A stretch of DNA of 64,000 bases. Source: Escherichia coli (GTDB lineage Bacteria; Pseudomonadota; Gammaproteobacteria; Enterobacterales; Enterobacteriaceae). Of the stretch, positions 1 through 64,000 are shown piece after piece. Made by a program: the position numbers and the translations under genes. Positions within the stretch are counted from its first letter, which is position 1, and the number at the start of each line of letters is the position of its first letter. Where the stretch lies: assembly GCF_046105845.1 (NCBI RefSeq), contig NZ_CP151004.1, one strand, 5' to 3'. The notes under the pieces were generated by a model. That model worked only from the letters and a program-made list of their open reading frames with translations, was not told where the DNA came from and ran no database searches.

Positions 1-1721
<1,721 letters not shown>

Positions 1722-2612
1722 ATGGAACTACGGCATTTACGCTATTTCGTCGCAGTGGCGCAGGCACTGAACTTTACCCGTGCGGCGGAAAAACTGCATA
1801 CCTCACAGCCTTCGTTAAGCAGCCAGATCCGCGATCTTGAAAACTGTGTCGGTGTTCCGTTACTGGTGAGGGATAAGCGCAAAGTCGCGTTGACGGCGGC
1901 GGGAGAATGTTTTCTCCAGGACGCGCTGGCAATCCTCGAACAAGCGGAAAATGCCAAATTACGGGCGCGGAAAATTGTTCAGGAAGACAGACAATTAACC
2001 ATTGGCTTTGTGCCATCGGCGGAAGTGAATTTACTGCCAAAAGTATTACCGATGTTTCGTCTCAGACAGCCAGATACCTTAATTGAGCTGGTGAGTTTAA
2101 TCACCACGGAACAGGAAGAAAAAATTCGCCGTGGTGAACTCGACGTCGGCTTAATGCGCCATCCTGTTTATAGCCCGGAGATTGATTATCTGGAGCTTTT
2201 TGACGAACCATTAGTGGTGGTGTTACCGGTTGATCACCCTTTAGCACATGAAAAAGAGATCACTGCCGCGCAACTGGATGGCGTGAATTTCGTCAGTACT
2301 GATCCAGCGTATTCCGGTTCGCTTGCGCCGATCGTTAAAGCGTGGTTTGCGCAAGAAAACAGCCAGCCAAATATCGTCCAGGTGGCAACGAATATTCTGG
2401 TGACCATGAATCTGGTGGGGATGGGGCTGGGCGTCACTTTGATACCCGGTTATATGAATAATTTTAATACCGGCCAGGTGGTATTTCGACCCATTGCCGG
2501 AAATGTGCCTTCCATTGCTTTACTGATGGCGTGGAAGAAAGGGGAGATGAAGCCGGCATTACGCGATTTCATCGCCATTGTGCAGGAACGTTTGGCAAGC
2601 GTAACGGCATAA
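1722..2612 (+). CDS. hcaR: LysR-family transcriptional activator of the hca operon
   Basis: Start chosen at internal ATG giving MELRHLRYFVAVAQ (HTH of LysR family), 296 aa; ORF-track start at 1629 is an upstream extension. Confidence 0.9.
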   Translation: MELRHLRYFVAVAQALNFTRAAEKLHTSQPSLSSQIRDLENCVGVPLLVRDKRKVALTAAGECFLQDALAILEQAENAKLRARKIVQEDRQLTIGFVPSAEVNLLPKVLPMFRLRQPDTLIELVSLITTEQEEKIRRGELDVGLMRHPVYSPEIDYLELFDEPLVVVLPVDHPLAHEKEITAAQLDGVNFVSTDPAYSGSLAPIVKAWFAQENSQPNIVQVATNILVTMNLVGMGLGVTLIPGYMNNFNTGQVVFRPIAGNVPSIALLMAWKKGEMKPALRDFIAIVQERLASVTA

Positions 2613-2771
2613 TTACGCATTATTTTTGCAAAACGCGTCGCGGATCGCAGTTTTTTAGTGCTTGTGAACTGGCGTTACAGACATCGGGAAGCAGGCTCGA
2701 ATATTCTTATTTTTCAACTTGCACCAACATTCGATTAACCCCAGACTAACGCCTCCTGACGGGAGGGACTC

Positions 2772-3911
2772 ATGGTTTTGCAATCCACGCGCTGGTTGGC
2801 GCTCGGCTATTTCACATACTTTTTTAGTTACGGCATTTTTCTACCTTTCTGGAGCGTCTGGCTTAAGGGGATTGGTTTAACGCCAGAAACCATCGGCCTG
2901 TTATTGGGGGCAGGTCTGGTTGCCCGTTTTCTCGGGAGCTTGCTCATCGCGCCCCGCGTCAGCGATCCTTCTCGCCTGATTTCCGCCTTGCGCGTGCTGG
3001 CACTGCTGACACTTCTCTTTGCTGTCGCCTTCTGGGCGGGGGCGCACGTAGCGTGGCTGATGCTGGTGATGATTGGCTTTAACCTCTTTTTCTCACCGCT
3101 GGTACCGTTGACCGATGCACTGGCGAATACGTGGCAAAAGCAGTTCCCGCTTGATTACGGCAAAGTGCGATTGTGGGGCTCGGTAGCGTTTGTCATTGGC
3201 TCGGCGCTGACGGGCAAACTGGTCAGTATGTTTGATTATCGGGTGATCCTCGCGCTGTTGACGTTGGGCGTGGCATCCATGCTGCTCGGCTTTCTCATCC
3301 GTCCGACGATTCAGCCACAAGGGGCAAGCCGCCAGCAGGAGAGCACCGGTTGGTCTGCGTGGTTGGCGTTGGTTCGCCAGAACTGGCGCTTTCTGGCCTG
3401 CGTTTGTTTATTGCAGGGGGCGCATGCGGCCTATTACGGTTTTAGCGCCATTTACTGGCAGGCTGCTGGCTATTCGGCCTCGGCGGTGGGCTATTTGTGG
3501 TCGCTGGGCGTGGTGGCGGAAGTCATTATCTTTGCGCTGAGTAATAAACTTTTCCGCCGTTGTAGTGCACGCGATATGCTGTTGATCTCAGCGATTTGCG
3601 GCGTAGTGCGCTGGGGCATTATGGGAGCAACTACGGCGTTGCCGTGGTTGATAGTGGTGCAAATTCTGCATTGTGGCACCTTCACGGTCTGCCACCTGGC
3701 CGCCATGCGCTATATTGCCGCTCGCCAGGGTAGCGAAGTCATCCGTTTACAGGCGGTTTACTCTGCCGTCGCGATGGGCGGCAGTATCGCTATCATGACC
3801 GTTTTCGCCGGTTTCCTGTATCAATATCTGGGCCACGGCGTGTTCTGGGTGATGGCGCTGGTGGCGCTTCCGGCAATGTTTTTGCGCCCGAAAGTTGTTC
3901 CCTCATGCTGA
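2772..3911 (+). CDS. hcaT: MFS transporter (3-phenylpropionate transporter)
   Basis: 379-aa highly hydrophobic ORF adjacent to hcaR. Confidence 0.9.
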   Translation: MVLQSTRWLALGYFTYFFSYGIFLPFWSVWLKGIGLTPETIGLLLGAGLVARFLGSLLIAPRVSDPSRLISALRVLALLTLLFAVAFWAGAHVAWLMLVMIGFNLFFSPLVPLTDALANTWQKQFPLDYGKVRLWGSVAFVIGSALTGKLVSMFDYRVILALLTLGVASMLLGFLIRPTIQPQGASRQQESTGWSAWLALVRQNWRFLACVCLLQGAHAAYYGFSAIYWQAAGYSASAVGYLWSLGVVAEVIIFALSNKLFRRCSARDMLLISAICGVVRWGIMGATTALPWLIVVQILHCGTFTVCHLAAMRYIAARQGSEVIRLQAVYSAVAMGGSIAIMTVFAGFLYQYLGHGVFWVMALVALPAMFLRPKVVPSC

Positions 3912-5183
3912 TTCGAGCATTTTGCGGATCTGCTCCTGTTGATGTGTTGTCAACGTCAGGTCCGTATAGATCAGCGGTGGTGAAAAGAGCGGTAACGGCA
4001 TGGTATAAGGAGCAATAATCAGTGCCGCGCTGCGCGGAGCGCCTGTCTGCAAAAATACCTTTACCGACATATGTTTAATGTTGAGCGGCAGTAACGTTAG
4101 TTCGCGTAGCTGCTGCTCAATCTGCGCTTCTCGCTCGCTATCATTCCCGGTCAGTAGAATAATCTGTTTCTTATGCAGGTCGTTTTCCTGCATTAGCCAG
4201 GCACCGAAAATCACCGCGACCAGACCGCTTTCCTCATCAGAAAGATGGACGCCGTATTCACTTTCAAATCCGGCCAGCGCCGCGCGGGTGGTGCGCACCA
4301 GGCGTGGATACAGGCGGGCGAACTCTTCCGGCAGGGTGTTATCAATACCGATGGCAAACAAACTGCGATTTAACGCCTGGGCGAGGTGGGTATAAAGCTG
4401 ATCGCATAACCCTTGTTCATCATAAAAACGAACATTTCCCAGCTCACGAAAGTGGTTTACCAGACGTTTGATAGACTGACGCAGTTGTCTGTCCCGCTGA
4501 TGCGCATCCCGCAGTGGATCGGGAACCCGCAACATGGAAAAAAGTAATGCCATAAACAGTGGCTCATCAGGCGGTACAGGCTGGAGCGCCCGACGCTGCC
4601 AGTGGCGTCCAATTTCCTGCGCTACCTGAAATTCAAGGCAGGATTCCGCCCAGCGACGTTGGAGCGGATTAAACTGAGGCGTAATTCCAGCGTGGTGTTG
4701 CAGCAAACAATATTGCAGATACAGACACAGGAAATGAATATCGCGTGTTTCAAAGCGTTTTTGCAGCCGTCGGGAGCAGAGATTCACTAACGCTTGTAGA
4801 TTGGTATCGTCGTAAAAGTTACGCGCAATTCCGCGCCGCTTCAGTTCACTCTTCAGGGCGGGGGTGAAATGGCTGGTAATAAATGACGGACAGAGACGGA
4901 AACCACGTCGTAGCCAGTGAAATAAACACAAACGTTGGTTAAGCACTGTACCTTCAACCCGGTAGCTACCGTCATAACCAGTAGTCAGTGTGAGTTGATG
5001 ATAGCGCAGGATCTCCCGTCCTGTTTCGCTGATATCAAGACTGGCAATATCATCATCCACACCATTAAGCTCGCTGAAAGTTGCCGTGGTGGCGGTCAAC
5101 CCCGGCTGAAAGAGCGTCAGCAAGATCTGGCAGCGGCGCTGGGGAGCCGAAAGGACAGATGGTGGAGCAAGCGTAGGCATCAT
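3903..5183 (-). CDS. csiE: stationary-phase inducible protein CsiE
   Basis: ORF in expected position; start taken at MMPTLAPP (426 aa) rather than the longer ORF-track start at 5204. Confidence 0.85.
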   Translation of the reverse strand: MMPTLAPPSVLSAPQRRCQILLTLFQPGLTATTATFSELNGVDDDIASLDISETGREILRYHQLTLTTGYDGSYRVEGTVLNQRLCLFHWLRRGFRLCPSFITSHFTPALKSELKRRGIARNFYDDTNLQALVNLCSRRLQKRFETRDIHFLCLYLQYCLLQHHAGITPQFNPLQRRWAESCLEFQVAQEIGRHWQRRALQPVPPDEPLFMALLFSMLRVPDPLRDAHQRDRQLRQSIKRLVNHFRELGNVRFYDEQGLCDQLYTHLAQALNRSLFAIGIDNTLPEEFARLYPRLVRTTRAALAGFESEYGVHLSDEESGLVAVIFGAWLMQENDLHKKQIILLTGNDSEREAQIEQQLRELTLLPLNIKHMSVKVFLQTGAPRSAALIIAPYTMPLPLFSPPLIYTDLTLTTHQQEQIRKMLESA

Positions 5184-5373
5184 CTGTAGATCTCCCATAA
5201 GCATAATTGATAAGAATAGCTAAAGTTTGCTCAGGGAAATGGCGAAGGGAATGCTAATCATCAGAAATGTTGGCAAGCGTCACAGAATTTTTCTCATCTT
5301 AAACTGTTCTGACCAGTGGATTAGCATGTCTTAAGGTAGTTTTGTGAATGATTATCGTGCTAGCGATCATGGG

Positions 5374-6228
5374 TTAGTTCTGCGGATTCAACGCGCTAAG
5401 GATAAAATCCACTATCTGTTCGCGATAAACATCGCCGTGACGATCGGAAAAAGCATCAATGTGTTCGCCATCCGGGATTAGGATCAACCGTTTTGGCTCT
5501 TTTGCCAGGCTATACAACTTTTCGCTGTGCTGCCATGGGATAACGTGATCAGCTTTACCGTGAATCAGTAAAAGCGGGATCGGGCTGACGCTGGCGATGT
5601 AATTTTCGCCGCTGTAACTCTCATCAAGTAAGTAGCCACTGCCGGGGATCATCTGGTTGGCGATGGTCGCATAAGAGGCAAATGTGGAGTCGAGGATCAC
5701 CGCACGTATGCCTTCACGATCACCCTGACCAATAACATCCAGAATATTCGCCCCGCCAATACTCTGCCCGAACAGCACCAGCCGTTGTGGGTTTACATCA
5801 CTGCGATGGCGCACCACATTGATGGCACTTTGCGTATCGTCCAGCAATCCGGCCTGGGACGGCGTGCCTTTTGATTTACCAAACCCGCGATAATCAAACA
5901 TAAAAACGTTGAAATTACGCTCGGGTAACCAACTGACCAGCGGCCAGTGGGCGGACATATTTCCGGCATTGCCGTGAGCATGAATAATGGTAGCAATGGC
6001 GTTATCAGCAGGGCCCGTCGAAGAAGGGATAAACCAGCCTTGCAGATGAGTACCGTCCTTAGCCGTAAATTCGACGGATTCCGCCGACCAGGGTTCGGGA
6101 CCGTAAATTTTGTCGTCAGGATAATAGAAGAAATTGATGGCGATGCGCGGTATTAAATAAATGCAGAAGGCAACAACAAAGAGAATAAACAGAATTTTGA
6201 GAACGCGTTTGTTCACTGGCAGCGCCAT
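5374..6228 (-). CDS. yfhR: alpha/beta hydrolase family membrane-anchored protein
   Basis: N-terminal TM segment, hydrolase motifs HGNAGN and GQSIGG; start chosen at MALPVNKR (284 aa). Confidence 0.8.
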   Translation of the reverse strand: MALPVNKRVLKILFILFVVAFCIYLIPRIAINFFYYPDDKIYGPEPWSAESVEFTAKDGTHLQGWFIPSSTGPADNAIATIIHAHGNAGNMSAHWPLVSWLPERNFNVFMFDYRGFGKSKGTPSQAGLLDDTQSAINVVRHRSDVNPQRLVLFGQSIGGANILDVIGQGDREGIRAVILDSTFASYATIANQMIPGSGYLLDESYSGENYIASVSPIPLLLIHGKADHVIPWQHSEKLYSLAKEPKRLILIPDGEHIDAFSDRHGDVYREQIVDFILSALNPQN

Positions 6229-6372
6229 AACCTTTCCTTGCGACTTCTTTATCATCCATTAATCGGGGAAAGATGGTGGGAGAGTGGCGAAAGAAAGTAA
6301 AGCGGTGAGGAAGTATTTCGGAATAGCGCCTGAAAGGCGAGGGCGGGTGAGTGACATCACCCGCCAGAGTCA

Positions 6373-7176
6373 TTAACGCTTCAGGGCGTCGCTTAACTCG
6401 TCACGCATATTCGCCAGCATGGCTTTAACAACGCGCGGGTTACCAGCAACGATGTTACCGGTCAGCATGTAGTTATGACCACCGGTGAAGTCGCTGACGA
6501 TGCCGCCCGCTTCACGAACCAGCAGCTCGCCTGCGGCGAAATCCCACGGACGCAGACCGATTTCAAAGAAACCGTCAACGCGACCCGCAGCAACGTAAGC
6601 CAGATCCAGCGCCGCAGAACCGGTACGACGGAAGTCTGCACATTCGTTGAACAGTTTGCCGACGATGTTGATGTAGGTGGTGGCGTACTGTTTTGCTTTG
6701 AACGGGAAGCCGGTCGCCAGAATAGTACCGTCGAGATCGCGAGCGGTGCTGCCGCGCAGACGGTAGCCGTTCAGCTGTGCGCCCTGACCGCGAGTGGCGG
6801 TGAACAGTTCGTTACGCATAGGATCGTAAACCACAGCAACTTCAGTGCGGCCTTTGATACGAACGGCGATAGATACCGCGAAGTGCGGCAGACGTTTGAT
6901 AAAGTTGGTAGTGCCATCCAGTGGATCGATAACCCATTGAACATCCTGATCAGTACCTTCAAGTTCACCGCTTTCTTCGGTGATGATGGTGTGCTGTGGG
7001 TAAGATTTACGAATCGTGTCGATAATCACCGCTTCGGCAGCTTTATCTACGTTGGTCACGAAGTCGTTACTGCCTTTCTGGCTCGCTTCTACAGCGTCCG
7101 GGGTTTCATAGTTTTTGGCAATTAAATTACCCGCCTTGCGCGCTGCGCGCACGGCGATGTTCAGCATCGGATGCAT
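6373..7176 (-). CDS. suhB: inositol monophosphatase / NusA-associated SuhB
   Basis: 267-aa ORF with IMPase motifs WVIDPLDGT and GRVDGFFE. Confidence 0.93.
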   Translation of the reverse strand: MHPMLNIAVRAARKAGNLIAKNYETPDAVEASQKGSNDFVTNVDKAAEAVIIDTIRKSYPQHTIITEESGELEGTDQDVQWVIDPLDGTTNFIKRLPHFAVSIAVRIKGRTEVAVVYDPMRNELFTATRGQGAQLNGYRLRGSTARDLDGTILATGFPFKAKQYATTYINIVGKLFNECADFRRTGSAALDLAYVAAGRVDGFFEIGLRPWDFAAGELLVREAGGIVSDFTGGHNYMLTGNIVAGNPRVVKAMLANMRDELSDALKR

Positions 7177-7294
7177 CGGTCTCTCTCACTGGATGTTAAA
7201 GAACGGGAAAACGGCGCAGAGTATAGCAGCGAGATCGGCATCTGTCTTCGTTTTATGATAAGATGCGCGAATAATCTTTAGACGAAGAAAGACA

Positions 7295-8035
7295 ATGCTG
7301 CAAAATATTCGAATTGTGCTGGTGGAGACGTCACACACCGGCAATATGGGTTCTGTTGCCCGTGCCATGAAAACAATGGGATTAACCAATCTGTGGCTGG
7401 TTAATCCACTGGTGAAACCTGACTCCCAGGCGATTGCCCTGGCAGCAGGGGCCAGCGATGTGATTGGTAATGCTCATATCGTCGATACGCTCGACGAAGC
7501 GTTAGCCGGTTGTAGCCTGGTGGTGGGCACCAGCGCACGCTCCCGCACGCTGCCGTGGCCGATGCTCGACCCGCGCGAATGCGGTCTGAAAAGCGTCGCT
7601 GAAGCGGCAAATACCCCGGTGGCGCTGGTTTTTGGTCGCGAGCGCGTCGGCTTGACCAATGAAGAGTTGCAGAAATGCCATTATCATGTCGCGATTGCCG
7701 CTAACCCGGAATACAGTTCGCTGAACCTGGCGATGGCGGTTCAGGTTATTGCCTATGAAGTGCGCATGGCCTGGCTTGCAACTCAGGAAAATGGTGAGCA
7801 GGTCGAGCATGAAGAGACGCCGTATCCGCTGGTCGATGATCTGGAGCGTTTTTATGGTCATCTGGAACAAACGCTGCTGGCAACCGGTTTTATCCGTGAA
7901 AACCATCCGGGGCAGGTGATGAATAAATTGCGTCGTCTGTTTACCCGTGCGCGCCCGGAAAGCCAGGAATTGAATATCCTGCGCGGGATTCTGGCTTCTA
8001 TAGAGCAGCAGAATAAAGGTAATAAGGCCGAATAA
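7295..8035 (+). CDS. trmJ: tRNA (cytidine/uridine-2'-O)-methyltransferase (SpoU family)
   Basis: 246-aa ORF, SPOUT-fold motifs, immediately upstream of iscR. Confidence 0.92.
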
Positions 8036-8043
8036 TAGTGGTT

Positions 8044-8127
8044 GCCTGATGCGACGCTTAACGCGTCTTATCAGGCCTGCAGTGCACAGAGCCTCAGGTC
8101 GGATAAGGCGTTCACGTCGCATCCGAC
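8044..8127. repeat. REP (repetitive extragenic palindromic) element pair
   Basis: GCCTGATGCGACGCTTAACGCGTCTTATCAGGCC and GTCGGATAAGGCGTTCACGTCGCATCCGAC, canonical REP palindromes. Confidence 0.8.
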
Positions 8128-8189
8128 AACAGGTACAAACGCCACGATAAAAAAATGGCACTGAAGGTTAAATACCCGACTAAATCAGT

Positions 8190-8300
8190 CAAGTAAATAG
8201 TTGACCAATTTACTCGGGAATGTCAGACTTGACCCTGCTATGCAATACCCCCACTTTTACAATAAAAAACCCCGGGCAGGGGCGAGTTTGAGGTGAAGTA
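8190..8300 (+). promoter_or_regulatory. isc operon promoter / IscR autoregulatory region (candidate)
   Basis: Upstream of iscR; contains TTGACC...TATGCAATA-like elements and a GC hairpin (CCCCGGGCAGGGG) in the leader; exact operator not verified. Confidence 0.45.
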
Positions 8301-8304
8301 AGAC

Positions 8305-8793
8305 ATGAGACTGACATCTAAAGGGCGCTATGCCGTGACCGCAATGCTTGACGTTGCGCTCAACTCTGAAGCGGGCCCGGTACCGTTGGCTGATATTTCC
8401 GAACGTCAGGGAATTTCTCTTTCTTATCTGGAACAACTGTTTTCCCGTCTGCGTAAAAATGGTCTGGTTTCCAGCGTACGTGGACCAGGCGGTGGTTATC
8501 TGTTAGGCAAAGATGCCAGCAGCATCGCCGTTGGCGAAGTGATTAGCGCCGTTGACGAATCTGTAGATGCCACCCGTTGTCAGGGTAAAGGCGGCTGCCA
8601 GGGCGGCGATAAATGCCTGACCCACGCGCTGTGGCGTGATTTGAGCGACCGTCTCACCGGTTTTCTCAACAACATTACTTTAGGCGAACTGGTTAATAAC
8701 CAGGAAGTGCTGGATGTGTCTGGTCGTCAGCATACTCACGACGCGCCACGCACCCGCACACAAGACGCGATCGACGTTAAGTTACGCGCTTAA
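8305..8793 (+). CDS. iscR: Fe-S cluster-containing transcriptional regulator IscR (Rrf2 family)
   Basis: 162 aa; Rrf2 HTH; cluster-ligand Cys residues [13 protein letters not shown]. Confidence 0.95.
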
Positions 8794-9033
8794 TTTAACC
8801 GTCCTGTTTCGTGTTGCATCTGCGTTGACTGCACATACTCACTCTGGTCACTTACTTATGTAAGCTCCCGGAGATTCGTAAGTTTGTCAACTTGCTGAAA
8901 CCCGAAACAGTTAGGTTAAAGATAACAAGATATTAGAATCAGGCCGGGGCGTATCGCGCTCCGTAAACACGGTCGTACATCCAGCCGGTAGCCTGGTTCC
9001 TTGCATTGAGTGATGTACGGAGTTTATAGAGCA

Positions 9034-10248
9034 ATGAAATTACCGATTTATCTCGACTACTCCGCAACCACGCCGGTGGACCCGCGTGTTGCCGAGAAAA
9101 TGATGCAGTTTATGACGATGGACGGAACCTTTGGTAACCCGGCCTCCCGTTCTCACCGTTTCGGCTGGCAGGCTGAAGAAGCGGTAGATATCGCCCGTAA
9201 TCAGATTGCCGAACTGGTCGGCGCTGACCCGCGTGAAATCGTCTTTACCTCTGGTGCAACCGAATCTGACAACCTGGCGATCAAAGGTGCAGCCAACTTT
9301 TATCAGAAAAAAGGCAAGCACATCATCACCAGTAAAACCGAACACAAAGCGGTACTGGATACCTGCCGTCAGCTGGAGCGCGAAGGTTTCGAAGTCACCT
9401 ACCTGGCACCGCAGCGTAATGGCATTATCGACCTGAAAGAACTGGAAGCAGCGATGCGTGACGACACCATCCTCGTTTCCATCATGCACGTAAATAACGA
9501 AATCGGCGTGGTGCAGGATATCGCGGCTATCGGCGAAATGTGCCGTGCTCGCGGCATTATCTATCACGTTGATGCAACCCAGAGCGTGGGCAAACTGCCT
9601 ATCGACCTGAGCCAGTTGAAAGTTGACCTGATGTCATTCTCCGGTCACAAAATCTATGGCCCGAAAGGTATCGGTGCGCTATATGTGCGTCGTAAACCGC
9701 GCGTACGCATCGAAGCGCAAATGCACGGCGGCGGTCACGAGCGCGGTATGCGTTCCGGCACTCTGCCTGTTCACCAGATCGTTGGTATGGGCGAAGCCTA
9801 TCGCATCGCAAAAGAAGAGATGGCGACCGAGATGGAACGTCTGCGCGGCCTGCGTAACCGTCTGTGGAACGGCATCAAAGATATCGAAGAAGTTTACCTG
9901 AACGGTGACCTGGAACACGGTGCGCCGAACATTCTCAACGTCAGCTTCAACTACGTTGAAGGTGAGTCGCTGATTATGGCGCTGAAAGACCTCGCGGTTT
10001 CTTCAGGTTCCGCCTGTACGTCAGCAAGCCTCGAACCGTCCTACGTGCTGCGCGCGCTGGGGCTGAACGACGAGCTGGCACATAGCTCTATCCGTTTCTC
10101 TTTAGGTCGTTTTACTACTGAAGAAGAGATCGACTACACCATCGAGTTAGTTCGTAAATCCATCGGTCGTCTGCGTGACCTTTCTCCGCTGTGGGAAATG
10201 TACAAGCAGGGCGTGGATCTGAACAGCATCGAATGGGCACATCATTAA
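9034..10248 (+). CDS. iscS: cysteine desulfurase
   Basis: Start at [14 protein letters not shown] (404 aa); PLP-binding SGHK motif; ORF-track start at 9010 is an extension. Confidence 0.95.
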
Positions 10249-10275
10249 TCGGTATCGGAATCAGGAGAATTTATA

Positions 10276-10662
10276 ATGGCTTACAGCGAAAAAGTTATCG
10301 ACCATTACGAGAATCCGCGTAACGTGGGTTCCTTTGACAACAACGACGAGAACGTCGGCAGCGGCATGGTGGGTGCACCGGCATGTGGCGACGTGATGAA
10401 GTTGCAGATTAAAGTCAACGATGAAGGTATCATTGAAGACGCGCGTTTTAAAACTTACGGCTGCGGTTCTGCTATCGCTTCCAGCTCCCTGGTCACCGAA
10501 TGGGTGAAAGGGAAGTCTCTCGACGAAGCGCAGGCGATCAAAAACACCGATATTGCTGAAGAACTTGAACTGCCTCCGGTGAAAATTCACTGTTCTATTC
10601 TGGCAGAAGACGCGATCAAAGCCGCCATTGCGGACTATAAAAGCAAACGTGAAGCAAAATAA
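10276..10662 (+). CDS. iscU: Fe-S cluster assembly scaffold
   Basis: 128 aa; conserved Cys motifs GAPACGD, YGCGSAIAS, LPPVKIHCS. Confidence 0.96.
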   Translation: MAYSEKVIDHYENPRNVGSFDNNDENVGSGMVGAPACGDVMKLQIKVNDEGIIEDARFKTYGCGSAIASSSLVTEWVKGKSLDEAQAIKNTDIAEELELPPVKIHCSILAEDAIKAAIADYKSKREAK

Positions 10663-10678
10663 GAGTTGAGGTTTGGTT

Positions 10679-11002
10679 ATGTCGATTACACTGAGCGACA
10701 GTGCAGCAGCGCGAGTAAATACCTTTCTGGCTAACCGCGGCAAAGGGTTTGGCCTGCGTCTGGGCGTGAGAACCTCCGGATGTTCAGGTATGGCTTATGT
10801 ACTGGAATTTGTTGACGAACCGACGCCGGAAGACATCGTGTTTGAAGACAAAGGCGTGAAAGTCGTGGTCGATGGCAAAAGCCTGCAATTTCTGGACGGT
10901 ACGCAGCTGGACTTCGTAAAAGAAGGCCTGAACGAAGGGTTTAAATTCACCAACCCGAACGTCAAAGATGAGTGTGGTTGCGGCGAAAGCTTCCACGTTT
11001 GA
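10679..11002 (+). CDS. iscA: Fe-S cluster insertion protein (A-type carrier)
   Basis: 107 aa starting [14 protein letters not shown]-terminal CGCGESF. Confidence 0.95.
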
Positions 11003-11097
11003 TGCGCATACCGATAACCCCACCGTGGTCGCCTGCGCGTGGGGTTTGTTTTACCTGATTCGCCGTTATCGCGGCGGATCGCAGCCCTGAGAATGTT

Positions 11098-11613
11098 ATG
11101 GATTACTTCACCCTCTTTGGCTTGCCTGCCCGTTATCAACTCGATACCCAGGCACTGAGCCTGCGTTTTCAGGATCTACAACGTCAGTATCATCCTGATA
11201 AATTCGCCAGCGGAAGCCAGGCGGAACAACTCGCCGCCGTACAGCAATCTGCAACCATTAACCAGGCCTGGCAAACGCTGCGTCATCCGTTAATGCGCGC
11301 GGAATATTTGCTTTCTTTGCACGGTTTTGATCTCGCCAGCGAGCAGCATACTGTGCGCGACACCGCGTTCCTGATGGAACAGCTGGAACTGCGCGAAGAA
11401 CTGGACGAGATCGAACAGGCGAAAGATGAAGCGCGGCTGGAAAGCTTTATCAAACGTGTGAAAAAGATGTTTGATACCCGCCATCAGTTGATGGTTGAAC
11501 AGTTAGACAACGAGACGTGGGACGCGGCGGCGGATACCGTGCGTAAGCTGCGTTTTCTCGATAAACTGCGAAGCAGTGCCGAACAACTCGAAGAAAAACT
11601 GCTCGATTTTTAA
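11098..11613 (+). CDS. hscB: co-chaperone HscB (J-domain)
   Basis: 171 aa; J-domain HPD motif (QRQYHPDKF). Confidence 0.95.
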
Positions 11614-11629
11614 TTTCTGGAAGCTAAAC

Positions 11630-13480
11630 ATGGCCTTATTACAAATTAGTGAACCTGGTTTGAGTGCTGCGCCGCATCAGCGTCGTCTGGCGGCCGGTAT
11701 CGACCTGGGCACAACCAACTCGCTGGTGGCGACAGTGCGCAGCGGTCAGGCCGAAACGTTAGCCGACCATGAAGGCCGTCACCTGCTGCCGTCTGTTGTT
11801 CACTATCAACAGCAAGGGCATTCGGTGGGTTATGACGCGCGTACTAACGCAGCGCTTGATACCGCCAACACCATTAGTTCTGTTAAACGCCTGATGGGGC
11901 GCTCGCTGGCTGATATCCAGCAACGCTATCCGCATCTGCCTTATCAATTCCAGGCCAGCGAAAACGGCCTGCCGATGATTGAAACGGCGGCGGGGCTGCT
12001 GAACCCGGTGCGCGTTTCTGCGGACATCCTCAAAGCACTGGCGGCGCGGGCAACTGAAGCCCTGGCAGGCGAGCTGGATGGTGTAGTTATCACCGTTCCG
12101 GCGTACTTTGACGATGCCCAGCGTCAGGGCACCAAAGACGCGGCGCGTCTGGCGGGCCTTCACGTCCTGCGCTTACTTAACGAACCGACCGCTGCGGCTA
12201 TCGCCTACGGGCTGGATTCCGGTCAGGAAGGCGTGATCGCCGTTTATGACCTCGGTGGCGGGACGTTTGATATTTCCATTCTGCGCTTAAGTCGCGGCGT
12301 GTTTGAAGTGCTGGCGACCGGCGGTGATTCCGCGCTCGGCGGCGATGATTTCGACCATCTGCTGGCGGATTACATTCGCGAGCAGGCGGGCATTCCTGAT
12401 CGTAGCGATAACCGCGTTCAGCGTGAACTGCTGGATGCCGCCATTGCAGCCAAAATCGCGCTGAGCGATGCGGACTCCGTGACCGTTAACGTTGCGGGCT
12501 GGCAGGGCGAAATCAGCCGTGAACAATTCAATGAACTGATCGCGCCACTGGTAAAACGAACCTTACTGGCTTGTCGTCGCGCGCTGAAAGACGCTGGCGT
12601 AGAAGCTGATGAAGTGCTGGAAGTGGTGATGGTTGGCGGTTCTACTCGCGTGCCGCTGGTGCGTGAACGAGTAGGCGAATTTTTCGGTCGTCCACCGCTG
12701 ACTTCTATCGACCCGGATAAAGTCGTCGCTATTGGCGCGGCGATTCAGGCGGATATTCTGGTGGGTAACAAGCCGGACAGCGAAATGCTGTTGCTGGATG
12801 TGATCCCGCTGTCGCTGGGCCTCGAAACGATGGGCGGCCTGGTGGAGAAAGTGATTCCGCGTAATACCACTATTCCGGTGGCGCGCGCTCAGGATTTCAC
12901 CACCTTTAAAGATGGTCAGACGGCGATGTCTATCCATGTAATGCAGGGTGAGCGTGAACTGGTGCAGGACTGCCGCTCGCTGGCGCGTTTTGCACTGCGT
13001 GGTATCCCGGCGCTACCGGCTGGCGGCGCGCATATTCGCGTAACGTTCCAGGTCGATGCCGACGGTCTTTTGAGCGTGACGGCGATGGAGAAATCCACCG
13101 GCGTTGAGGCGTCTATTCAGGTCAAACCGTCTTACGGTCTGACCGATAGCGAAATCGCTTCGATGATCAAAGACTCAATGAGCTATGCCGAGCAGGACGT
13201 AAAAGCCCGTATGCTGGCAGAACAAAAAGTAGAAGCGGCGCGTGTGCTGGAAAGTCTGCACGGCGCGCTGGCTGCTGATGCCGCGCTGTTAAGCGCCGCA
13301 GAACGTCAGGATATCGACGATGCTGCCGCTCACCTGAGTGAAGTGGCGCAGGGCGATGATGTTGACGCCATCGAACAAGCGATTAAAAACGTAGACAAAC
13401 AAACCCAGGATTTCGCCGCTCGCCGCATGGACCAGTCGGTTCGTCGTGCGCTGAAAGGCCATTCCGTGGACGAGGTTTAA
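11630..13480 (+). CDS. hscA: Hsp70-type chaperone HscA
   Basis: Start at [10 protein letters not shown] (616 aa); Hsp70 motifs [20 protein letters not shown]-track start 11576 overlaps hscB and is rejected. Confidence 0.95.
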
Positions 13481-13481
13481 T

Positions 13482-13817
13482 ATGCCAAAGATTGTTATTT
13501 TGCCTCATCAGGATCTCTGCCCTGATGGCGCTGTTCTGGAAGCGAATAGTGGTGAAACCATTCTCGACGTTGCGCTGCGTAACGGTATCGAGATTGAACA
13601 CGCCTGTGAAAAATCCTGTGCTTGCACCACCTGCCACTGCATCGTTCGCGAAGGTTTTGACTCGCTGCCGGAAAGCTCAGAGCAGGAAGACGACATGCTG
13701 GACAAAGCCTGGGGACTGGAGCCGGAAAGCCGTTTAAGCTGCCAGGCGCGCGTTACCGACGAAGATTTAGTGGTCGAAATCCCGCGTTACACTATCAACC
13801 ATGCGCGTGAGCATTAA
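13482..13817 (+). CDS. fdx: [2Fe-2S] ferredoxin
   Basis: 111 aa; Cys ligands [12 protein letters not shown]. Confidence 0.95.
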
Positions 13818-13828
13818 CAGAGGTTAGT

Positions 13829-14029
13829 ATGGGACTTAAGTGGACCGATAGCCGCGAAATTGGCGAAGCACTGTACGATGCGTATCCCGATCTTGATCCG
13901 AAAACGGTTCGATTCACCGATATGCATCAGTGGATTTGCGATCTGGAAGATTTCGACGACGACCCGCAGGCATCCAACGAGAAAATCCTCGAAGCGATTT
14001 TGTTAGTCTGGCTGGACGAAGCCGAATAA
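13829..14029 (+). CDS. iscX: Fe-S assembly protein IscX
   Basis: 66-aa acidic protein at end of isc operon. Confidence 0.9.
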
Positions 14030-14273
14030 TTTCCGCGTCATGCTTCACGCCGCAGATGCGTTGGCTGCGCTCGTTCACCCCAGTCACATAGTTATCTATG
14101 CTCCTGGGGCTTCACTCACTTGCCGCGTGATTCGGCCTTTTGGCCTCACCCCTCCGGGGCCAGCGCAAGCGCTGTTCAAAACGCAATGCGTTTTGTCCTG
14201 CAACGCGAATCATTTAGCGGAAAAATCCTGGGGCTGCCAACTGGCGGCCCTTTTACAAAGAAGGATAACTAGA

Positions 14274-15557
14274 ATGACAGAAGCGATGAAGATTACCCTC
14301 TCTACCCAACCTGCCGACGCGCGCTGGGGAGAAAAAGCGACTTACAGCATTAATAATGATGGCATTACCCTGCATTTGAACGGGACAGACGATCTGGGGC
14401 TGATCCAGCGTGCGGCGCGCAAGATTGACGGTCTGGGCATCAAGCATGTTCAGTTAAGCGGTGAAGACTGGGATGCGGATCGCTGCTGGGCATTCTGGCA
14501 AGGTTACAAAGCCCCGAAAGGCACACGTAAAGTGGAGTGGCCGGATCTGGACGATGCCCAGCGCCAGGAACTGGATAACCGCCTGATGATCATCGACTGG
14601 GTGCGTGACACCATTAACGCACCGGCGGAAGAGCTGGGTCCATCGCAACTGGCACAGCGTGCTGTTGATCTGATCAGCAACGTCGCAGGCGATCGTGTGA
14701 CTTATCGGATCACCAAAGGTGAAGATCTGCGTGATCAAGGTTATATGGGGCTGCACACGGTCGGGCGCGGTTCAGAACGTTCTCCGGTATTGCTGGCGCT
14801 GGATTACAACCCAACAGGCGATAAAGAAGCGCCAGTGTACGCGTGCCTGGTTGGTAAAGGCATCACCTTTGATTCCGGCGGCTACAGCATCAAACAGACC
14901 GCATTTATGGACTCGATGAAGTCGGACATGGGCGGCGCGGCAACGGTTACCGGAGCGCTGGCGTTTGCCATTACGCGCGGACTGAACAAGCGCGTGAAGC
15001 TGTTCCTCTGCTGTGCGGATAACCTGATCAGCGGCAATGCGTTCAAGCTGGGCGATATCATTACCTATCGCAACGGTAAAAAAGTTGAAGTGATGAACAC
15101 CGATGCGGAAGGGCGTCTGGTGCTGGCCGATGGCCTGATTGATGCCAGTGCGCAGAAACCGGAACTGATCATTGATGCGGCGACCCTCACCGGGGCGGCG
15201 AAAACTGCGCTGGGTAATGATTATCACGCGCTGTTCAGTTTTGACGATGCGCTTGCCGGTCGCTTGCTGGCGAGTGCCGCGCAGGAGAATGAACCGTTCT
15301 GGCGTCTGCCGCTGGCGGAGTTCCACCGCAGCCAGCTGCCGTCTAACTTTGCGGAACTGAACAATACCGGAAGCGCGGCGTATCCGGCAGGCGCGAGCAC
15401 GGCGGCGGGCTTCCTGTCGCACTTTGTTGAGAACTATCAGCAAGGCTGGCTGCATATCGACTGCTCGGCGACTTACCGTAAAGCGCCGGTTGAACAGTGG
15501 TCTGCGGGTGCTACGGGACTTGGTGTGCGCACGATTGCTAATCTGTTAACGGCGTAA
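14274..15557 (+). CDS. pepB: peptidase B (M17 aminopeptidase)
   Basis: Start at [10 protein letters not shown] (427 aa); M17 motif [11 protein letters not shown]-track start 14040 is an extension. Confidence 0.92.
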
Positions 15558-15564
15558 ACGTCTT

Positions 15565-15640
15565 ATTTGGCCTACAAAATTGCGAAAATCCAATAGATTG
15601 AGATTCCCTTGTAGGCCTGATAAGCGTAGCGCATCAGGCA
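15565..15640. repeat. REP/BIME-type palindromic element
   Basis: GGCCTACAA...TTGTAGGCC inverted repeat followed by GCCTGATAAGCGTAGCGCATCAGGC. Confidence 0.75.
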
Positions 15641-15675
15641 CTTGTGCCCCGAACGTTGAATGAATTGTGGTTCTT

Positions 15676-16452
15676 ATGTCCGAAACAAAAAACGAACTTG
15701 AAGATCTGCTGAAAAAAGCAGCAATCGAACCGGCGCACCGCCCGGCCTTTTTCCGTACTCTACTGGAATCCACCGTCTGGGTGCCGGGTACGGCGGCGCA
15801 GGGCGAGGCTGTGGTTGAAGATAGCGCGCTTGATTTACAGCACTGGGAAAAAGAAGACGGCACCAGCGTCATTCCTTTTTTTACCTCGTTAGAAGCACTT
15901 CAACAGGCGGTTGAAGACGAACAGGCATTTGTCGTAATGCCCGTTCGCACATTGTTTGAGATGACCCTTGGCGAAACGCTCTTCCTTAATGCCAAACTGC
16001 CAACCGGTAAAGAATTTATGCCGCGTGAAATCAGTTTGTTGATTGGTGAAGAAGGAAATCCGCTGAGCAGCCAGGAAGTACTGGAGGGCGGTGAATCGCT
16101 GATATTATCGGAAGTCGCAGAGCCACCAGCACAAATGATTGATTCTCTCACCACCTTATTTAAAACTATTAAGCCGGTGAAGCGTGCTTTTATTTGTTCA
16201 ATTAAAGAGAACGAAGAGGCACAGCCTAATTTACTTATTGGCATTGAAGCCGATGGTGATATCGAAGAAATTATTCAGGCGGCGGGAAGTGTAGCGACCG
16301 ATACATTACCTGGCGATGAACCCATCGATATTTGTCAAGTGAAAAAAGGGGAAAAAGGAATTAGCCACTTTATTACCGAACATATTGTGCCATTCTATGA
16401 ACGTCGCTGGGGTGGTTTTTTGCGTGACTTTAAACAGAACCGGATAATCTAA
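15676..16452 (+). CDS. sseB: enhanced serine sensitivity protein SseB
   Basis: Start at MSETKNELEDLL (258 aa); synteny downstream of pepB. Confidence 0.9.
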   Translation: MSETKNELEDLLKKAAIEPAHRPAFFRTLLESTVWVPGTAAQGEAVVEDSALDLQHWEKEDGTSVIPFFTSLEALQQAVEDEQAFVVMPVRTLFEMTLGETLFLNAKLPTGKEFMPREISLLIGEEGNPLSSQEVLEGGESLILSEVAEPPAQMIDSLTTLFKTIKPVKRAFICSIKENEEAQPNLLIGIEADGDIEEIIQAAGSVATDTLPGDEPIDICQVKKGEKGISHFITEHIVPFYERRWGGFLRDFKQNRII

Positions 16453-16753
16453 AATATGCCGCCCCAAAGGGCGGCATTCGGGCTTACCTGCTGTTCTGAA
16501 GGTTGTTAACCACCAATAAATTGTTGCCGGAGAGATTCCGGTTATTATTTACCTCGGTTAACAGCGCACCAGAAACAATAAGTACGATACAAAAGCACCG
16601 TATCTTCATTGTGCGGTCCATGCGAAGACCGCATCACGACAGCACCACTGGCGATATTGCCGCGATAGCAAGCGCTGAGACGCGCGTGCCCTAACGGTCG
16701 CGGAACATCCTTTCCTTAAGCCAGCGCCCGCTTGCGAGACGGCGGAAAGGTCC
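16450..16753 (-). ncRNA. candidate RyfA-like transcript (putative type I toxin mRNA)
   Basis: Minus-strand -10-like TATTAT (16766-16761) and minus-strand terminator hairpin ATGCCGCCC-tttg-GGGCGGCAT + ATTTT (16477-16451) delimit ~304 nt; position matches the sseA-sseB intergenic sRNA locus known in enterobacteria (from memory). Confidence 0.4.
16484..16609 (-). CDS. candidate small hydrophobic protein (41 aa; 45 aa from ATG 16621)
   Basis: Minus-strand ORF MKIRCFCIVLIVSGALLTEVNNNRNLSGNNLLVVNNLQNSR with one predicted TM-like segment; weak SD; in frame with an upstream strongly SD-preceded mini-ORF (16708-16691) separated by two stops. Confidence 0.3.
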   Translation of the reverse strand: MKIRCFCIVLIVSGALLTEVNNNRNLSGNNLLVVNNLQNSR

Positions 16754-16797
16754 GCAGTGGATAATACACTAACAGAACAATAATAACTCTCTTTTGC

Positions 16798-16930
16798 TTG
16801 ACAAAAAGAGGGTTACTGGCGAGTATTGTCTCCGCTGAGACGCGCTTGCATTACTACGGTAATACAACCTGCTGGAAAGGCCGCGAACCGGACCAGCAAC
16901 AAAAAACCGCCTGATTTTGGCGGTTTTTTG
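16798..16930 (+). ncRNA. candidate small RNA unit 1 (promoter to intrinsic terminator; antitoxin-like)
   Basis: Perfect -35 TTGACA (16798-16803), 17-bp spacer, GAGTAT (16821-16826); terminator ACCGCC-tgatttt-GGCGGT + T6 (16901-16930); 5' end 16833-16845 identical to plus strand 16673-16685. Confidence 0.4.
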
Positions 16931-17073
16931 TTGTTTAAAGAAAATGAAATTACACGTTTAAGTAATATCTTTTACCAGTTAGTATATTTTAATATTAAGC
17001 GGGATTTTTTTATATTTGTCTGAATTCGGACTGATAAGCCAAATGAATTCAAAATCTATCCTTTTTTATCTAC

Positions 17074-17198
17074 TTGACATCGTTGATGCATAAAGCGAGT
17101 ATTGAGTAGACGAGATACACTTGCAGTAATACAACCTGCTGGAAAGGCCGCGAACCAGACCAGCAATAAAAAAACCGCCAAATTCGGCGGTTTTTTTA
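17074..17198 (+). ncRNA. candidate small RNA unit 2 (paralogous tandem copy of unit 1)
   Basis: Same architecture: TTGACA (17074-17079), 17-bp spacer, GAGTAT (17097-17102); ~73-bp block 17126-17198 ~88% identical to 16857-16930 including terminator CCGCC-aaattc-GGCGG + T7. Confidence 0.3.
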
Positions 17199-17213
17199 TT
17201 GCCTGTAAAAAGC

Positions 17214-18059
17214 TTATTTCAATGGCTCAACCGGTAAATCTGCCCGTGCGCCCCATTCACTCCATGCGCCGTCGTACAGTTTCACGTTTGGCACATCCAG
17301 CGTCGCGAGTGCCAACAAAACCACGGCTGCCGTTACACCAGAGCCGCAGCTGACGATAATCGGTTTGTCATAGCTGACGCCGCGACCAAAAAATATCGCA
17401 TCCAGTTCATCGGTCGTTTTTAGTTCGCCTTCGCGCACCAGTTCCGTCCACGGAACGTTCAATGCACCGGGAATATGTCCGCGACGTAAACCTGGGCGAG
17501 GTTCATCAACTTCTGCGTTAAAACGTGCAGCCGGGCGGGCATCAATAATTTGCGCCGTATTTTCATGGCTTGCCAATAACACATCGGTGACTTTCACCAC
17601 GGCTTCAGGATTAAACGTGGCGTTAAACTCTCCTTCCGGCAGCTCTACTGCCCCTTCTTCTAACAGCAGATCATCACGCTGCCAGCCTGCAAGTCCACCC
17701 CCCAGAATCGACACTTTCTCTACACCAAAGGTGCGCAGCATCCACCATGCTCGTGGGGCTGAGAATAGATTACCTTCGTCATAGATAATCAGGTGCTTAT
17801 CCTGGTTAACGCCTAATTCACGCATCGCCACGGCGAACGTTTCCGGGCGCGGCAGCATGTGCGGAAGCGGGGAAGTGTGATCAGAAAGCGCTTCGATATC
17901 AAAAAATACTGCGCCGGGAATATGTCCATTCAGATACTCCTGAGCAACGTTACGATCTTCCTGTCCAGGCGACGCCATGCGGGCATCGATAATCTGAATT
18001 TCCGGGTCATCAATATGTTCGGCGAGCCAGTCGGCTCCTACAAACCATGTCGTGGACAT
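17214..18059 (-). CDS. sseA: 3-mercaptopyruvate sulfurtransferase (rhodanese)
   Basis: Start at MSTTWFVGADW (281 aa); two rhodanese domains, active-site CGSGVTA; ORF-track start 18218 is an extension. Confidence 0.93.
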   Translation of the reverse strand: MSTTWFVGADWLAEHIDDPEIQIIDARMASPGQEDRNVAQEYLNGHIPGAVFFDIEALSDHTSPLPHMLPRPETFAVAMRELGVNQDKHLIIYDEGNLFSAPRAWWMLRTFGVEKVSILGGGLAGWQRDDLLLEEGAVELPEGEFNATFNPEAVVKVTDVLLASHENTAQIIDARPAARFNAEVDEPRPGLRRGHIPGALNVPWTELVREGELKTTDELDAIFFGRGVSYDKPIIVSCGSGVTAAVVLLALATLDVPNVKLYDGAWSEWGARADLPVEPLK

Positions 18060-18265
18060 AGGCATCTCCATTTTTGCCGGGGTTAGGCTAAATTGTCGGA
18101 TGTTTAGTGAAAGGCGACAAGCAAAAGAGGCTGATTTGGCTGTCTGAGCCACAATTCTCACTAAAATTCGGATTGTATGGGCGTGATACTGAATTACATA
18201 ACGTAAATTCTCACGCATAATAATTATTCGACGTTGCTAACGGGCCATTGTGGCAGGGATGAAAA

Positions 18266-21200
18266 ATGAAAAAGTTACGCGTAGCCGCCTGCATACTAAT
18301 GCTGGCGCTGGCAGGGTGCGACAACAACGATAACGCGCCAACAGCGGTGAAAAAAGATGCGCCTTCTGAAGTTACTAAAGCGGCCTCTTCAGAAAACGTG
18401 AGTTCAGCAAAACTTTCCGCGCCGGAGCGACAAAAACTGGCCCAACAGAGTGCCGGTAAGGCGCTGACATTGCTGGATCTCTCTGAAGTTCAACTTGATG
18501 GCGCAGCCACGCTGGTGCTGACGTTCTCCATTCCTCTCGACCCGGATCAGGATTTCTCACGCGTTATCCATGTCGTCGATAAGAAAATCGGCAAAGTGGA
18601 TGGTGCCTGGGAGCTGTCAGATAATCTTAAAGAGTTGCGTTTACGCCACCTCGAACCGAAACGTGATTTGATCGTCACTATTGGCAAGGAGGTCAAAGCA
18701 CTCAACAACGCAACCTTCAGTAAAGATTACGAAAAAACTATAACTACCCGCGATATCCAACCCAGCGTAGGTTTTGCCAGCCGTGGCTCGTTGTTACCTG
18801 GTAAAGTTATTGAAGGGCTGCCGGTAATGGCGCTCAACGTTAACAATGTCGATGTTAACTTCTTCCGTGTGAAGCCCGAATCTCTGCCTGCATTCATTAG
18901 CCAATGGGAATACCGCAATTCGCTGGCGAACTGGCAGTCTGACAAACTGCTGCAGATGGCGGATCTGGTCTACACCGGACGGTTTGATCTCAATCCTGCG
19001 CGTAACACCCGTGAAAAATTATTGCTGCCGCTGGGCGATATCAAACCGCTTCAGCAGGCAGGCGTGTATCTGGCTGTGATGAATCAGGCTGGACGTTACG
19101 ATTACAGTAATCCCGCGACGCTGTTTACGTTAAGTGATATCGGCGTTTCAGCTCACCGTTATCACAATCGTCTGGATATCTTTACCCAAAGTCTGGAAAA
19201 CGGCGCGGCCCAGCAAGGAATAGAAGTCTCTTTATTAAATGAGAAAGGGCAGACTCTGACTCAGGCAACCAGTGATGCTCAGGGGCATGTGCAGCTGGAA
19301 AATGATAAAAATGCGGCATTACTGCTGGCGCGTAAAGACGGTCAGACAACGCTACTCGATTTAAAACTTCCGGCGCTGGACTTAGCAGAATTTAACATTG
19401 CTGGCGCGCCAGGCTATAGCAAACAGTTTTTCATGTTTGGCCCGCGCGATCTTTATCGCCCAGGTGAAACAGTCATCCTCAATGGTTTATTGCGTGATGC
19501 AGATGGTAAAGCATTGCCCGATCAACCCATCAAGTTAGACGTGATTAAACCCGACGGGCAGGTACTCAGGAGCGTCGTTAGTCAGCCGGAGAATGGCCTC
19601 TACCACTTTACCTGGCCACTCGATAGCAATGCGGCAACCGGTATGTGGCATATTCGCGCTAACACGGGCGATAACCAGTATCGGATGTGGGATTTCCACG
19701 TCGAAGATTTTATGCCAGAGCGCATGGCGCTGAATCTGACCGGTGAGAAAACCCCGCTAACGCCGAAAGATGAAGTGAAATTCTCCGTGGTGGGGTACTA
19801 CCTGTATGGTGCACCTGCTAATGGTAATACTTTGCAAGGGCAACTTTTCCTGCGCCCACTGCGTGAAGCTGTGTCAGCCTTACCTGGTTTTCAATTCGGC
19901 GATATAGCTGCCGAAAATCTTTCCCGCACGCTGGATGAAGTTCAGTTGACGCTGGATGATAAAGGGCGTGGCGAAGTTTCTACAGAAACCCAGTGGAAGG
20001 AAACGCATTCCCCATTACAGGTTATTTTCCAGGGTAGTTTGCTGGAATCGGGCGGTCGCCCGGTGACGCGCCGCGCTGAGCAGGCTATCTGGCCTGCCGA
20101 TGCATTGCCGGGGATCCGTCCGCAGTTCGCCTCGAAATCGGTTTACGATTATCGCACTGACAGCACGGTGAAACAGCCCATTGTTGATGAAGGCAGTAAC
20201 GCCGCTTTTGACATCGTTTATAGCGATGCGCAAGGCGTAAAAAAAGCCGTGTCGGGCTTGCAGGTGCGCCTGATTCGCGAACGCCGCGATTACTACTGGA
20301 ACTGGTCAGAAGATGAAGGCTGGCAGTCACAGTTTGATCAAAAAGATCTGATTGAAAATGAACAAACTCTGGATCTTCAGGCGGATGAAACCGGTAAGGT
20401 CAGTTTCCCGGTAGAGTGGGGCGCTTATCGTCTGGAAGTCAAAGCGCCGAATGAAGCGGTCAGTAGTGTGCGTTTCTGGGCTGGCTATAGCTGGCAGGAC
20501 AACAGCGACGGGAGCGGTGCCGTGCGACCTGACCGTGTCACGCTGAAACTGGATAAAGCCAGTTATCGCCCTGGCGATACCATTAAGTTGCATATTGCCG
20601 CGCCAACGGCGGGTAAAGGTTATGCGATGGTCGAGTCCAGTGAAGGGCCGCTGTGGTGGCAAGAGATTGATGTTCCGGCTCAAGGGCTGGATCTGACGAT
20701 TCCGGTCGATAAAACCTGGAATCGTCATGATCTGTATTTAAGTACGCTGGTGGTACGTCCTGGCGATAAATCTCGCTCCGCGACGCCAAAACGTGCGGTT
20801 GGGGTGTTGCATCTGCCGCTTGGTGATGAAAACCGTCGCCTCGATCTGGCGCTGGAAACCCCCACCAAAATGCGCCCCAATCAGCCATTAACCGTGAAAA
20901 TTAAAGCCAGCAATAAAAACGGTGAGATGCCAAAACAGGTGAATGTGCTGGTGTCTGCCGTTGATAGCGGTGTGCTGAATATTACTGATTACGTTACCCC
21001 CGATCCGTGGCAGGCGTTCTTTGGTCAGAAACGCTATGGTGCAGACATTTACGATATTTACGGTCAGGTCATTGAAGGTCAGGGGCGTCTGGCAGCTCTG
21101 CGTTTTGGTGGCGATGGTGATGAGCTGAAACGTGGTGGTAAACCGCCGGTCAATCACGTCAATATTGTCGCGCAGCAGGCGCTGCCGGTAACGCTCAACG

Positions 21201-23227
21201 AACAGGGTGAAGGCTCGGTTACACTGCCGATTGGCGATTTTAACGGTGAATTGCGCGTCATGGCGCAAGCCTGGACGGCAGATGACTTCGGTAGCAACGA
21301 AAGGAAAGTGATAGTTGCCGCACCGGTGATTGCTGAACTGAACATGCCGCGTTTTATGGCGAGTGGCGATACCTCGCGCCTGACGCTGGATATCACTAAT
21401 CTTACCGATAAACCGCAAAAACTAAACGTTGCCCTGACCGCCAGTGGTTTGCTTGAACTGGTCAGCGATTCACCCGCAGCCGTTGAATTAGCGCCAGGCG
21501 TACGTACTACGCTGTTTATCCCGGTGCGAGCATTGCAAGGTTATGGCGATGGAGAAATTCAGGCCTCCATTAGTGGGTTAGCGTTACCAGGTGAAACCGT
21601 TGCCGACCAGCATAAGCAGTGGAAAATCGGCGTCCGTCCAGCGTTCCCGGCACAAACGGTTAATTACGGTACGGCGTTGCAGCCTGGTGAAACCTGGGCG
21701 CTCCCGGCGGATGGATTGCAAAACTTCTCGCCTGTTACGCTGCAAGGTCAGCTATTGTTGAGCGGCAAACCACCGCTGAACATCGCACGTTATATCAAAG
21801 AGTTAAAAGCGTATCCGTACGGCTGTCTCGAGCAAACCGCCAGCGGCCTGTTCCCGTCACTTTATACCAACGCAGCCCAACTGCAGTCGTTGGGCATCAA
21901 AGGCGACAGTGATGAGAAACGCCGTGCATCGGTCGATATCGGTATTTCCCGTTTGCTGCAAATGCAACGTGATAACGGCGGCTTTGCGCTGTGGGATAAA
22001 AACGGTGACGAAGAGTACTGGCTGACGGCTTACGTGATGGATTTCCTGGTCCGCGCAGGCGAACAGGGTTACAGCGTGCCGACAGACGCCATTAACCGGG
22101 GTAATGAGCGTCTGCTGCGCTATTTACAAGATCCGGGCATGATGTCGATCCCGTACGCGGATAATCTCAAAGCCAGTAAATTCGCCGTACAGTCTTACGC
22201 TGCGCTGGTGTTGGCCCGTCAGCAAAAGGCACCGCTGGGTGCGCTGCGTGAAATCTGGGAGCATCGTGCAGATGCCGCTTCTGGTTTACCGCTGCTGCAA
22301 CTTGGCGTTGCGCTGAAAACCATGGGTGATGCGACGCGTGGTGAAGAAGCAATTGCGTTGGCGCTGAAAACGCCGCGTAATAGTGATGAGCGGATATGGC
22401 TGGGTGATTACGGTAGTCCACTGCGCGACAACGCGTTGATGCTCTCCTTGCTGGAAGAAAATAAACTGCTACCCGATGAGCAGAACACTTTGCTGAACAC
22501 GCTTTCGCAGCAGGCATTTGGTGAACGCTGGCTATCGACCCAGGAAAGTAACGCGTTGTTCCTGGCTGCCCGTACGGTTCAGGATTTACCCGGTAAATGG
22601 CAGGCGCAAACCTCTTTCTCAGCTGAGCCGCTGACAGGCGAGAAAGCGCAAAACAGTAATCTGAATAGCGATCAACTTGCTACCTTACAGGTGACCAACA
22701 GTGGCGATCAGCCGTTATGGCTGCGTGTGGATGCCAGCGGTTATCCTCAATCCGCACCTTTACCGGCGAACAATGTGCTGCAAATCGAGCGTCATATTCT
22801 TGGTACTGATGGTAAGAGCAAATCGCTGGACTCGTTACGTAGCGGCGATCTGGTGCTGGTCTGGTTGCAGGTAAAAGCCAGTAACAGCGTGCCGGATGCG
22901 TTAGTCGTGGATCTGCTGCCTGCGGGTCTGGAACTGGAAAACCAGAATCTGGCGAACGGTAGCGCCAGCCTGGAGCAAAGTTGTGGCGAAGTGCAGAACT
23001 TACTGAACCAGATGCAGCAGGCGAGTATTAAGCACATTGAGTTCCGTGACGATCGCTTTGTGGCGGCGGTTGCCGTTGATGAATACCAACCGGTAACGCT
23101 GGTGTATCTGGCGCGGGCGGTGACGCCGGGAACGTATCAGGTGCCGCAGCCTATGGTGGAATCGATGTATGTTCCCCAATGGCGGGCGACCGGCGCGGCT
23201 GAAGATTTGCTGATTGTCAGACCGTAA
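18266..23227 (+). CDS. yfhM: alpha-2-macroglobulin family lipoprotein
   Basis: 1653 aa; lipobox LAGC (Cys18); thioester motif CLEQ at 21824-21835. Confidence 0.93.
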   Translation: MKKLRVAACILMLALAGCDNNDNAPTAVKKDAPSEVTKAASSENVSSAKLSAPERQKLAQQSAGKALTLLDLSEVQLDGAATLVLTFSIPLDPDQDFSRVIHVVDKKIGKVDGAWELSDNLKELRLRHLEPKRDLIVTIGKEVKALNNATFSKDYEKTITTRDIQPSVGFASRGSLLPGKVIEGLPVMALNVNNVDVNFFRVKPESLPAFISQWEYRNSLANWQSDKLLQMADLVYTGRFDLNPARNTREKLLLPLGDIKPLQQAGVYLAVMNQAGRYDYSNPATLFTLSDIGVSAHRYHNRLDIFTQSLENGAAQQGIEVSLLNEKGQTLTQATSDAQGHVQLENDKNAALLLARKDGQTTLLDLKLPALDLAEFNIAGAPGYSKQFFMFGPRDLYRPGETVILNGLLRDADGKALPDQPIKLDVIKPDGQVLRSVVSQPENGLYHFTWPLDSNAATGMWHIRANTGDNQYRMWDFHVEDFMPERMALNLTGEKTPLTPKDEVKFSVVGYYLYGAPANGNTLQGQLFLRPLREAVSALPGFQFGDIAAENLSRTLDEVQLTLDDKGRGEVSTETQWKETHSPLQVIFQGSLLESGGRPVTRRAEQAIWPADALPGIRPQFASKSVYDYRTDSTVKQPIVDEGSNAAFDIVYSDAQGVKKAVSGLQVRLIRERRDYYWNWSEDEGWQSQFDQKDLIENEQTLDLQADETGKVSFPVEWGAYRLEVKAPNEAVSSVRFWAGYSWQDNSDGSGAVRPDRVTLKLDKASYRPGDTIKLHIAAPTAGKGYAMVESSEGPLWWQEIDVPAQGLDLTIPVDKTWNRHDLYLSTLVVRPGDKSRSATPKRAVGVLHLPLGDENRRLDLALETPTKMRPNQPLTVKIKASNKNGEMPKQVNVLVSAVDSGVLNITDYVTPDPWQAFFGQKRYGADIYDIYGQVIEGQGRLAALRFGGDGDELKRGGKPPVNHVNIVAQQALPVTLNEQGEGSVTLPIGDFNGELRVMAQAWTADDFGSNERKVIVAAPVIAELNMPRFMASGDTSRLTLDITNLTDKPQKLNVALTASGLLELVSDSPAAVELAPGVRTTLFIPVRALQGYGDGEIQASISGLALPGETVADQHKQWKIGVRPAFPAQTVNYGTALQPGETWALPADGLQNFSPVTLQGQLLLSGKPPLNIARYIKELKAYPYGCLEQTASGLFPSLYTNAAQLQSLGIKGDSDEKRRASVDIGISRLLQMQRDNGGFALWDKNGDEEYWLTAYVMDFLVRAGEQGYSVPTDAINRGNERLLRYLQDPGMMSIPYADNLKASKFAVQSYAALVLARQQKAPLGALREIWEHRADAASGLPLLQLGVALKTMGDATRGEEAIALALKTPRNSDERIWLGDYGSPLRDNALMLSLLEENKLLPDEQNTLLNTLSQQAFGERWLSTQESNALFLAARTVQDLPGKWQAQTSFSAEPLTGEKAQNSNLNSDQLATLQVTNSGDQPLWLRVDASGYPQSAPLPANNVLQIERHILGTDGKSKSLDSLRSGDLVLVWLQVKASNSVPDALVVDLLPAGLELENQNLANGSASLEQSCGEVQNLLNQMQQASIKHIEFRDDRFVAAVAVDEYQPVTLVYLARAVTPGTYQVPQPMVESMYVPQWRATGAAEDLLIVRP

Positions 23228-25540
23228 ATGCCTCGCCAGTTAACAAAACGCGGCTGCTGGATAATGCTGGCAGCTGCGCCCTTTCTCCTTTTTCTTGCAG
23301 CGTGGGGAGCTGATAAACTCTGGCCTCTACCGCTGCATGAAGTCAATCCCGCACGCGTGGTTGTGGCTCAGGATGGGACGCCGCTCTGGCGCTTTGCCGA
23401 TGCGGACGGCATCTGGCGTTATCCGGTAACAATCGAAGATGTTTCTCCACGTTACCTTGAAGCGCTGATCAATTATGAAGATCGCTGGTTCTGGAAGCAT
23501 CCGGGGGTGAATCCATTCTCGGTGGCGCGCGCAGCATGGCAAGATCTCACTTCGGGAAGAGTTATTTCCGGTGGCAGCACGCTCACTATGCAGGTTGCTC
23601 GTCTGCTTGATCCTCACCCCAAAACATTTGGCGGCAAAATTCGCCAGCTCTGGCGCGCGTTGCAACTGGAGTGGCATCTGTCTAAGCGTGAAATTCTGAC
23701 CTTGTATCTTAACCGCGCTCCGTTTGGCGGTACGTTGCAGGGGATCGGTGCGGCAAGTTGGGCTTATCTCGGAAAATCGCCTGCGAATTTAAGCTATTCC
23801 GAGGCGGCAATGCTGGCGGTGTTGCCGCAAGCGCCCAGCCGACTACGCCCGGATCGCTGGCCGGAACGTGCCGAAGCCGCGCGTAATAAAGTTCTCGAAC
23901 GGATGGCCGTGCAAGGTGTGTGGTCCCGTGAGCAGGTAAAAGAGTCAAGGGAAGAACCCATCTGGCTGGCACCCCGACAAATGCCGCAATTGGCACCGCT
24001 GTTTTCGCGCATGATGCTCGGTAAAAGCAAAAGCGACAAAATCGTTACTACGCTGGATGCCGGTCTTCAACGACGTCTGGAAGAACTGGCGCAAAACTGG
24101 AAAGGACGATTACCACCGCGCAGCTCACTGGCGATGATCGTGGTTGATCATACCGATATGCGTGTTCGCGGCTGGGTGGGTTCGGTTGATCTCAACGATG
24201 ATTCACGCTTTGGTCATGTTGATATGGTCAATGCGATCCGATCGCCAGGATCGGTGCTCAAACCATTTGTTTATGGTCTGGCGCTGGATGAAGGCTTGAT
24301 CCACCCGGCATCACTGCTGCAAGACGTTCCCCGGCGCACCGGTGATTATCGACCAGGTAACTTTGATAGCGGTTTTCATGGCCCGATCAGCATGAGCGAG
24401 GCGCTGGTGCGCTCGCTGAATTTACCTGCTGTGCAGGTGCTGGAAGCCTATGGACCGAAACGGTTTGCGGCAAAATTACGCAATGTTGGATTGCCGTTGT
24501 ATCTGCCCAACGGCGCTGCGCCGAATCTTTCGCTCATTCTCGGCGGCGCTGGTGCAAAACTGGAAGATATGGCGGCAGCGTATACCGCGTTTGCTCGCCA
24601 CGGCAAGGCAGGCAAATTGCGCTTACAGCCGGGCGATCCGCTGCTTGAACGGCCTTTAATGTCGTCGGGGGCTGCGTGGATCATTCGCCGGATTATGGCT
24701 GATGAAGCGCAACCCTTGCCGGATGGTGCCTTGCCGCGCGTCGCCCCACTGGCATGGAAAACGGGCACCAGCTATGGCTATCGTGATGCCTGGGCGATTG
24801 GGGTTAACGCTCGCTATGTCATTGGGATCTGGACTGGCAGACCGGACGGCACGCCCGTTGTTGGTCAGTTTGGCTTTGCCAGCGCCGTACCATTGTTGAA
24901 TCAGGTTAATAATATCTTACTGTCGCGCAGTGCGAATCTGCCGGAAGACCCACGTCCTGACTCTGTAAGTCGTGGCGTTATCTGCTGGCCGGGCGGACAG
25001 TCTTTGCCGGAAGGTGACGGTAACTGCCGCCGCCGCCTGGCAACCTGGCTGCTGGACGGGAGTCAGCCGCCAACTCTATTACTGCCGGAGCAGGAAGGCA
25101 TTAATGGCATTCGTTTCCCCATCTGGCTGGATGAAAACGGCAAACGTGTTGCCGCTGATTGCCCTCAGGCGCGACAAGAAATGATAAATGTCTGGCCGCT
25201 ACCGCTGGAACCCTGGTTGCCCGCATCAGAACGCCGCGCTGTGCGCTTACCACCGGCCTCGACAATTTGCCCGCCATACGGTCACGATGCACAACTCCCG
25301 CTGCAGCTGACAGGCGTGCGCGATGGCGCGATTATTAAACGCTTACCGGGTGCAGCGGAAGCGACTTTGCCGTTGCAATCAAGTGGAGGGGCAGGTGAAC
25401 GCTGGTGGTTTCTGAATGGCGAACCGTTAACTGAACGCGGGCGCAACGTGACCCTGCATTTGATGGATAAAGGCGATTATCAATTGCTGGTGATGGATGA
25501 GGTGGGGCAAATCGCGACAGTGAAATTTGTCATGCAATAG
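23228..25540 (+). CDS. pbpC: penicillin-binding protein 1C (bifunctional glycosyltransferase/transpeptidase)
   Basis: 770 aa; start ATG directly abuts yfhM stop (TAAATG); glycosyltransferase and SxxK-type motifs. Confidence 0.93.
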   Translation: MPRQLTKRGCWIMLAAAPFLLFLAAWGADKLWPLPLHEVNPARVVVAQDGTPLWRFADADGIWRYPVTIEDVSPRYLEALINYEDRWFWKHPGVNPFSVARAAWQDLTSGRVISGGSTLTMQVARLLDPHPKTFGGKIRQLWRALQLEWHLSKREILTLYLNRAPFGGTLQGIGAASWAYLGKSPANLSYSEAAMLAVLPQAPSRLRPDRWPERAEAARNKVLERMAVQGVWSREQVKESREEPIWLAPRQMPQLAPLFSRMMLGKSKSDKIVTTLDAGLQRRLEELAQNWKGRLPPRSSLAMIVVDHTDMRVRGWVGSVDLNDDSRFGHVDMVNAIRSPGSVLKPFVYGLALDEGLIHPASLLQDVPRRTGDYRPGNFDSGFHGPISMSEALVRSLNLPAVQVLEAYGPKRFAAKLRNVGLPLYLPNGAAPNLSLILGGAGAKLEDMAAAYTAFARHGKAGKLRLQPGDPLLERPLMSSGAAWIIRRIMADEAQPLPDGALPRVAPLAWKTGTSYGYRDAWAIGVNARYVIGIWTGRPDGTPVVGQFGFASAVPLLNQVNNILLSRSANLPEDPRPDSVSRGVICWPGGQSLPEGDGNCRRRLATWLLDGSQPPTLLLPEQEGINGIRFPIWLDENGKRVAADCPQARQEMINVWPLPLEPWLPASERRAVRLPPASTICPPYGHDAQLPLQLTGVRDGAIIKRLPGAAEATLPLQSSGGAGERWWFLNGEPLTERGRNVTLHLMDKGDYQLLVMDEVGQIATVKFVMQ

Positions 25541-25688
25541 TCTGTTTTGTCCCTGATTGTTGCTTAAACTAGGTTTATTTTAAAAAAATGTTACCTTCAT
25601 CAATAGTCAACGGCCCTGTTGCTCATTATAATCCGCGCCATCTCGTACGCTGGTACAGACAACAACAGAACAATTTACAGAGGTAAAA

Positions 25689-26120
25689 ATGGCTATTGAA
25701 CGTACTTTTTCCATCATCAAACCGAACGCGGTAGCAAAAAACGTCATTGGTAATATCTTTGCGCGCTTTGAAGCTGCAGGGTTCAAAATTGTCGGCACCA
25801 AAATGCTGCACCTGACCGTTGAACAGGCTCGTGGCTTTTATGCTGAACACGATGGAAAACCGTTCTTTGATGGTCTGGTTGAATTCATGACCTCTGGCCC
25901 GATCGTGGTTTCCGTGCTGGAAGGTGAAAACGCCGTTCAGCGTCACCGCGATCTGCTGGGCGCGACCAATCCGGCAAATGCACTGGCCGGTACTCTGCGC
26001 GCTGATTACGCTGACAGCCTGACCGAAAACGGTACCCACGGTTCTGATTCCGTCGAATCTGCCGCTCGCGAAATCGCTTATTTCTTCGGCGAAGGCGAAG
26101 TGTGCCCGCGCACCCGTTAA
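25689..26120 (+). CDS. ndk: nucleoside diphosphate kinase
   Basis: 143 aa; NIIHGSD-type active-site region (NGTHGSDS). Confidence 0.96.
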
Positions 26121-26180
26121 TAATTTCGTAAATGCCGCGTGCAAACGTGGCATCCATGCGCCAGAATTTGTACAATGCAG

Positions 26181-26222
26181 CGCCCCCGGACGAGCAGCCG
26201 CTCACCGGGGCGTTTCTTTTTT
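26181..26222 (+). terminator. candidate intrinsic terminator downstream of ndk
   Basis: CCCCGG...CCGGGG stem followed by TTTCTTTTTT. Confidence 0.5.
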
Positions 26223-26269
26223 CAACCCTCCAGGGGCCATAACGTGTAATAACGAGGCCGGAATAGCAT

Positions 26270-27424
26270 ATGTCTGAACAATTAGTCACACCTGAAAACG
26301 TCACCACGAAAGATGGAAAAATCAACCTGCTGGATCTCAACCGTCAGCAGATGCGGGAGTTTTTTAAAGATTTAGGTGAAAAACCCTTCCGCGCCGATCA
26401 GGTGATGAAGTGGATGTATCACTATTGCTGCGACAACTTTGATGAGATGACCGACATCAATAAAGTGTTGCGCGGCAAACTGAAAGAGGTGGCGGAAATC
26501 CGTGCACCGGAAGTGGTTGAAGAACAGCGTTCATCTGACGGCACCATTAAATGGGCGATCGCCGTTGGCGATCAGCGCGTTGAAACGGTGTATATCCCGG
26601 AAGACGACCGTGCCACGCTCTGCGTCTCTTCGCAGGTAGGGTGTGCGCTGGAGTGTAAATTCTGTTCCACCGCCCAGCAGGGCTTTAACCGCAACCTGCG
26701 GGTATCGGAAATTATCGGCCAGGTGTGGCGTGCGGCGAAAATTGTCGGCGCAGCAAAAGTCACCGGTCAGCGCCCAATCACTAACGTAGTGATGATGGGC
26801 ATGGGCGAGCCGCTGCTCAACCTGAACAATGTCGTTCCGGCGATGGAAATCATGTTGGATGACTTTGGCTTTGGTCTGTCTAAACGTCGCGTGACGCTTT
26901 CCACTTCCGGTGTAGTTCCGGCGCTGGATAAACTGGGCGATATGATCGACGTTGCACTGGCAATTTCCCTGCACGCGCCGAACGATGAAATTCGTGACGA
27001 AATTGTGCCGATCAACAAAAAGTACAATATCGAAACGTTCCTTGCTGCGGTGCGCCGTTATCTGGAGAAATCCAACGCCAATCAGGGCCGAGTCACTATT
27101 GAATACGTGATGCTTGACCACGTTAACGACGGCACTGAACACGCGCACCAACTGGCGGAGCTACTGAAAGATACGCCGTGTAAGATCAACCTGATCCCGT
27201 GGAACCCGTTCCCTGGCGCGCCGTATGGACGCAGTTCGAACAGCCGTATCGACCGTTTCTCAAAAGTGCTGATGAGCTACGGTTTCACCACTATTGTGCG
27301 TAAAACTCGTGGTGATGATATCGATGCTGCCTGTGGACAGTTGGCGGGCGATGTTATCGACCGTACGAAACGTACTCTGCGTAAACGGATGCAGGGTGAA
27401 GCCATCGACATTAAAGCGGTCTGA
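26270..27424 (+). CDS. rlmN: 23S rRNA m2A2503 / tRNA methyltransferase (radical SAM)
   Basis: 384 aa; radical SAM CxxxCxxC (CALECKFCS). Confidence 0.95.
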
Positions 27425-27430
27425 TAGCCA

Positions 27431-27470
27431 TTACGCCACGGTTACTTTATGTACCGTGGCGTAATCTTTT
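27431..27470 (+). terminator. intrinsic terminator downstream of rlmN
   Basis: 12-bp stem TTACGCCACGGT / ACCGTGGCGTAA followed by TCTTTT. Confidence 0.7.
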
Positions 27471-27708
27471 ATGAATGAAGTATTAAGTTGCAATTGTCTG
27501 GTCAATATTAACGGTGCGTTTTTGCTGACTTTAAGGCAGTATGTAACGATGCAACAGTAAGTTAGCCTTAGTGAATGTGGGCTTTGTCACGAGCACACAG
27601 ACGGTCTTATACTGTATGATAACGGTTAACTTAACGGATGTTTCGCGGTGTGGGTGAGCATGATGGTTCACCGGCATCTCAATTCTCATTTAAACGTACC
27701 TGCAGCGA

Positions 27709-28722
27709 ATGAATACTGAAGCCACGCACGACCAAAATGAAGCACTTACTACCGGCGCTCGCCTGCGTAATGCTCGCGAACAACTAGGACTTAGTCAGCA
27801 GGCCGTTGCCGAGCGACTTTGCCTGAAGGTTTCCACGGTACGCGACATTGAAGAAGATAAGGCACCCGCCGATCTTGCTTCAACATTCCTGCGCGGATAT
27901 ATCCGCTCTTATGCGCGTCTGGTACATATTCCAGAAGAAGAACTGCTGCCAGGGCTGGAAAAGCAGGCTCCACTACGGGCTGCAAAAGTTGCGCCGATGC
28001 AGAGTTTTTCCCTCGGTAAACGCCGCAAAAAACGCGACGGCTGGCTGATGACCTTCACCTGGCTGGTGTTGTTTGTTGTCATTGGCCTGAGCGGTGCCTG
28101 GTGGTGGCAAGACCACAAAGCTCAGCAGGAAGAGATCACCACTATGGCCGATCAATCTTCGGCGGAACTGAGCAGTAATAGCGAGCAGGGGCAGAGTGTT
28201 CCGTTAAATACGTCGACAACTACAGACCCGGCTACAACGTCCACGCCGCCAGCGTCTGTGGATACTACCGCAACCAACACGCAAACACCTGCCGTAACTG
28301 CGCCAGCACCAGCTGTTGATCCGCAACAGAATGCGGTTGTTTCACCTTCACAGGCAAATGTTGATACTGCTGCGACCCCGGCACCAACGGCAACAATAAC
28401 GCCAGATGGTGCTGCGCCGTTGCCAACCGATCAGGCAGGCGTGACTACGCCGGCGGCTGATCCGAATGCGCTGGTGATGAACTTTACTGCCGATTGCTGG
28501 CTGGAGGTCACTGATGCTACCGGTAAAAAACTGTTTAGCGGGATGCAGCGTAAAGACGGTAATTTGAATTTAACCGGCCAGGCACCGTATAAACTGAAAA
28601 TTGGTGCGCCAGCCGCAGTACAGATCCAGTATCAAGGGAAACCTGTCGATCTGAGTCGTTTTATCAGAACTAACCAGGTTGCGCGTCTGACCCTCAATGC
28701 CGAACAATCACCGGCGCAGTAA
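27709..28722 (+). CDS. rodZ: cytoskeleton protein RodZ
   Basis: 337 aa; N-terminal HTH, single TM, Thr/Pro/Ala-rich periplasmic linker. Confidence 0.93.
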
Positions 28723-28748
28723 CAGACGGGTAACGCGGGAGATTTTTC

Positions 28749-29867
28749 ATGCATAACCAGGCTCCAATTCAACGTAGAAAATCAACACGTATTTACGTTG
28801 GGAATGTGCCGATTGGCGATGGTGCTCCCATCGCCGTACAGTCCATGACCAATACGCGCACGACAGACGTCGAAGCAACGGTCAATCAAATCAAGGCGTT
28901 GGAACGTGTTGGCGCTGATATCGTCCGTGTCTCCGTACCGACGATGGACGCGGCAGAAGCGTTCAAACTCATCAAACAGCAGGTTAACGTGCCGCTGGTG
29001 GCTGACATCCATTTCGACTATCGCATTGCGCTGAAAGTAGCGGAATACGGCGTCGATTGTCTGCGTATTAACCCTGGCAATATCGGTAATGAAGAGCGTA
29101 TTCGCATGGTGGTTGACTGTGCGCGCGATAAAAACATTCCGATCCGTATTGGCGTTAACGCCGGATCGCTGGAAAAAGATCTGCAAGAAAAGTATGGCGA
29201 ACCGACGCCGCAGGCGTTGCTGGAATCCGCCATGCGTCATGTTGATCATCTCGATCGCCTGAACTTCGATCAGTTCAAAGTCAGCGTGAAAGCGTCAGAC
29301 GTCTTCCTCGCTGTTGAGTCTTATCGTTTGCTGGCAAAACAGATCGATCAGCCGCTGCATCTGGGGATCACCGAAGCGGGTGGTGCGCGCAGCGGGGCGG
29401 TTAAATCCGCCATTGGTTTAGGTCTGCTGCTGTCTGAAGGCATCGGCGACACGCTGCGCGTATCGCTGGCGGCCGATCCGGTCGAAGAGATCAAAGTCGG
29501 TTTCGATATTTTGAAATCGCTGCGTATCCGTTCGCGAGGGATCAACTTCATCGCCTGCCCGACCTGTTCGCGTCAGGAATTTGATGTTATCGGTACGGTT
29601 AACGCGCTGGAGCAACGCCTGGAAGATATCATCACTCCAATGGACGTTTCGATTATCGGCTGCGTGGTGAATGGCCCAGGTGAGGCGCTGGTTTCTACAC
29701 TCGGCGTCACCGGCGGCAACAAGAAAAGCGGCCTCTATGAAGATGGCGTGCGCAAAGACCGTCTGGACAACAACGATATGATCGACCAGCTGGAAGCACG
29801 CATTCGTGCGAAAGCCAGTCAGCTGGACGAAGCGCGTCGAATTGACGTTCAGCAGGTTGAAAAATAA
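28749..29867 (+). CDS. ispG: 4-hydroxy-3-methylbut-2-en-1-yl diphosphate synthase
   Basis: 372 aa; [4Fe-4S] Cys ligands (CPTCSR ... GCVVNGPGE). Confidence 0.95.
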
Positions 29868-29977
29868 TAACGTGATGGGAAGCGCCTCGCTTCCCGTGTA
29901 TGATTGAACCCGCATGGCTCCCGAAACATTGAGGGAAGCGTTGAGGGTTCATTTTTATATTCAGAAAGAGAATAAAC

Positions 29978-31252
29978 GTGGCAAAAAACATTCAAGCCAT
30001 TCGCGGCATGAACGATTACCTGCCTGGCGAAACGGCCATCTGGCAGCGCATTGAAGGCACACTGAAAAACGTGCTCGGCAGCTACGGTTACAGTGAAATC
30101 CGCTTGCCGATTGTAGAGCAGACCCCGCTATTCAAACGTGCGATTGGTGAAGTCACCGACGTGGTTGAAAAAGAGATGTACACCTTTGAGGATCGCAATG
30201 GCGACAGCCTGACTCTGCGCCCTGAAGGGACGGCGGGCTGTGTACGCGCCGGCATCGAGCATGGTCTTCTGTACAATCAGGAACAGCGTCTGTGGTATAT
30301 CGGGCCGATGTTCCGTCACGAGCGTCCGCAGAAAGGACGTTATCGTCAGTTCCATCAGTTGGGCTGCGAAGTTTTCGGTCTGCAAGGTCCGGATATCGAC
30401 GCTGAACTGATTATGCTCACTGCCCGCTGGTGGCGCGCGCTGGGTATTTCCGAGCACGTAACACTTGAGCTGAACTCTATCGGTTCGCTGGAAGCTCGTG
30501 CGAATTACCGCGATGCGCTGGTGGCATTCCTTGAGCAGCATAAAGAAAAGCTGGACGAAGACTGCAAACGCCGCATGTACACTAACCCGCTGCGCGTGCT
30601 GGATTCAAAAAATCCGGAAGTGCAGGCGCTTCTCAACGATGCTCCGGCATTAGGCGATTATCTGGACGAGGAATCTCGTGAGCATTTTGCCGGTCTGTGC
30701 AAACTGCTTGAGAGCGCGGGGATCGCTTACACCGTAAACCAGCGTCTGGTGCGTGGTCTGGATTACTATAACCGTACCGTTTTCGAGTGGGTGACTAACA
30801 GCCTCGGCTCTCAGGGCACCGTGTGTGCAGGCGGTCGTTATGACGGTCTGGTGGAACAACTGGGCGGTCGTGCAACACCGGCTGTCGGTTTTGCGATGGG
30901 CCTCGAACGTCTTGTATTGTTAGTACAGGCCGTTAATCCGGAATTTAAAGCCGATCCTGTTGTCGATATATACCTGGTGGCTTCAGGTGCTGATACACAA
31001 TCTGCGGCTATGGCATTAGCAGAGCGTCTGCGTGATGAATTACCGGGCGTGAAACTGATGACCAACCACGGCGGCGGCAACTTTAAGAAACAGTTTGCCC
31101 GTGCTGATAAATGGGGTGCCCGCGTTGCTGTGGTGCTGGGTGAGTCTGAAGTGGCTAACGGCACAGCAGTAGTGAAGGATTTGCGCTCTGGTGAGCAAAC
31201 GGCAGTCGCGCAGGATAGCGTAGCCGCGCATTTGCGCACGTTACTGGGTTAA
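29978..31252 (+). CDS. hisS: histidine-tRNA ligase
   Basis: 424 aa; GTG start; class II aaRS motifs. Confidence 0.95.
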
Positions 31253-31269
31253 GGAAGGAGAAGGACAGC

Positions 31270-31890
31270 GTGGAAATTTACGAGAACGAAAACGACCAGG
31301 TTGAAGCGGTTAAACGCTTTTTTGCTGAAAATGGCAAAGCACTGGCTGTTGGGGTGATTTTGGGCGTTGGTGCACTGATTGGCTGGCGCTACTGGAACAG
31401 CCATCAGGTTGATTCTGCACGCTCCGCTTCTCTTGCCTATCAAAATGCGGTTACCGCAGTGAGCGAAGGCAAACCGGATAGCATTCCGGCGGCGGAAAAA
31501 TTTGCTGCTGAAAATAAAAATACTTATGGTGCGCTGGCTTCTTTGGAACTTGCGCAGCAATTTGTTGACAAAAATGAACTAGAGAAAGCTGCCGCCCAGT
31601 TACAACAGGGGCTGGCAGACACGAGCGATGAAAATCTCAAAGCCGTGATAAATCTGCGTCTTGCTCGCGTTCAGGTTCAGCTCAAGCAGGCTGATGCCGC
31701 GCTGAAAACCCTTGATACCATCAAAGGTGAAGGGTGGGCTGCCATTGTTGCCGACCTGCGTGGTGAAGCATTGCTGAGCAAAGGTGATAAGCAAGGTGCG
31801 CGTAGTGCATGGGAAGCAGGCGTGAAAAGCGATGTTACCCCGGCACTGAGCGAAATGATGCAGATGAAAATTAATAATTTGTCCATCTGA
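31270..31890 (+). CDS. yfgM: membrane-anchored TPR-like protein YfgM
   Basis: 206 aa; GTG start; N-terminal TM; synteny hisS-yfgM-bamB. Confidence 0.9.
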   Translation: MEIYENENDQVEAVKRFFAENGKALAVGVILGVGALIGWRYWNSHQVDSARSASLAYQNAVTAVSEGKPDSIPAAEKFAAENKNTYGALASLELAQQFVDKNELEKAAAQLQQGLADTSDENLKAVINLRLARVQVQLKQADAALKTLDTIKGEGWAAIVADLRGEALLSKGDKQGARSAWEAGVKSDVTPALSEMMQMKINNLSI

Positions 31891-31900
31891 GAGGGACCCG

Positions 31901-33079
31901 ATGCAATTGCGTAAATTACTGCTGCCAGGACTGCTTTCCGTTACCCTTTTAAGCGGCTGTTCGCTGTTTAACAGCGAAGAAGATGTGGTAAAGATGTCCC
32001 CATTGCCAACCGTTGAAAACCAGTTTACGCCGACCACGGCGTGGAGTACTTCCGTTGGTAGCGGCATTGGCAACTTCTATTCCAATCTTCATCCGGCACT
32101 GGCGGACAACGTTGTCTATGCAGCGGACCGCGCTGGTTTAGTAAAAGCGCTGAATGCGGATGATGGCAAAGAAATCTGGTCTGTCAGCCTGGCCGAGAAA
32201 GATGGCTGGTTCTCTAAAGAGCCTGCATTACTTTCTGGCGGCGTGACCGTGTCTGGCGGGCATGTCTACATTGGCAGTGAAAAGGCGCAGGTTTACGCGC
32301 TGAATACCAGCGATGGTACTGTGGCATGGCAAACTAAAGTCGCGGGTGAAGCACTTTCGCGTCCGGTGGTCAGCGACGGTCTGGTGTTAATCCACACCAG
32401 TAACGGTCAGTTACAAGCGCTGAACGAAGCTGACGGCGCTGTCAAATGGACAGTTAACCTCGATATGCCTTCGCTCTCTTTGCGTGGCGAGTCTGCGCCA
32501 GCAACGGCTTTTGGTGCGGCTGTCGTGGGTGGCGATAATGGTCGCGTCAGCGCAGTGCTGATGGAACAGGGCCAGATGATTTGGCAGCAGCGTATTTCCC
32601 AGGCGACCGGTTCTACCGAAATTGACCGTCTGAGCGATGTTGACACGACTCCCGTCGTTGTTAACGGCGTTGTTTTCGCGCTGGCCTATAATGGTAACCT
32701 GACGGCGCTTGATCTGCGCAGTGGTCAGATTATGTGGAAACGCGAACTGGGTTCGGTGAATGATTTCATCGTCGACGGCAATCGCATCTATCTGGTCGAT
32801 CAAAATGACCGGGTGATGGCGTTGACCATTGATGGCGGCGTTACGCTGTGGACACAAAGCGATCTGTTGCATCGCCTGCTGACTTCTCCGGTGCTGTATA
32901 ATGGCAACCTGGTGGTAGGTGACAGTGAAGGTTATCTGCACTGGATTAACGTCGAAGATGGTCGTTTCGTTGCCCAGCAAAAAGTTGATAGTTCCGGTTT
33001 CCAGACTGAACCGGTTGCCGCTGACGGCAAACTGCTGATCCAGGCAAAAGACGGAACCGTGTACTCTATTACACGTTAA
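31901..33079 (+). CDS. bamB: outer membrane protein assembly factor BamB (PQQ beta-propeller lipoprotein)
   Basis: 392 aa; lipobox LSGC; repeated propeller blades. Confidence 0.95.
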   Translation: MQLRKLLLPGLLSVTLLSGCSLFNSEEDVVKMSPLPTVENQFTPTTAWSTSVGSGIGNFYSNLHPALADNVVYAADRAGLVKALNADDGKEIWSVSLAEKDGWFSKEPALLSGGVTVSGGHVYIGSEKAQVYALNTSDGTVAWQTKVAGEALSRPVVSDGLVLIHTSNGQLQALNEADGAVKWTVNLDMPSLSLRGESAPATAFGAAVVGGDNGRVSAVLMEQGQMIWQQRISQATGSTEIDRLSDVDTTPVVVNGVVFALAYNGNLTALDLRSGQIMWKRELGSVNDFIVDGNRIYLVDQNDRVMALTIDGGVTLWTQSDLLHRLLTSPVLYNGNLVVGDSEGYLHWINVEDGRFVAQQKVDSSGFQTEPVAADGKLLIQAKDGTVYSITR

Positions 33080-33100
33080 TCGTCTCTGTCGTTCACTTTG

Positions 33101-33137
33101 AAAACGGCTCCTGGACAGGGGCCGTTTTCCTGTTTTT
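33101..33137 (+). terminator. intrinsic terminator downstream of bamB
   Basis: AAAACGGC...GCCGTTTT 8-bp stem then CCTGTTTTT. Confidence 0.65.
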
Positions 33138-33196
33138 AACAACGACACGAATATAGCGTGCGTTGTCTGATGATTTATAAAAATGAGGCTTTAAAC

Positions 33197-34669
33197 ATGG
33201 TACCTGTGGTCGCGCTTGTCGGGCGCCCTAACGTAGGAAAATCCACGTTATTTAACCGTCTAACTCGCACCCGAGATGCGCTGGTTGCGGATTTCCCGGG
33301 TCTGACTCGTGACCGTAAGTACGGTCGTGCAGAAATTGAAGGCCGTGAGTTTATCTGCATTGATACCGGCGGGATTGATGGTACAGAAGACGGTGTAGAA
33401 ACCCGTATGGCGGAACAGTCGCTGCTGGCGATTGAAGAAGCGGACGTCGTACTGTTTATGGTGGATGCGCGCGCGGGCCTGATGCCGGCGGATGAAGCGA
33501 TTGCCAAACATCTGCGCTCCCGTGAAAAACCGACCTTCCTGGTGGCAAACAAAACTGACGGTCTGGATCCCGATCAGGCAGTGGTTGATTTCTACTCGCT
33601 TGGTTTAGGTGAAATCTACCCGATCGCCGCGTCTCACGGTCGTGGCGTATTAAGTCTGCTGGAGCACGTGCTGCTGCCGTGGATGGAAGATCTCGCACCG
33701 CAAGAAGAAGTCGACGAAGACGCTGAATACTGGGCGCAATTTGAAGCGGAAGAGAACGGCGAAGAAGAAGAGGAAGACGACTTCGACCCGCAAAGTCTGC
33801 CAATCAAACTGGCGATTGTGGGTCGTCCGAACGTAGGTAAGTCTACACTCACTAACCGTATTCTTGGTGAAGAGCGCGTTGTTGTTTACGACATGCCTGG
33901 CACTACGCGTGACAGTATCTACATTCCAATGGAACGCGACGGACGTGAGTATGTGCTCATTGACACCGCTGGCGTACGTAAACGCGGCAAAATCACCGAT
34001 GCTGTAGAGAAGTTCTCGGTAATCAAAACGTTGCAGGCCATTGAAGATGCCAACGTGGTGATGTTGGTGATTGATGCGCGCGAAGGTATTTCCGATCAGG
34101 ATCTCTCCCTGCTGGGCTTTATTCTCAATAGTGGGCGCTCACTTGTCATTGTAGTGAATAAGTGGGATGGCCTGAGCCAGGAAGTGAAAGAGCAGGTGAA
34201 AGAAACGCTGGACTTCCGTCTGGGCTTTATCGATTTTGCTCGTGTGCACTTTATCTCAGCCTTGCACGGCAGTGGTGTTGGTAATCTGTTTGAATCAGTA
34301 CGTGAAGCGTATGACAGCTCCACCCGTCGTGTGGGGACCTCTATGCTGACGCGCATCATGACGATGGCTGTTGAAGATCACCAGCCGCCGCTGGTACGTG
34401 GTCGTCGTGTGAAGCTGAAATATGCCCACGCTGGTGGTTATAACCCGCCGATTGTGGTGATTCACGGTAACCAGGTGAAAGACCTGCCTGATTCCTACAA
34501 GCGTTACTTGATGAACTACTTCCGCAAATCGCTGGACGTAATGGGATCGCCGATTCGTATTCAGTTCAAAGAAGGGGAAAACCCGTATGCGAACAAGCGT
34601 AACACCCTGACGCCAACCCAGATGCGTAAACGTAAGCGTCTGATGAAGCACATCAAGAAAAATAAATAA
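33197..34669 (+). CDS. der: ribosome-associated GTPase Der (EngA), tandem GTPase domains
   Basis: Start at [16 protein letters not shown] (490 aa); two P-loops GRPNVGKS. Confidence 0.95.
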
Positions 34670-34738
34670 TTATCCGTAAGTATTTTATCTGCCATTCCCT
34701 CTATGAATGTAGAGGGAATGGCTACCGGAGGAATTCAT

Positions 34739-36351
<1,613 letters not shown>

Positions 36352-36389
36352 TTATTCAGTCGATAGTAACCCGCCCTTCGGGGATAGCA

Positions 36390-36440
36390 AGCATTTTTTG
36401 CAAAAAGGGGTAGATGCAATCGGTTACGCTCTGTATAATG
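36390..36440 (+). promoter_or_regulatory. guaBA promoter (UP-element-like A/T tract plus -10 TATAAT)
   Basis: TATAAT at 36434-36439 preceded by GCATTTTTTGCAAAAA A/T-rich tract; ~45 nt upstream of guaB start. Confidence 0.6.
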
Positions 36441-36482
36441 CCGCGGCAATATTTATTAACCACTCTGGTCGAGATATTGCCC

Positions 36483-37949
36483 ATGCTACGTATCGCTAAA
36501 GAAGCTCTGACGTTTGACGACGTTCTCCTCGTTCCTGCTCATTCTACCGTTCTGCCGAATACTGCTGACCTCAGCACCCAGCTGACGAAAACTATTCGTC
36601 TGAATATCCCTATGCTTTCCGCAGCAATGGATACCGTAACGGAAGCGCGCCTGGCTATTGCTCTGGCTCAGGAAGGCGGTATCGGCTTTATCCACAAAAA
36701 TATGTCCATTGAACGCCAGGCGGAAGAAGTTCGCCGTGTGAAAAAACACGAATCTGGCGTGGTGACTGACCCGCAGACTGTTCTGCCAACCACGACGCTG
36801 CGCGAAGTGAAAGAACTGACCGAGCGTAACGGCTTTGCGGGCTACCCGGTCGTTACCGAAGAAAACGAACTGGTGGGTATTATCACCGGTCGTGACGTAC
36901 GTTTTGTTACCGACCTGAGCCAGCCGGTTAGCGTTTACATGACGCCGAAAGAACGTCTGGTCACCGTGCGTGAAGGTGAAGCCCGTGAAGTTGTGCTGGC
37001 AAAAATGCACGAAAAACGCGTTGAAAAAGCGCTGGTGGTTGATGACGAATTCCACCTGATCGGTATGATCACCGTGAAAGACTTCCAGAAAGCGGAACGT
37101 AAACCGAACGCCTGTAAAGACGAGCAAGGCCGTCTGCGTGTTGGTGCAGCGGTTGGTGCTGGCGCTGGTAACGAAGAGCGTGTCGACGCGCTTGTTGCTG
37201 CAGGCGTTGACGTTCTGCTGATCGACTCCTCTCACGGTCACTCTGAAGGCGTTCTGCAGCGTATCCGTGAAACTCGTGCTAAATATCCGGATCTGCAAAT
37301 CATCGGCGGCAACGTGGCAACAGCTGCGGGGGCACGCGCTCTGGCAGAAGCTGGTTGCAGCGCGGTTAAAGTCGGTATCGGCCCTGGCTCTATCTGTACG
37401 ACTCGTATCGTGACTGGCGTAGGTGTTCCGCAGATCACCGCCGTTGCTGATGCAGTAGAAGCCCTGGAAGGCACCGGTATTCCGGTTATCGCTGACGGTG
37501 GTATCCGTTTCTCAGGCGATATCGCCAAAGCTATCGCCGCAGGCGCAAGCGCGGTGATGGTGGGTTCCATGCTGGCAGGTACTGAAGAATCTCCGGGTGA
37601 AATCGAACTCTACCAGGGCCGTTCTTACAAATCTTACCGTGGGATGGGCTCTCTGGGTGCGATGTCCAAAGGTTCTTCTGACCGTTACTTCCAGAGCGAC
37701 AACGCTGCCGACAAACTGGTTCCGGAAGGTATCGAAGGTCGCGTGGCCTATAAAGGTCGCCTGAAAGAGATCATTCACCAGCAGATGGGCGGCCTGCGCT
37801 CCTGTATGGGCCTGACCGGCTGTGGTACTATCGACGAACTGCGTACTAAAGCGGAGTTTGTACGTATCAGCGGTGCGGGCATTCAGGAAAGCCACGTTCA
37901 CGACGTGACCATTACTAAAGAGTCCCCGAACTACCGTCTGGGCTCCTGA
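36483..37949 (+). CDS. guaB: IMP dehydrogenase
   Basis: Start at [13 protein letters not shown] (488 aa); catalytic [11 protein letters not shown] loop; tandem CBS domains. Confidence 0.96.
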
Positions 37950-38017
37950 TTCTCTTCGCCCGACTTCATGTCGGGCGATTTATATTATCTGTTTCACTTG
38001 CCTCGGAATAAGCGTCA

Positions 38018-39595
38018 ATGACGGAAAACATTCATAAGCATCGCATCCTCATTCTGGACTTCGGTTCTCAGTACACTCAACTGGTTGCGCGCCGCGTGCG
38101 TGAACTGGGTGTTTACTGCGAACTGTGGGCGTGGGATGTGACAGAAGCACAAATTCGTGACTTCAACCCAAGCGGCATTATTCTTTCCGGCGGCCCGGAA
38201 AGCACCACCGAAGAAAACAGCCCGCGTGCGCCGCAGTATGTTTTTGAAGCAGGCGTACCGGTATTCGGCGTTTGCTATGGCATGCAGACCATGGCAATGC
38301 AGTTGGGCGGTCACGTTGAAGCCTCTAACGAACGTGAATTTGGCTACGCGCAGGTTGAAGTCGTAAACGACAGCGCACTGGTTCGCGGTATTGAAGATGC
38401 TCTGACCGCAGACGGTAAACCTCTGCTCGATGTCTGGATGAGCCACGGCGATAAAGTTACCGCTATCCCGTCCGACTTCGTCACCGTAGCCAGCACCGAA
38501 AGCTGCCCGTTTGCCATTATGGCTAACGAAGAAAAACGCTTCTATGGCGTACAGTTCCACCCGGAAGTGACTCACACCCGTCAGGGTATGCGCATGCTGG
38601 AGCGTTTTGTGCGTGATATCTGCCAGTGTGAAGCCCTGTGGACGCCAGCGAAAATTATCGACGATGCTGTAGCTCGCATCCGCGAGCAGGTAGGCGACGA
38701 TAAAGTCATCCTCGGCCTCTCTGGTGGTGTGGATTCCTCCGTAACCGCAATGCTGCTGCACCGCGCTATCGGTAAAAACCTGACTTGCGTATTCGTCGAC
38801 AACGGCCTGCTGCGTCTCAACGAAGCAGAGCAGGTTCTGGATATGTTTGGCGATCACTTTGGTCTGAACATTGTTCACGTTCCGGCAGAAGATCGCTTCC
38901 TGTCAGCGTTGGCCGGCGAAAACGATCCGGAAGCAAAACGTAAAATCATCGGGCGCGTTTTCGTTGAAGTATTCGATGAAGAAGCACTGAAACTGGAAGA
39001 CGTGAAGTGGCTGGCGCAGGGCACTATCTACCCTGACGTTATTGAATCTGCCGCATCTGCAACCGGTAAAGCACACGTCATCAAATCTCACCACAACGTG
39101 GGCGGCCTGCCGAAAGAGATGAAGATGGGCCTGGTTGAACCGCTGAAAGAGCTGTTCAAAGACGAAGTGCGTAAGATTGGTCTGGAGCTGGGCCTGCCGT
39201 ACGACATGCTGTACCGTCACCCGTTCCCGGGACCAGGCCTCGGCGTTCGTGTACTGGGCGAAGTGAAGAAAGAGTACTGCGACCTGCTGCGCCGTGCTGA
39301 CGCCATCTTCATTGAAGAACTGCGTAAAGCGGACCTGTACGACAAAGTCAGCCAGGCGTTCACCGTCTTCCTGCCGGTACGTTCCGTTGGTGTAATGGGC
39401 GATGGTCGTAAGTATGACTGGGTTGTTTCTCTGCGTGCTGTCGAAACCATCGACTTTATGACCGCACACTGGGCGCATCTGCCGTACGATTTCCTCGGTC
39501 GCGTTTCCAACCGCATTATCAATGAAGTGAACGGTATTTCCCGCGTGGTGTATGACATCAGCGGCAAGCCGCCAGCTACCATTGAGTGGGAGTGA
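38018..39595 (+). CDS. guaA: GMP synthase (glutamine-hydrolysing)
   Basis: 525 aa; GATase motifs GVCYGMQ, ATP-PPase SGGVDSS; ends ...IEWE. Confidence 0.96.
39581..39595 (+). repeat. left copy of islet-flanking direct repeat (functional guaA 3' end)
   Basis: ATTGAGTGGGAGTGA, 13/15 identical to right copy; encodes IEWE-stop. Confidence 0.75.
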
Positions 39596-39634
39596 GGCTA
39601 TTATTTAAACTATTGTTTTATTTGATTTAGTGAG

Positions 39635-39675
39635 TGCCATTGATGATATTGACTGCATTATCAATGGCATTTTTC
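39635..39675 (+). terminator. islet-borne intrinsic terminator now serving guaA
   Basis: 10-bp stem TGCCATTGAT / ATCAATGGCA with 15-nt loop, followed by TTTTT. Confidence 0.55.
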
Positions 39676-39913
39676 ATGGTATAAGGCCGACGCTGAATCG
39701 AAGATATAGCAAATACCATGTGACCCTATCAGCAAATGCCATGGTATCGACAACCGGGGGCATTGCAGCGCTGTGCTGATGCCATCGATGCCCGCTTTTG
39801 GTCAGAACCGCTCTCTCGACCCAAGCCTCCAGATCGTTAAATATGCGCCAGAGGAGCACCTCGTGATCGAAATTGTGAACAAGACAGCCGCCGCTCGGAA
39901 TCGAAGTATCCAT
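39674..39913 (-). CDS. hypothetical 79-aa ORF inside islet (possible gene remnant)
   Basis: ORF only; no recognisable motifs; Trp-rich; no clear SD. Confidence 0.15.
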   Translation of the reverse strand: MDTSIPSGGCLVHNFDHEVLLWRIFNDLEAWVERAVLTKSGHRWHQHSAAMPPVVDTMAFADRVTWYLLYLRFSVGLIP

Positions 39914-39980
39914 ATGGGTGAATAAAGTTTGCGGAAAACACGCTGAGAAAATAGAAAAGCGTCAATGAAGGGACATAGCA

Positions 39981-41261
39981 ATGGCGATTAACGGAGAGGA
40001 CGGTGTTAGTGCAGTCACCGTGGATGAACTACTCAAGCAAGGCCTTCGGATACCGAACTATCAACGCCCATACAGTTGGGAAGTATCGACCGCTCTACAA
40101 CTGGTGGATGATCTTAGCGAAGCTCTTCGAGATACCGAAAGAAAAGATATTCCCTATGTTTTGGGTGCAATCATTCTTCACGATGATGGTGAGTATCTCA
40201 ATGTAGTCGACGGACAGCAACGTCTGCTGACTTTGCGAATGATTCTTGCGGCCTTAGATCCGATAAATCATCAGATTTCGGTGTCTGGTAACAGCGAAAC
40301 TCCTGTCTCCCTGGTTTGGATAGAGCTTCAAAGGCGCCTGTCGCAGTTGGAAGATAAAAAAGAATTTTTGGATTTTATCTGTCACAAATGTCAGTTGGTG
40401 CGTATTGTGACGGACGATATTGATGAGGCATTTCGTGTCTTTGATTCCCAGAACTATCGCGGCAAACCGCTTGCCCCTCATGACTTGCTCAAAGCACACC
40501 ACCTCCGCGAAATGCACGATGAGTCCGCTGCTATGAAAGTGGCTGTCGTTGAGGCTTGGGAAGCCGTAAATGATGAGGATCTGGACAGGCTTTTTTCTAC
40601 TTTTTTATACCGGATATCCAAGTGGTCACGAGGCGAAAGCTCGCTCGAATTTGCTATTCGGGACATCGGGATGTTTAAGGGAATTTCATCACGATCCCAC
40701 AGATCATTTTCGCCAAATCTGCGATATCACCTTGCAGCACAAGCCGCTATGCCACTTCTAAGTGCATGGGCGGTGTCCTCTACACATGATGCACGAAATG
40801 CCGGGCGCAGCCGCTTTCAGCTTGATGCCCCGATAATCGCTGGGCGCTCATTTTTCGAGATGGTGACATTCATGCTTGACGAATTGAAGATACTGGAAAA
40901 AGAGGTTATCGACAGAGGTTTCAAAAACTTTGGCCCATCTCAAAGTCGCTACCGCTACGTGTACGAATTGTTCATTGCCGCGCTGCTTTGCTATACAAAC
41001 AAGTTTGGCGATGAAGATGTGGATGAAGTGCGAAATAGATTATTCGCATGGGCATATGCCTTGCGGGTCGAGTTACTTCGTGTGCAATTTGTATCTGCTG
41101 ACAACCGAGCTCGAGGTAAAAACGATGCAAATAAATCGCCTTTTGTTTTGCTACGCAACGCGATGACTGGAAGTGTTGTCCGCAAACTTCCAATAGCAAG
41201 TCAGCCATACAACGATAACCACGAAAAGGAACTCGTTGCTTTTATCAAGGGGCTGCAATGA
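39981..41261 (+). CDS. DUF262 (ParB/Srx-like NTP-binding nuclease-family N-terminal domain) protein, no DUF1524
   Basis: Motifs IPNYQRPYSW (40050-40079), DGQQRL (40209-40226), FRVFDSQNYRGKPLAPHDLLKAH; SD AAGGGA upstream; 426 aa. Confidence 0.85.
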   Translation: MAINGEDGVSAVTVDELLKQGLRIPNYQRPYSWEVSTALQLVDDLSEALRDTERKDIPYVLGAIILHDDGEYLNVVDGQQRLLTLRMILAALDPINHQISVSGNSETPVSLVWIELQRRLSQLEDKKEFLDFICHKCQLVRIVTDDIDEAFRVFDSQNYRGKPLAPHDLLKAHHLREMHDESAAMKVAVVEAWEAVNDEDLDRLFSTFLYRISKWSRGESSLEFAIRDIGMFKGISSRSHRSFSPNLRYHLAAQAAMPLLSAWAVSSTHDARNAGRSRFQLDAPIIAGRSFFEMVTFMLDELKILEKEVIDRGFKNFGPSQSRYRYVYELFIAALLCYTNKFGDEDVDEVRNRLFAWAYALRVELLRVQFVSADNRARGKNDANKSPFVLLRNAMTGSVVRKLPIASQPYNDNHEKELVAFIKGLQ

Positions 41262-43210
41262 GCAAGAAGGAGTTGAGACCCGAACTGATAACAGTAGGCA
41301 AGCTATTCACGGGCTATTATCTGATTCCTATTTATCAACGGAACTATGCTTGGCGGGCCGAACAGATTGAGCAACTTATCAGCGATATTCAAGGCTCGGT
41401 GGTTGGGGGCCAGGACGACTATTTTCTTGGGAACCTTGTTGTAATCAAGCGGGGTAGAGAGGACGAGTTCGAGGTCATAGATGGACAACAACGACTTACA
41501 ACCCTCTATCTGCTTCTGACCTTCCTGGAGCAAGACGGTGAGGGTGGGAAGCTGTCGATTGGCCATGCAGGCCACTTGCAATATGAGTCGCGCGCACGGG
41601 CAACGGAAGCCCTGCGGCGAGTAGCACAGGAGGCGGCTAAGGGGCACGTCCGACCGCAGGGCTCCACGAGTAATGCAGATGCTGGCATCCATGAAGGCTA
41701 CAGCATCATCAATCAGTTCTTCAAACAAAATGAAACCCTTAATCGCTCACGCGAAAAATTCTCCGATTTCTTGCTAAAGAAGGTTACTGTCGTCCGTGCC
41801 TCGCTGCCACCCAATACCGACCTCAATCGCTACTTCGAGATCATGAACACTCGTGGGCAGCAACTCAAGCAGGTTGATATTGTTAAGGCTCGCCTGATGA
41901 GCAAGCTGCCCAATCAATATGAACGCGAATGCTTCGCGTGGGTTTGGGATGCCTGTGCTGACATGGATTCTTATGTCCAGATGTCTCTGACCCGTGGTGA
42001 CACCAGTTTACGAAACAAAGTATTTGGCGATGAATGGTCCTGGCTGGAGGTGACCAGCTTCGCGTCGCTAATGGAAAGTCGTCCGCAATCCGACATCAGT
42101 TCATTAAGGCAATCCTCCGAAGGGGTATCGTTGTCCTTGGATGAGGCGTTGTCAAAATACGCTAAAGAGATCGAGTCAAATTCCACTGAAGACGAGGGCA
42201 ACGAGCGGTTTCGTTCGACTATTGAGTTTCCGGCCTTTCTGCTACACGTTCTAAGAATTATGAAAGGCGATGAGGTCGAAGACGAAGGCCAGCTTGACGA
42301 CAAGCGCCTCATCAAGTCATTTGACGACGCCGTAAATAATGTACCCGATGCTAAAGCCGATTGGGTGCGTAGCTTTGCATTTATGCTTCTTAAGTGCCGT
42401 AACCTCTTCGATGGCTTCATCTTGAAGCGTCAATTCACGGCGAACATCGGTGACGATGGCGATTGGTCTCTCCAGCGATTGAAGAAAGGCGGTGCGGACA
42501 AGAAGCCAGCCCCGACGTACATCCATGTTTTCTCGGCCAGCAATGGAAACTTGGAGGAGGACAGCGGTGCTGACCCACATACCCGAGATGTATTGTTGCT
42601 TCAGTCCATGCTTCGGATTACCTACACTTCTCCGCGAACGATGCACTGGATTACCAAAGTTCTTCGCTGGCTATCCGTTAAAGCCCCTCAAGACGCGAAA
42701 CATGCGGATCTTGCCGATTTGTTGAAGGGGTATGCCCGCAGCAAGGTTAAAGAGACATTCCCCTTTGAGGAAGATCAGCAACCACAAGGGTTTGGTATCA
42801 GCCGTATCGTCTTTTCATACCTCGACTATCTTCTGTTGAGTGATTCCTCAAAACGAGATTTCAAATTTCAGTTCAGAACTTCCATTGAGCACTTTTATCC
42901 ACAGCATCCGGACAAAGAACAGTCGGGCGCGGCTGTTTCAGGTTCTAGCCTTAACCTGCTTGGCAACCTCGCGCTCGTAAGCGTCAGCGCGAACTCAAAA
43001 TTCAGCAATAGCCTTCCCAGAGCGAAGGCCGAAAACTTCAAGGATACGATTGAACTTCAAAGTCCCAAGCTCAAGAGAATGGCGGAAATCGCTCGAAATA
43101 CAAGCTGGGACGATCAGCAGATAACAGCACATCATGAAGAGATGGTGACATTGCTTCGTGATGATGTAAGTCTGGTGGAGGCAAGCGGAAGATCCTACCC
43201 GGGGCGTTGA
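41258..43210 (+). CDS. GmrSD-like fusion protein: N-terminal DUF262 + C-terminal DUF1524 (His-Me finger/HNH-like endonuclease)
   Basis: N-term IPIYQRNYAW, DGQQRL (41480-), FEIMNTRGQQL...DIVKARL; C-term SIEHFYPQH (EH at 42887-42892) and LLGNLALVSVSAN; 650 aa; ATGA start/stop overlap with upstream gene. Confidence 0.85.
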   Translation: MSKKELRPELITVGKLFTGYYLIPIYQRNYAWRAEQIEQLISDIQGSVVGGQDDYFLGNLVVIKRGREDEFEVIDGQQRLTTLYLLLTFLEQDGEGGKLSIGHAGHLQYESRARATEALRRVAQEAAKGHVRPQGSTSNADAGIHEGYSIINQFFKQNETLNRSREKFSDFLLKKVTVVRASLPPNTDLNRYFEIMNTRGQQLKQVDIVKARLMSKLPNQYERECFAWVWDACADMDSYVQMSLTRGDTSLRNKVFGDEWSWLEVTSFASLMESRPQSDISSLRQSSEGVSLSLDEALSKYAKEIESNSTEDEGNERFRSTIEFPAFLLHVLRIMKGDEVEDEGQLDDKRLIKSFDDAVNNVPDAKADWVRSFAFMLLKCRNLFDGFILKRQFTANIGDDGDWSLQRLKKGGADKKPAPTYIHVFSASNGNLEEDSGADPHTRDVLLLQSMLRITYTSPRTMHWITKVLRWLSVKAPQDAKHADLADLLKGYARSKVKETFPFEEDQQPQGFGISRIVFSYLDYLLLSDSSKRDFKFQFRTSIEHFYPQHPDKEQSGAAVSGSSLNLLGNLALVSVSANSKFSNSLPRAKAENFKDTIELQSPKLKRMAEIARNTSWDDQQITAHHEEMVTLLRDDVSLVEASGRSYPGR

Positions 43211-43400
43211 CTTCTTTGAATAACCGCTTTTGGACGAAAGTCCCTTGTGGAGTGCAAGTTGTCAGTCTAAAAGCGTTTTGCGTCAGGCGACACGATCAGT
43301 ACAGCTCCCAGGTTTTCTTACCATGGTATTTTGTGTGGTATCGACATGCAAATATAATGCTATTCTATTGATTTTACAGTGTTTTAAGGCGGCATTAATC

Positions 43401-43415
43401 ATCGAGTGGGAATGA
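43401..43415 (+). repeat. right copy of islet-flanking direct repeat (displaced ancestral guaA 3' end)
   Basis: ATCGAGTGGGAATGA; would encode IEWE-stop; immediately followed by the A-tract/hairpin/T-tract terminator. Confidence 0.75.
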
Positions 43416-43436
43416 TTTGACCCTGCACTATGAATG

Positions 43437-43470
43437 AACAAAACCCTCTGTTACTACAGAGGGTTTTTTA
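43437..43470. terminator. bidirectional intrinsic terminator (ancestral guaA / yfgI)
   Basis: AACAAAA-CCCTCTG-ttacta-CAGAGGG-TTTTTT; A-run upstream and T-run downstream. Confidence 0.8.
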
Positions 43471-43507
43471 TCTTCAAGAATTATAGGCTTGAAGTTACTT
43501 ACATCGA

Positions 43508-44047
43508 TTAATTAAACCAGCTGTCCGATTTGTTCTCTTCTGCTTTGCCCACGCTTTTCATCAGATCGCGACCGCCTTCAGTCATATTTCTGTTTGCGTC
43601 AGCTTCAGATTGCACCACATCGGTTTGCGCAGCTTTGTGCTTCAGTTCCTGATCGATAAATTCGTTTTCTCGCTTAACGCGGGCTTCTTCTTTCGCCAGC
43701 GCCAGTTTTTGTTTCTGAATCTCTAAGCTGCGTAGCTCATCTTCATAACTTTGATCGCGTTTTTTGTCCGCAGTGGCTTCGGCATCCAGTTTATCCTGAC
43801 GAGCTTTCTTATTTGCCGCTGCCGTTGCCGCTCTTTTGTTAGCGGCGGCCTGGGCGTTTGCGCGACGTTGCTTCTCTTGCTGGATTTCCCTGTTGCGCTC
43901 CGCGACCCATTCGTCATGCTGCCTTTGCTCTTCATTTTTACCTTGCTGTTCCGCTTCTGCGACAGCAGAGAGTTGATCCTGCAATGATGAGGCGATAGCC
44001 GGATAGCTTAAGGAGGCTAAGATGGCGCAAAGAAAAACTTTCTTCAT
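43508..44047 (-). CDS. yfgI: DUF4223-type periplasmic coiled-coil protein YfgI
   Basis: 179 aa; signal peptide; Lys/Glu/Gln-rich; synteny. Confidence 0.85.
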   Translation of the reverse strand: MKKVFLCAILASLSYPAIASSLQDQLSAVAEAEQQGKNEEQRQHDEWVAERNREIQQEKQRRANAQAAANKRAATAAANKKARQDKLDAEATADKKRDQSYEDELRSLEIQKQKLALAKEEARVKRENEFIDQELKHKAAQTDVVQSEADANRNMTEGGRDLMKSVGKAEENKSDSWFN

Positions 44048-44062
44048 GACTCCTCCTGATTA

Positions 44063-44581
44063 TTAGCTCTTTTCAGGACATTTGGTATTTGGCTGAATAC
44101 GCGTTTCGTTATACGTCGTGGTAATAACAACGGCTAAACCTGTCGTAAACTGGCACTCTTTACCCACCTGGGTGGAGGTATACACTTTGGTGCCTTCCTT
44201 ATACGTTAGAGAAACACCTTCTACTAAGGTTTTATCATTCACCATAGAACCCGCTGCCGCGCCAACAGCTCCGCCGCCAACTGCACCTGCAGTCGTTCCG
44301 GAATTGCTGCCAGACCCCACGTTGTGGCCGATTACACCGCCAGCGACTGCACCAATAAGCGCGCCGAAGGCTTGTGCGTTTCGTTTATTTTGGGAGTTGT
44401 CTACGACAACTTTTGCGGGAAGAATGGAAATAATATTAACGGTTTTAGTTTCTTGTTTGGTATTCAGTTGATCGGTTTGATAAACATCGGCGGCATGATC
44501 ATCAGCATTTGACTGGCATCCTGCCAGAGTGAATGACGCTAACATTGCCAAAGGCAGAAGACATTTTTTAAATTTCATCAC
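44063..44581 (-). CDS. yfgH: outer membrane lipoprotein (glycine-zipper) YfgH
   Basis: 172 aa; lipobox LAGC; Gly-rich GxxxG repeats. Confidence 0.85.
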   Translation of the reverse strand: MMKFKKCLLPLAMLASFTLAGCQSNADDHAADVYQTDQLNTKQETKTVNIISILPAKVVVDNSQNKRNAQAFGALIGAVAGGVIGHNVGSGSNSGTTAGAVGGGAVGAAAGSMVNDKTLVEGVSLTYKEGTKVYTSTQVGKECQFTTGLAVVITTTYNETRIQPNTKCPEKS

Positions 44582-44891
44582 TATTCCTTGTTATACACAT
44601 TACGAAAAATAAGATATTTAAGATCATCAAAAGAGGAAAGTAAATGTATTGCGTATAAAGGAATAGATTAAATTTATTAAAATTCATGTGGAAAATAATT
44701 TATAAAAATACATCATTAAAACATATGTATTAATTTTATATTTATTTCGCAGCCAAACAGGATAAACATCAGTCAGGACAAAGACGTAAAATTTAAGATG
44801 AAAGAATATCTGCCGCTTTGATAATCCCAAAGAGCAAAAGCATCCGACAGCGAGGTGCCGTTATGTTCTGTGAAAGTGGAGAAGGTAACCG

Positions 44892-45083
44892 CTAACGTTG
44901 TACCGGTGATTCGACGGAGAGTGTGGATTGCTGAGCTTCTTTTTTGCTCTGATGGTGCTGCCATGCACCGACGGACGAGTAGATAAAACGGCCAAAGAAG
45001 AAGATAAAGCTGATGAGCAGTACGATACGGGTCATGCGACTGTTAAATCGGTGTCGTTTTCGCATACTGGTTGCCTGACTCAC
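44892..45083 (-). CDS. yfgG: small membrane protein YfgG
   Basis: 63 aa; basic N-terminus then one TM; synteny. Confidence 0.75.
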   Translation of the reverse strand: MSQATSMRKRHRFNSRMTRIVLLISFIFFFGRFIYSSVGAWQHHQSKKEAQQSTLSVESPVQR

Positions 45084-45434
45084 AAAAGGTTCCTTGAAGT
45101 ATGTCCCACGCTGTGGACGGTACTTACATTAAGGCACAACAGGACAAAATGGTCAATTCTTCGTTATGTAAAAAAGCGTCAGTGGATACATATTTTAATG
45201 TTATGGAAGTTAATTTAATTATTTACAATGATGATGTAATAATGATGAATTAACATGATAAACGTAATAATTCATTAATCAGGGTTATTTTGTTTGATAT
45301 ATATCAATTGGAACTTTCATATGACACTTAGAATCAATGCTCTCTATAGTGATGAATAATCATCATTCGAAGTCAGGTGGGATGCCTGTCTGAATACACC
45401 TCCTTCAGGATGTGGGGGATTCTGCTGAGCATCT

Positions 45435-47678
45435 ATGAAACTGAATGCAACTTATATAAAAATACGTGATAAATGGTGGGGGCTTCCGCTGTTCCTGCCT
45501 TCTTTAATCTTGCCCATTTTCGCCCACATTAATACTTTCGCGCATATTTCTTCCGGTGAGGTTTTTCTCTTTTATCTGCCTCTGGCTCTGATGATCAGCA
45601 TGATGATGTTTTTCAGCTGGGCGGCATTGCCAGGGATCGCCTTAGGGATTTTTGTCCGCAAATATGCAGAGCTGGGTTTTTACGAAACGCTCTCATTAAC
45701 GGCTAATTTTATTATCATTATCATTCTCTGTTGGGGCGGTTACAGGGTCTTTACTCCCCGGCGTAACAACGTTTCACATGGTGATACCCGTTTAATTTCC
45801 CAGCGTATATTCTGGCAGATTGTGTTTCCTGCAACGCTGTTTCTGATACTTTTCCAGTTTGCTGCGTTTGTAGGATTACTGGCGAGCAGAGAAAATCTGG
45901 TCGGCGTCATGCCTTTTAACCTCGGGACCTTAATCAATTATCAGGCCTTACTGGTGGGCAATCTGATTGGTGTCCCGCTGTGCTACTTCATCATTCGGGT
46001 GGTGCGAAATCCGTTTTATTTACGTAGCTATTATTCGCAATTAAAACAGCAGGTTGATGTCAAAGTCACCAAAAAAGAGTTCGCGCTCTGGCTACTGGCA
46101 TTAGGTGCGTTGTTGTTGCTGTTATGCATGCCGTTAAATGAAAAAAGCACAATTTTTAGCACCAATTATACCCTGTCATTATTGCTGCCCCTGATGATGT
46201 GGGGAGCGATGCGCTATGGTTATAAGCTGATTTCGCTGCTCTGGGCGGTCGTGTTGATGATCAGCATCCACAGCTATCAAAATTACATTCCCATTTATCC
46301 TGGCTATACCACACAGCTGACCATAACCTCCTCCAGTTATCTGGTATTCTCTTTTATTGTCAATTATATGGCTGTACTGGCAACCCGTCAGAGAGCGGTA
46401 GTCAGACGCATTCAGCGGCTTGCGTATGTGGACCCGGTGGTTCATCTGCCAAATGTTCGCGCCCTGAATCGCGCGTTGCGTGATGCCCCCTGGTCTGCGC
46501 TTTGTTATTTACGCATCCCTGGCATGGAAATGCTGGTTAAGAACTATGGCATCATGCTGCGGATTCAATACAAGCAAAAACTTTCTCACTGGCTGTCACC
46601 CTTGCTGGAACCGGGTGAGGATGTTTATCAGCTTTCGGGTAACGATCTCGCGCTGCGACTGAATACAGAATCGCACCAGGAGCGCATTACCGAACTGGAT
46701 AGCCATCTCAAGCAATTTCGTTTCTTTTGGGATGGAATGCCGATGCAACCGCAGATTGGCGTCAGTTACTGCTATGTGCGCTCGCCAGTGAATCATATCT
46801 ACCTGTTGCTGGGAGAGCTAAATACGGTCGCCGAGCTTTCCATCGTGACCAACGCCCCGGAAAATATGCAGCGTCGCGGGGCAATGTATTTGCAACGCGA
46901 ATTGAAAGATAAAGTCGCGATGATGAATCGGCTACAGCAGGCGCTGGAACACAACCATTTTTTCCTGATGGCCCAGCCGATTACCGGTATGCGTGGCGAT
47001 GTCTACCATGAAATTCTTCTGCGCATGAAAGGTGAGAATGATGAACTGATCAGCCCCGACAGCTTCTTGCCGGTCGCGCACGAATTTGGTTTATCGTCGA
47101 GTATCGACATGTGGGTCATTGAGCATACGCTGCAATTTATGGCTGAAAACAGAGCGAAGATGCCCGCTCACCGTTTTGCGATTAATCTGTCGCCAACCTC
47201 GGTATGTCAGGCTCGTTTTCCCGTTGAAGTCAGTCAGCTGCTGGCTAAATATCAAATTGAAGCGTGGCAACTTATTTTTGAAGTCACCGAAAGTAATGCT
47301 CTGACAAATGTTAAGCAGGCGCAAATCACCTTGCAGCATCTTCAGGAATTAGGCTGCCAGATTGCGATTGATGATTTCGGCACCGGCTACGCCAGCTATG
47401 CGCGGCTTAAAAATGTGAATGCCGATTTGCTTAAAATTGACGGCAGTTTTATCCGCAATATTGTGTCAAATAGTCTGGATTATCAGATAGTGGCGTCGAT
47501 TTGCCACCTGGCGCGAATGAAGAAAATGCGGGTAGTGGCAGAGTACGTTGAAAACGAAGAGATCCGCGAGGCGGTGCTCTCTTTGGGGATCGATTATATG
47601 CAGGGTTATCTTATTGGTAAGCCGCAACCGTTAATTGATACGCTGAATGAAATCGAACCCATTCGCGAAAGTGCCTGA
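45435..47678 (+). CDS. pdeF: cyclic di-GMP phosphodiesterase (MASE1 - degenerate GGDEF - EAL)
   Basis: 747 aa; N-terminal polytopic membrane domain; C-terminal EAL motifs (DDFGTG, EYVENEE). Confidence 0.9.
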   Translation: MKLNATYIKIRDKWWGLPLFLPSLILPIFAHINTFAHISSGEVFLFYLPLALMISMMMFFSWAALPGIALGIFVRKYAELGFYETLSLTANFIIIIILCWGGYRVFTPRRNNVSHGDTRLISQRIFWQIVFPATLFLILFQFAAFVGLLASRENLVGVMPFNLGTLINYQALLVGNLIGVPLCYFIIRVVRNPFYLRSYYSQLKQQVDVKVTKKEFALWLLALGALLLLLCMPLNEKSTIFSTNYTLSLLLPLMMWGAMRYGYKLISLLWAVVLMISIHSYQNYIPIYPGYTTQLTITSSSYLVFSFIVNYMAVLATRQRAVVRRIQRLAYVDPVVHLPNVRALNRALRDAPWSALCYLRIPGMEMLVKNYGIMLRIQYKQKLSHWLSPLLEPGEDVYQLSGNDLALRLNTESHQERITELDSHLKQFRFFWDGMPMQPQIGVSYCYVRSPVNHIYLLLGELNTVAELSIVTNAPENMQRRGAMYLQRELKDKVAMMNRLQQALEHNHFFLMAQPITGMRGDVYHEILLRMKGENDELISPDSFLPVAHEFGLSSSIDMWVIEHTLQFMAENRAKMPAHRFAINLSPTSVCQARFPVEVSQLLAKYQIEAWQLIFEVTESNALTNVKQAQITLQHLQELGCQIAIDDFGTGYASYARLKNVNADLLKIDGSFIRNIVSNSLDYQIVASICHLARMKKMRVVAEYVENEEIREAVLSLGIDYMQGYLIGKPQPLIDTLNEIEPIRESA

Positions 47679-47683
47679 ATAAT

Positions 47684-47710
47684 GCGGGCCGACATTTCTC
47701 GTCGGCCCGC
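47684..47710. terminator. stem-loop between convergent pdeF and ppx
   Basis: GCGGGCCGAC-atttctc-GTCGGCCCGC, 10-bp perfect stem; weak U-tract. Confidence 0.5.
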
Positions 47711-47716
47711 AAAGCA

Positions 47717-51329
<3,613 letters not shown>

Positions 51330-51500
51330 TACCACTTTTACTCCGTTTTATTCACGGGACACTGCCTGGATATTATGGCGAGCAATATTGGCAGATGTCC
51401 AACTATGCCAGAAAAGGGGGAAAAAAACTGCTGGAGCTTGCGATTTACAGGTGAATTGAAAAACGCCAGCGGCAGAGCTGGCGCTTTAACTACGGGGGCA

Positions 51501-52138
51501 TTACTCGTCGGCAGCGTAGCCCTGCGGCGGCAGACGTTGACCATCCAGCCACGCGGCGTTTTCGTGCATTTTCAGACGACCATCGGCAAACCAGCTAATC
51601 ACCAGTGGATAAATAGCGTGTTCCTGGGTTTGCACGCGGGCGGTGATGTCATCTTCCGTATCACCAGCAAATACCGGGACTTTCGCCTGTAAAATAACCG
51701 GGCCACCGTCCAGTTCATCGGTGACGAAATGCACCGATGTACCGTGCTCCTCATCGCCATTTTCCAGCGCCTGACGATGGGTGTGTAATCCGGGATATTT
51801 CGGCAGCAGAGAAGGGTGAATGTTCAGCAAACGCCCGGCATAGTGGGAGACAAACGCCGGGCTGAGAATGCGCATAAAACCAGCCAGCACGACCACATCT
51901 GGTGCGTACATGTCGATTTCATGAATCAACTCCCGGTCATAGGCTTCACGACTGTCAAACGCGCTGGCGATGAGCGTATGCGTTGCAATACCCGCCTGGC
52001 GGGCGCGTTCAAGGCCGAACGCGTCGGCCTTATTGCTGAAAACTGCCCGTACGGTGCCTTTAATTTTGTTGGTTTTGCAGGCGTCAATAATTGCCTGCAA
52101 ATTACTTCCGTTGCCGGAAATAAGCACCACAATATTCA

Positions 52139-52139
<1 letters not shown>
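51501..52139 (-). CDS. purN: phosphoribosylglycinamide formyltransferase
   Basis: 212 aa; folate-binding motifs; overlaps purM stop. Confidence 0.95.
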
Positions 52140-53194
<1,055 letters not shown>

Positions 53195-53239
53195 TTACTT
53201 GCGGTAGAAAAATAAAATTCGGCGCAATTCTAACAGGGA

Positions 53240-53255
53240 AAGCAAACGTTTGCGA
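53240..53255. promoter_or_regulatory. PurR operator (PUR box) in purMN promoter region
   Basis: AAGCAAACGTTTGCGA: near-perfect palindrome matching the PurR consensus core GCAAACGTTTGC; ~65-80 bp upstream of purM start. Confidence 0.75.
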
Positions 53256-53500
53256 GACTGCTTTACACAACCTTTTTGTACGTCTTTTCCCCAGGCGCGC
53301 GGCAAAACAATACTTGTACCAGGGCAAAGGATCGTTTTCGGATGGAATAATCTTCTTCCATAACCATTTGAATATAAAATAACTTTATCTCAAACCGTTA
53401 TCATTTTGACTAAAGTCAACGAAAATAATATTGCCGCCTTGAAGAAAGGAGGTATAATCCGTCGATTTTTTTTGTGGCTGCCCCTCAAAGGAGAAAGAGT

Positions 53501-54127
53501 ATGAAGATCGTGGAAGTCAAACACCCACTCGTCAAACACAAGCTGGGACTGATGCGTGAGCAAGATATCAGCACCAAGCGCTTTCGCGAACTCGCTTCCG
53601 AAGTGGGTAGCCTGCTGACTTACGAAGCGACCGCCGACCTCGAAACGGAAAAAGTAACTATCGAAGGCTGGAACGGCCCGGTAGAAATCGACCAGATCAA
53701 AGGTAAGAAAATTACCGTTGTGCCAATTCTGCGTGCGGGTCTGGGGATGATGGACGGTGTGCTGGAAAACGTTCCGAGCGCGCGCATCAGCGTCGTCGGT
53801 ATGTACCGTAATGAAGAAACGCTGGAGCCGGTACCGTACTTCCAGAAACTGGTTTCTAACATCGATGAGCGTATGGCGCTGATCGTTGACCCAATGCTGG
53901 CAACCGGTGGTTCCGTTATCGCGACCATCGACCTGCTGAAAAAAGCGGGCTGCAGCAGCATCAAAGTTCTGGTGCTGGTCGCTGCGCCAGAAGGTATCGC
54001 AGCGCTGGAAAAAGCGCACCCGGACGTCGAACTGTTTACTGCATCGATTGACCAGGGACTGAACGAGCACGGATACATTATTCCGGGCCTCGGCGATGCC
54101 GGTGACAAAATCTTTGGTACGAAATAA
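53501..54127 (+). CDS. upp: uracil phosphoribosyltransferase
   Basis: Start at [10 protein letters not shown] (208 aa); PRPP-binding motif [12 protein letters not shown]. Confidence 0.95.
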
Positions 54128-54142
54128 AGAATAAAAATAATT

Positions 54143-54172
54143 AAAGCCGACTTTAAGAGTCGGCTTTTTTTT
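54143..54172 (+). terminator. intrinsic terminator / attenuator-like hairpin between upp and uraA
   Basis: AAAGCCGACT-ttaag-AGTCGGCTTT followed by T-run. Confidence 0.7.
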
Positions 54173-54212
54173 GAGTAAAGCGCCTATAACACATAATACA
54201 GAGGATAATACT

Positions 54213-55502
54213 ATGACGCGCCGTGCTATCGGGGTGAGTGAAAGACCGCCACTTTTACAGACAATCCCGCTTAGTTTGCAACATTTGTTCGCCATGTTTG
54301 GTGCAACCGTCCTGGTGCCCGTCTTATTTCATATTAACCCGGCGACTGTACTGTTATTTAACGGTATAGGAACACTGCTGTATCTCTTCATCTGTAAAGG
54401 GAAAATTCCGGCTTATCTTGGTTCCAGCTTTGCCTTTATTTCACCGGTATTGTTACTGTTGCCGTTGGGGTATGAAGTCGCGCTGGGCGGCTTTATTATG
54501 TGCGGCGTGCTGTTCTGCCTGGTTTCTTTTATCGTGAAGAAAGCGGGGACCGGCTGGCTGGACGTGCTGTTTCCACCTGCGGCAATGGGCGCAATCGTTG
54601 CCGTCATCGGTCTGGAGCTGGCGGGCGTAGCTGCCGGTATGGCAGGTTTACTCCCGGCTGAAGGGCAAACTCCAGACTCCAAAACCATCATCATCTCCAT
54701 TACCACGCTGGCGGTTACGGTTTTAGGTTCCGTGCTGTTTCGTGGTTTCCTGGCAATTATCCCGATTTTAATTGGCGTGCTGGTGGGCTACGCGCTCTCT
54801 TTCGCAATGGGAATTGTCGATACCACGCCGATTATTAATGCTCACTGGTTTGCGCTGCCAACTCTCTATACGCCGCGCTTCGAGTGGTTTGCCATTCTGA
54901 CTATTCTGCCAGCGGCGTTAGTGGTTATTGCCGAACACGTAGGGCACCTGGTGGTAACGGCTAATATCGTCAAAAAAGATCTGCTGCGCGATCCTGGTCT
55001 GCACCGTTCGATGTTTGCTAACGGCTTGTCGACCGTGATCTCCGGCTTCTTTGGCTCCACGCCAAATACCACCTACGGGGAAAACATTGGCGTGATGGCG
55101 ATCACCCGTGTTTACAGTACCTGGGTTATCGGCGGGGCAGCGATTTTCGCTATCCTGCTTTCCTGCGTCGGTAAACTGGCTGCTGCTATCCAGATGATCC
55201 CATTGCCGGTGATGGGCGGCGTTTCGCTGCTGCTTTATGGTGTCATCGGTGCTTCCGGTATTCGTGTTTTGATCGAATCGAAAGTGGATTACAACAAAGC
55301 ACAGAACCTGATCCTGACTTCCGTGATTTTGATCATCGGTGTCAGCGGCGCGAAGGTAAACATCGGCGCGGCGGAGCTGAAAGGTATGGCGCTGGCGACC
55401 ATCGTCGGTATCGGCTTAAGTTTGATCTTCAAACTGATTAGTGTGCTGCGCCCTGAAGAAGTGGTGCTGGACGCAGAAGACGCGGATATAACAGACAAAT
55501 AA
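54213..55502 (+). CDS. uraA: uracil:H+ symporter (NCS2 family)
   Basis: Start at [10 protein letters not shown] (429 aa); polytopic membrane protein. Confidence 0.93.
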
Positions 55503-55596
55503 TGTACCGACCGGGCAGTGTTGCTGCCCGGTTCAAACATCATGGGATTCTGTGGTAAACTTCTCGCGATTTTGTGAAATCCTGGTTGAGGTATCT

Positions 55597-56298
55597 CTGA
55601 ACACACCGGCACAGCTCTCTTTGCCACTTTATCTTCCTGACGACGAAACCTTTGCAAGTTTCTGGCCGGGGGATAACTCCTCTTTACTGGCCGCGCTGCA
55701 AAACGTGCTGCGTCAGGAACATAGCGGTTACATCTATCTCTGGGCACGCGAAGGCGCGGGGCGCAGCCATCTGCTGCACGCGGCTTGCGCGGAATTGTCG
55801 CAGCGTGGCGATGCGGTGGGCTATGTCCCGCTGGATAAACGCACCTGGTTTGTTCCGGAAGTGCTCGACGGTATGGAGCATTTGTCGCTGGTCTGTATCG
55901 ACAACATTGAGTGTATTGCAGGCGATGAGTTGTGGGAGATGGCGATTTTCGATCTCTACAATCGAATTCTGGAATCGGGCAAAACACGGTTGTTGATCAC
56001 CGGCGATCGTCCACCGCGGCAGTTGAATCTGGGATTACCGGATCTCGCGTCGCGACTCGACTGGGGGCAGATCTACAAATTGCAGCCACTTTCTGATGAA
56101 GATAAGTTGCAGGCGCTACAGTTACGCGCGCGTTTGCGTGGTTTTGAACTGCCGGAAGATGTGGGGCGTTTCTTGCTGAAGCGGCTCGACAGAGAAATGC
56201 GCACGTTATTTATGACGTTGGATCAGCTGGATCGTGCGTCGATTACCGCGCAACGTAAGCTGACCATTCCGTTTGTGAAAGAGATTCTGAAACTGTAG
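55597..56298 (+). CDS. hda: DnaA-inactivating AAA+ protein Hda, with non-canonical CUG start
   Basis: In-frame CTG at 55597 gives (M)[15 protein letters not shown], 233 aa; the ATG at 55552 gives a 15-aa extension. Confidence 0.8.
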
Positions 56299-56311
56299 AC
56301 AAGACGTTTAT

Positions 56312-56375
56312 TGTCGGATGCGCACCCATAGTATTCGTCGGCCGGATAAGACGCGGCAAGCGTCGCATCCGGCAA
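56312..56375. repeat. REP element
   Basis: GCCGGATAAGACGCGGCAAGCGTCGCATCCGGC palindromic REP unit. Confidence 0.75.
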
Positions 56376-56403
56376 TGTGCTTCAACTAGCGATGGAGCAC
56401 TTC

Positions 56404-56763
56404 TTAACCCACGATTTCCAGCACCTGCTCCGGTGGACGACCAATTCGCGCTTTGCCATTCGCGACCACAATCGGGCGCTCCATTAGCTTCGGATTATCC
56501 ACCATTGCCTGAATCAGCGCCTCTTCGCTAAGCGAACTGTCAGCCAGGTTCAGTTCTTTATAAAGATCCTCTTTCTGGCGCATCAATTCACGAGCGCTAT
56601 TCATCCCCAGCATTTTCAGCAAATCACGCAGCGTTGCCGCATCGGCGGGTGTCTCAAGGTAGAGCACCACTTCTGGCTCCACGCCGTTTTCTTTCAGCAG
56701 GTTTAGCGTTTCCCGGCTCTTTGAACAGCGTGGGTTATGGTAGATTTTTACCTGTTTGGTCAT
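56404..56763 (-). CDS. yfgD: ArsC/Spx-family putative reductase
   Basis: 119 aa; N-terminal Cys (NPRCSKSRETL) typical of ArsC family. Confidence 0.85.
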   Translation of the reverse strand: MTKQVKIYHNPRCSKSRETLNLLKENGVEPEVVLYLETPADAATLRDLLKMLGMNSARELMRQKEDLYKELNLADSSLSEEALIQAMVDNPKLMERPIVVANGKARIGRPPEQVLEIVG

Positions 56764-56783
56764 TGTTCTTCCTTTAATGCGAA

Positions 56784-58247
56784 TTACATCTTGGTATAAG
56801 GCTTAAAGCGTTCCTGCAGCTGGCGCAACTGGTCGATGCGCGCATCGTAACGCGCTTGTTGCAGGCTGCCTAATTTCACCTGCGAACTGGCGCTACTCAA
56901 CAAGGAAATGGCCTGATCGAGTCGCCCGGCGAGCGCATAACCTTCTGCTCGCGCAGCCAGTTCCTGATCGCGGTTATTTAGCGCCGCCTCCGCCTGTGCC
57001 AGTAAATCCCAGCCATTGCTGTCATCTTTATTATTAAAGGTGTAGCGATTGAGAATATTGGCCGCTTCTTGTGGTTGACCGCCTTGCAGATAAGCGTTCG
57101 CCAGGTTGAGCTGCAACACCGGATTGGTGCGCAAATCGCGGGCATTTTTCAGGCGATTGATAGCGTCATTGGCTTTGTTTTGCCCAAGATCGATATCGGT
57201 AGCCAGATCGAGATACCATGCATTGCCAGGTTCTGCCGCCAGTAACGGTTGCAGCGTTTTACGCGCTTCGTCGTATTTATTGGCTTCCATCGCCTGTAAA
57301 GCACGACCATATTGCGCCGCTCGTTGCTGACGAACGTTTCCTTTCGCCCATTCATCCAGCAAATCACTGGTGAGCTGGTTACGTCCGGAATTATACATCC
57401 CCAGTGTGCGCGCTTTCGCCAGATAGAAATCTTCCGACGACTGCACCACCATCGGGCGCATCTGATTAGCACGGTTGCGGGCATCTGCCAGACGACTTTC
57501 CGGCAATGGGTGAGTCAATAAAATTTCCGGCGGACGCGAGGAGTAACGCGCCTGATCGAGCAATTTTTCGAGGAAGGTCGGCATCGCCTGCGGATCGAAT
57601 CCTGAGCGTTGCAGCACCTGAATACCAATGCGATCCGCTTCCTGTTCATTTTGCTGGGTGAAGCTGATCATCCCCTGGCGAGTTCCCGCCAGTGTACCGG
57701 TCAGCGCTGCCATCCCCGCCTGCGGACTGGCCATCGCCAGTAAAATAGAACCTAACGCGCCGACCCAGGTCAGCGGCGCGCTGCGCTGTTGATCTTCCAT
57801 CGCTCGCGCCAGGTGACGTTGGGTGACGTGGGAGATTTCGTGCGCCATAACTGAAGCCAGTTGACTTTCGTTATCGGAATAACGGAACAGGGCAGAGTGC
57901 AGCACCACGTTGCCGCCAAAGAAAGCAAAGGCGTTAATTTCGTCGTTGTTGATCAGAAAGAAATGAAACGGTGTCTTAACCGAATTGGCATGCGAAACCA
58001 GACGCATCCCCAGCGAATTAATATATTGCGTTAACAGCGGGTCATTAATTAACGGCGCGCTGCCGCGTAGCTGGCGGACATAATAGTCGCCCATCTGCAT
58101 TTCCTGGCCAATGGAAAGCGTGCTTCCTGCGGAGGTTCCCATATCCGGCAAGGTGTCTGCGCTGTCGGCAAACGCCGGGGCTACCTGACCAATGGTCATA
58201 GCAGCAATGAGGGTTGCAACCAGGTTTTTTTTCAACTGCCTGAACAT
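56784..58247 (-). CDS. bepA: periplasmic beta-barrel assembly-enhancing protease (M48 + TPR)
   Basis: 487 aa; signal peptide; HEISH zinc motif ([12 protein letters not shown]); C-terminal TPRs. Confidence 0.93.
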
Positions 58248-58459
58248 AACCTCTATCCTGTATTTCTGAAGATAGTCATTTGACCGATACTGTGAAATAT
58301 CGTTCCCACCGCGCCGCCTTTGAGTGTAACGGCGAAGATTAGCCCACTCAAATGACTTTTCAGTTTCCTGAATCCGTCATAAAAAGCGAAGTCTTTTTTG
58401 TGACATTTCGATACAATTGCGGATCGCAATCCCGCTCTTGAGGTTCAGGGAAGGTCTTT

Positions 58460-59521
58460 ATGCTCGAAATGTTGATGCAATGGTATCGCCGCCGTTTTAG
58501 CGACCCGGAAGCGATTGCCTTGCTGGTTATTTTAGTTGCCGGATTTGGCATTATCTTTTTCTTTAGTGGCCTGCTTGCTCCACTGTTGGTGGCTATTGTG
58601 CTGGCCTATTTGCTGGAATGGCCAACCGTGCGCCTGCAATCTATTGGCTGCTCCCGCCGCTGGGCGACGTCGATTGTATTGGTGGTTTTCGTCGGTATAT
58701 TGCTACTGATGGCGTTCGTGGTATTGCCTATCGCCTGGCAGCAGGGCATCTACTTAATTCGCGATATGCCGGGGATGCTCAATAAGCTTTCTGACTTTGC
58801 CGCCACGTTGCCGCGCCGCTATCCGGCGTTGATGGATGCGGGCATTATTGATGCAATGGCCGAAAATATGCGCAGTCGGATGCTGACCATGGGCGATTCG
58901 GTGGTGAAAATTTCCCTCGCCTCGCTGGTCGGTTTGCTGACCATTGCCGTCTATCTGGTGCTGGTACCATTGATGGTCTTCTTCCTGCTGAAAGACAAAG
59001 AGCAGATGCTGAACGCCGTTCGCCGGGTGCTGCCACGTAACCGTGGACTGGCAGGACAGGTGTGGAAGGAGATGAATCAACAAATCACCAACTATATCCG
59101 CGGCAAAGTGCTGGAGATGATCGTGGTGGGGATTGCCACCTGGCTGGGATTCTTACTCTTCGGGCTGAACTATTCGCTGCTGCTGGCTGTGCTGGTCGGC
59201 TTCTCGGTACTTATTCCGTACATTGGCGCATTTGTGGTGACCATTCCGGTGGTTGGCGTGGCGCTATTCCAGTTTGGTGCTGGCACGGAATTCTGGAGCT
59301 GCTTCGCGGTGTATCTGATCATTCAGGCGCTGGACGGCAACCTGTTAGTACCTGTGTTGTTCTCCGAAGCGGTTAACCTGCATCCGCTGGTCATTATTTT
59401 ATCAGTAGTGATCTTCGGTGGTTTGTGGGGATTCTGGGGCGTATTCTTCGCCATTCCATTGGCGACGCTGATCAAAGCCGTGATCCACGCCTGGCCCGAT
59501 GGGCAAATCGCGCAAGAATAA
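58460..59521 (+). CDS. perM: AI-2E/PerM family membrane permease
   Basis: 353 aa polytopic membrane protein. Confidence 0.88.
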   Translation: MLEMLMQWYRRRFSDPEAIALLVILVAGFGIIFFFSGLLAPLLVAIVLAYLLEWPTVRLQSIGCSRRWATSIVLVVFVGILLLMAFVVLPIAWQQGIYLIRDMPGMLNKLSDFAATLPRRYPALMDAGIIDAMAENMRSRMLTMGDSVVKISLASLVGLLTIAVYLVLVPLMVFFLLKDKEQMLNAVRRVLPRNRGLAGQVWKEMNQQITNYIRGKVLEMIVVGIATWLGFLLFGLNYSLLLAVLVGFSVLIPYIGAFVVTIPVVGVALFQFGAGTEFWSCFAVYLIIQALDGNLLVPVLFSEAVNLHPLVIILSVVIFGGLWGFWGVFFAIPLATLIKAVIHAWPDGQIAQE

Positions 59522-59558
59522 TCTTCAGCCCGACGAACTGTTTCGCCGGGCTGATTTT

Positions 59559-60407
59559 TCAGGATTCCTGACGTAAATAAATAGCCCGATAACAAATACT
59601 CACCAGCACTGCACCGCCGATAATATTACCCAGCATCACCGGGAGCAGATTGGCGGTAATAAAATGGCTGACCGTCAGTGCCGGAAAATGGTCTGCGCTA
59701 CTGTGCGCCAGTTGCCAGAAGGAGGTAGGGGCGAAATGGCGAATGGCAATGGCGAACGGAATCACAAACAAATTGGCGATACAGTGCTCAAAGCCACTGG
59801 CGACAAACAGGGTGATGGGCAAAATCATGGCGACGATTTTGTCGCATAATGAACGTCCGCAATAACTCATCCACAGCGCCAGACAAACCATCAGATTGCA
59901 CATAATGCCGAGGCTGACTGATTCAGTAAATGTATGATGCATTTTGCCCTCGGCGCAGTGTAAAACCGCGACTCCCCACATCGCGTTTTCACTCATCACC
60001 AGCCCGGAAAACCAGATTAACAAACTGAAACAGGCAATACCTGCCAGATTACCGCAGGCCACCAGAAGTGCATTAATCAGCCATGTTCGCCAGCTAATAA
60101 CGCCCCGACTTTTTGCCATCACCGTCATTACCGACGAGGTGAACAGGCTGGTGCCGCAAACCGCCAGCAAAATAAAGCCGAGCGTAAAGCAAAGGCCTCC
60201 CACCAGATGGGTTAATGCCTGTGAAGACGGGGCATCGGCGATAACGGTAAGGTAAAAAGTAAATCCGATCGCCATAAACACGCCTGCGGACATCGCCATT
60301 AAAAAGACCGACACTTTGCTGCGGGCAATTTTATGGGCGGCAATCCGTTCAGCGATTGCCGCTTTTCTGGCGCTCAACTGCAAGTCGAAAGAGAGTTTGT
60401 TTCTCAT
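59559..60407 (-). CDS. focB: formate/nitrite transporter family channel
   Basis: 282 aa; FNT family hydrophobic profile; downstream of hyfR. Confidence 0.88.
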   Translation of the reverse strand: MRNKLSFDLQLSARKAAIAERIAAHKIARSKVSVFLMAMSAGVFMAIGFTFYLTVIADAPSSQALTHLVGGLCFTLGFILLAVCGTSLFTSSVMTVMAKSRGVISWRTWLINALLVACGNLAGIACFSLLIWFSGLVMSENAMWGVAVLHCAEGKMHHTFTESVSLGIMCNLMVCLALWMSYCGRSLCDKIVAMILPITLFVASGFEHCIANLFVIPFAIAIRHFAPTSFWQLAHSSADHFPALTVSHFITANLLPVMLGNIIGGAVLVSICYRAIYLRQES

Positions 60408-60428
60408 GAATACTCCTGCAAAAGCAGA

Positions 60429-62441
60429 TTACAACACCTCGCGAACCGAGATCCCCAGCCGCTGCATTCGTGACAGCAGCGTGGTGCGCTTCATCCCTAA
60501 TCGCGTCGCCGCGCCACGTGGCCCGGCAACAATGCCATTGGTTTCTCGCAATACCTGAACAATGCGCTGACGTTCTTCTTCGTCATTCTCTGGCGTCGTC
60601 GGGTGCAGCAACTGCGCCATTGAACTGCGAAGCGCTGAATCTTCATTTAGCGTCGGCAGTAAACGGCTTTGTCGGACATTTAGATGTAAATTCAGACTGT
60701 TACCGCGAGTCAGTAGTACCGCTCGCTCAATCACGTTTTCCAGCTCGCGCACGTTGCCCGGCCAGTCCCACGACATCAACTGGCGTAGCGCCTCGGTCGG
60801 GATGGCGTCAATTGCGCGATTCATATGGCGCGCCATTTTTTGCGTGAAATGCTTTGCTAAAAGAGGGATATCTTCCGGACGGTCGCGCAGTGGCGGCAGT
60901 TCCAGTGGGAAGACATTCAGGCGATAAAAGAGATCGCTGCGAAACTGGCGATCTTCAACCATTTGCCGCAAATCACGGTTGGTGGCGGCAATGACTTTGA
61001 CATTTACCGGGATCGTTCTACTCCCGCCGAGACGCTCAATCTCCCGTTCCTGCAATACGCGCAGCAGTTTAGGCTGAAGTTCTAACGGCAGATCGCCAAT
61101 TTCATCGAGAAACAACGTGCCGCCATCGGCAATTTCAAAACGACCACGATGGGTATTAATCGCACCAGTAAACGCCCCTTTGTCATGACCGAATAACTCA
61201 CTTTCCAGAAGACTGGCGGGGATGGCAGCGCAGTTGATTTTGACCAGCGGCTTGTCGCGTCGCGGGCTAAGTTGATGGATCGCTCTGGCGATCACCTCTT
61301 TGCCGGTTCCGGTTTCACCACAAATCAACACCGTACTGTCGCTCTTCGCCACAATATCTACCTGCTGGAGCAGGTCTTCCATTGCCTGGCTTTGATAGAT
61401 AATGTCACCGACGCCCAGATTCGAAAGGAGCTGCTCGCTAAGCTGGTGGTTTTCTTGCTGCAAGCTTTCCTGCAAATCGGTCATGCTGCGCCAGGCATCG
61501 GCATTGCCAACGGCAATAGCGATGCGATCGGCAATATGTTGTAGTAGTTGGCAGTTTTCCTCACTAAAGAGAGTGGAAGAGGTATGCGCCAGCAACAATG
61601 CACCCGGTGTATGGTTGCCAAAGGTGAGCGGTATAAGGAGCGCAGATTCGCAGCCGTTAGATGCAAGTAAGTGTAATAACGGGTCGCGTTGCCAGAGAAA
61701 CAGATCGTCTGCACGGTGCGTCAAGGTCGGTTGTCGGGTTTGTAGCGTTTGTGTCAGCAATACACTTTCGCCAGGCATACAGCGTGGCAGACACGCACAA
61801 TGTGAGGCAGAAAGATCGCTGCACCACAGGCTGAACTTCTCGTTCTTTCGATGATCGCCCAGTACCATACTGACTGAAGCCAGACCGAAAAAATGATGGA
61901 TCTCACGAGCGACGTCAGCGATCAGATCGTCGAGATCAAGATGTGACAACACTGCATTAGTGATATCCACCAGTACCCGATGATGATCGCGATCTTTCTC
62001 CAGCAAACGCAGCGCCACCTGCTGTTCTTCATCATTGAGCCATGATTGCAGAACCGGAGTGATTATGTGTGCCAGCCAGTTAAACAGTGTGCAATCCTGG
62101 GGAGTAAAACGACTGCCGTGGGTGCGAATAAAGCGTAGCTCCGCCATTCCACTACTGCCGAGAAGGACGGCGTGGCGCGAATAATCGACCATCTCACCCT
62201 GATACTCTGTTGTTGCCGTCACATCGCTGCCATCATCATGGTAGCGGTAATAGAAGTTGCTTTTGAGAACATGCAGTTCAATAAGTTGTACCGGGCTGAA
62301 CGGCGGCGGCAGCGGGATGAAGGCGCGTAATAAAGACGCCTTGCCGTGTTTCTGCGCTAACCGCTCCGCGAGCATTCCGTTTACCGCTTCAATTGTTATT
62401 CCTTGCGGCGGGGCAAACATCGCCTCGTCTGACATAGCCAT
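60429..62441 (-). CDS. hyfR: sigma-54-dependent transcriptional activator of hydrogenase 4 (GAF + AAA+ + HTH)
   Basis: Walker [15 protein letters not shown] sigma-54 contact motif, C-terminal HTH. Confidence 0.92.
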
Positions 62442-62470
62442 CAACAGTCCTTATTAATGAGAAATCCTTC

Positions 62471-62884
62471 TCACGCAATTTTTCTGGCCATCAGATAGAT
62501 GGCCGGTTCCTGCACAATTTCATCCAACAGATGAATGAATTGAATGCTACGCGCCTGCCACACAGACGTCGCGTCATCCGCCAGTGGCGCGAATGCCCGG
62601 GTCAACAGGGCGGTGTGGCTGGTGTCAATAACAATCTCACCAAAAGTCATCACCCCCAGCATCTTACGTCGGGCTTGCTCCTCTTCGACCAGTGCAAGCC
62701 AATCTTCGTATTCCGTCAGTGGGCAGCGGAAGGCGACATTCAGACAATCAATCACGCCAACGTGATGGCCGATAGCCAACGAGTAATACATTACCTGGGA
62801 GCTGTGTTCCGGCATCTCGTCGCTACTGGCGATAAATTTTTTTCGCAGCGTCCAGAAAACAATTTCCCCGCACGCCTCAGCCAT
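62471..62884 (-). CDS. hyfJ: hydrogenase 4 maturation/assembly protein
   Basis: 137 aa; synteny between hyfI and hyfR. Confidence 0.8.
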
Positions 62885-63635
62885 GTAACCCCCGGAGAAC
62901 GCGAAAGAGTTGCTGAACGATACTATTGAGACGCGGATCGTCGGCTTCGCGCAACCAGGTGTTAACCCGATTTCCTGTAGGATCGTCGCTTAAATGGCGC
63001 AGGAGTCGATCGCAAATTTCTCGCCCCTGACGATAGCCCGCCAGCCGCCGCGCTTCTCGCTCAATGGCGATACGCTGTGATGGCGGGATCTGCGGCCACA
63101 GCGGTTGCATGGTCACTCCGGTGGGATCGCGATAATCCACAGCGTGAATCTTCTGTTGCAGCAAACCGAGCGCCACGGCGAAACCGTGAATGGTGGCGGC
63201 CGGTGTTGGCGGGCAGCCGGGGATCCAAACATCAATGGGGACAATGGTGTCGCTACCGCCCCAGACGCTGTAGAGATCGTGGAAAATACCGCCGCCGACA
63301 CCGCACGCGCCGTAGGAAACACAAATTTTATGATCGGGGGCAGACTCATACGCCCGAAGTGCAGGCATACGCATCGCCCGGGTGACTGCGCCAGTAAATA
63401 ACAAAATATCGGCGTGACGCGGTGAAGAAACAACCTTAATGCCAAAACGTTCTGCGTCGAATACGGGTGTGATGGCAGCAAAAATTTCGATTTCACAGGC
63501 GTTGCAGCCGCCGCAATCGACGCGATAAACGTAAGCCGAGCGACGGATATCCTGTAACAAATGCTGCTTCATCTTTTGCGTTTGCTCGTCCAGCGTGATG
63601 GGCTGGCTGACATGTTGCGTAAGCACTGGACTCAT
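62877..63635 (-). CDS. hyfI: hydrogenase 4 small subunit (NuoB-like)
   Basis: 252 aa; NuoB-type Cys motifs (CGGCNACE ... GCPP). Confidence 0.9.
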
Positions 63636-64000
63636 AGCTGCTCCTTAGCCACCAGCGGTTCATCTGTGTCGTCGTTGATCAGCGTCGCGCGTTGTTTGCA
63701 TTCCGGGCAGACGCTCGCTTGCGCCCGTAACATTTCGCGGTTTTGTGGCGCATTTTGTTGCTGTGCCAACAGTTCTGCAGCCAGTGCGACGGTTTTTTGC
63801 GGGGCAAACGGGCGTTCGCAACGGCTGCAACGTTGTAGATGGAACGTCGCGCGGGTATAGAGATCGGCTTTATTGGTGACGGTCAGTTCAAAGTTATTGG
63901 TAAGCTGAATGGCTCTGGTCGGGCACACTTCTTCACAACGTCCGCAGTAAATACAACGCCCCAGATAGAGCTGCCAGGTGCGCGAATTTTGCTGGTCGTC
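63632..64000 (-). CDS. hyfH: hydrogenase 4 ferredoxin-like subunit, C-terminal part (partial, runs off window end)
   Basis: 4Fe-4S ferredoxin-type CxxCxxCxxxCP motifs; 5' end outside window. Confidence 0.8.

What the first reader, a model, noticed from the sequence alone, without database searches (positions are those of the whole stretch)
3903..3911. Convergent 3' overlaps: hcaT/csiE (9 bp) and yfgJ/xseA (4 bp)
hcaT (+) ends at 3911 while csiE (-) ends at 3903; yfgJ (+) ends at 34954 while xseA (-) ends at 34951. Convergent overlapping 3' ends leave no room for terminators and imply antisense read-through between the pairs.
Basis: seen in the sequence. Interest (0 to 1): 0.25.

Follow-up and report, generated by a model that had tools for sequence, protein, structure and literature searches.

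The report
Two short tail-to-tail gene overlaps
Two pairs of facing E. coli genes (hcaT/csiE and yfgJ/xseA) really do share their last 9 and 4 bases, but this is an ordinary, already annotated and already transcript-mapped kind of gene packing, not a new feature.

Summary
hcaT (+) stops at 3909-3911 and csiE (-) at 3905-3903, sharing TCATGCTGA. yfgJ (+) stops at 34952-34954 and xseA (-) at 34953-34951, sharing TTAA. Both overlaps are annotated identically in E. coli K-12 MG1655 RefSeq.

The csiE/hcaT junction is in 5424 of 5426 complete E. coli genomes. The yfgJ/xseA junction is in 3658. The rest that I inspected carry a sinH adhesin island exactly between the two stops.

Both pairs are already listed as convergent "excludons" of MG1655 (PMC12288877). 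Published Term-seq puts the csiE mRNA 3' end 47 nt past its stop, inside hcaT. Published bicyclomycin data place a Rho termination region about 89 nt past the yfgJ stop, inside xseA, where the window has a 99th-percentile C>G stretch.

So antisense overlap is real but short where it has been measured. "No room for terminators" is too strong, because termination signals sit inside the partner gene.

Across 35 Enterobacteriaceae species the csiE/hcaT spacing is -14, -9, -6, -4, 0 or +38 to +186 bp. The overlapped codons encode variable protein tails, and synonymous sites show no extra constraint. Best reading: neutral compaction plus stop-codon drift. Already known; low interest.

The parts
2772..3911 (+). 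hcaT CDS (3-phenylpropionate MFS transporter, 379 aa), stop TGA at 3909-3911
   Evidence: ORF list. NCBIfam TIGR00902/NF008346 cover residues 1-379. RefSeq annotation of homologous loci.
3903..5183 (-). csiE CDS (stationary-phase inducible protein, 426 aa from the RefSeq start; the ORF is open to 5204), stop TGA = reverse complement of 3903-3905
   Evidence: ORF list. NCBIfam NF008597 equivalog covers 1-425/426. RefSeq annotation.
3903..3911 (.). 9-bp convergent CDS overlap TCATGCTGA. Each gene's TGA stop lies opposite a TCA (Ser) codon of the other gene.
   Evidence: The surrounding 60 bp are identical in 5055 of 5426 complete E. coli genomes.
3856..3902 (-). csiE 3' UTR, lying antisense inside the last 19 codons of hcaT. 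The mRNA 3' end maps to 3856 by transfer from K-12 Term-seq (MG1655 2666762 +, LB OD 2.0). It has no U-tract and is probably a Rho-dependent or processed end.
   Evidence: Adams et al. 2021 supplementary file 1. Coordinate transfer, with the 51 nt upstream identical. Fold not better than shuffles, z -0.3 to -0.5.
34739..34954 (+). yfgJ CDS (double zinc-ribbon protein, 71 aa), stop TAA at 34952-34954, downstream of der on the same strand
   Evidence: RefSeq annotation. Pfam PF07191 on homologues.
34951..36321 (-). xseA CDS (exodeoxyribonuclease VII large subunit, 456 aa), stop TAA = reverse complement of 34951-34953
   Evidence: NCBIfam TIGR00237. RefSeq annotation.
34951..34954 (.). 4-bp convergent CDS overlap TTAA (a stop codon on both strands)
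   Evidence: The contiguous junction is present in 3658 of 5426 E. coli genomes.
34981..35017 (+). Perfect 9-bp inverted repeat (CGGCTGGAT ...19 nt... ATCCAGCCG) inside the xseA C-terminal codons. It is a candidate stem-loop in the yfgJ 3' UTR with no U-tract after it. Function inferred only.
   Evidence: the repeat finder. RNA fold of 34930-35050 gives -33.9 kcal/mol, z -3.3. It is absent from the island-type xseA allele.
34994..35071 (+). C-rich, G-poor stretch of the yfgJ 3' UTR (C/G 2.30, 99th percentile of the window). It spans the position (35043) equivalent to the published Rho termination peak MG1655 2635510 (-).
   Evidence: composition. Adams et al. 2021 supplementary file 2: -BCM 110 to 17 reads, +BCM 126 to 74 reads, Rho score 3.8, p 2.3e-6. 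Coordinate transfer.

Best explanation
These are two ordinary short tail-to-tail overlaps of real E. coli genes. They were produced by loss of intergenic spacer and drift of stop codons, not by selection for a special device. In each pair one or both proteins end in a short, poorly conserved tail that is read until the first reverse-strand stop. TTAA is a stop on both strands, and TCA...TGA places each stop opposite a serine codon of the partner.

Because there is no spacer, each mRNA's 3' UTR is the antisense of the partner's last codons. Once the ribosome has left, transcription is ended inside the partner gene mainly by Rho acting on the untranslated, C-rich RNA. This is shown in K-12 for the der-yfgJ transcript. 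Trimming or pausing at small stem-loops then gives the mapped csiE 3' end 47 nt past its stop.

Shown: the overlaps; their annotation and population frequency; the antisense csiE 3' end; Rho dependence on the yfgJ side (the last two in K-12). Inferred: the same route for hcaT and xseA, the neutrality of the overlap, and transfer of the K-12 transcript data to this strain.
For: The overlaps are exact and identical to the K-12 annotation.

In 35 Enterobacteriaceae species the csiE/hcaT spacing takes many values: -14, -9, -6, -4, 0, +38, +89, +186. The positive gaps contain REP-like palindromes.

The HcaT tail after ...RPKV varies in length and sequence, while CsiE ends ...MLES plus or minus one residue. 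Synonymous change in the last 45 codons of either gene is not unusually low (ranks 42/412 to 319/365).

yfgJ overlaps by TTAA with xseA in E. coli and Citrobacter, but with an unrelated emfourin gene in Enterobacter and Klebsiella. About one third of E. coli genomes lack the contiguous junction, and the four inspected have an island between yfgJ and xseA instead.

No canonical terminator follows any of the four stops. The published Rho region sits 89 nt past the yfgJ stop, on a 99th-percentile C>G stretch. The published csiE 3' end lies 47 nt past its stop, seen only in stationary phase. E. coli has 75 convergent overlapping pairs.
Against: 31 of 35 species keep csiE and hcaT overlapping or abutting, which could also reflect selection for tight coupling. 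The 60 bp around the junction are identical in 93% of E. coli genomes, although the flanking 600 bp are mostly 95-99% identical to the window. No 3' end or Rho data exist for hcaT or xseA. The first 100 nt after the hcaT stop are G-rich (C/G 0.4-0.6), so read-through there may be longer. The transcript data are from K-12, not from this strain.
Confidence: 0.75

Rival explanations
1. Functional excludons. The spacerless arrangement is selected because overlapping 3' transcription lets each gene repress its partner, through transcriptional interference and RNase III cleavage of the RNA duplex. That would give mutually exclusive expression of csiE versus hcaT and of der-yfgJ versus xseA.
For: Both pairs are listed among 165 convergent excludons found in at least 50% of 58 MG1655 RNA-seq sets. 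The spacerless csiE/hcaT junction persists in 31 of 35 species. The TTAA overlap at yfgJ recurs with different partners.
Against: With overlapping coding sequences, any full-length mRNAs overlap by definition, so the listing says nothing about regulation. The excludon paper could not validate convergent pairs by p19 dsRNA capture. Overlap length and reading-frame phase vary, and REP-like insertions of 38-186 bp are tolerated. The yfgJ/xseA junction is missing from a third of E. coli genomes, and those inspected carry an 11.7-kb island there. There is no extra synonymous constraint. The measured antisense extensions are only about 47 and 89 nt.
Confidence: 0.12
2. Collision-driven bidirectional termination. 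Converging RNA polymerases meet head-on at a stem-loop-encoding element near the junction and terminate each other, independently of Rho and of U-tracts (the class described by Ju et al. 2019 and Wang et al. 2022).
For: The pairs are convergent and lack canonical terminators. The csiE 3' end lies at a small GC stem without a U-tract. The concept is described for hundreds of E. coli genes.
Against: The yfgJ-side termination is bicyclomycin-sensitive, that is Rho-dependent. That class is defined as Rho-independent and works best for highly expressed pairs, whereas hcaT, csiE and xseA gave few or no 3'-end calls. Only one of the four 3' ends is mapped, so the defining pair of overlapping 3' ends has not been shown.
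Confidence: 0.1
3. Annotation artefact. One stop codon in each pair is mis-assigned, because of a wrong frame or a sequencing error, and the genes do not truly overlap.
For: None found.
Against: A stop is fixed by its reading frame. The frames are supported to the last residues by curated family profiles, by orthologues in up to 35 species, and by identical sequence in thousands of independent assemblies.
Confidence: 0.02

Closest known systems
E. coli K-12 MG1655 RefSeq annotation: csiE (b2535)/hcaT (b2536) and xseA (b2509)/yfgJ (b2510)
   Same: The genes, orientation, overlap lengths and overlap strings (TCATGCTGA, TTAA) are the same.
   Different: The window is another E. coli strain. It is 95-99% identical to most genomes over 600 bp.
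Convergent excludons of E. coli (ExcludonFinder, Sanmartin et al. 2025, PMC12288877)
   Same: Both pairs are named in that paper's Table 1 as convergent pairs with overlapping transcription.
   Different: Mutual exclusion and RNase III processing, which define a functional excludon, have not been shown for these pairs. The overlap is forced by the coding-sequence geometry.
Rho-dependent termination in untranslated or antisense RNA (Adams et al. 2021, PMC7815308)
   Same: There is a bicyclomycin-sensitive termination region 89 nt past the yfgJ stop, antisense to xseA, on a C>G stretch.
   Different: It has been demonstrated for only one of the four transcripts, and in K-12.
Short convergent gene overlaps in prokaryotes (3'-end extension after stop-codon loss; PMC2716372, PMC4161906)
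   Same: Tail-to-tail geometry, a few bases long. By the logic of the genetic code a 4-bp overlap must have the form YTAR. The overlapped codons encode non-conserved tails.
   Different: Nothing material.
Overlapping bidirectional terminators driven by RNA polymerase collision (Ju et al. 2019; Wang et al. 2022 preprint)
   Same: Convergent pairs without canonical terminators.
   Different: Rho dependence on the yfgJ side, low expression, and paired 3' ends not shown.

Membership tests
Short convergent (tail-to-tail) CDS overlap | Two protein-coding genes on opposite strands whose 3' ends share bases | tested here: met
   3903-3911 (9 bp) and 34951-34954 (4 bp).
Short convergent (tail-to-tail) CDS overlap | Both reading frames are genuine up to the stop codon | tested here: met
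   NCBIfam equivalog profiles reach the C-termini of HcaT and CsiE. The XseA profile match stops at residue 359 of 456, so the XseA and YfgJ C-termini rest on orthologue alignment to the last residues. RefSeq annotation agrees.
Short convergent (tail-to-tail) CDS overlap | A 4-bp overlap has the form YTAR (a stop on both strands) | tested here: met
   TTAA here. TTAG, CTAA, CTAG and TTAA occur at the csiE/hcaT junction of other genera.
Convergent excludon | Transcripts of the two genes overlap in vivo | tested here: met
   From the literature for K-12 only: Table 1 of PMC12288877, and the csiE Term-seq 3' end 47 nt inside hcaT. Not measured in this strain.
Convergent excludon | Reciprocal (mutually exclusive) expression of the two genes | not testable with these tools
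   Needs expression data under induction of each partner. The paper gives none for these pairs.
Convergent excludon | RNase III-dependent processing of the sense/antisense duplex | not testable with these tools
   The excludon paper reports that p19 capture recovered very few 3'-UTR duplexes.
Rho-dependent terminator | Read-through increases when Rho is inhibited (bicyclomycin) | tested here: met
   yfgJ side only, in K-12: Rho score 3.8, p 2.3e-6 at 2635510 (-). There are no data for csiE, hcaT or xseA.
Rho-dependent terminator | Untranslated C-rich, G-poor RNA upstream of the termination zone | tested here: met
   34994-35071 (+) has C/G 2.30, the 99th percentile. The other three 3' UTRs reach 1.8-2.1 only 170-360 nt downstream, so they are inconclusive.
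Intrinsic (Rho-independent) terminator | Stable GC-rich hairpin followed directly by a U-tract, downstream of the stop | tested here: not met
   No convincing site within about 500 nt after any of the four stops, even with relaxed criteria. The control bamB-der terminator was found at -20.9 kcal/mol.
Collision-driven overlapping bidirectional terminator | Paired 3' ends of both convergent transcripts flanking one stem-loop, independent of Rho | tested here: inconclusive
   Only the csiE 3' end is mapped. The yfgJ side is Rho-dependent. The SEnd-seq tables are not held.

The most novel reading that the evidence does not exclude
The spacerless csiE/hcaT junction persists in 31 of 35 Enterobacteriaceae species despite changing overlap length, and the TTAA overlap at the yfgJ stop recurs with whichever gene lies next to it. 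Together these could mean that zero-spacer convergent junctions are themselves selected, for example as Rho- or collision-based mutual insulators or expression couplers. The E. coli haplotypes with and without the sinH island would then be a natural test of what the overlap does to xseA and yfgJ expression.
Probability: 0.1. Interest if true: 0.35.

Novelty: already known. Interest (0 to 1): 0.1.

Why it matters
It matters little as a discovery. Both overlaps are in the reference annotation, and their transcript overlap, one 3' end and one Rho site are already published.

The practical points are these:
- Knock-outs of one partner can damage the other. The Keio csiE deletion primer truncates hcaT.
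- 3' UTRs here are antisense to coding sequence, so expression studies need strand-specific data.
- The yfgJ/xseA junction is a polymorphic island-insertion site, useful as a natural comparison of overlapped versus separated gene ends.

Tried and rejected
- **Supplements.** I looked for more transcript-end data on these genes. The ExcludonFinder supplements are not held. The SMRT-Cappable-seq supplements have no mention of the four genes. The Dar & Sorek 2018 supplements are not held. Ju et al. 2019 is not held.
- **Known RNA families.** An Rfam scan of the whole window found no family at either junction.
- **Structure in the csiE 3' UTR.** The fold energy is no better than shuffles, z -0.3 to -0.5, so I dropped the idea of a structured terminator there.
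- **Terminator-like hairpin inside hcaT.** The hairpin at 3857-3874 (+) with tail AATGTTTTTG lies before the hcaT stop. I rejected it as the hcaT terminator because it would give non-stop mRNAs.
- **Embedded conserved element.** Synonymous-site conservation across 26-35 species showed no unusual constraint.
- **Mis-annotated stops.** Rejected.
- **Conservation of the inverted repeat 34981-35017.** It depends on the E. coli-specific codons DGWI...IQP. Other genera encode different residues there (for example ITP in K. aerogenes), which cannot keep the second arm, and the island-type xseA allele lacks it.

Full report
**Observation**

Reading the sequence and listing ORFs confirms the finding to the base.
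- hcaT (+, 2772-3911) ends ...CCC TCA TGC TGA.
- csiE (-) ends, on its own strand, ...GAA TCA GCA TGA, with the stop at 3905-3903.
- These two genes share 3903-3911 (TCATGCTGA). The codons are in register, and each TGA lies opposite a TCA serine codon of the other gene.
- yfgJ (+) ends GCT TAA at 34954, and xseA (-) ends CAT TAA at 34951. The shared TTAA is a stop codon on both strands.

NCBIfam equivalog profiles cover HcaT 1-379 and CsiE 1-425 of 426 and identify XseA. YfgJ homologues carry Pfam PF07191.

**Identity and prior annotation**

The window is E. coli. RefSeq annotates exactly these overlaps in three genomes:
- K-12 MG1655: csiE 2665435-2666715 / hcaT 2666707-2667846, and xseA 2634232-2635602 / yfgJ 2635599-2635814.
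- Strains PCN033 and VREC0761.

The overlap strings are identical to K-12. The 60 bp around the csiE/hcaT junction are present in 5424 of 5426 complete E. coli genomes and identical in 5055. The contiguous yfgJ/xseA junction is present in 3658 of 5426.

**Is it more than chance?**

No.
- A published count gives 663 overlapping adjacent pairs in E. coli, 75 of them convergent (PMC4161906).
- In the K-12 stretch colinear with this window there are seven convergent junctions. Their gaps are 137, 92, 38 and 37 bp, one junction occupied by small-RNA genes (16 / -2), and these two overlaps.
- With about 600-650 convergent junctions genome-wide (my estimate), two overlaps among seven has a probability near 0.19.
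- A 4-bp convergent overlap must read YTAR, which follows directly from the genetic code. The csiE/hcaT junctions of other genera show TTAG, CTAA, CTAG and TTAA.

**Transcripts (published, K-12)**

- Both pairs are named in Table 1 of the ExcludonFinder paper, among 165 convergent pairs with overlapping transcription in at least 50% of 58 MG1655 RNA-seq sets (PMC12288877).
- Adams et al. 2021 (PMC7815308) supplementary file 1 lists a Term-seq 3' end at 2666762 (+), classed "primary csiE, antisense hcaT". It appears only in the LB OD 2.0 sheet, which fits csiE being stationary-phase induced.
- I verified that the reported 61-nt string is -50..+10 around that position. It maps to window 3856 on the minus strand, 47 nt past the csiE stop, and the 51 nt upstream are identical in the window.
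- That end has no U-tract, and the region folds no better than shuffled sequence. It looks like a Rho-dependent or processed end.
- Supplementary file 2 of the same paper (DirectRNA-seq with and without bicyclomycin) lists a Rho termination region peaking at 2635510 (-), antisense to xseA. Coverage was 110 to 17 without the drug and 126 to 74 with it, Rho score 3.8, p 2.3e-6.
- That peak is 89 nt past the yfgJ stop, equivalent to window 35043.

**What the window sequence adds**

- Simple and relaxed scans find no convincing hairpin-plus-U-tract terminator within about 500 nt downstream of any of the four stops. The bamB-der terminator is recovered as a control at -20.9 kcal/mol.
- The yfgJ 3' UTR has C/G 2.30 in 34994-35071, the 99th percentile of 78-nt windows. 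This lies exactly over the published Rho peak.
- It is preceded by a perfect 9-bp inverted repeat at 34981-34989 / 35009-35017 (fold z -3.3). This could be the stem that stops 3' trimming, which is inference.
- The csiE, hcaT and xseA 3' UTRs reach C/G 1.8-2.1 only 170-360 nt downstream. The first 100 nt after the hcaT stop are G-rich. Read-through from hcaT into csiE may therefore be longer, but no data exist.
- No Rfam family lies at either junction.

**Evolution of csiE/hcaT**

A scan of one genome per species found csiE in 36 loci, 35 of them with hcaT convergent next to it. The spacing between stops is:

| Spacing (bp) | Taxa |
|---|---|
| -9 | Escherichia spp., Citrobacter amalonaticus/sedlakii, Pseudenterobacter, Intestinirhabdus |
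| -6 | Salmonella arizonae/diarizonae, several Citrobacter |
| -4 | Kosakonia, Leclercia, Pseudescherichia, Silvania, Cedecea, C. freundii |
| -14 | Buttiauxella |
| 0 | an E. coli-like species, Enterobacter soli |
| +38, +89, +186 | three species, where REP-like palindromes have inserted |

CsiE ends ...MLES plus or minus one residue. HcaT is conserved up to ...RPKV and then has a tail of variable length and sequence that simply runs to the first reverse-strand stop. Pairwise synonymous differences in the last 45 codons of either gene are within the bulk of the gene-wide distribution (ranks 42/412 to 319/365). There is therefore no sign of an embedded conserved RNA element.

**Evolution of yfgJ/xseA**

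- In E. coli strains 1439, AHB1 and AR_0013, an island of about 11.7 kb sits exactly between the two stops. It encodes sinH (an intimin-like inverse autotransporter), sinI and a giant adhesin. xseA is then separated from the adhesin gene by 53-68 bp.
- 742 genomes share one version of that junction, and 1768 of 5426 genomes lack the contiguous junction.
- Homology between the two haplotypes breaks within a few bases of the TTAA.
- In Citrobacter cronae yfgJ overlaps xseA by TTAA.
- In Enterobacter mori and Klebsiella aerogenes an emfourin (PF20242) gene plus an M4 protease gene occupy the slot, and it is the emfourin gene that overlaps yfgJ by TTAA.
- One Salmonella has a 177-bp gap. E. albertii has the sinH island.
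- The YfgJ and XseA tails beyond ...RVEF and ...PVKK are variable.
- The overlap is thus dispensable and re-forms with whatever gene abuts yfgJ.

**Explanation**

The best-supported reading (confidence about 0.75) is neutral compaction. Spacer loss and stop-codon drift leave two genes sharing bases that encode unconstrained tails. Termination signals are embedded in the partner gene rather than absent. Rho is demonstrated for the der-yfgJ transcript, and a short antisense 3' UTR for csiE.

Antisense overlap is real. "No room for terminators" holds only for canonical intergenic terminators. Where measured, the read-through is 47-89 nt.

The rivals are:
- a selected excludon switch (about 0.12);
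- collision-driven bidirectional termination (about 0.10), disfavoured by the bicyclomycin sensitivity and low expression;
- annotation artefact (about 0.02).

**Novelty and value**

This is already known at every level: annotation, transcript overlap, 3' end and Rho site. The practical relevance is modest. Deleting one partner can truncate the other, as documented for the Keio csiE mutant (PMC9431181). The island-plus and island-minus haplotypes offer a natural comparison. Interest 0.1.

Noticed in passing
window 34951-34954 (yfgJ|xseA junction); L006 9402-22657; L050; L051: The junction is a polymorphic insertion site. About one third of complete E. coli genomes lack the contiguous junction. 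The four inspected (including an ST131 hit) carry an island of about 11.7 kb (sinH, sinI, giant adhesin) exactly between the two stop codons. The flanks are deeply diverged: the last ~40 codons of xseA are 80-86% identical at the nucleotide level, and the N-terminal half of YfgJ is about 50% identical at the protein level.
   Followed up: partly
L047 3219-4589; L048 3213-4576; L045 3430-4806: In Enterobacter mori, Klebsiella aerogenes and a Salmonella, the slot between yfgJ and xseA holds an emfourin (PF20242) gene plus an M4 protealysin-like protease gene. In the first two the emfourin gene overlaps yfgJ by the same TTAA.
   Followed up: partly
window 34981-35017: A perfect 9-bp inverted repeat (CGGCTGGAT / ATCCAGCCG, 19-nt loop) lies inside the xseA C-terminal codons, just upstream of the position equivalent to the published Rho termination peak. 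It is E. coli-specific and absent from the island-type xseA allele.
   Followed up: partly
L028 ~3737-3825; L029 ~3737-3774; L038 ~3737-3922: In the three species where csiE and hcaT are separated (Dryocola, Cedecea, Buttiauxella sp. A111), the spacers are palindromic and REP-like in the first two (judged by eye). This suggests spacer is regained only by insertion of mobile repeats.
   Followed up: no
window ~36301 and ~36264 (-), equivalent to MG1655 2634252 and 2634289 (+): Published Term-seq lists ORF-internal 3' ends 21 and 58 nt into xseA (LB OD 2.0 and M63). This hints at premature termination or attenuation at the xseA 5' end.
   Followed up: no
window 3857-3884 (+): A terminator-like hairpin with tail AATGTTTTTG lies inside hcaT, 25-50 nt before its stop, on the strand opposite the mapped csiE 3' end (3856). 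It is unlikely to terminate hcaT, since that would give non-stop mRNA, but the GC-rich palindrome may shape ends on both strands.
   Followed up: partly
window 14131-14203 (-): A marginal Rfam hit to 'Aggregatibacter sRNA 22' (45.3 bits against a gathering score of 39.8), in what by my coordinate estimate is the pepB-iscX intergenic region. It is probably a terminator-like structure. The same scan found the expected ryfA, IS128, sroE and iscRS elements.
   Followed up: no
window ~16450 (ryfA/sseB), by K-12 annotation 2654157-2654158: The ryfA small-RNA gene and the convergent sseB coding sequence overlap by 2 nt in the K-12 annotation. This is a third spacerless convergent junction in the window.
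   Followed up: no
L010 3620-3640: In one E. coli-like species genome (strain E69), an in-frame TAA just after the CsiE ...MLE codons removes the last two residues and makes the two stops abut (gap 0). The 9-bp overlap is therefore dispensable.
   Followed up: no

Follow-up and report, generated by a model that had tools for sequence, protein, structure and literature searches.

The best-described relative of the locus analyzed here is the timP-timR type I toxin-antitoxin system of Salmonella enterica serovar Typhimurium (PMC7667032). Its 38-residue protein, TimP, is the only homologue for which toxicity on overexpression and an inner membrane location have been shown, and when the TimP ATG is mutated, protein and toxicity are lost together (PMC7667032). 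Translation of the toxin starts near +145/+147, behind a leader that folds into four stem-loops, SL1 to SL4, with an SL1-SL3 pseudoknot (PMC11228461), and is activated through a structural switch (PMC13000454). The divergent sRNA TimR, whose 5' end pairs with SL2, represses toxin translation (PMC7667032, PMC11228461). [quoted passage not shown]

Related loci in Escherichia coli and Shigella have been described under the names ryfA and ryfB. RyfA1/RyfA2-RyfB1/RyfB2 of Shigella dysenteriae and RyfA of strains CFT073 and APEC are all encoded between sseA and sseB (PMC5333039, PMC8205139, PMC13188913), and these systems share a divergent RyfB/TimR RNA of ∼100 nt. The variable-region types of RyfA were described together with RyfB (PMC5333039), a 45-aa ORF at +135 to +270 was described for CFT073, with SignalP and Phobius predictions for this TimP homologue (PMC8205139), and Northern blots of the RyfA/timP RNA have been published for K-12, CFT073, and APEC. 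More distant parallels are tisB/istR-1, shoB/ohsC, zorO/orzO, and dinQ/agrB, which, like timP, encode small hydrophobic toxins behind long structured 5' untranslated regions with a sequestered ribosome-binding site (RBS), and in which a divergent, partly complementary sRNA targets a site located a long way upstream of the toxin start. These lack sequence homology to timPR, and the timP mRNA is activated not by 5' processing but by the pseudoknot structural switch (PMC11228461). The hok/mok/sok system similarly combines a toxin ORF that has a sequestered RBS with an upstream ORF in the leader.

The ryfA region between sseA and sseB

We analyzed a 64,000-nt stretch of E. coli contig NZ_CP151004.1 (the window), in which an initial annotation had suggested a RyfA/TimP locus of the type I toxin-antitoxin kind. 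When the minus strand is read, all of the features named in that annotation are present, and its identification of the locus agrees with the Rfam, NCBIfam, and RefSeq evidence. A cmscan search gives a full-length match to Rfam RF00126 (ryfA; model positions 1-296 of 296) at 16451-16755 on the minus strand, with 308.2 bits (E=6.5e-86) against a gathering threshold of 80 bits; because the match is full-length and of this strength, the observation of a ryfA locus is far beyond chance. Membership in both the RNA and the protein family, conservation and covariation of the leader structure, conservation of an in-frame TGA, and complementarity to TimR form the basis on which we regard 16451-16755(-) as very probably the form that the enterobacterial timP-timR (ryfA-ryfB) type I toxin-antitoxin system takes in E. 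coli. The predicted timP mRNA, equivalent to RyfA RNA and about 305 nt long, folds more stably than shuffled sequences (MFE z=-6.6), and of the 5426 complete E. coli genomes, 5425 contain similar DNA. Judged from the window ORFs, the gene lies between sseA and sseB, as in the Shigella, CFT073, and APEC systems, and is convergent with sseB; RefSeq E. coli records have the same layout. Unlike in Salmonella, the sseA-timP interval contains no STM2534-like gene.

For comparison, genome contigs were scanned with the pattern GCGGTCNNNGCANNGACCGCAC, which yielded at least 15 usable Enterobacterales loci. As the pattern is GC-rich, it also matched unrelated genomes of high GC content by chance, at least ∼105 times. 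Among the matches listed, 15 of 15 Enterobacterales loci carry full-length ryfA matches, and we aligned 17 homologues from Escherichia, Citrobacter, Superficieibacter, Yersinia, Rahnella, and Erwinia. Because no Salmonella locus is among the matches listed, the comparison with Salmonella was made through the published work and through the Rfam and NCBIfam models, of which the window and the Salmonella system match the same RNA family and the same protein family.

The proposed minus-strand -10 element TATTAT is found at 16761-16766, 6 nt upstream of the Rfam 5' end (16755), and is kept in every E. coli locus variant examined. Since the CFT073 numbering starts the 45-aa ORF at +135 (PMC8205139), we place the +1 of the timP mRNA at 16755, with which the position of TATTAT is consistent. 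A consensus promoter scan of the window did not report this promoter, as its -35 is weak; nor did the promoter and terminator scan report promoters or terminators for TimR. TATTAT and the TimR signals are thus assigned by sequence reading, folds, and conservation. The intrinsic terminator of timP (16451-16477, minus strand), suggested earlier as a stem at 16477-16456 followed by ATTTT, was recovered by the terminator scan, and four pairs of its stem (helix 14) are changed on both sides in the alignment.

The gene proper is an ORF of 41 codons that begins at ATG 16609 and encodes TimP (16484-16609, minus strand; 41 aa plus stop, MKIRCFCIVLIVSGALLTEVNNNRNLSGNNLLVVNNLQNSR), three residues longer than its Salmonella counterpart (41 versus 38 aa). 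Two nested ORFs had been pointed out here, of 45 aa (ATG 16621) and 41 aa (ATG 16609); both are present, both end at TAA 16486-16484, and they match the CFT073 ORF. The shorter, which had been noted for a transmembrane-like segment, scores 79.7 bits against NCBIfam NF040796 (toxic_TimP; cut-off, 45 bits), with residues 1-39 aligned to positions 1-39 of the 40-position profile. The profile begins at the M of MKIR, i.e., at ATG 16609, and aligns to the 45-aa form only from residue 5. ATG 16621 is not conserved, being missing in Y. similis, Rahnella, and Erwinia, and RefSeq places timP at the identical site in each of the E. coli records examined. The ORF is uninterrupted in all 17 homologues, where it is 38 to 42 aa long and starts with MK; its indels (3, 6, 6, and 3 nt) are all multiples of three, and changes show a modest excess at third codon positions (56 versus 37 at position 2). 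By sequence reading, K2 and R4 at the N terminus precede a run of 13 hydrophobic residues (C5-L17). TimP would be a small protein that begins with a hydrophobic, signal-like segment and whose Salmonella homologue is inserted in the inner membrane and is toxic if overexpressed; from the Salmonella experiments, we infer that toxicity, membrane targeting, and translational control may apply to the window TimP also.

The structured leader and TimR

The sequence upstream of timP, which had the appearance of an interrupted ORF, is the long structured 5' untranslated region of the timP mRNA. All of its elements lie on the minus strand, and we follow the site nomenclature of PMC13000454. SL1 (nt 7-46; 16710-16749) contains pseudoknot site 1 (CGCUGGC, 16720-16726), and its helices 1-2 are 93 to 100% paired among the 17 homologues. 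Its 3' arm is AAGGAAAGG, the run initially taken for a strong Shine-Dalgarno (SD) sequence in front of ATG 16708; this is indeed present, but it is base-paired. SL2 (16669-16689) is the hypervariable TimR-binding hairpin, here of the 'CGCGT' variable-region type, classed as ryfA1-like. A private C at 16686 disrupts one SL2 pair and one TimR pair, and over the 45 nt compared none of the complete E. coli genomes is identical to the window. SL3 (nt 90-122; 16634-16666) contains site 3 (GCCAGUG, 16646-16652), with helix 6 paired in 90.7%. The SL1-SL3 pseudoknot helix is 93.8% paired, and three of its seven pairs are changed on both sides. SL4 (16613-16632), which by Salmonella homology sequesters the timP ribosome-binding region (PMC11228461, PMC13000454) and which holds ATG 16621, has seven of seven pairs invariant in the 17 sequences, although this is partly imposed, as the search pattern required these bases.

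Site 2 (GACCGU, 16694-16699) is complementary to the sequence flanking SL4 on its 5' side; this site 2-4 duplex has 6 bp and an energy of -10.1 kcal/mol in the window sequence, and the duplex of sites 1 and 2 has -12.6 kcal/mol. Complementarity is present for all three pairings, 1-3, 2-4, and 1-2, and the window shares with Salmonella these pairings, the SL1-SL4 architecture, and a TimP start near +145/+147 (PMC7667032, PMC11228461, PMC13000454). Across the alignment, the Rfam structure with the pseudoknot pairs 94.3% of cells, compared with 37 to 51% when the partners are slid, and 15 pairs are changed on both sides, including the three of the pseudoknot.

The cognate antitoxin gene, timR ('type A'), extends from promoter through terminator at 16798-16931 on the plus strand, with TTGACA at 16798-16803, a 17-nt spacer, GAGTAT at 16821-16826, and a terminator at 16901-16929. 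The predicted RNA runs from about 16833, a 5' end placed from the -10 element, to about 16931, and folds into a body hairpin plus the terminator (z=-4.6). Its 5' end is complementary to the SL2 core (16673-16685) over 13 contiguous positions and at 16 of 17 overall, seen on the minus strand as an exact 13-nt repeat at 16673-16685 and 16833-16845. We used ungapped complementarity because RNAduplex, run with 45-nt TimR 5' parts against the whole leader, returned long interior-looped duplexes with energies overlapping those of shuffles. Among the matches listed, 12 of 16 loci have a co-varying repeat of SL2 at a distance of 75 to 97 nt upstream of +1, and the seeds of TimR change together with SL2 across six genera. 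The window and Salmonella have in common a divergent sRNA with a 5' end that pairs with SL2; the SL2/TimR seed sequence differs between them.

A second TimR-like gene, an orphan with a 'type B' seed, is located at 17074-17200 (plus strand; RNA about 17109-17200), with TTGACA at 17074-17079, GAGTAT at 17097-17102, and a terminator at 17168-17197. Its body is the same as that of the type A TimR, and it has a fold z score of -5.7. Neither timP nor the rest of the window has a site complementary to its seed; the sequence that a partner SL2 would have to match is GCAAGUGUAUCUCGUC. Among 5426 E. coli genomes, 394 carry the gene, there unannotated, and a search of E. coli genomes for a second copy likewise turned up no cognate target. 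With one ryfA copy and two TimR-like genes, the window differs from the Salmonella system, which has no such orphan, and from S. dysenteriae and E. coli IMT16316, which have two full timR-timP modules. We note that weak, sub-threshold Rfam matches to OrzO-P and AgrB fall on the TimR-like genes.

These features suggest that a minus-strand mRNA of ∼305 nt would run from about 16755 to its terminator near 16451, and that nt 1-146 would form an untranslated, highly structured leader from SL1 to SL4. As in Salmonella, the timP ribosome-binding region would be locked in SL4, and translation would require a structural switch in which the pseudoknot (sites 1-3) forms and site 2 pairs with the SL4 5' flank (sites 2-4). 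TimR would block translation by pairing its 5' end with SL2.

It is also possible, although in our view doubtful, that E. coli RyfA is mainly a trans-acting regulatory sRNA, with the TimP ORF silent or dispensable and TimR acting as a sponge partner. Phenotypes of a ryfA deletion in uropathogenic strain CFT073 are rescued by ORF-disrupted alleles (PMC8205139), APEC phenotypes have been ascribed to RyfA and TimR as RNAs (PMC13188913), and overproduction of S. dysenteriae RyfA1 reduces ompC mRNA, the peptide being undetected (PMC5333039). The CFT073 rescue and the undetected peptide also weigh against the toxin-antitoxin assignment, as do the private C at 16686, the weak -35, and the partly imposed invariance of SL4. 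An ORF that stays open in each of the 17 homologues and whose indels all keep to multiples of three, its match to the curated TimP model, and the conservation of the translation-control elements (SL4, sites 1-4) argue against a dispensable ORF. Because one RNA could carry both functions, a regulatory role is compatible with the toxin-antitoxin assignment.

The upstream reading frame and its stops

The short frame reported in the leader is there as described: ATG 16708-16706 opens M-F-R-D-R and closes at TAG 16693-16691, and the same frame continues to TGA 16636-16634. As a uORF (16691-16708, minus strand) it has five codons, compared with eight in Salmonella, and it includes site 2. In K-12-type alleles the uORF has 24 codons; this longer form, which ends exactly at the conserved stop, occurs in E. 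coli L016, Escherichia sp. E1V33, and the K-12/O157 alleles, and is also open in Superficieibacter and three Rahnella species. Whatever its length, the uORF ends at or before the conserved TGA, leaving 81 nt to the timP ATG in the window and 24 nt in the 24-codon form.

An unusual leader-peptide arrangement had been offered as one explanation, and a short uORF does exist. If it were translated, ribosome transit could remodel SL2, SL3, and SL4 and tune timP, as mok does for hok; a purine-rich SD-like run precedes ATG 16708, the uORF overlaps both the TimR site and site 2, and the 24-codon version ends at the conserved stop in several Escherichia, Superficieibacter, and Rahnella loci. We consider this very unlikely indeed. 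The SD-like run is paired within SL1, among the 17 homologues those of Citrobacter sp., Yersinia, and Erwinia lack the ATG, the window uORF stops well short of timP, and a 24-codon frame in such GC-rich sequence has an estimated chance of ∼0.35 of being open. Substitutions in the upstream frame are not coding-like, third positions varying least (13 changes versus 24 and 23); because the test has low power, we take it as supporting evidence only. Moreover, the Salmonella start-codon mutation was without effect on timP. The contrast with hok is similar: translation of hok depends on mok, which overlaps it, whereas the timP uORF is not conserved, ends 24 to 81 nt upstream of timP, and is dispensable in Salmonella (PMC11228461), and a conserved uORF reaching or overlapping the toxin start was not found among the 17 homologues. 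A related suggestion, also very unlikely, is that uORF length is set by the SL2/TimR-specificity allele (five codons with the 'CGCGT' allele of the window), such that ribosomes translating the 24-codon form would break up the pseudoknot together with the TimR site and make basal TimP expression or dependence on TimR allele-specific. If true, such allele-dependent control would be a layer not observed in Salmonella with its eight-codon uORF.

Of the two in-frame stops, the TGA occupies the same column in all 17 homologues, across all six genera (TAA in one), is in frame with timP in 16, and forms the end of the SL3 3' arm, inside a nearly invariant CGTGA; for these reasons we conclude that it is ancestral. 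The TAG belongs to one common SL2 allele, at the 5' base of the TimR-target hairpin, and ∼55% of the complete genomes of E. coli have the TAG-bearing segment in near-identical form; at the TAG position, AAA is read in K-12, O157, and other alleles. Of the two stops, only the TAG is allele-specific. Both stops would then be triplets within the leader, the TGA in the SL3 3' arm and the TAG in the SL2 allele. The hydrophobic stretch noted between them does continue in frame to the TGA, but it is SL2-SL3 in translation, with compensatory changes. Frame preservation is not discriminating here: in 14 of 17 sequences, exactly 99 nt separate the start codons of the uORF and timP. An argument from frame-breaking indels of 1 to 2 nt was dropped, as these indels fall before ATG 16708, within the loop of SL1.

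The alternative proposal, that a membrane-toxin ORF of ∼75 codons from ATG 16708 was split by two lineage-specific nonsense mutations into a pseudogene or recently inactivated gene, draws on the frame that ATG 16708 shares with the TimP stop, interrupted only by the TAG and the TGA, and on the allele-specific TAG, but it is already effectively refuted by the universal and structurally embedded TGA/TAA, the noncoding pattern of upstream changes, the start of the NCBIfam profile at MKIR, the loss of protein and toxicity when the Salmonella TimP ATG is mutated (PMC7667032), and a word-based protein-database search, reaching Escherichia and Shigella TimP only, that found no homologues extended N-terminally in this frame.

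The locus, the ORF, the leader structure, the antitoxin sRNA, and the short upstream ORF have all been published, and timP is now annotated in E. coli by RefSeq; the finding is an ordinary one, and as a discovery the locus matters little. The published pseudoknot covariation and the joint variation of SL2 and the TimR seeds are, nonetheless, independently confirmed on a fresh set of sequences from six genera, and the locus serves as a caution that in-frame stops within a long structured leader may mimic a broken gene.

The timP/ryfA locus

Direct reading of the minus strand between 16300 and 16900 recovers every element listed in the initial annotation, and that description is accurate. A TATTAT hexamer lies at 16766-16761, and AAGGAAAGG precedes an ATG (16708-16706) that opens five codons (MFRDR) ending at a TAG (16693-16691). 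The same frame runs on past the TAG, through SALAIAAISPVVLS, to a TGA at 16636-16634, and ORFs of 45 and 41 amino acids begin at ATG 16621 and ATG 16609 and share a TAA at 16486-16484; the hairpin at 16477-16456 with its U-tract is also found by a terminator scan.

The identity given there for the locus, RyfA/TimP, was right. The Rfam ryfA model (RF00126) matches full-length at 16451-16755 on the minus strand (cmscan, 308.2 bits versus a gathering score of 80; E=6.5e-86), and the 41-residue ORF scores 79.7 bits with the NCBIfam toxic_TimP profile, for which the cut-off is 45. The methionine of MKIR, encoded by ATG 16609, is position 1 of this profile, and the 45-residue form aligns only from residue 5. 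RefSeq annotates timP at the homologous sseA-sseB position in the records inspected. Of 5426 complete E. coli genomes, 5425 carry a sequence resembling the 305-nt RNA, and strain N3 comes closest (99.3% identity, with one residue different in TimP). This locus is thus neither new nor unannotated, and ryfA was reportedly described in 2001 as an sRNA of about 300 nt. For strain CFT073, the same ORF is given as +135 to +270, encoding 45 amino acids (Bessaiah et al. 2021, PMC8205139), a numbering that places +1 at window position 16755.

The Salmonella RNA encodes a 38-residue toxin, TimP (ORF +145 to +261); mutating its ATG eliminates the protein along with the toxicity, and its translation is repressed by the divergent sRNA TimR (Andresen et al. 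2020, PMC7667032). The timP 5' UTR forms four stem-loops, SL1 to SL4, of which SL2 is bound by TimR and SL4 traps the Shine-Dalgarno sequence, and a pseudoknot between SL1 and SL3 is essential for translation (Eleftheraki and Holmqvist 2024, PMC11228461). A 2026 paper (PMC13000454) added a structural switch involving interactions between leader sites 2 and 4, and 1 and 2.

The interrupted frame is a structured leader

The initial annotation proposed a toxin ORF either split by nonsense mutations or carrying an unusual leader-peptide arrangement, and called for alignment with other loci to see whether the stops are lineage-specific. We aligned the window and E. coli N3 with 15 Enterobacterales loci among the matches listed from a pattern scan, all of them with full-length ryfA matches (Escherichia, three; Citrobacter, two; Superficieibacter; Yersinia, five; Rahnella, three; and Erwinia). 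The TimP ORF is real: from the aligned ATG, every one of the 17 sequences keeps the frame open for 38 to 42 amino acids, with indels of 3, 6, 6, and 3 nt. ATG 16621 (MDRT) is not conserved, being missing in Y. similis, Rahnella, and Erwinia.

The two stops behave differently. At the column of TGA 16636-16634, 16 sequences have TGA and one has TAA; all but one of the 17 have this stop in the timP frame, and the TGA sits in a nearly invariant CGTGA that ends the 3' arm of SL3. This second stop is ancestral. The first stop, TAG 16693-16691, is allele-specific. It is found in the 'CGCGT' SL2 type (the window, N3, N54, IMT16316 copy 1, and E. whittamii), with AAA in its place in K-12, O157, and other SL2 types. 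A 45-nt query across the upstream ORF and SL2 finds copies of at least 90% identity in about 2990 of 5426 genomes, and the TAG-bearing allele is therefore common. The TAG belongs to the hypervariable hairpin targeted by TimR.

No uninterrupted ORF from ATG 16708 into TimP is seen in any sampled genus among the 17 sequences, and no database TimP homologue has an N-terminal extension in this frame; where a TimP-like gene call is longer, it either reads through at the C terminus or is a deletion fusion in a different frame. In the upstream frame, third codon positions are the least variable (13 changes, versus 24 and 23 at the others), whereas in TimP itself positions 1, 2, and 3 have 49, 37, and 56 changes, both in a low-power test; this upstream substitution pattern is the reverse of a coding one. 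The split-ORF reading is not supported, and what looks like an interrupted ORF is instead a structured 5' UTR.

When the Rfam consensus structure and the published pseudoknot are mapped onto the alignment, 94.3% of cells are paired, versus 37 to 51% with the 3' partners slid by one to three columns, and in 15 pairs both partners have changed. In the pseudoknot, the helix (16720-16726 with 16646-16652) is 93.8% paired, with double-sided changes in three of seven pairs. SL4 is invariant among the aligned sequences, but the search pattern itself required those bases. The fold of the whole RNA has z=-6.6, and its MFE structure reproduces SL1 to SL4. What had been read as a strong Shine-Dalgarno sequence, AAGGAAAGG, makes up the 3' side of the lower stem of SL1; GACCGU, codons 4 and 5 of the upstream ORF, is site 2 and could form 6 bp with the SL4 5' flank; the TAG lies at the 5' base of SL2; and the 'hydrophobic stretch' is SL2-SL3 translated.

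A functional leader peptide from ATG 16708 is very improbable. An upstream ORF from the aligned ATG does occur in Escherichia, Superficieibacter, and Rahnella, and where untruncated it has exactly 24 codons, from the ATG at nt 48 to the conserved TGA/TAA at nt 120; it is open in six retrieved loci (L016, L056, L005, L099, L067, and L029) and in the K-12/O157 alleles (L122 and L123), spanning three genera, and is cut to five codons in the window allele. However, its ATG is missing in Citrobacter sp., Yersinia, and Erwinia, its Shine-Dalgarno-like sequence is base-paired, and its substitutions are not coding-like. A putative Salmonella counterpart (AUG +53-55, stop +77-79) overlaps the TimR site, and mutating its start codon leaves timP translation unaffected; that version is dispensable (PMC11228461).

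TimR pairing and a mosaic spacer

The timR promoter (TTGACA 16798-16803, 17-nt spacer, GAGTAT 16821-16826, plus strand) is read directly from the sequence, and is followed at about 16833(+) by CGCUGAGACGCGC, which is an exact complement of timP nt 71-83 (16685-16673), with extended pairing at 16 of 17 positions; folding predicts a strong terminator at 16901-16929(+). Within the 64-kb window this 13-mer occurs at just two places, timP SL2 and the TimR 5' end. Of 16 loci from six genera, 12 have a 10- to 17-nt copy of the species' own SL2 on the timP strand, 75 to 97 nt upstream of +1, such that the 5' end of a divergent RNA would be complementary to SL2. The published co-variation of TimR and target is thereby reproduced. 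Divergent RyfB sRNAs were described alongside a 5-nt RyfA 'variable region' of types TGTTT, CGCGT, CCCCC, and CACCC (Fris et al. 2017, PMC5333039).

The window has C at 16686 (timP nt 70), where N3, N54, and IMT16316 have A, breaking one SL2 pair and one TimR pair (16/17 versus 17/17). Among complete E. coli genomes, none matches the 45 nt at 16668-16712 exactly (top match, 97.8%), and C16686 may be either a variant private to this genome or an error in sequencing.

The spacer between sseA and timP has a mosaic makeup. A second TimR-like gene (17074-17200, plus strand; TTGACA/GAGTAT promoter 17074-17102, terminator 17168-17197) adjoins the sseA 3' end, and shares the body and terminator type of TimR but has a different 5' seed (GACGAGAUACACUUGCAG), to which no complementary site is found in the timP leader or the rest of the 64 kb. 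Single, unannotated copies with at least 99% identity occur in 394 of the 5426 complete E. coli genomes, and the gene looks like an antitoxin-like sRNA orphaned by loss of its cognate toxin copy. An Rfam IS128 match at 16887-17065(-) (166.7 bits) combines AT-rich spacer with the TimR terminator in reverse complement. IMT16316 has two complete timR-timP modules, and because this spacer is preceded there by an 87-nt fragment of the sseB 3' end, the match looks like the scar of a timR-timP-sseB' tandem duplication, not an independent sRNA gene. In K-12-like strain ML35, the sseA-timP spacer is a mosaic of toxin and antitoxin: its timP SL2 (TGTTT type) pairs with the distal TimR-like gene over 20 positions and with the proximal TimR over only 11, G:U pairs included, and next to the distal gene lie 20 nt left over from the 5' end of a second timP.

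Three 'ryfA' matches, in C. amalonaticus (8069-8340), Y. aleksiciae (5125-5409), and Y. similis (4554-4837), each numbered within its own locus, are fusions in which the TimR body, in reverse complement, is joined to timP at SL2, a structure that would be expected from deletion between short direct repeats (the TimR seed complement and SL2). Both promoters, of timP and of timR, are lost in such a deletion together with SL1, and the module is probably inactive as a result. Directly upstream of the Y. similis fusion, on the same strand, is a Ysr224 match (4361-4467(+), 133.9 bits) with no complementarity to the timP leader found. Other above-threshold Rfam matches in the window are the iscRS stability element (8923-9032(+)), sroE (29867-29958(+)), and a marginal AaHKsRNA22 match upstream of pepB (14131-14203(-), 45.3 bits versus 39.8) that recurs in the E. 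whittamii locus.

A model for TimP control in E. coli

The family memberships, the structure and its covariation, the complementarities, and the ORF conservation are observed here; translation control and toxicity are carried over from the Salmonella experiments. By homology, timP mRNA would be made translationally inactive, with sites 1 and 2 paired and SL4 closed. In the active fold, the pseudoknot between sites 1 and 3 would form and pairing of sites 2 and 4 would open SL4; TimR is predicted to bind SL2 of this form and block initiation, and TimP, once made, would insert in the inner membrane. In E. coli and Shigella studies the peptide was undetected and phenotypes were ascribed to the RNA (PMC8205139, PMC5333039, PMC13188913), and in E. 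coli the locus may have two roles or act mainly as an RNA.

Follow-up and report, generated by a model that had tools for sequence, protein, structure and literature searches.

The closest described relative of the RNA examined here is TimR (STnc2070) of Salmonella enterica (Andresen 2020; Eleftheraki/Holmqvist 2024, 2026). Salmonella TimR is transcribed divergently from ryfA/timP; its 5' end base-pairs to a site in the timP leader that precedes the ribosome binding site (RBS) by more than 60 nt, and TimP translation is blocked (PMC7667032). The evidence for this pairing consists of compensatory seed and target mutations together with in vitro translation, and complementary, terminator-flanked sequences were found upstream of timP in all enterobacteria analysed in that study (PMC7667032). 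The Salmonella timP leader folds into four stem-loops, of which SL1 and SL3 form a pseudoknot that is required for translation (PMC11228461). Structure probing placed the TimR site in SL2; TimR binds the active, pseudoknot-containing conformer, opens SL2 and destabilises the pseudoknot (PMC11228461). The timP mRNA needs no processing (PMC11228461), and its activation is controlled by an RNA structural switch without processing (PMC13000454).

Two further descriptions come from closer relatives of the DNA studied here. In Shigella dysenteriae the homologue RyfB1 (Fris 2017), an RNA of ~100 nt divergent from ryfA and complementary over 16-17 nt to the RyfA variable region, specifically lowers RyfA1 (PMC5333039). 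In E. coli K-12 the RNA ECS011 (Shinhara 2011; Chen 2002) was detected by deep sequencing, has a predicted sigma-70 promoter, yielded bands of ~95 and ~100 nt on strand-specific Northern blots, and was equated with the older IS129 (PMC3175480). Outside this family, IstR-1/tisB, OhsC/shoB, AgrB/dinQ and OrzO/zorO likewise have a divergent antitoxin sRNA that pairs with the toxin 5'UTR far from the RBS. They have no sequence homology to timR, the Rfam AgrB, ohsC and OrzO-P matches in our searches remaining below gathering scores, and timP differs from these divergent type I systems in its unprocessed mRNA and its activation by a structural switch (PMC11228461).

Here we analysed a plus-strand sRNA candidate in a 64-kb stretch of E. 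coli DNA (the window), which an initial annotation had compared with TimR/timP and other divergent type I systems. The kinship with TimR was seen correctly, but the relationship is more than a resemblance: the candidate is timR itself, the antitoxin sRNA of the timPR type I toxin-antitoxin locus, with a class-A seed allele. We put the probability at about 0.9 that this RNA is TimR and that it works through seed pairing with the timP leader. The novelty that the initial annotation implied does not stand, as TimR/RyfB1/ECS011 has already been published; the RNA and its pairing with the timP/ryfA leader were described in 2017-2020, and work on the mechanism followed in 2024 and 2026.

The timP/ryfA locus between sseB and sseA

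The minus strand of the window carries a full-length match to the Rfam ryfA model (RF00126, 308 bits), which indicates that the leader architecture of timP is probably kept. On the same strand sseB ends at 16452 and sseA occupies 17214-18218. The stretch was matched in 5425 of 5426 complete E. coli genomes, with timP, sseA and sseB annotated beneath the match. The nearest of these genomes showed 98.9% identity across 5 kb, so that the window appears to derive from a somewhat divergent E. coli-like lineage. Judged by its sequence, the region is the Escherichia sseB-ryfA/timP-sseA locus, the same locus and the same divergent arrangement as in Salmonella.

The 41-aa open reading frame in the ryfA transcript scored 79.7 bits against the NCBIfam model NF040796 (toxic_TimP; cut-off 45), and its annotated ATG lies at 16609. 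The predicted product is a small hydrophobic membrane protein, as is usual for a type I toxin. It differs from Salmonella TimP in length (41 versus 38 aa) and in its C-terminal half. The timR gene lies directly upstream of timP/ryfA in the sseA-sseB spacer, the two transcripts being divergent and their 5' ends 76 nt apart (16832 and 16755). The antitoxin and toxin genes do not overlap as they do in Sok/hok and Sib/ibs; the complementarity is confined to a 17-nt repeat. The features of the locus are collected in Table 1.

Elsewhere in the window, Rfam matches above gathering score were obtained for the iscRS stability element (8923-9032, plus strand) and sroE (29867-29958, plus strand). A match to AaHKsRNA22 (14131-14203, minus strand) was barely above threshold (45.3 versus 39.8).

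Table 1. Features of the timPR locus in the window
Feature	Position	Strand	Basis
timR promoter: -35 TTGACA (16798-16803), 17-nt spacer AAAAGAGGGTTACTGGC, -10 GAGTAT (16821-16826)	16798-16826	+	Direct reading; conservation
TimR sRNA, class-A seed, equal to ECS011/IS129, RyfB1-like, about 97-99 nt	16832-16930	+	K-12 RNA match; homologue alignment
TimR seed, specificity-determining 5' end	16833-16849	+	Complementarity; unpaired in MFE and consensus folds
TimR body: small hairpin ATTAC-TACG-GTAAT (16850-16863), central hairpin TGCTGG...CCAGCA (16870-16898)	16850-16898	+	Consensus fold
TimR intrinsic terminator	16903-16930	+	Hairpin of -13 kcal/mol, then T6
timP mRNA (RyfA RNA)	16451-16755	-	Rfam RF00126 ryfA
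timP coding sequence, 41 aa, MKIRCFCIVLIVSGALLTEV...	16484-16609	-	ORF list; NCBIfam; RefSeq timP in matching genomes
Predicted TimR binding site, 5' half and loop of timP 5'UTR stem-loop 2, mRNA nt 67-83	16673-16689	-	Complementarity; Rfam consensus hairpin
Second TimR-like gene (distal orphan): TTGACA (17074-17079), 17-nt spacer, GAGTAT (17097-17102), RNA about 17109-17197	17074-17197	+	Sequence; alignment

Promoter, RNA body and terminator of timR

The -35 and -10 hexamers and the 17-nt spacing reported in the initial annotation are present, as is the intrinsic terminator, whose hairpin (16903-16927, AAAACCGCC-TGATTTT-GGCGGTTTT) is followed by a T run that reaches 16929. A consensus promoter and terminator scan of the window listed neither element; the promoter was missed because its -10 GAGTAT agrees with TATAAT at only 3 of 6 positions. 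Both were nevertheless retained on the strength of direct folding, conservation across genera and the K-12 transcript data. Homologues in Salmonella, in Citrobacter and elsewhere in Escherichia retain the hexamers, their 17-nt spacing and the terminator, although their spacer sequences differ. The scan did list a promoter-like site on the minus strand at 16777-16804 (TTGTCA, 16 nt, TATTGT), the -35 of which overlaps that of timR. Since the overlapping motif is nearly palindromic (TTGACAA/TTGTCAA), a single -35 region may serve both divergent promoters or be contested between them.

The first 71 nt of the RNA (16832-16902) are exactly identical to the K-12 ECS011 sequence CCGCUGAGACGCGCUUGCAUUACUACGGUAAUACAACCUGCUGGAAAGGCCGCGAACCGGACCAGCAACAA, and promoter and terminator are identical in K-12 too. 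A relative with the identical gene thus makes the predicted RNA. For the window, the plus-strand RNA of ~95 nt proposed earlier is predicted at a length of ~98 nt, with the correction that K-12 RNA-seq places its 5' end at 16832, one base before the 16833 first assigned.

The RNA aligns along its whole body with the TimR of Salmonella and also with that of Citrobacter, so that homology to an experimentally defined TimR was found in both sequence and structure. With Salmonella TimR it shares the 5' seed, the small hairpin, a near-identical central hairpin and the terminator. In a consensus fold built on 10 homologues, the pairs of the small hairpin were kept through GC/AU double changes, and the terminator stem showed compensatory CG/UA changes between genera. 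The central hairpin was almost invariant, 28 of its 29 nt being identical to Salmonella TimR. The seed was the most variable segment of the RNA and co-varied with the target.

Rfam was found to hold no TimR family. At permissive E-values, only sub-threshold matches were obtained on the timR strand (rimP leader, AgrB, RNAI, ohsC and OrzO-P). These lay on the terminator-containing 3' parts of both sRNA genes and were rejected as chance or terminator-driven matches.

Predicted pairing of the seed with the timP leader

The repeat noted in the initial annotation was recovered exactly: 16833-16849 (CGCTGAGACGCGCTTGC) and 16673-16689 (CGCTGAGACGCGCGTGC) agree at 16 of 17 positions, 13 of them contiguous. 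Allowing up to one mismatch, the 13-mer occurs at these two sites only in the 64 kb, and none of 100 shuffles gave two or more hits. A duplex prediction, suggested earlier as a check, gave -33.2 kcal/mol for the first 24 nt of TimR with the 150-nt timP leader, a value that none of 1000 shuffled seeds reached (shuffle mean -19.8).

The target lies just downstream of a leader mini-ORF, as had been described, and ends 63 nt before the TimP ATG rather than the ~50-60 nt first estimated. The Rfam ryfA consensus draws a hairpin here, of which the target forms the 5' half and the loop. The 5' end of the RNA is accordingly complementary to stem-loop 2 well upstream of the RBS, and the target in Salmonella timP has the same position, within SL2 and over 60 nt before the start codon. 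The two pairs differ in the seed/target sequence itself, which is CGCUGAGACGCGC in the window and CACUACGGUGUGCC in Salmonella. Repression of TimP translation by base pairing, and with it the rescue of cells from TimP toxicity, is known from experiments on the Salmonella pair only (PMC7667032).

The sole mismatch between seed and target stems from a SNP in the target (G at 16686 on the plus strand, giving C instead of A at mRNA nt 70). The SNP is private: a megablast search with the 51-nt target segment of the window found no match in any of the 5426 complete E. coli genomes; the version with A at nt 70 is present in 2897 of them. With A, pairing extends over 17 of 17 positions and the duplex reaches -37.4 kcal/mol, as against -33.2 with C, while stem-loop 2 folds at -15.8 kcal/mol with A and at -11.6 with the C of the window. 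The SNP therefore costs ~4 kcal/mol both in the TimR duplex and in the SL2 stem.

The mini-ORF is present at 16691-16708 on the minus strand (AUG UUC CGC GAC CGU UAG, MFRDR*) and ends 2 nt before the TimR site. It has 5 codons in the window, whereas the same AUG in K-12 opens 24 codons that run through the TimR site, so that it is not conserved as an ORF. We rejected it as a coupling uORF, since its codon number differs from K-12 and since mutation of the uORF start codon in Salmonella left timP translation unaffected, the uORF there being dispensable (PMC11228461). In the predicted fold, AGGAAAGG just 5' of the mini-ORF pairs with CCUUUCC at the 5' end.

Co-variation of seed and target across genera

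Twelve informative loci were compared: the window, E. coli N3, K-12 and SCPM-O-B-8794, E. whittamii, Escherichia sp. E1V33, Shigella flexneri, S. sonnei, three Citrobacter and Salmonella enterica. A pattern scan of genome contigs for ryfA SL4 proved too strict and yielded 6 loci; the other genera were recovered via TimP protein look-ups. The 12 loci, from four genera, contain seven distinct seeds, and in each locus the timP target matches. Cognate seed/target pairs agreed on average at 16.0 of 17 positions (15-17 counting G-U pairs) and non-cognate pairs at 11.8. When each seed type was represented once, only 2 of 5040 permutations reached the observed match total.

Seed and target thus co-vary among homologous loci, as predicted for functional base pairing, where complementarity is kept while the sequence changes. 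Loss of the match in related genomes had been named at the outset as the finding that would speak against the proposal; the sequence of the match does vary between lineages, and its complementarity is kept. Within Escherichia and Shigella, a TimR seed matching the resident timP was present at all 13 loci considered (the window, 10 E. coli, S. flexneri and S. sonnei).

Some lineages have lost parts of the locus. In Citrobacter amalonaticus and C. farmeri (one locus each) and in two loci of E. marmotae, the 17-nt sequence common to seed and target joins the TimR body directly to the timP leader, with loss of both promoters and of timP SL1. It would seem that the DNA between the two direct repeats has been deleted recurrently, in three lineages, and such a seed-target deletion should inactivate both genes. 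The same two E. marmotae loci and two loci of Escherichia albertii lack the terminator hairpin of TimR, and immediately behind the sseA stop the A and T runs have shrunk to TTTTTT or TTTTT. Any TimR transcript from these terminator-less loci would consequently read into sseA antisense.

Allele classes and orphan copies in E. coli

Seed and target fall into classes in E. coli. Class-A TimR, with promoter and seed as in the window, was found in 4539 of the 5426 complete genomes and the class-A timP target in 2897; the class-B (K-12-type) target was found in 1971 and class-B TimR in 2102. The surplus of genomes with the class-A RNA over those with its target suggests an orphan class-A TimR in roughly 1600 genomes. 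Four architectures were present in the sampled loci: a single A/A pair, a single B/B pair, the K-12 type (timP-B, proximal TimR-A, distal TimR-B), and that of the window (timP-A, proximal TimR-A and a distal copy with a third seed), which occurs in about 6% of E. coli genomes.

K-12 illustrates the orphan state. Its locus (NC_000913.3, 2652500-2656000) holds two copies, at locus positions ~857-956 and 1190-1287, of which only the distal one is annotated as timR (b4811, C0614). This paralogue has the same body and terminator as the window RNA and is the cognate partner of K-12 timP; it differs in being the distal, sseA-proximal copy and in its class-B seed GCUGUGAAGCACCUGC, where the distal copy in the window has the third seed. 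The proximal K-12 RNA, ECS011/IS129, is identical to the TimR of the window and unannotated. In K-12-type genomes it adjoins a class-B timP that it matches at 12 of 17 positions, whereas the window RNA lies beside its cognate class-A target; the RNA is thus able to persist where a cognate target is missing.

Upstream of the distal timR of K-12, at locus positions ~1010-1060, a remnant of a second ryfA comprises the promoter and roughly the first 22 nt (CGGCCCTTTCCGCCGT...). The remnant shows that K-12 descends from an ancestor in which ryfA/timR was duplicated in tandem, as it is in Shigella dysenteriae. By published description, the full ryfA/ryfB pair is present twice in S. dysenteriae; the window, by contrast, combines a single ryfA with two TimR-like genes. 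The target in the window carries CGCGT, a version of the variable region grouped as 'ryfA1-like' (PMC5333039).

The second TimR-like gene of the window adjoins sseA, with the terminator kept and the small hairpin missing. Between its seed GACGAGATACACTTGC and that of class A, 5 of 16 positions differ. Pairing of this distal RNA with the timP of the window was no better than chance (z about 0), and a search of the 64 kb for further sites of its seed found none beyond its own copy. The third-seed copy is also present in E. coli N3 and was found in 348 of the 5426 complete genomes.

Proposed mechanism and alternative explanations

According to the reading that we prefer, a sigma-70-type promoter would drive a plus-strand RNA of ~98 nt with an unpaired 17-nt seed, two body hairpins and a terminator. 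The seed would pair with the 5' half and loop of SL2 in the divergent timP mRNA, 63 nt upstream of the start codon, and by analogy with the homologous Salmonella pair this would act without occlusion of the RBS. As in Salmonella, pairing would open SL2 and destabilise an SL1-SL3 pseudoknot that the structured leader needs for translation initiation. We infer this pseudoknot step for the timP of the window entirely by transfer from the Salmonella pair, which has a different seed. The antitoxin-like role that the initial annotation proposed, a divergent sRNA pairing by its 5' end with the leader of a RyfA-like toxin gene, is supported by the locus, by homology, by the identity with ECS011 and by the complementarity kept between lineages.

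One alternative accepts both the RNA and the pairing but places the main role of TimR in setting the level or activity of RyfA, as one half of an sRNA-sRNA pair, with the block of TimP secondary and TimP itself of minor importance in Escherichia. Overexpression of RyfB1 lowers RyfA1 RNA in S. dysenteriae, where RyfA1 protein was not detected (PMC5333039), and the ryfA phenotypes of UPEC are complemented by ryfA variants with a disrupted TimP ORF (PMC8205139). In APEC a ryfA deletion is attenuated and a ryfA-timR double deletion resembles the wild type; deletion of timR gives no clear phenotype, and TimP toxicity has so far not been shown in E. coli (PMC13188913). Since phenotypes in E. coli and Shigella are ascribed to RyfA as an RNA and TimP is undemonstrated there, TimR may also, or mainly, control RyfA level or activity. 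Against this as the main role, the timP ORF of the window is intact and passes the curated TimP model, and conservation of TimP at the protein level extends over Escherichia, Citrobacter and Salmonella. In Salmonella, moreover, deletion of timR raises TimP protein with little change in the mRNA, and TimR blocks translation in vitro (PMC7667032). The two roles are not mutually exclusive, and we consider it improbable that control of RyfA replaces the translational block as the principal one.

A second alternative takes the 17-nt repeat and the sRNA-like gene as neutral leftovers of local duplications, devoid of present regulatory function like the orphan copies. The region has indeed been duplicated and rearranged, as the two TimR-like genes in the window and the second-ryfA remnant in K-12 attest, and orphan copies without a matching target exist. 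Drift of this kind is very hard to reconcile with co-variation of seed and target over seven sequences in four genera, with promoter hexamers and spacing kept in diverged contexts, with the occurrence of the promoter-plus-seed segment, at about 95% identity or higher, in 4539 of the 5426 E. coli genomes, and with expression of the RNA in K-12 (PMC3175480).

Finally, that the true transcript is the minus-strand IS128 (Rfam RF00125, 16887-17065, 166.7 bits against a gathering score of 80) instead of the plus-strand RNA is scarcely credible and was rejected, because strand-specific Northern blots of K-12 detected the opposite-strand ECS011/IS129 and no IS128 RNA, the original detection had used a double-stranded probe (PMC3175480), and the overlap of IS128 with TimR is limited to the final 44 nt, in the terminator region. 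The IS128 match on the minus strand is confined to the spacer that separates the two TimR genes and to the antisense of the proximal TimR terminator. The Rfam family may describe the wrong strand.

Implications for the timPR family

The identification is of practical use for annotation. RefSeq/PGAP leaves timR unannotated in the genomes that we inspected (the feature tables give 'none' beneath it), because Rfam has no TimR family; Rfam carries instead the opposite-strand IS128, which experiments failed to detect (PMC3175480). The K-12 annotation applies the name timR to the distal paralogue alone.

Orphan copies are frequent: the class-A RNA beside a class-B timP is found in about 30% of E. 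coli, K-12 included, and the third-seed distal copy of the window in about 6%. Escherichia timPR apparently consists of discrete seed/target specificity classes reshuffled by recombination, which leaves expressed orphan TimR paralogues behind. One tentative proposal, which we think rather unlikely, is that such orphans are not decaying duplicates but have gained new trans targets or confer standing immunity against a timP of another class. The 17-nt repeat would in addition make the locus self-destructing, given the seed-target deletions in three lineages.

The residual interest of the locus is modest and lies in its specificity classes, orphan paralogues and annotation gaps. The allele classes form a natural set of specificity variants for the study of timPR, and together with the orphan copies they could explain why timR/ryfA phenotypes differ between E. 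coli pathotypes.

Follow-up and report, generated by a model that had tools for sequence, protein, structure and literature searches.

What is encoded between the TimR gene and sseA in Escherichia coli? The DNA that we analyzed, a stretch of 64,000 nucleotides (the window), has the gene order sseB-timP (ryfA)-TimR-spacer-unit 2-sseA, where unit 2 (17074-17198) resembles the TimR gene, unit 1 (16798-16930). A sequence-only reading had described unit 2 as a tandem paralog of an sRNA gene with its own promoter and a terminator. These three points held, but the interpretation was incomplete: the two units are TimR/RyfB genes, which encode the antitoxin sRNAs of a type I toxin-antitoxin system, timP (ryfA). 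We conclude that unit 2 is probably a TimR-family antitoxin gene of specificity C, left when the toxin gene of a tandem second module was deleted. The features are listed in Table 1.

Table 1. Features of the sseB-sseA locus in the window
Feature	Coordinates	Strand	Basis
ryfA RNA, the timP toxin mRNA (resident toxin gene)	16451-16755	-	Rfam RF00126, 308 bits, full length
ORF with in-frame ATG upstream	16484-16609	-	Coordinates carried over from colinear RefSeq annotation, strain N3
TimR-binding box in resident timP 5′UTR, allele A	16673-16689	-	17-nt direct repeat vs unit 1 seed, 94% identical
Unit 1 promoter, TTGACA-17 nt-GAGTAT	16798-16826	+	5′ end of K-12 ECS011 reads 5 nt downstream of -10
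Unit 1 RNA, cognate TimR (allele A), K-12 ECS011/IS129	16832-16929	+	Sequence identity
Inter-module spacer, Rfam IS128 match on opposite strand	16887-17065	-	RF00125, 167 bits; colinear with GF4-3 tandem-module spacer
Unit 2 promoter	17074-17102	+	-35 TTGACA 17074-17079, 17-nt spacer, -10 GAGTAT 17097-17102
Predicted unit 2 RNA, ~91 nt, non-cognate TimR paralog, allele C	17108-17198	+	+1 by register with ECS011 5′ end
Unit 2 seed, GACGAGATACACTTGCA	17109-17125	+	17 contiguous Watson-Crick pairs with timP allele C box
Conserved TimR scaffold hairpin SL2, GCTGGAAAGGCCGC..ACCNGACCAGC	17137-17165	+	Invariant in 12 TimR homologs, six genera
Palindromic intrinsic terminator, unit 2 (+) and sseA (-)	17163-17202	both	95% complementary inverted repeat
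sseA (3-mercaptopyruvate sulfurtransferase), convergent with unit 2	17214-18059	-	ORF and RefSeq annotation of colinear loci

The ryfA RNA is the mRNA of a small toxic membrane protein, TimP (PMC7667032). Translation of this mRNA is blocked by the divergently encoded TimR (STnc2070), whose 5′ end base-pairs with the timP 5′UTR (PMC7667032; PMC11228461). Rfam detected a single ryfA copy in the 64-kb window. RefSeq labels the colinear E. coli loci as timP, in the order sseB - timP - (unannotated) - sseA - yfhM; strain KE55, for example, aligns colinearly and without gaps with 3073 nt of the window (98.8% identity). Elsewhere in the window, the expected known elements iscRS (8923-9032) and sroE (29867-29958) were matched. 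There was also an Rfam AaHKsRNA22 match on the minus strand (14131-14203; 45.3 bits, gathering score 39.8), upstream of or within the pepB start, which is found at the equivalent place in E. whittamii as well (L073, 913-985).

The two units share a direct repeat, a 71-nt 3′ block (16859-16929 and 17126-17196) with 87% identity. Its 21-nt core, CTGCTGGAAAGGCCGCGAACC, occurs exactly twice in the 64-kb window, against a chance expectation of 0. Upstream of the hairpin the similarity continues for 45 nt, and it takes in the promoter hexamers as well: TTGACA lies ahead of each unit (16798, 17074), GAGTAT follows at the same 17-nt spacing, and the exact 10-mer GCGAGTATTG is present at 16819 and 17095. 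The first ~25 nt at the 5′ side diverge, with an 8-nt gap in unit 2 relative to unit 1. [quoted passage not shown] By its repeat, scaffold and promoter, then, unit 2 is a true paralog of unit 1, as the sequence-only reading had it; the shared promoter architecture, the repeated 3′ block and the divergent 5′ end that it described were all recovered.

Five E. coli alleles (A, B, B′, C and D) agree in both hexamers and in the 17-nt distance, whereas their spacer sequences have diverged, a pattern that a functional promoter should show. A promoter and terminator scanner reported neither unit, and the promoters and terminators were taken by direct reading and folding. The scanner missed the promoters because a GAGTAT -10 has only 3 of 6 consensus positions, and the terminators because the A/T extension of their stems uses up the T-tail.

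Unit 1 is the TimR gene of this genome. A 13-nt match (17 nt at 94%) joins it to the box in the timP 5′UTR, and because the two genes are divergent, this match means RNA-RNA complementarity. In addition, unit 1 is identical in sequence to the K-12 RNA ECS011 (re-annotated as IS129), for which a strand-specific probe revealed bands of ~95 and ~100 nt on Northern blots (PMC3175480). The ECS011 reads begin at CCGCUGAG, which places the mapped 5′ end of unit 1 at 16832. The box complementarity and the identity to ECS011/IS129 together make unit 1 the cognate TimR. Its fold consists of the seed, two stem-loops (SL1 and SL2) and the terminator. At position 16686 the resident timP box carries G (GCGCGTGC), whereas T (GCGCTTGC) is the base in most genomes with allele A; with G, the perfect duplex formed with unit 1 is 13 bp long instead of 17 bp (-39.3 vs -43.5 kcal/mol).

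For comparison with unit 2, homologs were taken from a pattern search of contigs with the degenerate sequence GCGGTCNNNGCANNGACCGCAC. The matches listed were mostly from unrelated GC-rich genomes; usable among them were 15 Enterobacterales ryfA loci, with no Salmonella or Shigella locus. Twelve TimR sequences from Escherichia, Citrobacter, Superficieibacter, Yersinia, Rahnella and Erwinia loci were aligned. Unit 2 agrees with every invariant column of this alignment, and the GCUGGAAAGGCCGC...ACCNGACCAGC hairpin, the A-rich linker and the intrinsic terminator are all present. It is predicted to fold into a single-stranded 5′ end with the seed, SL2 and the terminator (-29.5 kcal/mol, z -5.7). 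By scaffold and promoter architecture, unit 2 is a new and unannotated member of the known TimR/RyfB antitoxin sRNA family, probably transcribed from its own sigma-70 promoter as an RNA of ~91 nt. No credible ORF was found for it in the open reading frame list.

Rfam contains no TimR family. Its AgrB model matched unit 2 below threshold (31.5 bits, gathering score 40), probably driven by the terminator; AgrB identity was rejected, as were sub-threshold matches to RNAI and to leader peptides, which also look terminator-driven. Within the scaffold, the 14-nt GCUGGAAAGGCCGC and the closing ACCNGACCAGC (16869-16897, 17136-17164) are invariant from Escherichia to Yersinia, Rahnella and Erwinia while their surroundings vary. 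This suggests an element that is protein-binding or otherwise sequence-specific, beyond a mere structural hairpin.

Unit 2 departs from the family in two respects, its orphan (non-cognate) status and its missing SL1. SL1 shows covariation and is kept in 11 of 11 other homologs; in unit 2 alone it is absent, since the 8-nt deletion takes out its 5′ arm. Unit 2 could be partly disabled, as it is the only family member examined without SL1. The same SL1-less sequence is the only cognate antitoxin in strains with timP allele C. As to position, unit 2 does not lie divergently and directly upstream of timP/ryfA: unit 1 and a spacer of ~140 bp intervene.

The timP box and the TimR seed occur as matching alleles across the E. 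coli loci compared. We distinguished four: A (CGCTGAGACGCGC), B (timP GCTGTGAAACACCTGC, timR GCTGTGAAGCACCTGC, with one G·U), C (GACGAGATACACTTGC) and D (CTGTGGGGTGCCTG). The seed of unit 2 is essentially non-complementary to the resident timP(A), with 5 contiguous bp at -12.5 kcal/mol; unit 1 covers that toxin, with 13 contiguous bp at -39.3 kcal/mol. Pairing of unit 2 with timP(B) (-18.0 kcal/mol; 4 Watson-Crick pairs, 9 with G·U) and timP(D) (-9.6 kcal/mol; 4 Watson-Crick pairs, 5 with G·U) is short as well. Only with timP(C), found in other strains (MSB1_4I and 38 other genomes, WP4-S18-ESBL-07 among them), does it form 17 contiguous bp (-33.6 kcal/mol). From this pairing matrix, unit 2 would not be expected to act on the resident timP as well, and we rejected such cross-repression; no further match to the unit 2 seed was found in the 64-kb window. 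It had been suggested that divergent seeds could direct the paralogs to different mRNAs or make them decoys. The predicted target does differ, as an allele that is absent here, but it is still the same mRNA, not that of a different gene; for a decoy role we found no evidence.

The survey of complete E. coli genomes (5426, the base for the timP(C) count) gave 7702 places with the 3′ block in 5425 genomes. The timP box was of allele A in 2990 genomes, B in 1975, C in 39 and D in 527 (sum 5531). The timR 5′ region was of allele A in 4543, B in 2146, C in 394 and D in 580; their sum, 7663, is close to the number of 3′ blocks. With ~7660 timR against ~5530 timP copies, there are at least ~2100 surplus timR genes. 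Two TimR-type genes are present in ~40% of E. coli genomes, K-12 among them. Surplus non-cognate timR genes are thus common in this species, K-12 included; we found no description of them in the searchable literature.

For allele C, 394 genomes with unit 2 against 39 with timP means that ~90% of the unit 2 copies are partnerless. Four genomes with a partnerless copy were inspected, and all had timP(A) and timR(A), as in the window; strains KE55, N3 and 118UI are of this haplotype. We checked 11 of the timP(C) genomes. In 10, the slot near sseA is filled by unit 2(C), which is their sole cognate antitoxin; in the remaining one (L133), the locus breaks off within an IS1 element ahead of the unit 2 slot. 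The slots are filled in various ways: timP(A) with timR A and C in the window, timP(B) with A and B in K-12, timP(C) with B′ and C in MSB1_4I, and timP(A) with A and B in MDR_56. In each of 15 inspected E. coli loci with an intact timP, at least one cognate timR was present, in either slot. The exception is L005, where fusion of box and seed has removed the 5′ end of timP.

On the DNA, timP box and timR seed form direct repeats separated by ~160 bp. Deletions that fuse the two and strip both promoters and the timP 5′ end were seen in E. coli 06-00048 (L005, 2716-2790), in fS54a (H142/H164), in Citrobacter amalonaticus (L085) and in Yersinia aleksiciae (L121). Box-seed fusion thus seems to have inactivated the module repeatedly. 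Mobile elements have struck unit 2(C) in timP(C) strains where it is the sole cognate copy. IS1 lies in the -35 of unit 2 in MSB1_4I (L006, 2440-2530) and at the identical position in AF3. In strains 1190, ST70 and M114 (L130-L132, 1400-1540), an IS200/IS605 element lies just before the unit 2 terminator and supplies its own hairpin.

How did a genome with a single timP(A) come to carry a TimR gene of specificity C? Strain GF4-3 (NZ_CP053258.1; L129, 700-2600) has three complete modules in tandem, timP(A)-timR(A), timP(B)-timR(B) and timP(D)-timR(D). A duplicated 3′ fragment of sseB, annotated by RefSeq as a partial sseB pseudogene, lies ahead of both module 2 and module 3. Positions 16300-17041 of the window are colinear with its module 1 and the inter-module spacer at 95.8% identity, and colinearity resumes at unit 2 and sseA. 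The window therefore corresponds to a two-module array minus the sseB′ fragment of module 2, its timP and part of the intergenic region. This comparison ruled out that unit 2 is a simple local duplicate of unit 1. K-12 retains ~25 nt of the 5′ end of a second timP and the duplicated promoter region.

Genomes with a single unit (APEC IMT5155, O157) have a 5′ half of unit 1 type or of their own, joined to a terminator of unit 2 type; from their sequences, they look like recombinants between the 71-nt repeats. The deletion model alone cannot explain K-12-like haplotypes, in which the timP box matches the distal timR; these need an extra step of box conversion or recombination. In the K-12-type genome NZ_CP043199.1 (L002, 1714-2313), the timP box is of allele B, and its match is the distal timR near sseA, which has seed B. 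ECS011/IS129, the copy closer to timP and the one verified by Northern blot, has seed A and is non-cognate there.

The region between the units also bears on an Rfam family. The IS128 match there (Table 1) ends in the unit 1 terminator read in reverse. IS128 gave no signal with strand-specific probes and was proposed to be an artefact (Shinhara et al. 2011, PMC3175480). Since this stretch is what separates the modules in tandem timPR arrays, the family may describe a non-gene. Against unit 2 itself the IS128 covariance model scored 23 bits (gathering score 80), and no match was obtained on the strand of unit 2.

The hairpin that closes unit 2 folds on both strands (Table 1). On the minus strand its folding energy is -28.2 kcal/mol (z -6.7), with U7 after the stem, so by folding it would be able to terminate the convergent sseA transcript; a bidirectional terminator that also ends sseA is plausible, as had been proposed. 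The symmetric hairpin near the sseA stop was confirmed. Its distance of 15 nt from that stop was merely approximate, since the extended stem ends 11 nt from the stop codon (17214-17216). This sseA-proximal type of terminator is kept in every architecture, single-unit genomes included.

The following course of events would fit the reading of unit 2 as a leftover antitoxin gene. A second tandem timP-timR module would have lost its toxin gene, and unit 2 would have stayed behind. Unit 2 would be transcribed from its sigma-70 promoter into the ~91-nt RNA. In a cell with timP(C), this RNA would, by analogy with Salmonella TimR, bind stem-loop 2 of the timP 5′UTR and block translation. In the present genome it would have no cognate target and would be a surplus antitoxin, probably neutral or on stand-by. 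The palindromic terminator, by also ending the sseA transcript, may help to hold the 3′ end of unit 2 in place.

Why such copies persist can be read in other ways. Surplus TimR genes might be kept as stand-by immunity, to neutralize timP alleles of other specificity that arrive by recombination or box conversion, and would then resemble the orphan immunity genes of polymorphic toxin systems. A cognate timR accompanies every intact timP in the 15 loci inspected, in either slot, the surplus copies have the same sequence as the cognate copies of other strains, and timR(C) is ten times commoner than timP(C). These patterns, however, are equally expected from loss of a redundant toxin and slow decay of a harmless antitoxin. 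Moreover, both Salmonella (PMC7667032) and avian pathogenic E. coli (APEC) tolerate a timR deletion, which would leave little selection for immunity, and we consider stand-by immunity unlikely. The uniformity of unit 2 bears on this point: 388 of the 394 copies are identical over 96 nt, 34 nt of which are adjacent spacer, and four strains show 0-1 substitutions in 145 nt of unit 2 against 1.4-2.6% divergence in adjacent sseA. Constraint or, equally possible, recent spread of a single haplotype could underlie it; near-identity as decisive proof of purifying selection was dropped because the neighboring spacer bases are equally uniform.

Unit 2 might instead be a silent relic, no longer transcribed, in which the terminator alone matters, for sseA. 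The loss of SL1, the tolerated IS1 or IS200 insertions in several strains and the universal retention of the sseA-proximal terminator could be understood in this way. We nevertheless give a silent relic little credence: the perfect -35, the 17-nt spacing and the -10 are those of the expressed unit 1, the same sequence must serve as the antitoxin in timP(C) strains, and the surplus copy of K-12 (ECS011) is expressed. Neofunctionalization, with a 5′ end freed from timP and regulating unrelated mRNAs, would account for an intact promoter and terminator and a 5′ end predicted to be single-stranded, and work in APEC suggests TimR effects beyond ryfA. It is improbable given that the seed is the exact complement of timP(C), as in an unmodified antitoxin, and that the 64-kb window holds no other complementary site. 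Finally, the palindromic A-run/T-run hairpins at both units might belong to a REP-like or generic terminator repeat family without any gene, a finding that the sequence-only reading had named as a refutation. This can be practically dismissed, because the 73-nt block occurs 1-3 times per E. coli genome (twice in the window), always at the sseB-sseA locus and, in the survey of complete genomes, never on plasmids, and because the similarity continues upstream past the hairpin. The leftover antitoxin gene of a tandem module is the reading that we prefer.

The exchangeable specificity alleles and the frequent surplus antitoxins are the most interesting by-product of this analysis. A wider proposal, which we regard as rather doubtful, is that timPR in E. 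coli is a population-level "lock-and-key" system with at least four interchangeable box/seed specificities (A-D), in which surplus TimR is maintained as a repertoire. If this were true, the repertoire would let a toxin box switch its partner or protect against imported toxin alleles, and the surplus TimR genes would be an RNA counterpart of orphan immunity genes. Four co-varying seed/box alleles with surplus antitoxins offer a natural system for the evolution and exchange of sRNA-target specificity. There is also a practical side. An identity can now be given to a promoter-bearing, unannotated sRNA gene of 394 complete E. coli genomes, and ECS011/IS129, perhaps also C0614, K-12 RNAs whose function was previously unknown, are now tied to the timPR toxin-antitoxin system. 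The timR adjacent to timP is not always cognate, as in K-12, where the cognate gene is the distal one. Because there may be two TimR-type genes, the adjacent one sometimes non-cognate, timR experiments and annotation pipelines must check the box match.

Tandem sibling antitoxin sRNAs beside the gene for a small membrane toxin are known from dinQ-agrA/agrB and zorO-orzO/zorP-orzP, where a short seed sets specificity; in dinQ, one of the two sRNAs alone represses the toxin. Their sequence families differ from that of unit 2. In K-12, ECS011/IS129 has the sequence of unit 1, and the distal unit has seed B, cognate to the K-12 timP, where unit 2 has seed C. C0614 of K-12 shares the strand of unit 2 and has the corresponding place beside sseA. 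We at first equated the two and then dropped this, since by coordinate mapping the annotated C0614 (2651474-2651560) shares only ~9 nt with the RNA predicted for K-12 unit 2, which leaves the equivalence uncertain. C0614 lies over the K-12 remnant of the second timP 5′ end.

Salmonella TimR, for which repression of TimP translation and toxicity is established (PMC7667032, PMC11228461) and which blocks the timP pseudoknot (PMC11228461), is ~100 nt long, with a 5′ seed for timP stem-loop 2 and a terminator. Like it, unit 2 carries the TimR scaffold shared by six genera; Salmonella enterica TimR itself was compared by its published description, the homolog alignment spanning six other genera. Unlike it, unit 2 does not adjoin timP, is mismatched to the resident box and has no SL1. 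Another close parallel is the RyfB1/RyfB2 pair of Shigella dysenteriae, likewise two sibling sRNAs of ~100 nt (those ~60% identical) at the same locus, both detected by RNA-seq (PMC5333039). Which partner each one recognizes depends on a short variable region, and RyfA1, unlike RyfA2, is lowered by RyfB1 (PMC5333039). In S. dysenteriae, however, each RyfB adjoins its own ryfA copy and has one RyfA partner (PMC5333039), whereas here two RyfB-type genes stand beside a single ryfA.

Follow-up and report, generated by a model that had tools for sequence, protein, structure and literature searches.

In recA- E. coli, the integrase of GIsul2 (GIsul2 Int) excises CR2-sul2, a unit that has no integrase of its own, and integrates it at the guaA attB; this unit is bounded by an internal site, attLR (GAGTGGGA|GTGAC), and by attR (PMC9376610). 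Published experiments support the 8-mer GAGTGGGA as the att core of GIsul2 at the 3' end of guaA (PMC9376610). The concept of cis-mobilizable elements (CIMEs) has been reviewed for Streptococcus ICEs of the ICESt1/ICESt3 type (PMC5704250) and is recorded in ICEberg 2.0 (PMC6323972). PIMEs are integrative mobilizable elements of Pseudomonadota that carry int, alpA, a replicase gene, and trbJ/trbL, and E. coli EcPF16 is named as the host of one of them, PIME1EcPF16 (bioRxiv 10.64898/2026.01.12.698999). TgvAB, encoded on VPI-2 of Vibrio cholerae, is a two-protein type IV restriction system of the GmrSD family; both proteins are needed, and it restricts phages with glucosylated hydroxymethylcytosine (PMC11411939).

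We analyzed a stretch of E. coli DNA of 64,000 nucleotides (hereafter the window), in which an islet of 3.8 kb lies between guaA and yfgI. We consider it probable, at roughly 80%, that this islet is an integrase-less mobile cassette with functional-looking guaA att ends of the GIsul2/PIME family and site-specific junctions, moved in trans and carrying a TgvAB-type cargo. By comparison, it is best read as a parallel of the CR2-sul2 unit of GIsul2 and of the CIMEs. Like CR2-sul2, the islet is integrase-less and has two att sites with the core GAGTGGGA, the left one being GAGTGGGA GTGA in both, and in tandem arrays it likewise lies distal to an integrase-bearing element at the guaA 3' end. However, it carries a restriction pair without a rolling-circle transposase in place of the ISCR2/sul2 resistance genes, its arms share only the core and motifs, and it mostly stands alone at guaA; whereas the mobility of CR2-sul2 has been demonstrated in trans, we infer that of the islet from sequence. 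As in CIMEs, att sites of a helper integrase flank a unit that has no recombination or conjugation modules and accretes in tandem with its helper, but the phylum, the integrase family, and the target gene (fda for CIMEs, guaA for the islet) are different, and the helpers of the islet appear to include IMEs and prophages besides conjugative elements. PIMEs have defense-rich accessory regions and use the same attB by guaA in E. coli and Providencia, but none of the genes that they carry together (int, alpA, replicase, trbJ/trbL) is found within 39596-43400.

Ends of the islet and their junctions

The features of the guaA-yfgI locus are as follows.

38018..39595, + strand: guaA (GMP synthase), ending IEWE-stop; from the ORF, annotation of homologous loci, and the junction table
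39581..39595, + strand: attL, ATT GAGTGGGA GTGA, core at 39584-39591; the same attL is present in 8 other chromosomal copies
39592-39595, + strand: GTGA, last 4 nt of guaA; element DNA giving the third base of the Glu codon and the stop
39596..39980, + strand: non-coding left arm with seven copies of the arm-type motif
39634-39640 (-), 39664-39670 (+), 39676-39682 (+), 39713-39719 (-): first four of the seven left-arm motifs
39736-39742 (-), 39741-39747 (+), 39779-39785 (-): last three of the seven
39635..39674, + strand: hairpin followed by TTTTT, 13-nt arms at 39635-39647 and 39657-39669
39981..41261, + strand: tgvA-like gene, 426 aa, GmrSD_N (DUF262) and DUF7834 (Pfam)
41258..43210, + strand: tgvB-like gene, 650 aa, GmrSD_N (DUF262) and GmrSD_C (DUF1524, His-Me nuclease) (Pfam); ATGA overlap with the tgvA-like gene
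43211..43400, + strand: non-coding right arm with a tandem pair of arm-type sites
43323-43329 (ATGGTAT) and 43335-43341 (GTGGTAT): the right-arm motif pair, spacing 12 nt, ending about 60 nt left of the core
43401..43415, + strand: attR, ATC GAGTGGGA ATGA, core at 43404-43411; retains the displaced native guaA end (GAA TGA)
43440..43467, no strand: native bidirectional terminator of guaA/yfgI (A-tract/hairpin/T-tract), about 22-24 nt past the right repeat
43508..44047, - strand: yfgI, right chromosomal neighbor; from the ORF and annotation of homologous loci

The initial annotation had described a 15-bp att-like direct repeat around the islet, the left copy being the functional end of guaA and the right copy being followed some 22 bp later by the guaA/yfgI terminator; all of this was confirmed. 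The 15-mers ATTGAGTGGGAGTGA (39581-39595) and ATCGAGTGGGAATGA (43401-43415) are identical at 13 of 15 positions and are the sole matches in the window on both strands with up to 2 mismatches allowed, whereas shuffled sequence gave a mean of 0.03 matches to the 15-mer and two matches in none of 100 shuffles. The exact 8-mer GAGTGGGA occurs in the window at 39584 and 43404 only, and a looser likeness of the ends reaches 30 nt (22 of 30 identical; 39566-39595 versus 43386-43415). In islet-free E. coli, the site reads ...ACC ATTGAGTGGGAATGA TTTGACC... with no DNA in between. Because the empty-site sequence of the reference L001 is known (ACC ATT GAGTGGGA ATGA TTTGACC), the breakpoints of the islet are exact: chromosomal DNA extends up to 39591 on the left and resumes from 43404 on the right, the element-specific DNA is 39592-43403 (3812 bp), and the crossover falls within GAGTGGG(A). 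The two mismatches flanking the core form a mosaic, as expected for recombination between attP and attB: attL joins a chromosomal left half (ATT) to an element right half (GTGA), and attR joins an element left half (ATC) to a chromosomal right half (ATGA). The insertion thus lies within the last codons of guaA, as first proposed. The element also supplied a replacement 3' end of the gene, but this amounts to the final GTGA only. A terminator identical to 43440-43467 lies directly 3' of guaA in L001, and the islet now parts it from the gene.

A coincidental resemblance of the 15-mers, with the islet arriving by an unrelated mechanism, would have the shortness of the repeat and nothing else in its favor. 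It is refuted by the shuffles, by the alignment with islet-free E. coli that had been suggested as a check, which placed the repeats exactly at the breakpoints, and by the core itself, which also bounds GIsul2, a PIME, and two prophages at guaA; its probability is negligible. The islet shares with the elements of the guaA 3'-end attB an insertion at GAGTGGGA and a core at both ends, and its two att sites have cores identical to those of GIsul2 and PIMEs. A literature search with the bare 8-mer returned unrelated primer sequences only. Among complete E. coli genomes, about 18% carry an insertion at the guaA attB.

The non-coding arms contain nine copies of an arm-type motif, [AG]TGG[CT]A[TC], in 300 nt against 0.28 expected, although the motif was drawn up after inspecting the same sequences and the P value of the enrichment is thus inflated. 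The motifs are arranged as in the integrase-bearing elements at guaA. GIsul2 and PIME1EcPF16 have comparable sets between attL and int, and the right-arm pair with its 12-nt spacing recurs 52-95 nt from the core in PIME1EcPF16, GIsul2, a guaA prophage, and a neighbor of the plasmid copies; the right arm of a Buttiauxella neighbor has one exact and one degenerate copy. Judged from sequence, the motifs would act as arm-type sites. Among all islet copies, the left arm is 96-98% conserved, and the right arm 88-95%, below the coding region, which is a point against the mobile-cassette reading. The hairpin at 39635-39674, which overlaps arm-type sites and has a longer loop, folds with an MFE of -33.5 kcal/mol (z -3.75) and may serve as a substitute terminator for guaA; a simple terminator scan called no terminator after guaA inside the islet. 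Neither an RNA family (Rfam, E<=1) nor a copy of the IncP-type nick motif ATCCTGY, used as a crude oriT test, was found within the islet.

Gene content and other copies of the islet

The only ORFs in the islet are the two DUF262 genes. The missing integrase, remarked on in the initial annotation, was borne out by tblastn with three integrases of the family (GIsul2-like, guaA-prophage, and PIME1EcPF16), in which neither the islet nor the window as a whole yielded an integrase ORF or remnant, and the window likewise holds no helper integrase. Elements of the guaA attB have their own tyrosine integrase (and AlpA) beside attL; the islet does not, and it is a unit without recombination or transfer modules.

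The 3.8-kb islet with the same ends recurs at the native guaA of several hosts: it stands by itself in E. coli, Kluyvera, and Shewanella and has a decayed integrase as its neighbor in Providencia. In the three hosts other than E. coli, it adjoins a divergent native guaA, and attR keeps the TAA stop of that gene. It also occupies a secondary site other than guaA (ATC GAGTGGGT AACA) on 468 plasmids, nearly all from Klebsiella (464/468) and mostly predicted to be conjugative (394/468). At least 76 of the 81 E. coli copies are solo, as is the copy in the window, and the tandem arrangement was seen in other hosts only. In E. coli EcPF16, the order is guaA-attL-int-luxR-alpA-repA-traJ-trbJ-trbL-...-att-islet-attR, so that the larger guaA element with an integrase and both cargo genes that had been proposed as a search target does exist. 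Here, int, alpA, the replicase gene, and trbJ/trbL are all present in the neighbor, the integrase of which is 87% identical to GIsul2 Int, and a third, internal att site parts the islet from this integrase-bearing PIME-type element; no mention of the internal site was found in the text of the PIME preprint (bioRxiv 10.64898/2026.01.12.698999). Tandem accretion with an internal att site was likewise found in GMF054 (P2-like prophage-att-islet), in Buttiauxella (a defense island of a type IIG RM and Gabija, then att and the islet), and next to the plasmid copies, where the left-hand neighbor is a remnant. This remnant is truncated by IS1 in every case, and its IS1 end swamped the searches for an intact parent. 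Altogether, at least six different contexts hold the unit, and its ends are identical in all of them. Copies of lineage A on the E. coli chromosome, on Klebsiella plasmids, and in Providencia and Shewanella are 99.4-99.9% identical, which implies recent spread.

Prophages also use the guaA 3' end. The podovirus-like prophage of E. coli Z1323CEC0008 and the P2-like prophage in GMF054 both follow the same core and orientation logic as the islet. The former has ATTGAGTGGGAATGATT at both ends, and its integrase, which adjoins guaA, shares 53% identity with that of the PIME. Unlike the islet, the two are complete phages with their own integrases, and the P2-like one uses other arm motifs.

These contexts bear on whether the islet is what remains of a full element (a PIME, a GIsul2-like element, or a prophage) that lost its integrase and backbone at guaA and kept two cargo genes, which was one of the two origins first considered. 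Decay in place would fit the missing integrase, the integrase-bearing elements known at guaA with this cargo, and the decayed integrase adjoining the islet in Providencia. However, the 11 copies examined do not differ on the element side of attL (GTGA GGCTATTATTT...), and they include plasmid copies and tandem-array copies that follow an internal att site. Because it is identical in all copies and contexts, this sequence is the cassette's own end and no deletion scar. In addition, the left arm has no homology to any integrase, and independent deletions would not yield the same 3.8-kb unit in six contexts. The identical ends have thus already largely refuted decay in place, and we consider it very improbable.

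The DUF262 gene pair

From its sequence, the cargo is a two-protein type IV restriction system of the GmrSD family and TgvAB type. As in TgvAB, a DUF262-only gene is followed by an adjacent gene with DUF262 and DUF1524 (Pfam), and the motifs are the same: the translations contain YQRPY, DGQQR, and FDSQN in the first protein and YQRNY, DGQQR, and FEIMN, then IEHFYPQH...GNLAL...ANSKFSN, in the second, so that QR, DGQQR, and FxxxN occur in both and the His-Me H...N...N in the second. In contrast to TgvAB, the pair has no type I R-M operon around it and lies on an att-bounded cassette of its own. Table S5 of PMC11411939 lists near-identical Shimwellia and Klebsiella plasmid proteins as homologues of VC1767 (TgvA) and VC1766 (TgvB); it is through these that the pair falls under the authors' TgvAB detection model, the exact sequences of the window themselves being absent from that table. 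PADLOC gave only partial N-terminal matches to HEC-06/Orf5/SspE, NCBIfam had no family for either protein, and the PDB sequence matches of the tgvB-like protein were DUF262/SspE proteins. The DUF262 pair is adjacent in more than 40 loci across phyla. By homology, the cargo should cut the sugar-modified hydroxymethylcytosine DNA of T-even phages. In the PIME preprint, one of two E. coli PIMEs was the source of a cloned system, described as 'previously characterized', that protected against T2/T4/T6 (bioRxiv 10.64898/2026.01.12.698999); this system may correspond to the DUF262 pair.

Probable movement of the cassette and its meaning

The junctions of the islet were probably made by site-specific recombination within GAGTGGG(A), an overlap of 7-8 bp among the last guaA codons. 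Because it encodes no recombinase, the cassette must be moved in trans, and we infer that the integrases of its neighbors do so; the six target contexts of the unit and its 99.4-99.9% identity across genera support this indirectly. The helper integrase would come from a co-resident element, with a PIME/GIsul2-type element or a guaA-targeting prophage as candidates. The cassette could integrate as a small circle. Alternatively, a tandem array could bring it in as the distal module, after which the helper would be excised through attL and the internal att site, leaving the cassette behind. Between species, conjugative Klebsiella plasmids with the cassette at the secondary site may act as vehicles. 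The predicted attP junction (...TTAATCATCGAGTGGGAGTGAGGCTATT...) and islet-islet tandems were absent from complete E. coli genomes, plasmids, viral contigs, and metagenome contigs; excision is thus without direct support, because no circular junction occurs in those collections.

The other origin first considered, exchange by homologous recombination in guaA/yfgI (through transduction or conjugation), does not account for junctions formed by the islet's own att ends in at least six contexts, but it is compatible with the site-specific explanation of how these junctions arose. As the proximate route into the lineage of the window, after site-specific insertion elsewhere, it is rather unlikely, yet clearly more plausible than decay in place. 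To the right of attR, twelve E. coli genomes with a sister variant (97.9% identical) have a divergent yfgI and a segment of 152 nt that is foreign, and because the segment occurs in no islet-free E. coli, this flank was imported together with the islet; that most E. coli copies are solo also fits. In the window, however, the right flank is native (99.0% identical to an empty-site strain), the whole region from 33 to 50 kb differs evenly from other E. coli, by about 2-5%, and SNPs do not become denser near the junctions; the flanks thus show no sign of import. Insertions beside the divergent guaA of other genera or on plasmids would also be left unexplained. Homologous recombination may still spread the already inserted islet within E. 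coli, and the solo copies are also compatible with an old, immobile insertion that was inherited vertically or spread in this way.

Returning to the mobile cassette, a more far-reaching version is possible but somewhat less probable than its opposite: the cassette may be an active hitchhiker on hitchhikers, a minimal single-function defense module with an att pair as its only mobility equipment, which several guaA-targeting helpers take up and release and which shuttles between chromosome and conjugative plasmid across gammaproteobacterial orders. The helpers would be PIME/GIsul2 elements (themselves IncP-dependent), the P2-like prophage, and possibly the podovirus-like guaA prophage, whose integrase is related and which was not seen adjoining the islet. 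If this holds in general, att-bounded defense cassettes would form an integron-like layer of immune-gene exchange among integrative elements that share an attB.

The islet adds one more example to a known kind of element, and its integration site is well known too; the advance is incremental because each ingredient has been published, namely the att core, integrase-less units mobilized in trans, and TgvAB. It nevertheless explains how an "orphan" defense islet can lack mobility genes, which is often puzzling in surveys of E. coli defense islands: the islet keeps only the att sites of an integrase family encoded elsewhere. The guaA attB is common to IMEs, resistance islands, prophages, and the islet cassette, and this shared site therefore gives a type IV restriction system a route among E. 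coli, Klebsiella plasmids, Providencia, and Shewanella. The internal att site further points to a separable unit within what has been taken as the accessory region of at least one published PIME (EcPF16).

Junctions of the islet in the last codons of guaA

We first give the features of the islet, an insert of ~3.8 kb between guaA and yfgI that carries two genes, ORF1 (tgvA-like) and ORF2 (tgvB-like).

Features of the islet and its flanks (window coordinates)
39596-39980: non-coding left arm
39635-39674: hairpin followed by TTTTT in the left arm (folding z score -3.75)
41258-41261: ATGA overlap of ORF1 and ORF2
43211-43400: non-coding right arm
43508-44047, minus strand: yfgI, convergent to guaA and faced by the terminator
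Left junction: ACC ATT GAGTGGGA GTGA GGCTATT...
Right junction: ...TTAATC ATC GAGTGGGA ATGA TTTGACC
attB (empty site): ATTGAGTGGGAATGATTTGACC
Predicted attP junction: ...GGCATTAATCATCGAGTGGGAGTGAGGCTATTATT... (attP k-mer ATCATCGAGTGGGAGTGAGGCTAT)

The initial annotation described a 15-bp duplication of the guaA 3' end flanking the islet. Both copies were found where it had placed them, ATTGAGTGGGAGTGA at 39581-39595 and ATCGAGTGGGAATGA at 43401-43415, with two mismatches between them. The left copy is indeed the functional guaA end, which closes the open reading frame 38018-39595 with ...IEWE-stop, and the A-tract/hairpin/T-tract terminator lies at 43440-43467, about 22-24 nt past the right copy. 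The 64-kb window contained no further match to the 15-mers on either strand with up to two mismatches (mean of 0.03 matches in dinucleotide-preserving shuffled windows), and the exact 8-mer GAGTGGGA was confined to the two repeat positions. On the left side the similarity between the repeats reaches 30 nt in weaker form (22/30 identical).

An islet-free comparison, which had been proposed to define the breakpoints, was made with the E. coli locus L001. Its empty site reads ...CCAGCTACC ATT GAGTGGGA ATGA TTTGACCCTGCAC..., after which comes the same terminator, and the breakpoints coincide with the 15-mer repeats. By this comparison, the chromosome is unbroken to 39591 and resumes at 43404, so that 39592-43403 is foreign. 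The view that the element inserted within the last guaA codons and supplied a replacement 3' end also held: the final GTGA is provided by the element, these four bases are the only element DNA in guaA, and they change the Glu codon from GAA to GAG with the stop preserved. attL combines the chromosomal left half with the element right half, and attR is the reverse. The mismatches between the repeats are placed as expected for an attP x attB crossover inside GAGTGGG(A). A 61-aa open reading frame at 43230-43415, ending in ...IIEWE-stop, was rejected as a gene because it is an artefact of the guaA end displaced to attR.

The reported lack of an integrase was reproduced by tblastn with three guaA-family integrases, which detected nothing in the islet or the 64-kb window. 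Rfam gave no family matching the islet, and no tRNA genes were found within the 64-kb window. Outside the islet, matches at the Rfam gathering score (8923-9032, 14131-14203, 16451-17065, and 29867-29958) were to ordinary E. coli features, namely the iscRS stability element, AaHKsRNA22, the ryfA and IS128 sRNAs, and sroE.

The guaA 3' end as an attachment site for integrase-bearing elements

The guaA/yfgI junction is uninterrupted in 4463 of 5426 complete E. coli genomes, and in ~18% of the 5426 the guaA/yfgI match breaks at the core. One occupant of the site is a podovirus-like prophage, in which a tyrosine integrase adjoins guaA and both att sites are ATTGAGTGGGAATGATT. Another is a GIsul2-type resistance island (int-alpA-repAC-trbJKL-ars-resG-ISCR2) with the ends ATT GAGTGGGA ATGATT (attL) and ATC GAGTGGGA ATGATT (attR). 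The core recombination site of GIsul2 was reported to be 5'-GAGTGGGA-3' at the guaA 3' end, and in recA- E. coli GIsul2 Int carries out both excision and integration of the complete island (PMC9376610). The same integrase also moves the integrase-less CR2-sul2 unit, which is bounded by an internal attLR and attR and has the published left boundary GGGAGTGACGGG... (PMC9376610). From this boundary, attLR is GAGTGGGA GTGA C, the right half of which is the same as that of the islet attL. In addition, several subfamilies of PIMEs, ~1,100 integrative mobilizable elements that are IncP plasmid-dependent and carry defence systems as cargo, have members using a guaA-adjacent attB in E. coli, Providencia, and other hosts (bioRxiv 10.64898/2026.01.12.698999, 2026).

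A larger element at guaA with an integrase and both cargo genes, as the initial annotation had suggested looking for, was found in E. coli EcPF16, the named host of PIME1EcPF16 (bioRxiv 10.64898/2026.01.12.698999). It spans 4983-23821 of the comparison locus L058, where an internal att at 19986-20000 divides the PIME backbone from the TgvAB cassette.

Gene order of the EcPF16 element
Left part: guaA - attL (ATT GAGTGGGA ATGA) - int - luxR-type regulator - alpA - repA
Middle: traJ - trbJ - trbL - HigA - PIN - NERD-like - YecA-like
Right part: internal att (ATT GAGTGGGA GTGA) - islet - attR (ATC GAGTGGGA ATGA) - IS66 - yfgI

The order of these three att sites corresponds to attL, attLR, and attR in GIsul2. 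The EcPF16 integrase shares 87% identity with GIsul2 Int and 53% with the prophage Int. In E. coli GMF054, the islet, in the sequence variant of the window, lies behind a P2-like prophage with an ATC GAGTGGGA GTGA junction between them. The right arm of this prophage (L062 19900-20020) has another tandem motif, with two copies of GACGGTAAA at a spacing of 12 nt, and this suggests that an integrase of another specificity acts on the same core.

The arms of the islet carry the motif [AG]TGG[CT]A[TC]. Nine copies occur in 300 nt, made up of the first 200 nt past attL and the last 100 nt ahead of attR, against a background expectation of 0.28, with a P value that is inflated because the motif was defined after these sequences were inspected; the 3.2-kb coding part has one copy. 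More independent support than this enrichment comes from the right arms. A tandem pair of the motif with 12-nt spacing, 52-95 nt left of the right-hand core, is common to the islet, PIME1EcPF16, GIsul2, the guaA prophage, and a plasmid neighbour of the islet, and these right-arm sequences are otherwise unrelated; the right arm of a neighbour in Buttiauxella has one exact and one degenerate copy. Like the islet left arm, GIsul2 and PIME1EcPF16 have motif sets in both orientations between attL and int. We regard the motifs as putative arm-type integrase binding sites. The left-arm hairpin could replace the terminator lost by guaA; an obvious terminator is present at the equivalent place in GIsul2 and the guaA prophage.

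Occurrence of the same unit on plasmids and in other genera

The 3805-bp interior of the islet is present in 81 complete E. coli genomes; in at least 76 of these, guaA and yfgI are its immediate neighbours. The unit also occurs end to end on 468 plasmids (464 from Klebsiella, 394 predicted to be conjugative), and both of the two plasmids inspected were IncFIB. There, the left junction (ATA GAGTGGGA GTGA GGCTATT) follows the IS1-truncated right arm of another element, and the right junction (ATC GAGTGGGT AACA...) is a secondary site with only GAGTGGG in common. The truncated neighbour (L008 6563-7103 in Klebsiella pKPN1705-1; ~464 plasmids are alike) is the right end of an att-type element with an arm-site pair of its own and a 138-aa open reading frame whose C terminus is an R-x4-H (HEPN-like) motif; a search for its intact parent found none.

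Three other hosts, Kluyvera sichuanensis, Providencia rettgeri, and Shewanella indica, have the unit at the end of their own guaA, which shares 70-90% nucleotide identity with that of E. coli over most of its length, and attR retains the native stop (...GAGTGGGA ATAA). P. rettgeri RB151 has remains of a GIsul2/PIME-type integrase directly to the right of the islet attR (L012 12320-12966), covering aa 42-94 and about 164-324 at 37-73% identity; the genes beyond them appear to be chromosomal. These fragments represent a decayed helper, placed in the order opposite to that in EcPF16. In Buttiauxella agrestis (L010 22-7896), the element left of the islet encodes a type IIG restriction-methyltransferase and a Gabija pair (GajA/GajB), and the core before the islet is degenerate with one G lost (GAGTGG-AGTGA). 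The element-side ends were the same in 11/11 aligned islet copies. In E. coli TUM2820 (L007 6001-7600), the islet is reduced to its first 442 nt, and an ISKpn26 insertion is associated with the loss of the remainder and of yfgI.

The islets fall into two lineages. Lineage A (E. coli A30 and EcPF16, Klebsiella plasmids, Providencia, and Shewanella) is 99.4-99.9% identical, which indicates that it spread recently, both from genus to genus and between plasmids and chromosomes. Lineage B comprises the window and seven more E. coli, 12 E. coli of the F9792 type, Buttiauxella, and Kluyvera, with 97-98% identity among members and about 96% to lineage A. In F9792 (L059 5317-5470), a 152-nt segment beginning ATAA ACCCTGTACAT... 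stands between the attR core and yfgI in place of the normal 92-nt spacer, and yfgI is divergent. Because this segment is absent from all empty sites and confined to the 12 genomes whose islet is the 97.9% variant, homologous recombination looks to have brought the islet in there along with foreign DNA from its flank. The window gave no signal of an imported flank, its right flank being 99.0% identical to that of an empty-site strain. The window differs evenly from other E. coli across 33-50 kb: the region 33000-50000 is about 1-6% divergent throughout from most complete E. coli, with as many as 25-30 differences per 500 nt in xseA-guaB, and the best empty-site genome matches the flanks at only 98.5% identity. 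This pattern suggests that the host belongs to an E. coli lineage that is itself rather divergent, and not that DNA was imported locally.

Cargo genes and possible mobilization in trans

ORF1 (426 aa) contains GmrSD_N/DUF262 and DUF7834, and ORF2 (650 aa) contains GmrSD_N/DUF262 and GmrSD_C/DUF1524. Their translations have QR, DGQQR, and FxxxN motifs in both proteins and a His-Me H...N...N motif in ORF2. The pair has the same architecture as TgvAB of Vibrio cholerae VPI-2, a two-protein GmrSD-family type IV restriction system that needs both proteins and targets T-even phages with glucosylated hydroxymethylcytosine (PMC11411939). Shimwellia blattae and Klebsiella pneumoniae plasmid proteins are among the VC1767/VC1766 homologues in Table S5 of that paper (PMC11411939), and these are near-identical to the islet's pair. 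Adjacent ORF1/ORF2 pairs were found in >40 loci of Proteobacteria, Firmicutes, Bacteroidetes, and Spirochaetes. The cargo fits a putative TgvAB system.

Comparison of the sequences shows where the junctions lie, that the core is shared, that an identical unit recurs in many targets, and that there are internal att sites. By definition, the cassette is an integrase-less, att-bounded unit and, having no int, alpA, rep, or trb genes, does not belong to GIsul2 or the PIMEs. It most closely matches the CR2-sul2 unit of GIsul2 and, as a concept, the cis-mobilizable elements of streptococcal ICEs. On the CR2-sul2 precedent and the comparative pattern, a helper integrase would move the cassette in trans. 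By the same reasoning, the cassette may travel as an independent circle, or it may be the distal part that remains after attL x internal-att excision, and plasmids or tandem composites may take it between cells. Searches of complete E. coli genomes, plasmids, and metagenome and viral contigs gave no attP-type junction.

Published work already covers the att core, TgvAB, and the movement of integrase-less units in trans. What seems unreported is that this restriction pair is carried by an att-bounded cassette of its own, which occurs by itself at guaA, next to helpers of several kinds, and on Klebsiella plasmids in the hundreds.

What the first reader, a model, noticed from the sequence alone, without database searches (positions are those of the whole stretch)
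39596..43415. ~3.8 kb accessory islet inserted at the 3' end of guaA carrying a two-gene DUF262 / DUF262-DUF1524 module
guaA ends at 39595 but its expected terminator and the convergent neighbour yfgI do not follow directly. Instead ~3.8 kb intervenes, containing two co-directional, overlapping non-housekeeping genes. From memory, in E. coli K-12 guaA and yfgI are immediate neighbours. The islet is delimited by a duplicated guaA 3' end, and the ancestral terminator sits on its far side. Insertion that regenerates the target gene's 3' end is typical of site-specifically integrated islands, and the cargo domains (ParB-like DUF262, His-Me finger DUF1524) are the hallmark of GmrSD-type modification-dependent restriction enzymes. 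A separate DUF262-only partner translationally coupled to a complete GmrSD-like enzyme is not an arrangement I can match to a named defense system, so this is the best candidate for an undescribed system in the window.
Basis: partly seen in the sequence, partly recalled or inferred. Interest (0 to 1): 0.9.

Follow-up and report, generated by a model that had tools for sequence, protein, structure and literature searches.

The report
Known two-gene restriction cassette at guaA
A 3.8-kb cassette inserted at the end of the guaA gene carries a two-protein restriction system of a kind already described (TgvAB, also called the GmrS1/GmrSD2 doublet), whose tested relatives block T4-like phages with sugar-modified DNA; it is real and accessory, but not a new system.

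Summary
About 3,820 bp lie between guaA and its ancestral terminator and yfgI. They carry two overlapping genes: P1 (426 aa, DUF262 + DUF7834) and P2 (650 aa, DUF262 + DUF1524). Only 78 of 5,426 complete E. coli genomes have the islet, and 4,571 have the empty junction.

The claim that the system is undescribed fails.
- The architecture matches two systems that were tested experimentally: TgvAB of Vibrio cholerae (2024) and GmrS1/GmrSD2 of E. coli ECOR17 (2025). In both, both genes are needed to restrict T-even phages.
- P1 and P2 match their counterparts one to one, at 27-33% identity over near-full length.
- Near-identical proteins (95-99%) are already listed as TgvAB hits in Vizzarro et al., Table S5.
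- They are also listed as clusters CLS_016/CLS_017, one of three "two-gene systems" in Silas et al. 2025.

The "duplicated guaA end" is the attachment site of guaA-specific integrases (GIsul2/PIME family), with the 8-bp core GAGTGGGA at both ends. The islet has no integrase.

The same cassette, with the same ends, occurs in six enterobacterial genera, on plasmids, and at the far end of a complete PIME element in E. coli EcPF16. It resembles the CR2-sul2 unit of GIsul2.

Verdict: already known, low interest.

The parts
38018..39595 (+). guaA (GMP synthase). Its last codons contain the attachment site. The protein end ...IEWE* is preserved after insertion.
   Evidence: ORF; RefSeq annotation of a strain that is 99.8% identical over the islet query.
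39584..39591 (+). Left copy of the 8-bp core GAGTGGGA (attL). The homology to empty-site strains ends right after it: the window reads GAGTGGGA|GTGA, K-12 reads GAGTGGGA|ATGA.
   Evidence: The core is as defined for GIsul2 in PMC9376610.
39592..43411 (+). The inserted cassette, 3,820 bp, counted with the right-hand core copy. It has no integrase gene.
   Evidence: Comparison with the empty site. The same two ends are present in all 15 contexts aligned, and the left end in two further species.
39635..39674 (+). 13-bp hairpin followed by a T-run, 40 nt after the guaA stop. It is a likely replacement terminator for guaA, brought in by the cassette.
   Evidence: Inverted repeat I10. RNA fold gives -19.1 kcal/mol, z = -3.5. 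Conserved in all nine aligned copies. Its function is inferred.
39596..39980 (+). Non-coding leader of the cassette.
   Evidence: No Rfam match and no consensus sigma-70 promoter on the + strand. The antisense ORF 39674-39913 is broken by indels in other copies and has no PHROG match.
39981..41261 (+). P1, the TgvA / GmrS1-type partner: DUF262 NTPase-like domain (aa 19-175) plus DUF7834 helical domain (aa 186-414), with no nuclease domain. The DGQQR motif is at aa 77-81 (nt 40209-40223).
   Evidence: Cluster CLS_017 assignment by accession.
41258..43210 (+). P2, the TgvB / GmrSD2-type enzyme: DUF262 (aa 15-214), linker, DUF1524 His-Me finger (aa 521-631). DGQQR is at aa 75-79 (nt 41480-41494). 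Catalytic E544-H545 (nt 42887-42892) align with E582-H583 of ECOR17 GmrSD2.
   Evidence: Cluster CLS_016 assignment by accession.
43211..43403 (+). Non-coding tail of the cassette. Its last ~18 nt (43386-43403) resemble the guaA end. This is the element-side arm of attR.
43404..43411 (+). Right copy of the core GAGTGGGA (attR), followed by the ancestral sequence ATGATTTGACCC...
43440..43475 (+). Ancestral guaA intrinsic terminator, displaced to the far side of the cassette.
   Evidence: Identical to the sequence that follows guaA in the empty site.
43508..44047 (-). yfgI, the convergent neighbour of guaA in empty-site strains.

Best explanation
**What it is.** The islet is an integrase-less module flanked by attachment sites. 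It sits in the chromosomal attachment site of guaA-specific tyrosine integrases (the GIsul2/PIME family, 8-bp core GAGTGGGA).

**What it carries.** Its cargo is a two-gene, modification-dependent (Type IV) restriction system of the TgvAB / GmrS1-GmrSD2 kind.
- P1 has a DUF262 domain and a DUF7834 domain.
- P2 has a DUF262 domain, a linker, and a DUF1524 His-Me finger nuclease domain.

**How it most likely works (inferred from the tested relatives).**
- P1 and P2 act together. Both DUF262 nucleotide-binding sites are needed to sense hypermodified phage DNA, most likely glucosyl-hydroxymethylcytosine of T-even phages.
- The nuclease domain of P2 then cuts that DNA.

**How it got there (inferred).** There are two routes, both made by such an integrase:
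- integration of the cassette on its own, catalysed in trans; or
- deletion of the rest of a PIME element between attL and an internal att site.

**Shown versus inferred.**
- Shown here: the anatomy, the homology, the catalogue membership, the att structure and the horizontal spread.
- Inferred: the phage target, the P1-P2 complex and the present mobility.
For: **Architecture and motifs**
- P1 and P2 have the domains stated above.
- P1 and P2 each keep QR, DGQQR and FxxxN. P2 also keeps EH...N...N.

**One-to-one homology to tested systems**
- P1 vs ECOR17 GmrS1: 31% identity, E=8e-57. P2 vs GmrSD2: 33% identity over 675 columns, E=8e-90.
- P1 vs TgvA: 27% over 377 aa, E=4e-28. P2 vs TgvB: 28% over 414 aa, E=3e-34. 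Each window protein matches its own counterpart better than the other component.
- DUF7834 is present in P1, in GmrS1 and in TgvA.

**Already catalogued**
- An E. coli plasmid copy and the EcPF16 copy carry WP_000037308 (CLS_016) together with WP_004182042 or WP_000996724 (CLS_017). The plasmid proteins are 94.8% (P2) and 97.4% (P1) identical to the window's.
- Table S5 of PMC11411939 lists proteins 99% (P1) and 95% (P2) identical, over the 399 aa shown there, as TgvA and TgvB hits.

**Function of relatives**
- In both tested systems both genes are required, T2/T4/T6 are restricted, and DGQQR and nuclease mutants are dead (PMC11014532, PMC11411939, PMC12373910).

**The two genes are a unit**
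- The P1-type then P2-type operon is kept at 62-68% identity in Pseudoduganella, in a contig carrying the Bordetella avium-type protein, and in a metagenome contig, all in unrelated neighbourhoods.

**Attachment sites**
- GAGTGGGA is the GIsul2 core at guaA (PMC9376610).
- The same left junction (...AGTGGGA|GTGAGGCTATT) and right junction (...GATCATCGAGTGGG(A)|) occur in all 15 contexts aligned, from E. coli, Klebsiella, Serratia and Proteus, Kluyvera-like assemblies and a plasmid. Kluyvera sichuanensis and Providencia rettgeri show the same left junction at guaA.
- In EcPF16 the cassette lies at the far end of a complete element, between an internal core and attR. The integrase of that element is 87% identical to the GIsul2 integrase.
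- The GIsul2 internal site attLR (TTTACAATCGAGTGGGA|GTGACGGG) parallels the cassette's left junction.

**Horizontal transfer**
- The cassette genes are 96-98% identical across genera, where guaA is 74-87% identical.
Against: - No experiment on this allele is available to me.
- Identity to the tested systems is only 27-33%, so the target specificity could differ.
- The text of PMC12373910 says five further systems were active but does not say whether CLS_016/017 was one of them.
- The PIME preprint's "previously characterized" T2/T4/T6-specific system from E. coli PIMEs is probably this cassette in EcPF16. Its references and figures are not readable here.
- No consensus sigma-70 promoter was found in the leader, so expression may depend on read-through or on a non-consensus promoter.
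- No integrase lies in the window, and nothing shows that the cassette still excises.
Confidence: 0.8

Rival explanations
1. It belongs to the same family but has a different target. The pair would recognise another DNA modification (for example non-glucosylated hmC, other hypermodified bases, or phosphorothioate as SspE does), or would be inactive against T-even phages.
Against: Both tested doublets, which are themselves only 24-31% identical to each other over the local BLASTP matches, target T-even phages. No dnd or ssp modification genes accompany the cassette in any context seen. The PIME preprint reports a known system from E. coli PIMEs that blocks only T2, T4 and T6.
Confidence: 0.2
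2. This is the first reader's view: an undescribed defence system whose DUF262-only partner makes it distinct from any named system.
For: NCBIfam has no model for either protein. The 2023 PADLOC release only gives partial hits to the single-gene families HEC-06, Orf5 and SspE. RefSeq calls both proteins just 'DUF262 domain-containing protein'.
Against: The arrangement was named and tested as TgvAB in 2024 and as GmrS1/GmrSD2 in 2025. This exact cassette is listed in both papers' supplementary tables. All three first partners (P1, GmrS1 and TgvA) share DUF262 + DUF7834.
Confidence: 0.03
3. The islet is a dead remnant. A full PIME/GIsul2-type element once sat at guaA and lost its integrase and core by deletion. 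The cassette would now be fixed and spread only vertically or by homologous recombination of its flanks.
For: There is no integrase in the islet. In EcPF16 the cassette is the distal part of a full element. A deletion between attL and the internal core would give exactly the window's left junction. In E. coli the cassette falls into a few sequence types at about 99.9%, 97.9% and 96.1% identity, which fits lineage inheritance.
Against: The bare cassette sits directly at guaA in E. coli, a Kluyvera-like assembly, Kluyvera sichuanensis, Serratia, Proteus and Providencia. Its genes are 96-98% identical to the window's where measured, while guaA is 74-87% identical. This needs repeated precise transfers. 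The cassette also lies behind three unrelated upstream modules and on plasmids, always with the same ends. The GIsul2 integrase is shown to move the analogous integrase-less CR2-sul2 unit.
Confidence: 0.3
4. P1 is not a co-sensor. It would be an accessory factor, for example a decoy or guard that counters phage inhibitors such as the internal proteins (IPI*, Ip3), or a regulator of P2 toxicity.
For: Vizzarro et al. raise this possibility for TgvA. In ECOR17 the two genes together are toxic when induced, and neither alone is reported to be. P1 lacks any nuclease domain.
Against: DGQQR mutations in TgvA alone abolish defence. So the partner's nucleotide site is needed for restriction itself, including against phages without known inhibitors. 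P1 keeps all DUF262 motifs.
Confidence: 0.15

Closest known systems
TgvAB of Vibrio cholerae VPI-2 (VC1767/VC1766; PMC11014532, PMC11411939)
   Same: The gene order is the same and the ORFs overlap. TgvA has DUF262 + DUF7834 and TgvB has DUF262 + DUF1524. Homology is component by component: P1-TgvA 27%, P2-TgvB 28%. Proteins 95-99% identical to the window's are listed as hits of the authors' TgvAB model.
   Different: Identity to TgvAB itself is low. TgvAB is embedded in a Type I restriction-modification operon in VPI-2, whereas this copy sits alone at guaA. The overlap is 8 bp in tgvAB and 4 bp here. The phenotype of this allele has not been shown.
GmrS1/GmrSD2 doublet of E. coli ECOR17 (CLS_003/004) and the catalogue of Silas et al. 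2025 (PMC12373910)
   Same: The architecture is the same, and both components are homologous over nearly their full length (31% and 33%). The catalytic E-H of GmrSD2 aligns with E544-H545 of P2. The window's pair belongs to clusters CLS_016/CLS_017 in the same catalogue. From the paired accessions, I take that pair to be one of the paper's three two-gene systems.
   Different: It is a different cluster from the tested ECOR17 pair, and the proteins are shorter (426/650 aa against 483/680 aa). Whether it is blocked by T4 Ip3, and whether the synthesised CLS_016/017 representative was active, is not stated in the text I could read.
Single-chain GmrSD-family enzymes (Eco94GmrSD/CT596 GmrSD, BrxU, HEC-06) and SspE
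   Same: P2 has their DUF262-linker-DUF1524 layout and motifs. PADLOC HEC-06 and SspE models hit both proteins. SspE, 9jfl and BrxU are the best structural matches of the P1 model.
   Different: Those enzymes work as one polypeptide. Here a second, nuclease-less DUF262 + DUF7834 protein is encoded upstream, and in the tested relatives it is indispensable. Sequence matches to the solved structures cover only the N-terminal ~90 residues.
GIsul2 and its internal CR2-sul2 unit (PMC9376610)
   Same: The target is the same (the 3' end of guaA), and the 8-bp core GAGTGGGA is repeated at both ends. Like CR2-sul2, the cassette has no integrase of its own. Inside larger elements it lies between an internal att site and attR, and its left end begins GTGA right after the core.
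   Different: The cargo is a phage-defence operon, not sul2, and there is no ISCR2/rcr2 gene. Movement of this cassette by an integrase has not been tested.
PIMEs, the integrative mobilizable elements at guaA (bioRxiv 10.64898/2026.01.12.698999)
   Same: In E. coli EcPF16 the cassette (about 96% nt identical) is the distal cargo of such an element: int, regulators, repA, traJ, trbJ, trbL, other cargo, then P1-P2. The preprint describes these elements as reservoirs of immune systems.
   Different: The window has none of the PIME core genes (int, alpA, rep, trb). Only the cargo module and its att sites are present.

Membership tests
[quoted passage not shown] | N-terminal DUF262 (GmrSD_N, ParB-like NTPase) with QR, DGQQR and FxxxN motifs | tested here: met
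   Pfam E=1.5e-27 for P1 and 4.9e-33 for P2. DGQQR is at P1 aa 77 and P2 aa 75. YQRPY/YQRNY and FDSQN/FEIMN are visible in the alignment.
[quoted passage not shown] | C-terminal DUF1524 (GmrSD_C) His-Me finger with catalytic (D/E)H ... N ... N | tested here: met
   P2 aa 521-631, E=4e-14. IEHFYPQHP...GNLALVSVSANSKFSN aligns with the mutated E582/H583 region of ECOR17 GmrSD2. P1 has no such domain.
[quoted passage not shown] | Cleavage depends on modified (glucosyl-hmC / hmC) DNA and is stimulated by NTP | not testable with these tools
   This needs plaque assays with T4 glc-hmC, hmC and C variants, and in vitro digestion.
Two-gene TgvAB / GmrS1-GmrSD2 doublet | Upstream gene is DUF262-only; downstream gene is DUF262 + DUF1524; same strand; overlapping or abutting ORFs | tested here: met
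   (ATGA overlap). The same pairing is seen in relatives at 62-68% identity.
Two-gene TgvAB / GmrS1-GmrSD2 doublet | The first partner carries the DUF7834 helical domain after DUF262 | tested here: met
   P1 E=1e-54; ECOR17 GmrS1 E=1.4e-76; TgvA residues 1-399 E=7e-38. This shared feature is my own observation, not a published definition.
Two-gene TgvAB / GmrS1-GmrSD2 doublet | Each component is homologous to its counterpart in the tested systems | tested here: met
   P1-GmrS1 E=8e-57 and P2-GmrSD2 E=8e-90. P1-TgvA E=4e-28 and P2-TgvB E=3e-34. Each window protein matches its own counterpart better than the other component.
Two-gene TgvAB / GmrS1-GmrSD2 doublet | Detected by the authors' own models or catalogues | tested here: met
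   Accessions WP_000037308 (CLS_016), WP_004182042 and WP_000996724 (CLS_017) annotate cassette copies about 96% identical in nucleotide sequence. The TgvAB Table S5 lists proteins 99% and 95% identical.
Two-gene TgvAB / GmrS1-GmrSD2 doublet | Both genes are necessary and together sufficient for defence against T-even phages | not testable with these tools
   Shown for TgvAB and for ECOR17, but not for this allele.
GIsul2 / PIME guaA-integrating elements | Insertion at the 3' end of guaA with the core GAGTGGGA repeated at both ends | tested here: met
   Cores at 39584-39591 and 43404-43411, the only two in the window. The core definition is in PMC9376610.
GIsul2 / PIME guaA-integrating elements | Own tyrosine integrase next to guaA, plus alpA, rep and trb core genes | tested here: not met
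   The only ORFs of 150 aa or more between the two cores are P1 and P2, and RefSeq annotates only these two genes. So the islet is not itself a GIsul2/PIME element. The full set is present in EcPF16 and in GIsul2 on R485.
Integrase-less att-flanked unit (CR2-sul2-like, cis-mobilizable element) | Bounded by two att sites of a known integrase; found both alone at attB and inside full elements between an internal att site and attR | tested here: met
   Directly at guaA in the window, L001, L004, L006, L008-L010, L021 and L022. Behind other modules in L002, L005, L007 and L011-L015. The cassette has the same two ends in every locus aligned and the same left junction in L021 and L022. The direct junction is present in 52 E. 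coli genomes.
Integrase-less att-flanked unit (CR2-sul2-like, cis-mobilizable element) | Excision and integration when the integrase is supplied in trans | not testable with these tools
   Shown for CR2-sul2. It needs a two-plasmid trap assay for this cassette.

The most novel reading that the evidence does not exclude
The 3.8-kb cassette may be a free-standing, integrase-less defence module that guaA-specific integrases (GIsul2/PIME) move in trans, as they move the CR2-sul2 unit. If so, defence modules would stack and swap at guaA in an integron-like way across Enterobacterales. I found no mention of internal att sites, tandem arrangement or cassette-wise exchange of defence cargo in the PIME preprint: a search of its text for attL, attR, attP, tandem, remnant and degenerate found nothing.
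Probability: 0.35. Interest if true: 0.45.

Novelty: already known. Interest (0 to 1): 0.2.

Why it matters
The finding mainly corrects an overcall. The best "undescribed system" candidate of the window is a catalogued member of a two-protein Type IV restriction family that has been tested experimentally.

Two modest points remain useful.
- DUF7834 is shared by the first partner in all three compared systems (this cassette, ECOR17 GmrS1 and TgvA). It could therefore serve as an annotation marker for the doublet. NCBIfam and the 2023 PADLOC release do not name the doublet.
- The cassette has exact GIsul2-type att ends and no integrase, in six genera and on plasmids. That makes it a clean test case for trans-mobilisation of defence cargo at the guaA hotspot.

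Why a complete GmrSD-like enzyme needs a nuclease-less paralogue is still an open mechanistic question in the literature. This locus does not make it more tractable than the published systems do.

Tried and rejected
- **NCBIfam.** No model matched either protein.
- **PADLOC 2023.** It gave only partial hits to the single-gene families HEC-06, Orf5 and SspE. HEC-06 is a one-gene system, so I did not file the pair under it.
- **PHROGs.** Only families of unknown function matched.
- **Rfam.** Nothing matched across 39400-43700.
- **Promoter scan.** No + strand sigma-70 consensus site lies upstream of P1.
- **Antisense ORF 39674-39913 (79 aa).** I considered it as a possible third gene and rejected it. 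One-base indels break it in other copies, and it has no PHROG match.
- **Solved structures by sequence.** Only the first ~90 residues match, to 9jfl and SspE.
- **Was CLS_016/017 among the five newly active systems of Silas et al.?** I could not find out. The text does not say, and figures are not held.
- **Which "previously characterized" system did the PIME preprint test?** I could not find out. No reference list or supplements are held.
- **Genome-contig scan with the cassette's left end.** It found only two species representatives, Kluyvera sichuanensis and Providencia rettgeri. That fits a sporadic accessory element.
- **Integron, IS or Xer origin of the repeats.** I considered these from memory and dropped them once the GIsul2 core was confirmed in the literature.

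Full report
**1. The observation**

guaA ends at 39595. Two co-directional ORFs follow, at 39981-41261 (P1, 426 aa) and 41258-43210 (P2, 650 aa). They overlap by the 4 bases ATGA, and each has a good ribosome-binding site. yfgI lies at 43508-44047 on the minus strand.

The hairpin and T-run at 43440-43475 are identical to the sequence that directly follows guaA in K-12-type strains.

Counts in 5,426 complete E. coli genomes:
- 78 carry at least 80% of the islet. Three more carry fragments. Two of the copies are on plasmids.
- 52 have the direct guaA-cassette junction seen in the window.
- 4,571 have the empty junction.

So the islet is real and accessory.

**2. The cargo**

Pfam gives these domains:
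- P1: GmrSD_N/DUF262 (aa 19-175) and DUF7834 (aa 186-414).
- P2: GmrSD_N (aa 15-214) and GmrSD_C/DUF1524 (aa 521-631).

Both proteins keep the DUF262 motifs QR, DGQQR and FxxxN. P2 also keeps the His-Me finger residues E544-H545 and the downstream asparagines.

An AlphaFold model of P1 (pLDDT 81) is an N-terminal alpha/beta domain followed by an all-helical domain, with no beta-beta-alpha nuclease finger. Its best structural matches are other DUF262 defence proteins: SspE, the DUF262 chain of entry 9jfl (DndBCDE-DndI system) and BrxU.

**3. It is a described system**

Two 2024 papers define TgvAB of Vibrio cholerae. TgvA has DUF262 only, and TgvB has DUF262 + DUF1524. The ORFs overlap. Both genes are needed and are together sufficient against T2, T4 and T6. 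DGQQR mutants of either protein and nuclease mutants of TgvB are dead. The target is glucosylated hmC.

A 2025 paper shows the same for the GmrS1/GmrSD2 doublet of E. coli ECOR17, which is blocked by T4 Ip3. It also catalogues three two-gene systems among enterobacterial GmrSD clusters.

I rebuilt the ECOR17 and TgvAB sequences from the papers' supplements and compared them with the window's proteins.

| Pair | Identity | E-value |
|---|---|---|
| P1 vs GmrS1 | 31% | 8e-57 |
| P2 vs GmrSD2 | 33% over 675 columns | 8e-90 |
| P1 vs TgvA | 27% over 377 aa | 4e-28 |
| P2 vs TgvB | 28% over 414 aa | 3e-34 |

Each window protein matches its own counterpart better than the other component. GmrS1 and TgvA also carry DUF7834.

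Near-identical copies of the cassette are already in both catalogues:
- **Silas et al. clusters.** The copy on an E. coli KPC plasmid carries WP_004182042 and WP_000037308, which are 97.4% and 94.8% identical to P1 and P2. The copy in strain EcPF16 carries WP_000996724 and WP_000037308. These accessions are members of CLS_017 and CLS_016. Adjacent accession pairs such as QLW22507/QLW22508 make CLS_016/017 a gene pair. I take it to be one of the paper's three two-gene systems, although the text names only CLS_003/004 and CLS_018/019.
- **Vizzarro et al. Table S5.** It lists proteins from Shimwellia blattae and Pectobacterium brasiliense (99% identical to P1) and from a Klebsiella pneumoniae plasmid (95% identical to P2) as TgvA and TgvB hits.

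The P1 family is large. I found 2,241 hits, and the top 120 all have DUF262 + DUF7834. The two-gene order is kept at 62-68% identity in Betaproteobacteria, in unrelated neighbourhoods.

**4. The insertion site**

The 30-nt duplication is 73% identical. It contains an exact 8-bp repeat, GAGTGGGA, at 39584-39591 and 43404-43411. These are the only two copies on the + strand of the window.

This is the published core of the GIsul2 attachment site at the 3' end of guaA (PMC9376610). The crossover keeps the guaA reading frame: GAGTGGGA|GTGA replaces GAGTGGGA|ATGA, and both end in ...EWE-stop.

In all 15 contexts I aligned, the cassette has the same left junction (...AGTGGGA|GTGAGGCTATT) and the same right junction (...GATCATCGAGTGGG(A)|). 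Kluyvera sichuanensis and Providencia rettgeri, found separately, show the same left junction at guaA.
- It lies directly after guaA in E. coli, Proteus, Serratia, a Kluyvera-like assembly, Kluyvera sichuanensis and Providencia rettgeri.
- It lies behind other cargo in Klebsiella pneumoniae, in two further enterobacterial assemblies, in E. coli EcPF16 and on a plasmid.

The cassette genes are 96-98% identical across these genera, while guaA is 74-87% identical.

In EcPF16 the cassette is the last module of a complete element: int, regulators, repA, traJ, trbJ, trbL, HigA, PIN, NERD, YecA, then P1-P2. Cores lie at attL, just left of the cassette, and at attR. That element is the PIME1 of a 2026 preprint, which describes guaA-integrating mobilizable elements as reservoirs of immune systems. 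Its integrase is 87% identical to the integrase of GIsul2 on plasmid R485.

The internal attLR site of GIsul2, TTTACAATCGAGTGGGA|GTGACGGG, mirrors the cassette's left junction. The GIsul2 integrase is known to move the integrase-less CR2-sul2 unit that lies between attLR and attR.

The window has no integrase. The islet is therefore not a PIME or GIsul2 element. It is an att-flanked module of the kind those integrases can move or leave behind.

**5. Mechanism and confidence**

- **Shown here:** anatomy, motifs, homology, catalogue membership, att structure and horizontal spread.
- **Inferred from tested relatives:** P1 and P2 act together, and both nucleotide sites are needed to sense glucosyl-hmC DNA. 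The P2 His-Me finger then cuts it.
- **Inferred origin:** integrase-mediated insertion in trans, or deletion of a PIME core.
- **Main uncertainties:** the target specificity at 27-33% identity, expression (no consensus promoter), and whether the cassette is still mobile.

**6. Verdict**

The novelty claim is not supported. The system is already known. What remains is a modest lead on cassette-wise exchange of defence cargo at the guaA site.

Noticed in passing
E. coli complete genomes, guaA-yfgI junction (window 39584-43475 as reference): Only 4,571 of 5,426 genomes have the uninterrupted guaA-terminator junction. So about 16% carry something at or near this site. The cassette studied here accounts for 78 of them. 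IS insertions and sequence divergence are included in that 16%.
   Followed up: partly
L006 8425-9300 (enterobacterial assembly, Logan ERR2760211): After the cassette's right-hand core comes about 1 kb that starts like the left end of the EcPF16 PIME (ATAATTTAACGTCTGGCAACAGCCTGCACG...). It encodes a Phd/YefM-type antitoxin and a 110-aa protein, but no integrase and no third core. It looks like a decayed second element stacked at the same site.
   Followed up: partly
L011-L014 1-4331 (Klebsiella pneumoniae): The cassette is preceded by a 1,028-aa N6/N4 methyltransferase and a 1,120-aa ResIII-type helicase/nuclease. The core at that junction is degenerate (AGTAGTGGGA). In L005 the upstream module is a methyltransferase plus a Bpu10I-type restriction enzyme. 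In L007 it is a resolvase plus UvrD_C_2 plus DUF2290. So different defence-like modules stack in front of the same cassette.
   Followed up: no
L002 7107-10918 (E. coli plasmid p1-LC-1302-2020-KPC3) and hit H88: The whole cassette sits on two large plasmids, between IS1 and a Phd/YefM antitoxin next to polymerase V (umuD and Y-family polymerase) genes. The left arm resembles the internal att site of PIME-type elements. The right core is cut to GAGTGGG|TAAC, which suggests a secondary or truncated site.
   Followed up: partly
Hits H47-H49, H89, H23; L015 23938-26250: IS elements are active at this locus. An ISSen4 transposase is annotated within the cassette match in several E. coli strains. 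IS66 lies between the cassette and yfgI in EcPF16. An IS200C transposase lies within the guaA-yfgI match of one strain that lacks the cassette.
   Followed up: no
window 39635-39674: A 13-bp hairpin with a T-run lies 40 nt after the guaA stop, inside the cassette. It is conserved in all nine aligned copies. It probably replaces the displaced guaA terminator. If it is efficient, P1-P2 need a promoter of their own, which the consensus scan did not find.
   Followed up: partly
window 34669-34951 vs L016 23088-34885 (E. coli A10): Strain A10 has a nearly identical cassette. It also carries an ~11-kb sinH-sinI-giant adhesin island between yfgJ and xseA. The window lacks that island: der at 33158-34669 is followed closely by xseA at 34951-36321. 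So the window is not from A10, and this second site is also polymorphic.
   Followed up: no
L001 7859-9799 (E. coli A10): RefSeq annotates the A10 copy of P2 as ending 12 nt earlier than the window's P2 (646 aa against 650 aa), although the DNA is 99.95% identical. I did not check whether a point change creates an earlier stop.
   Followed up: no
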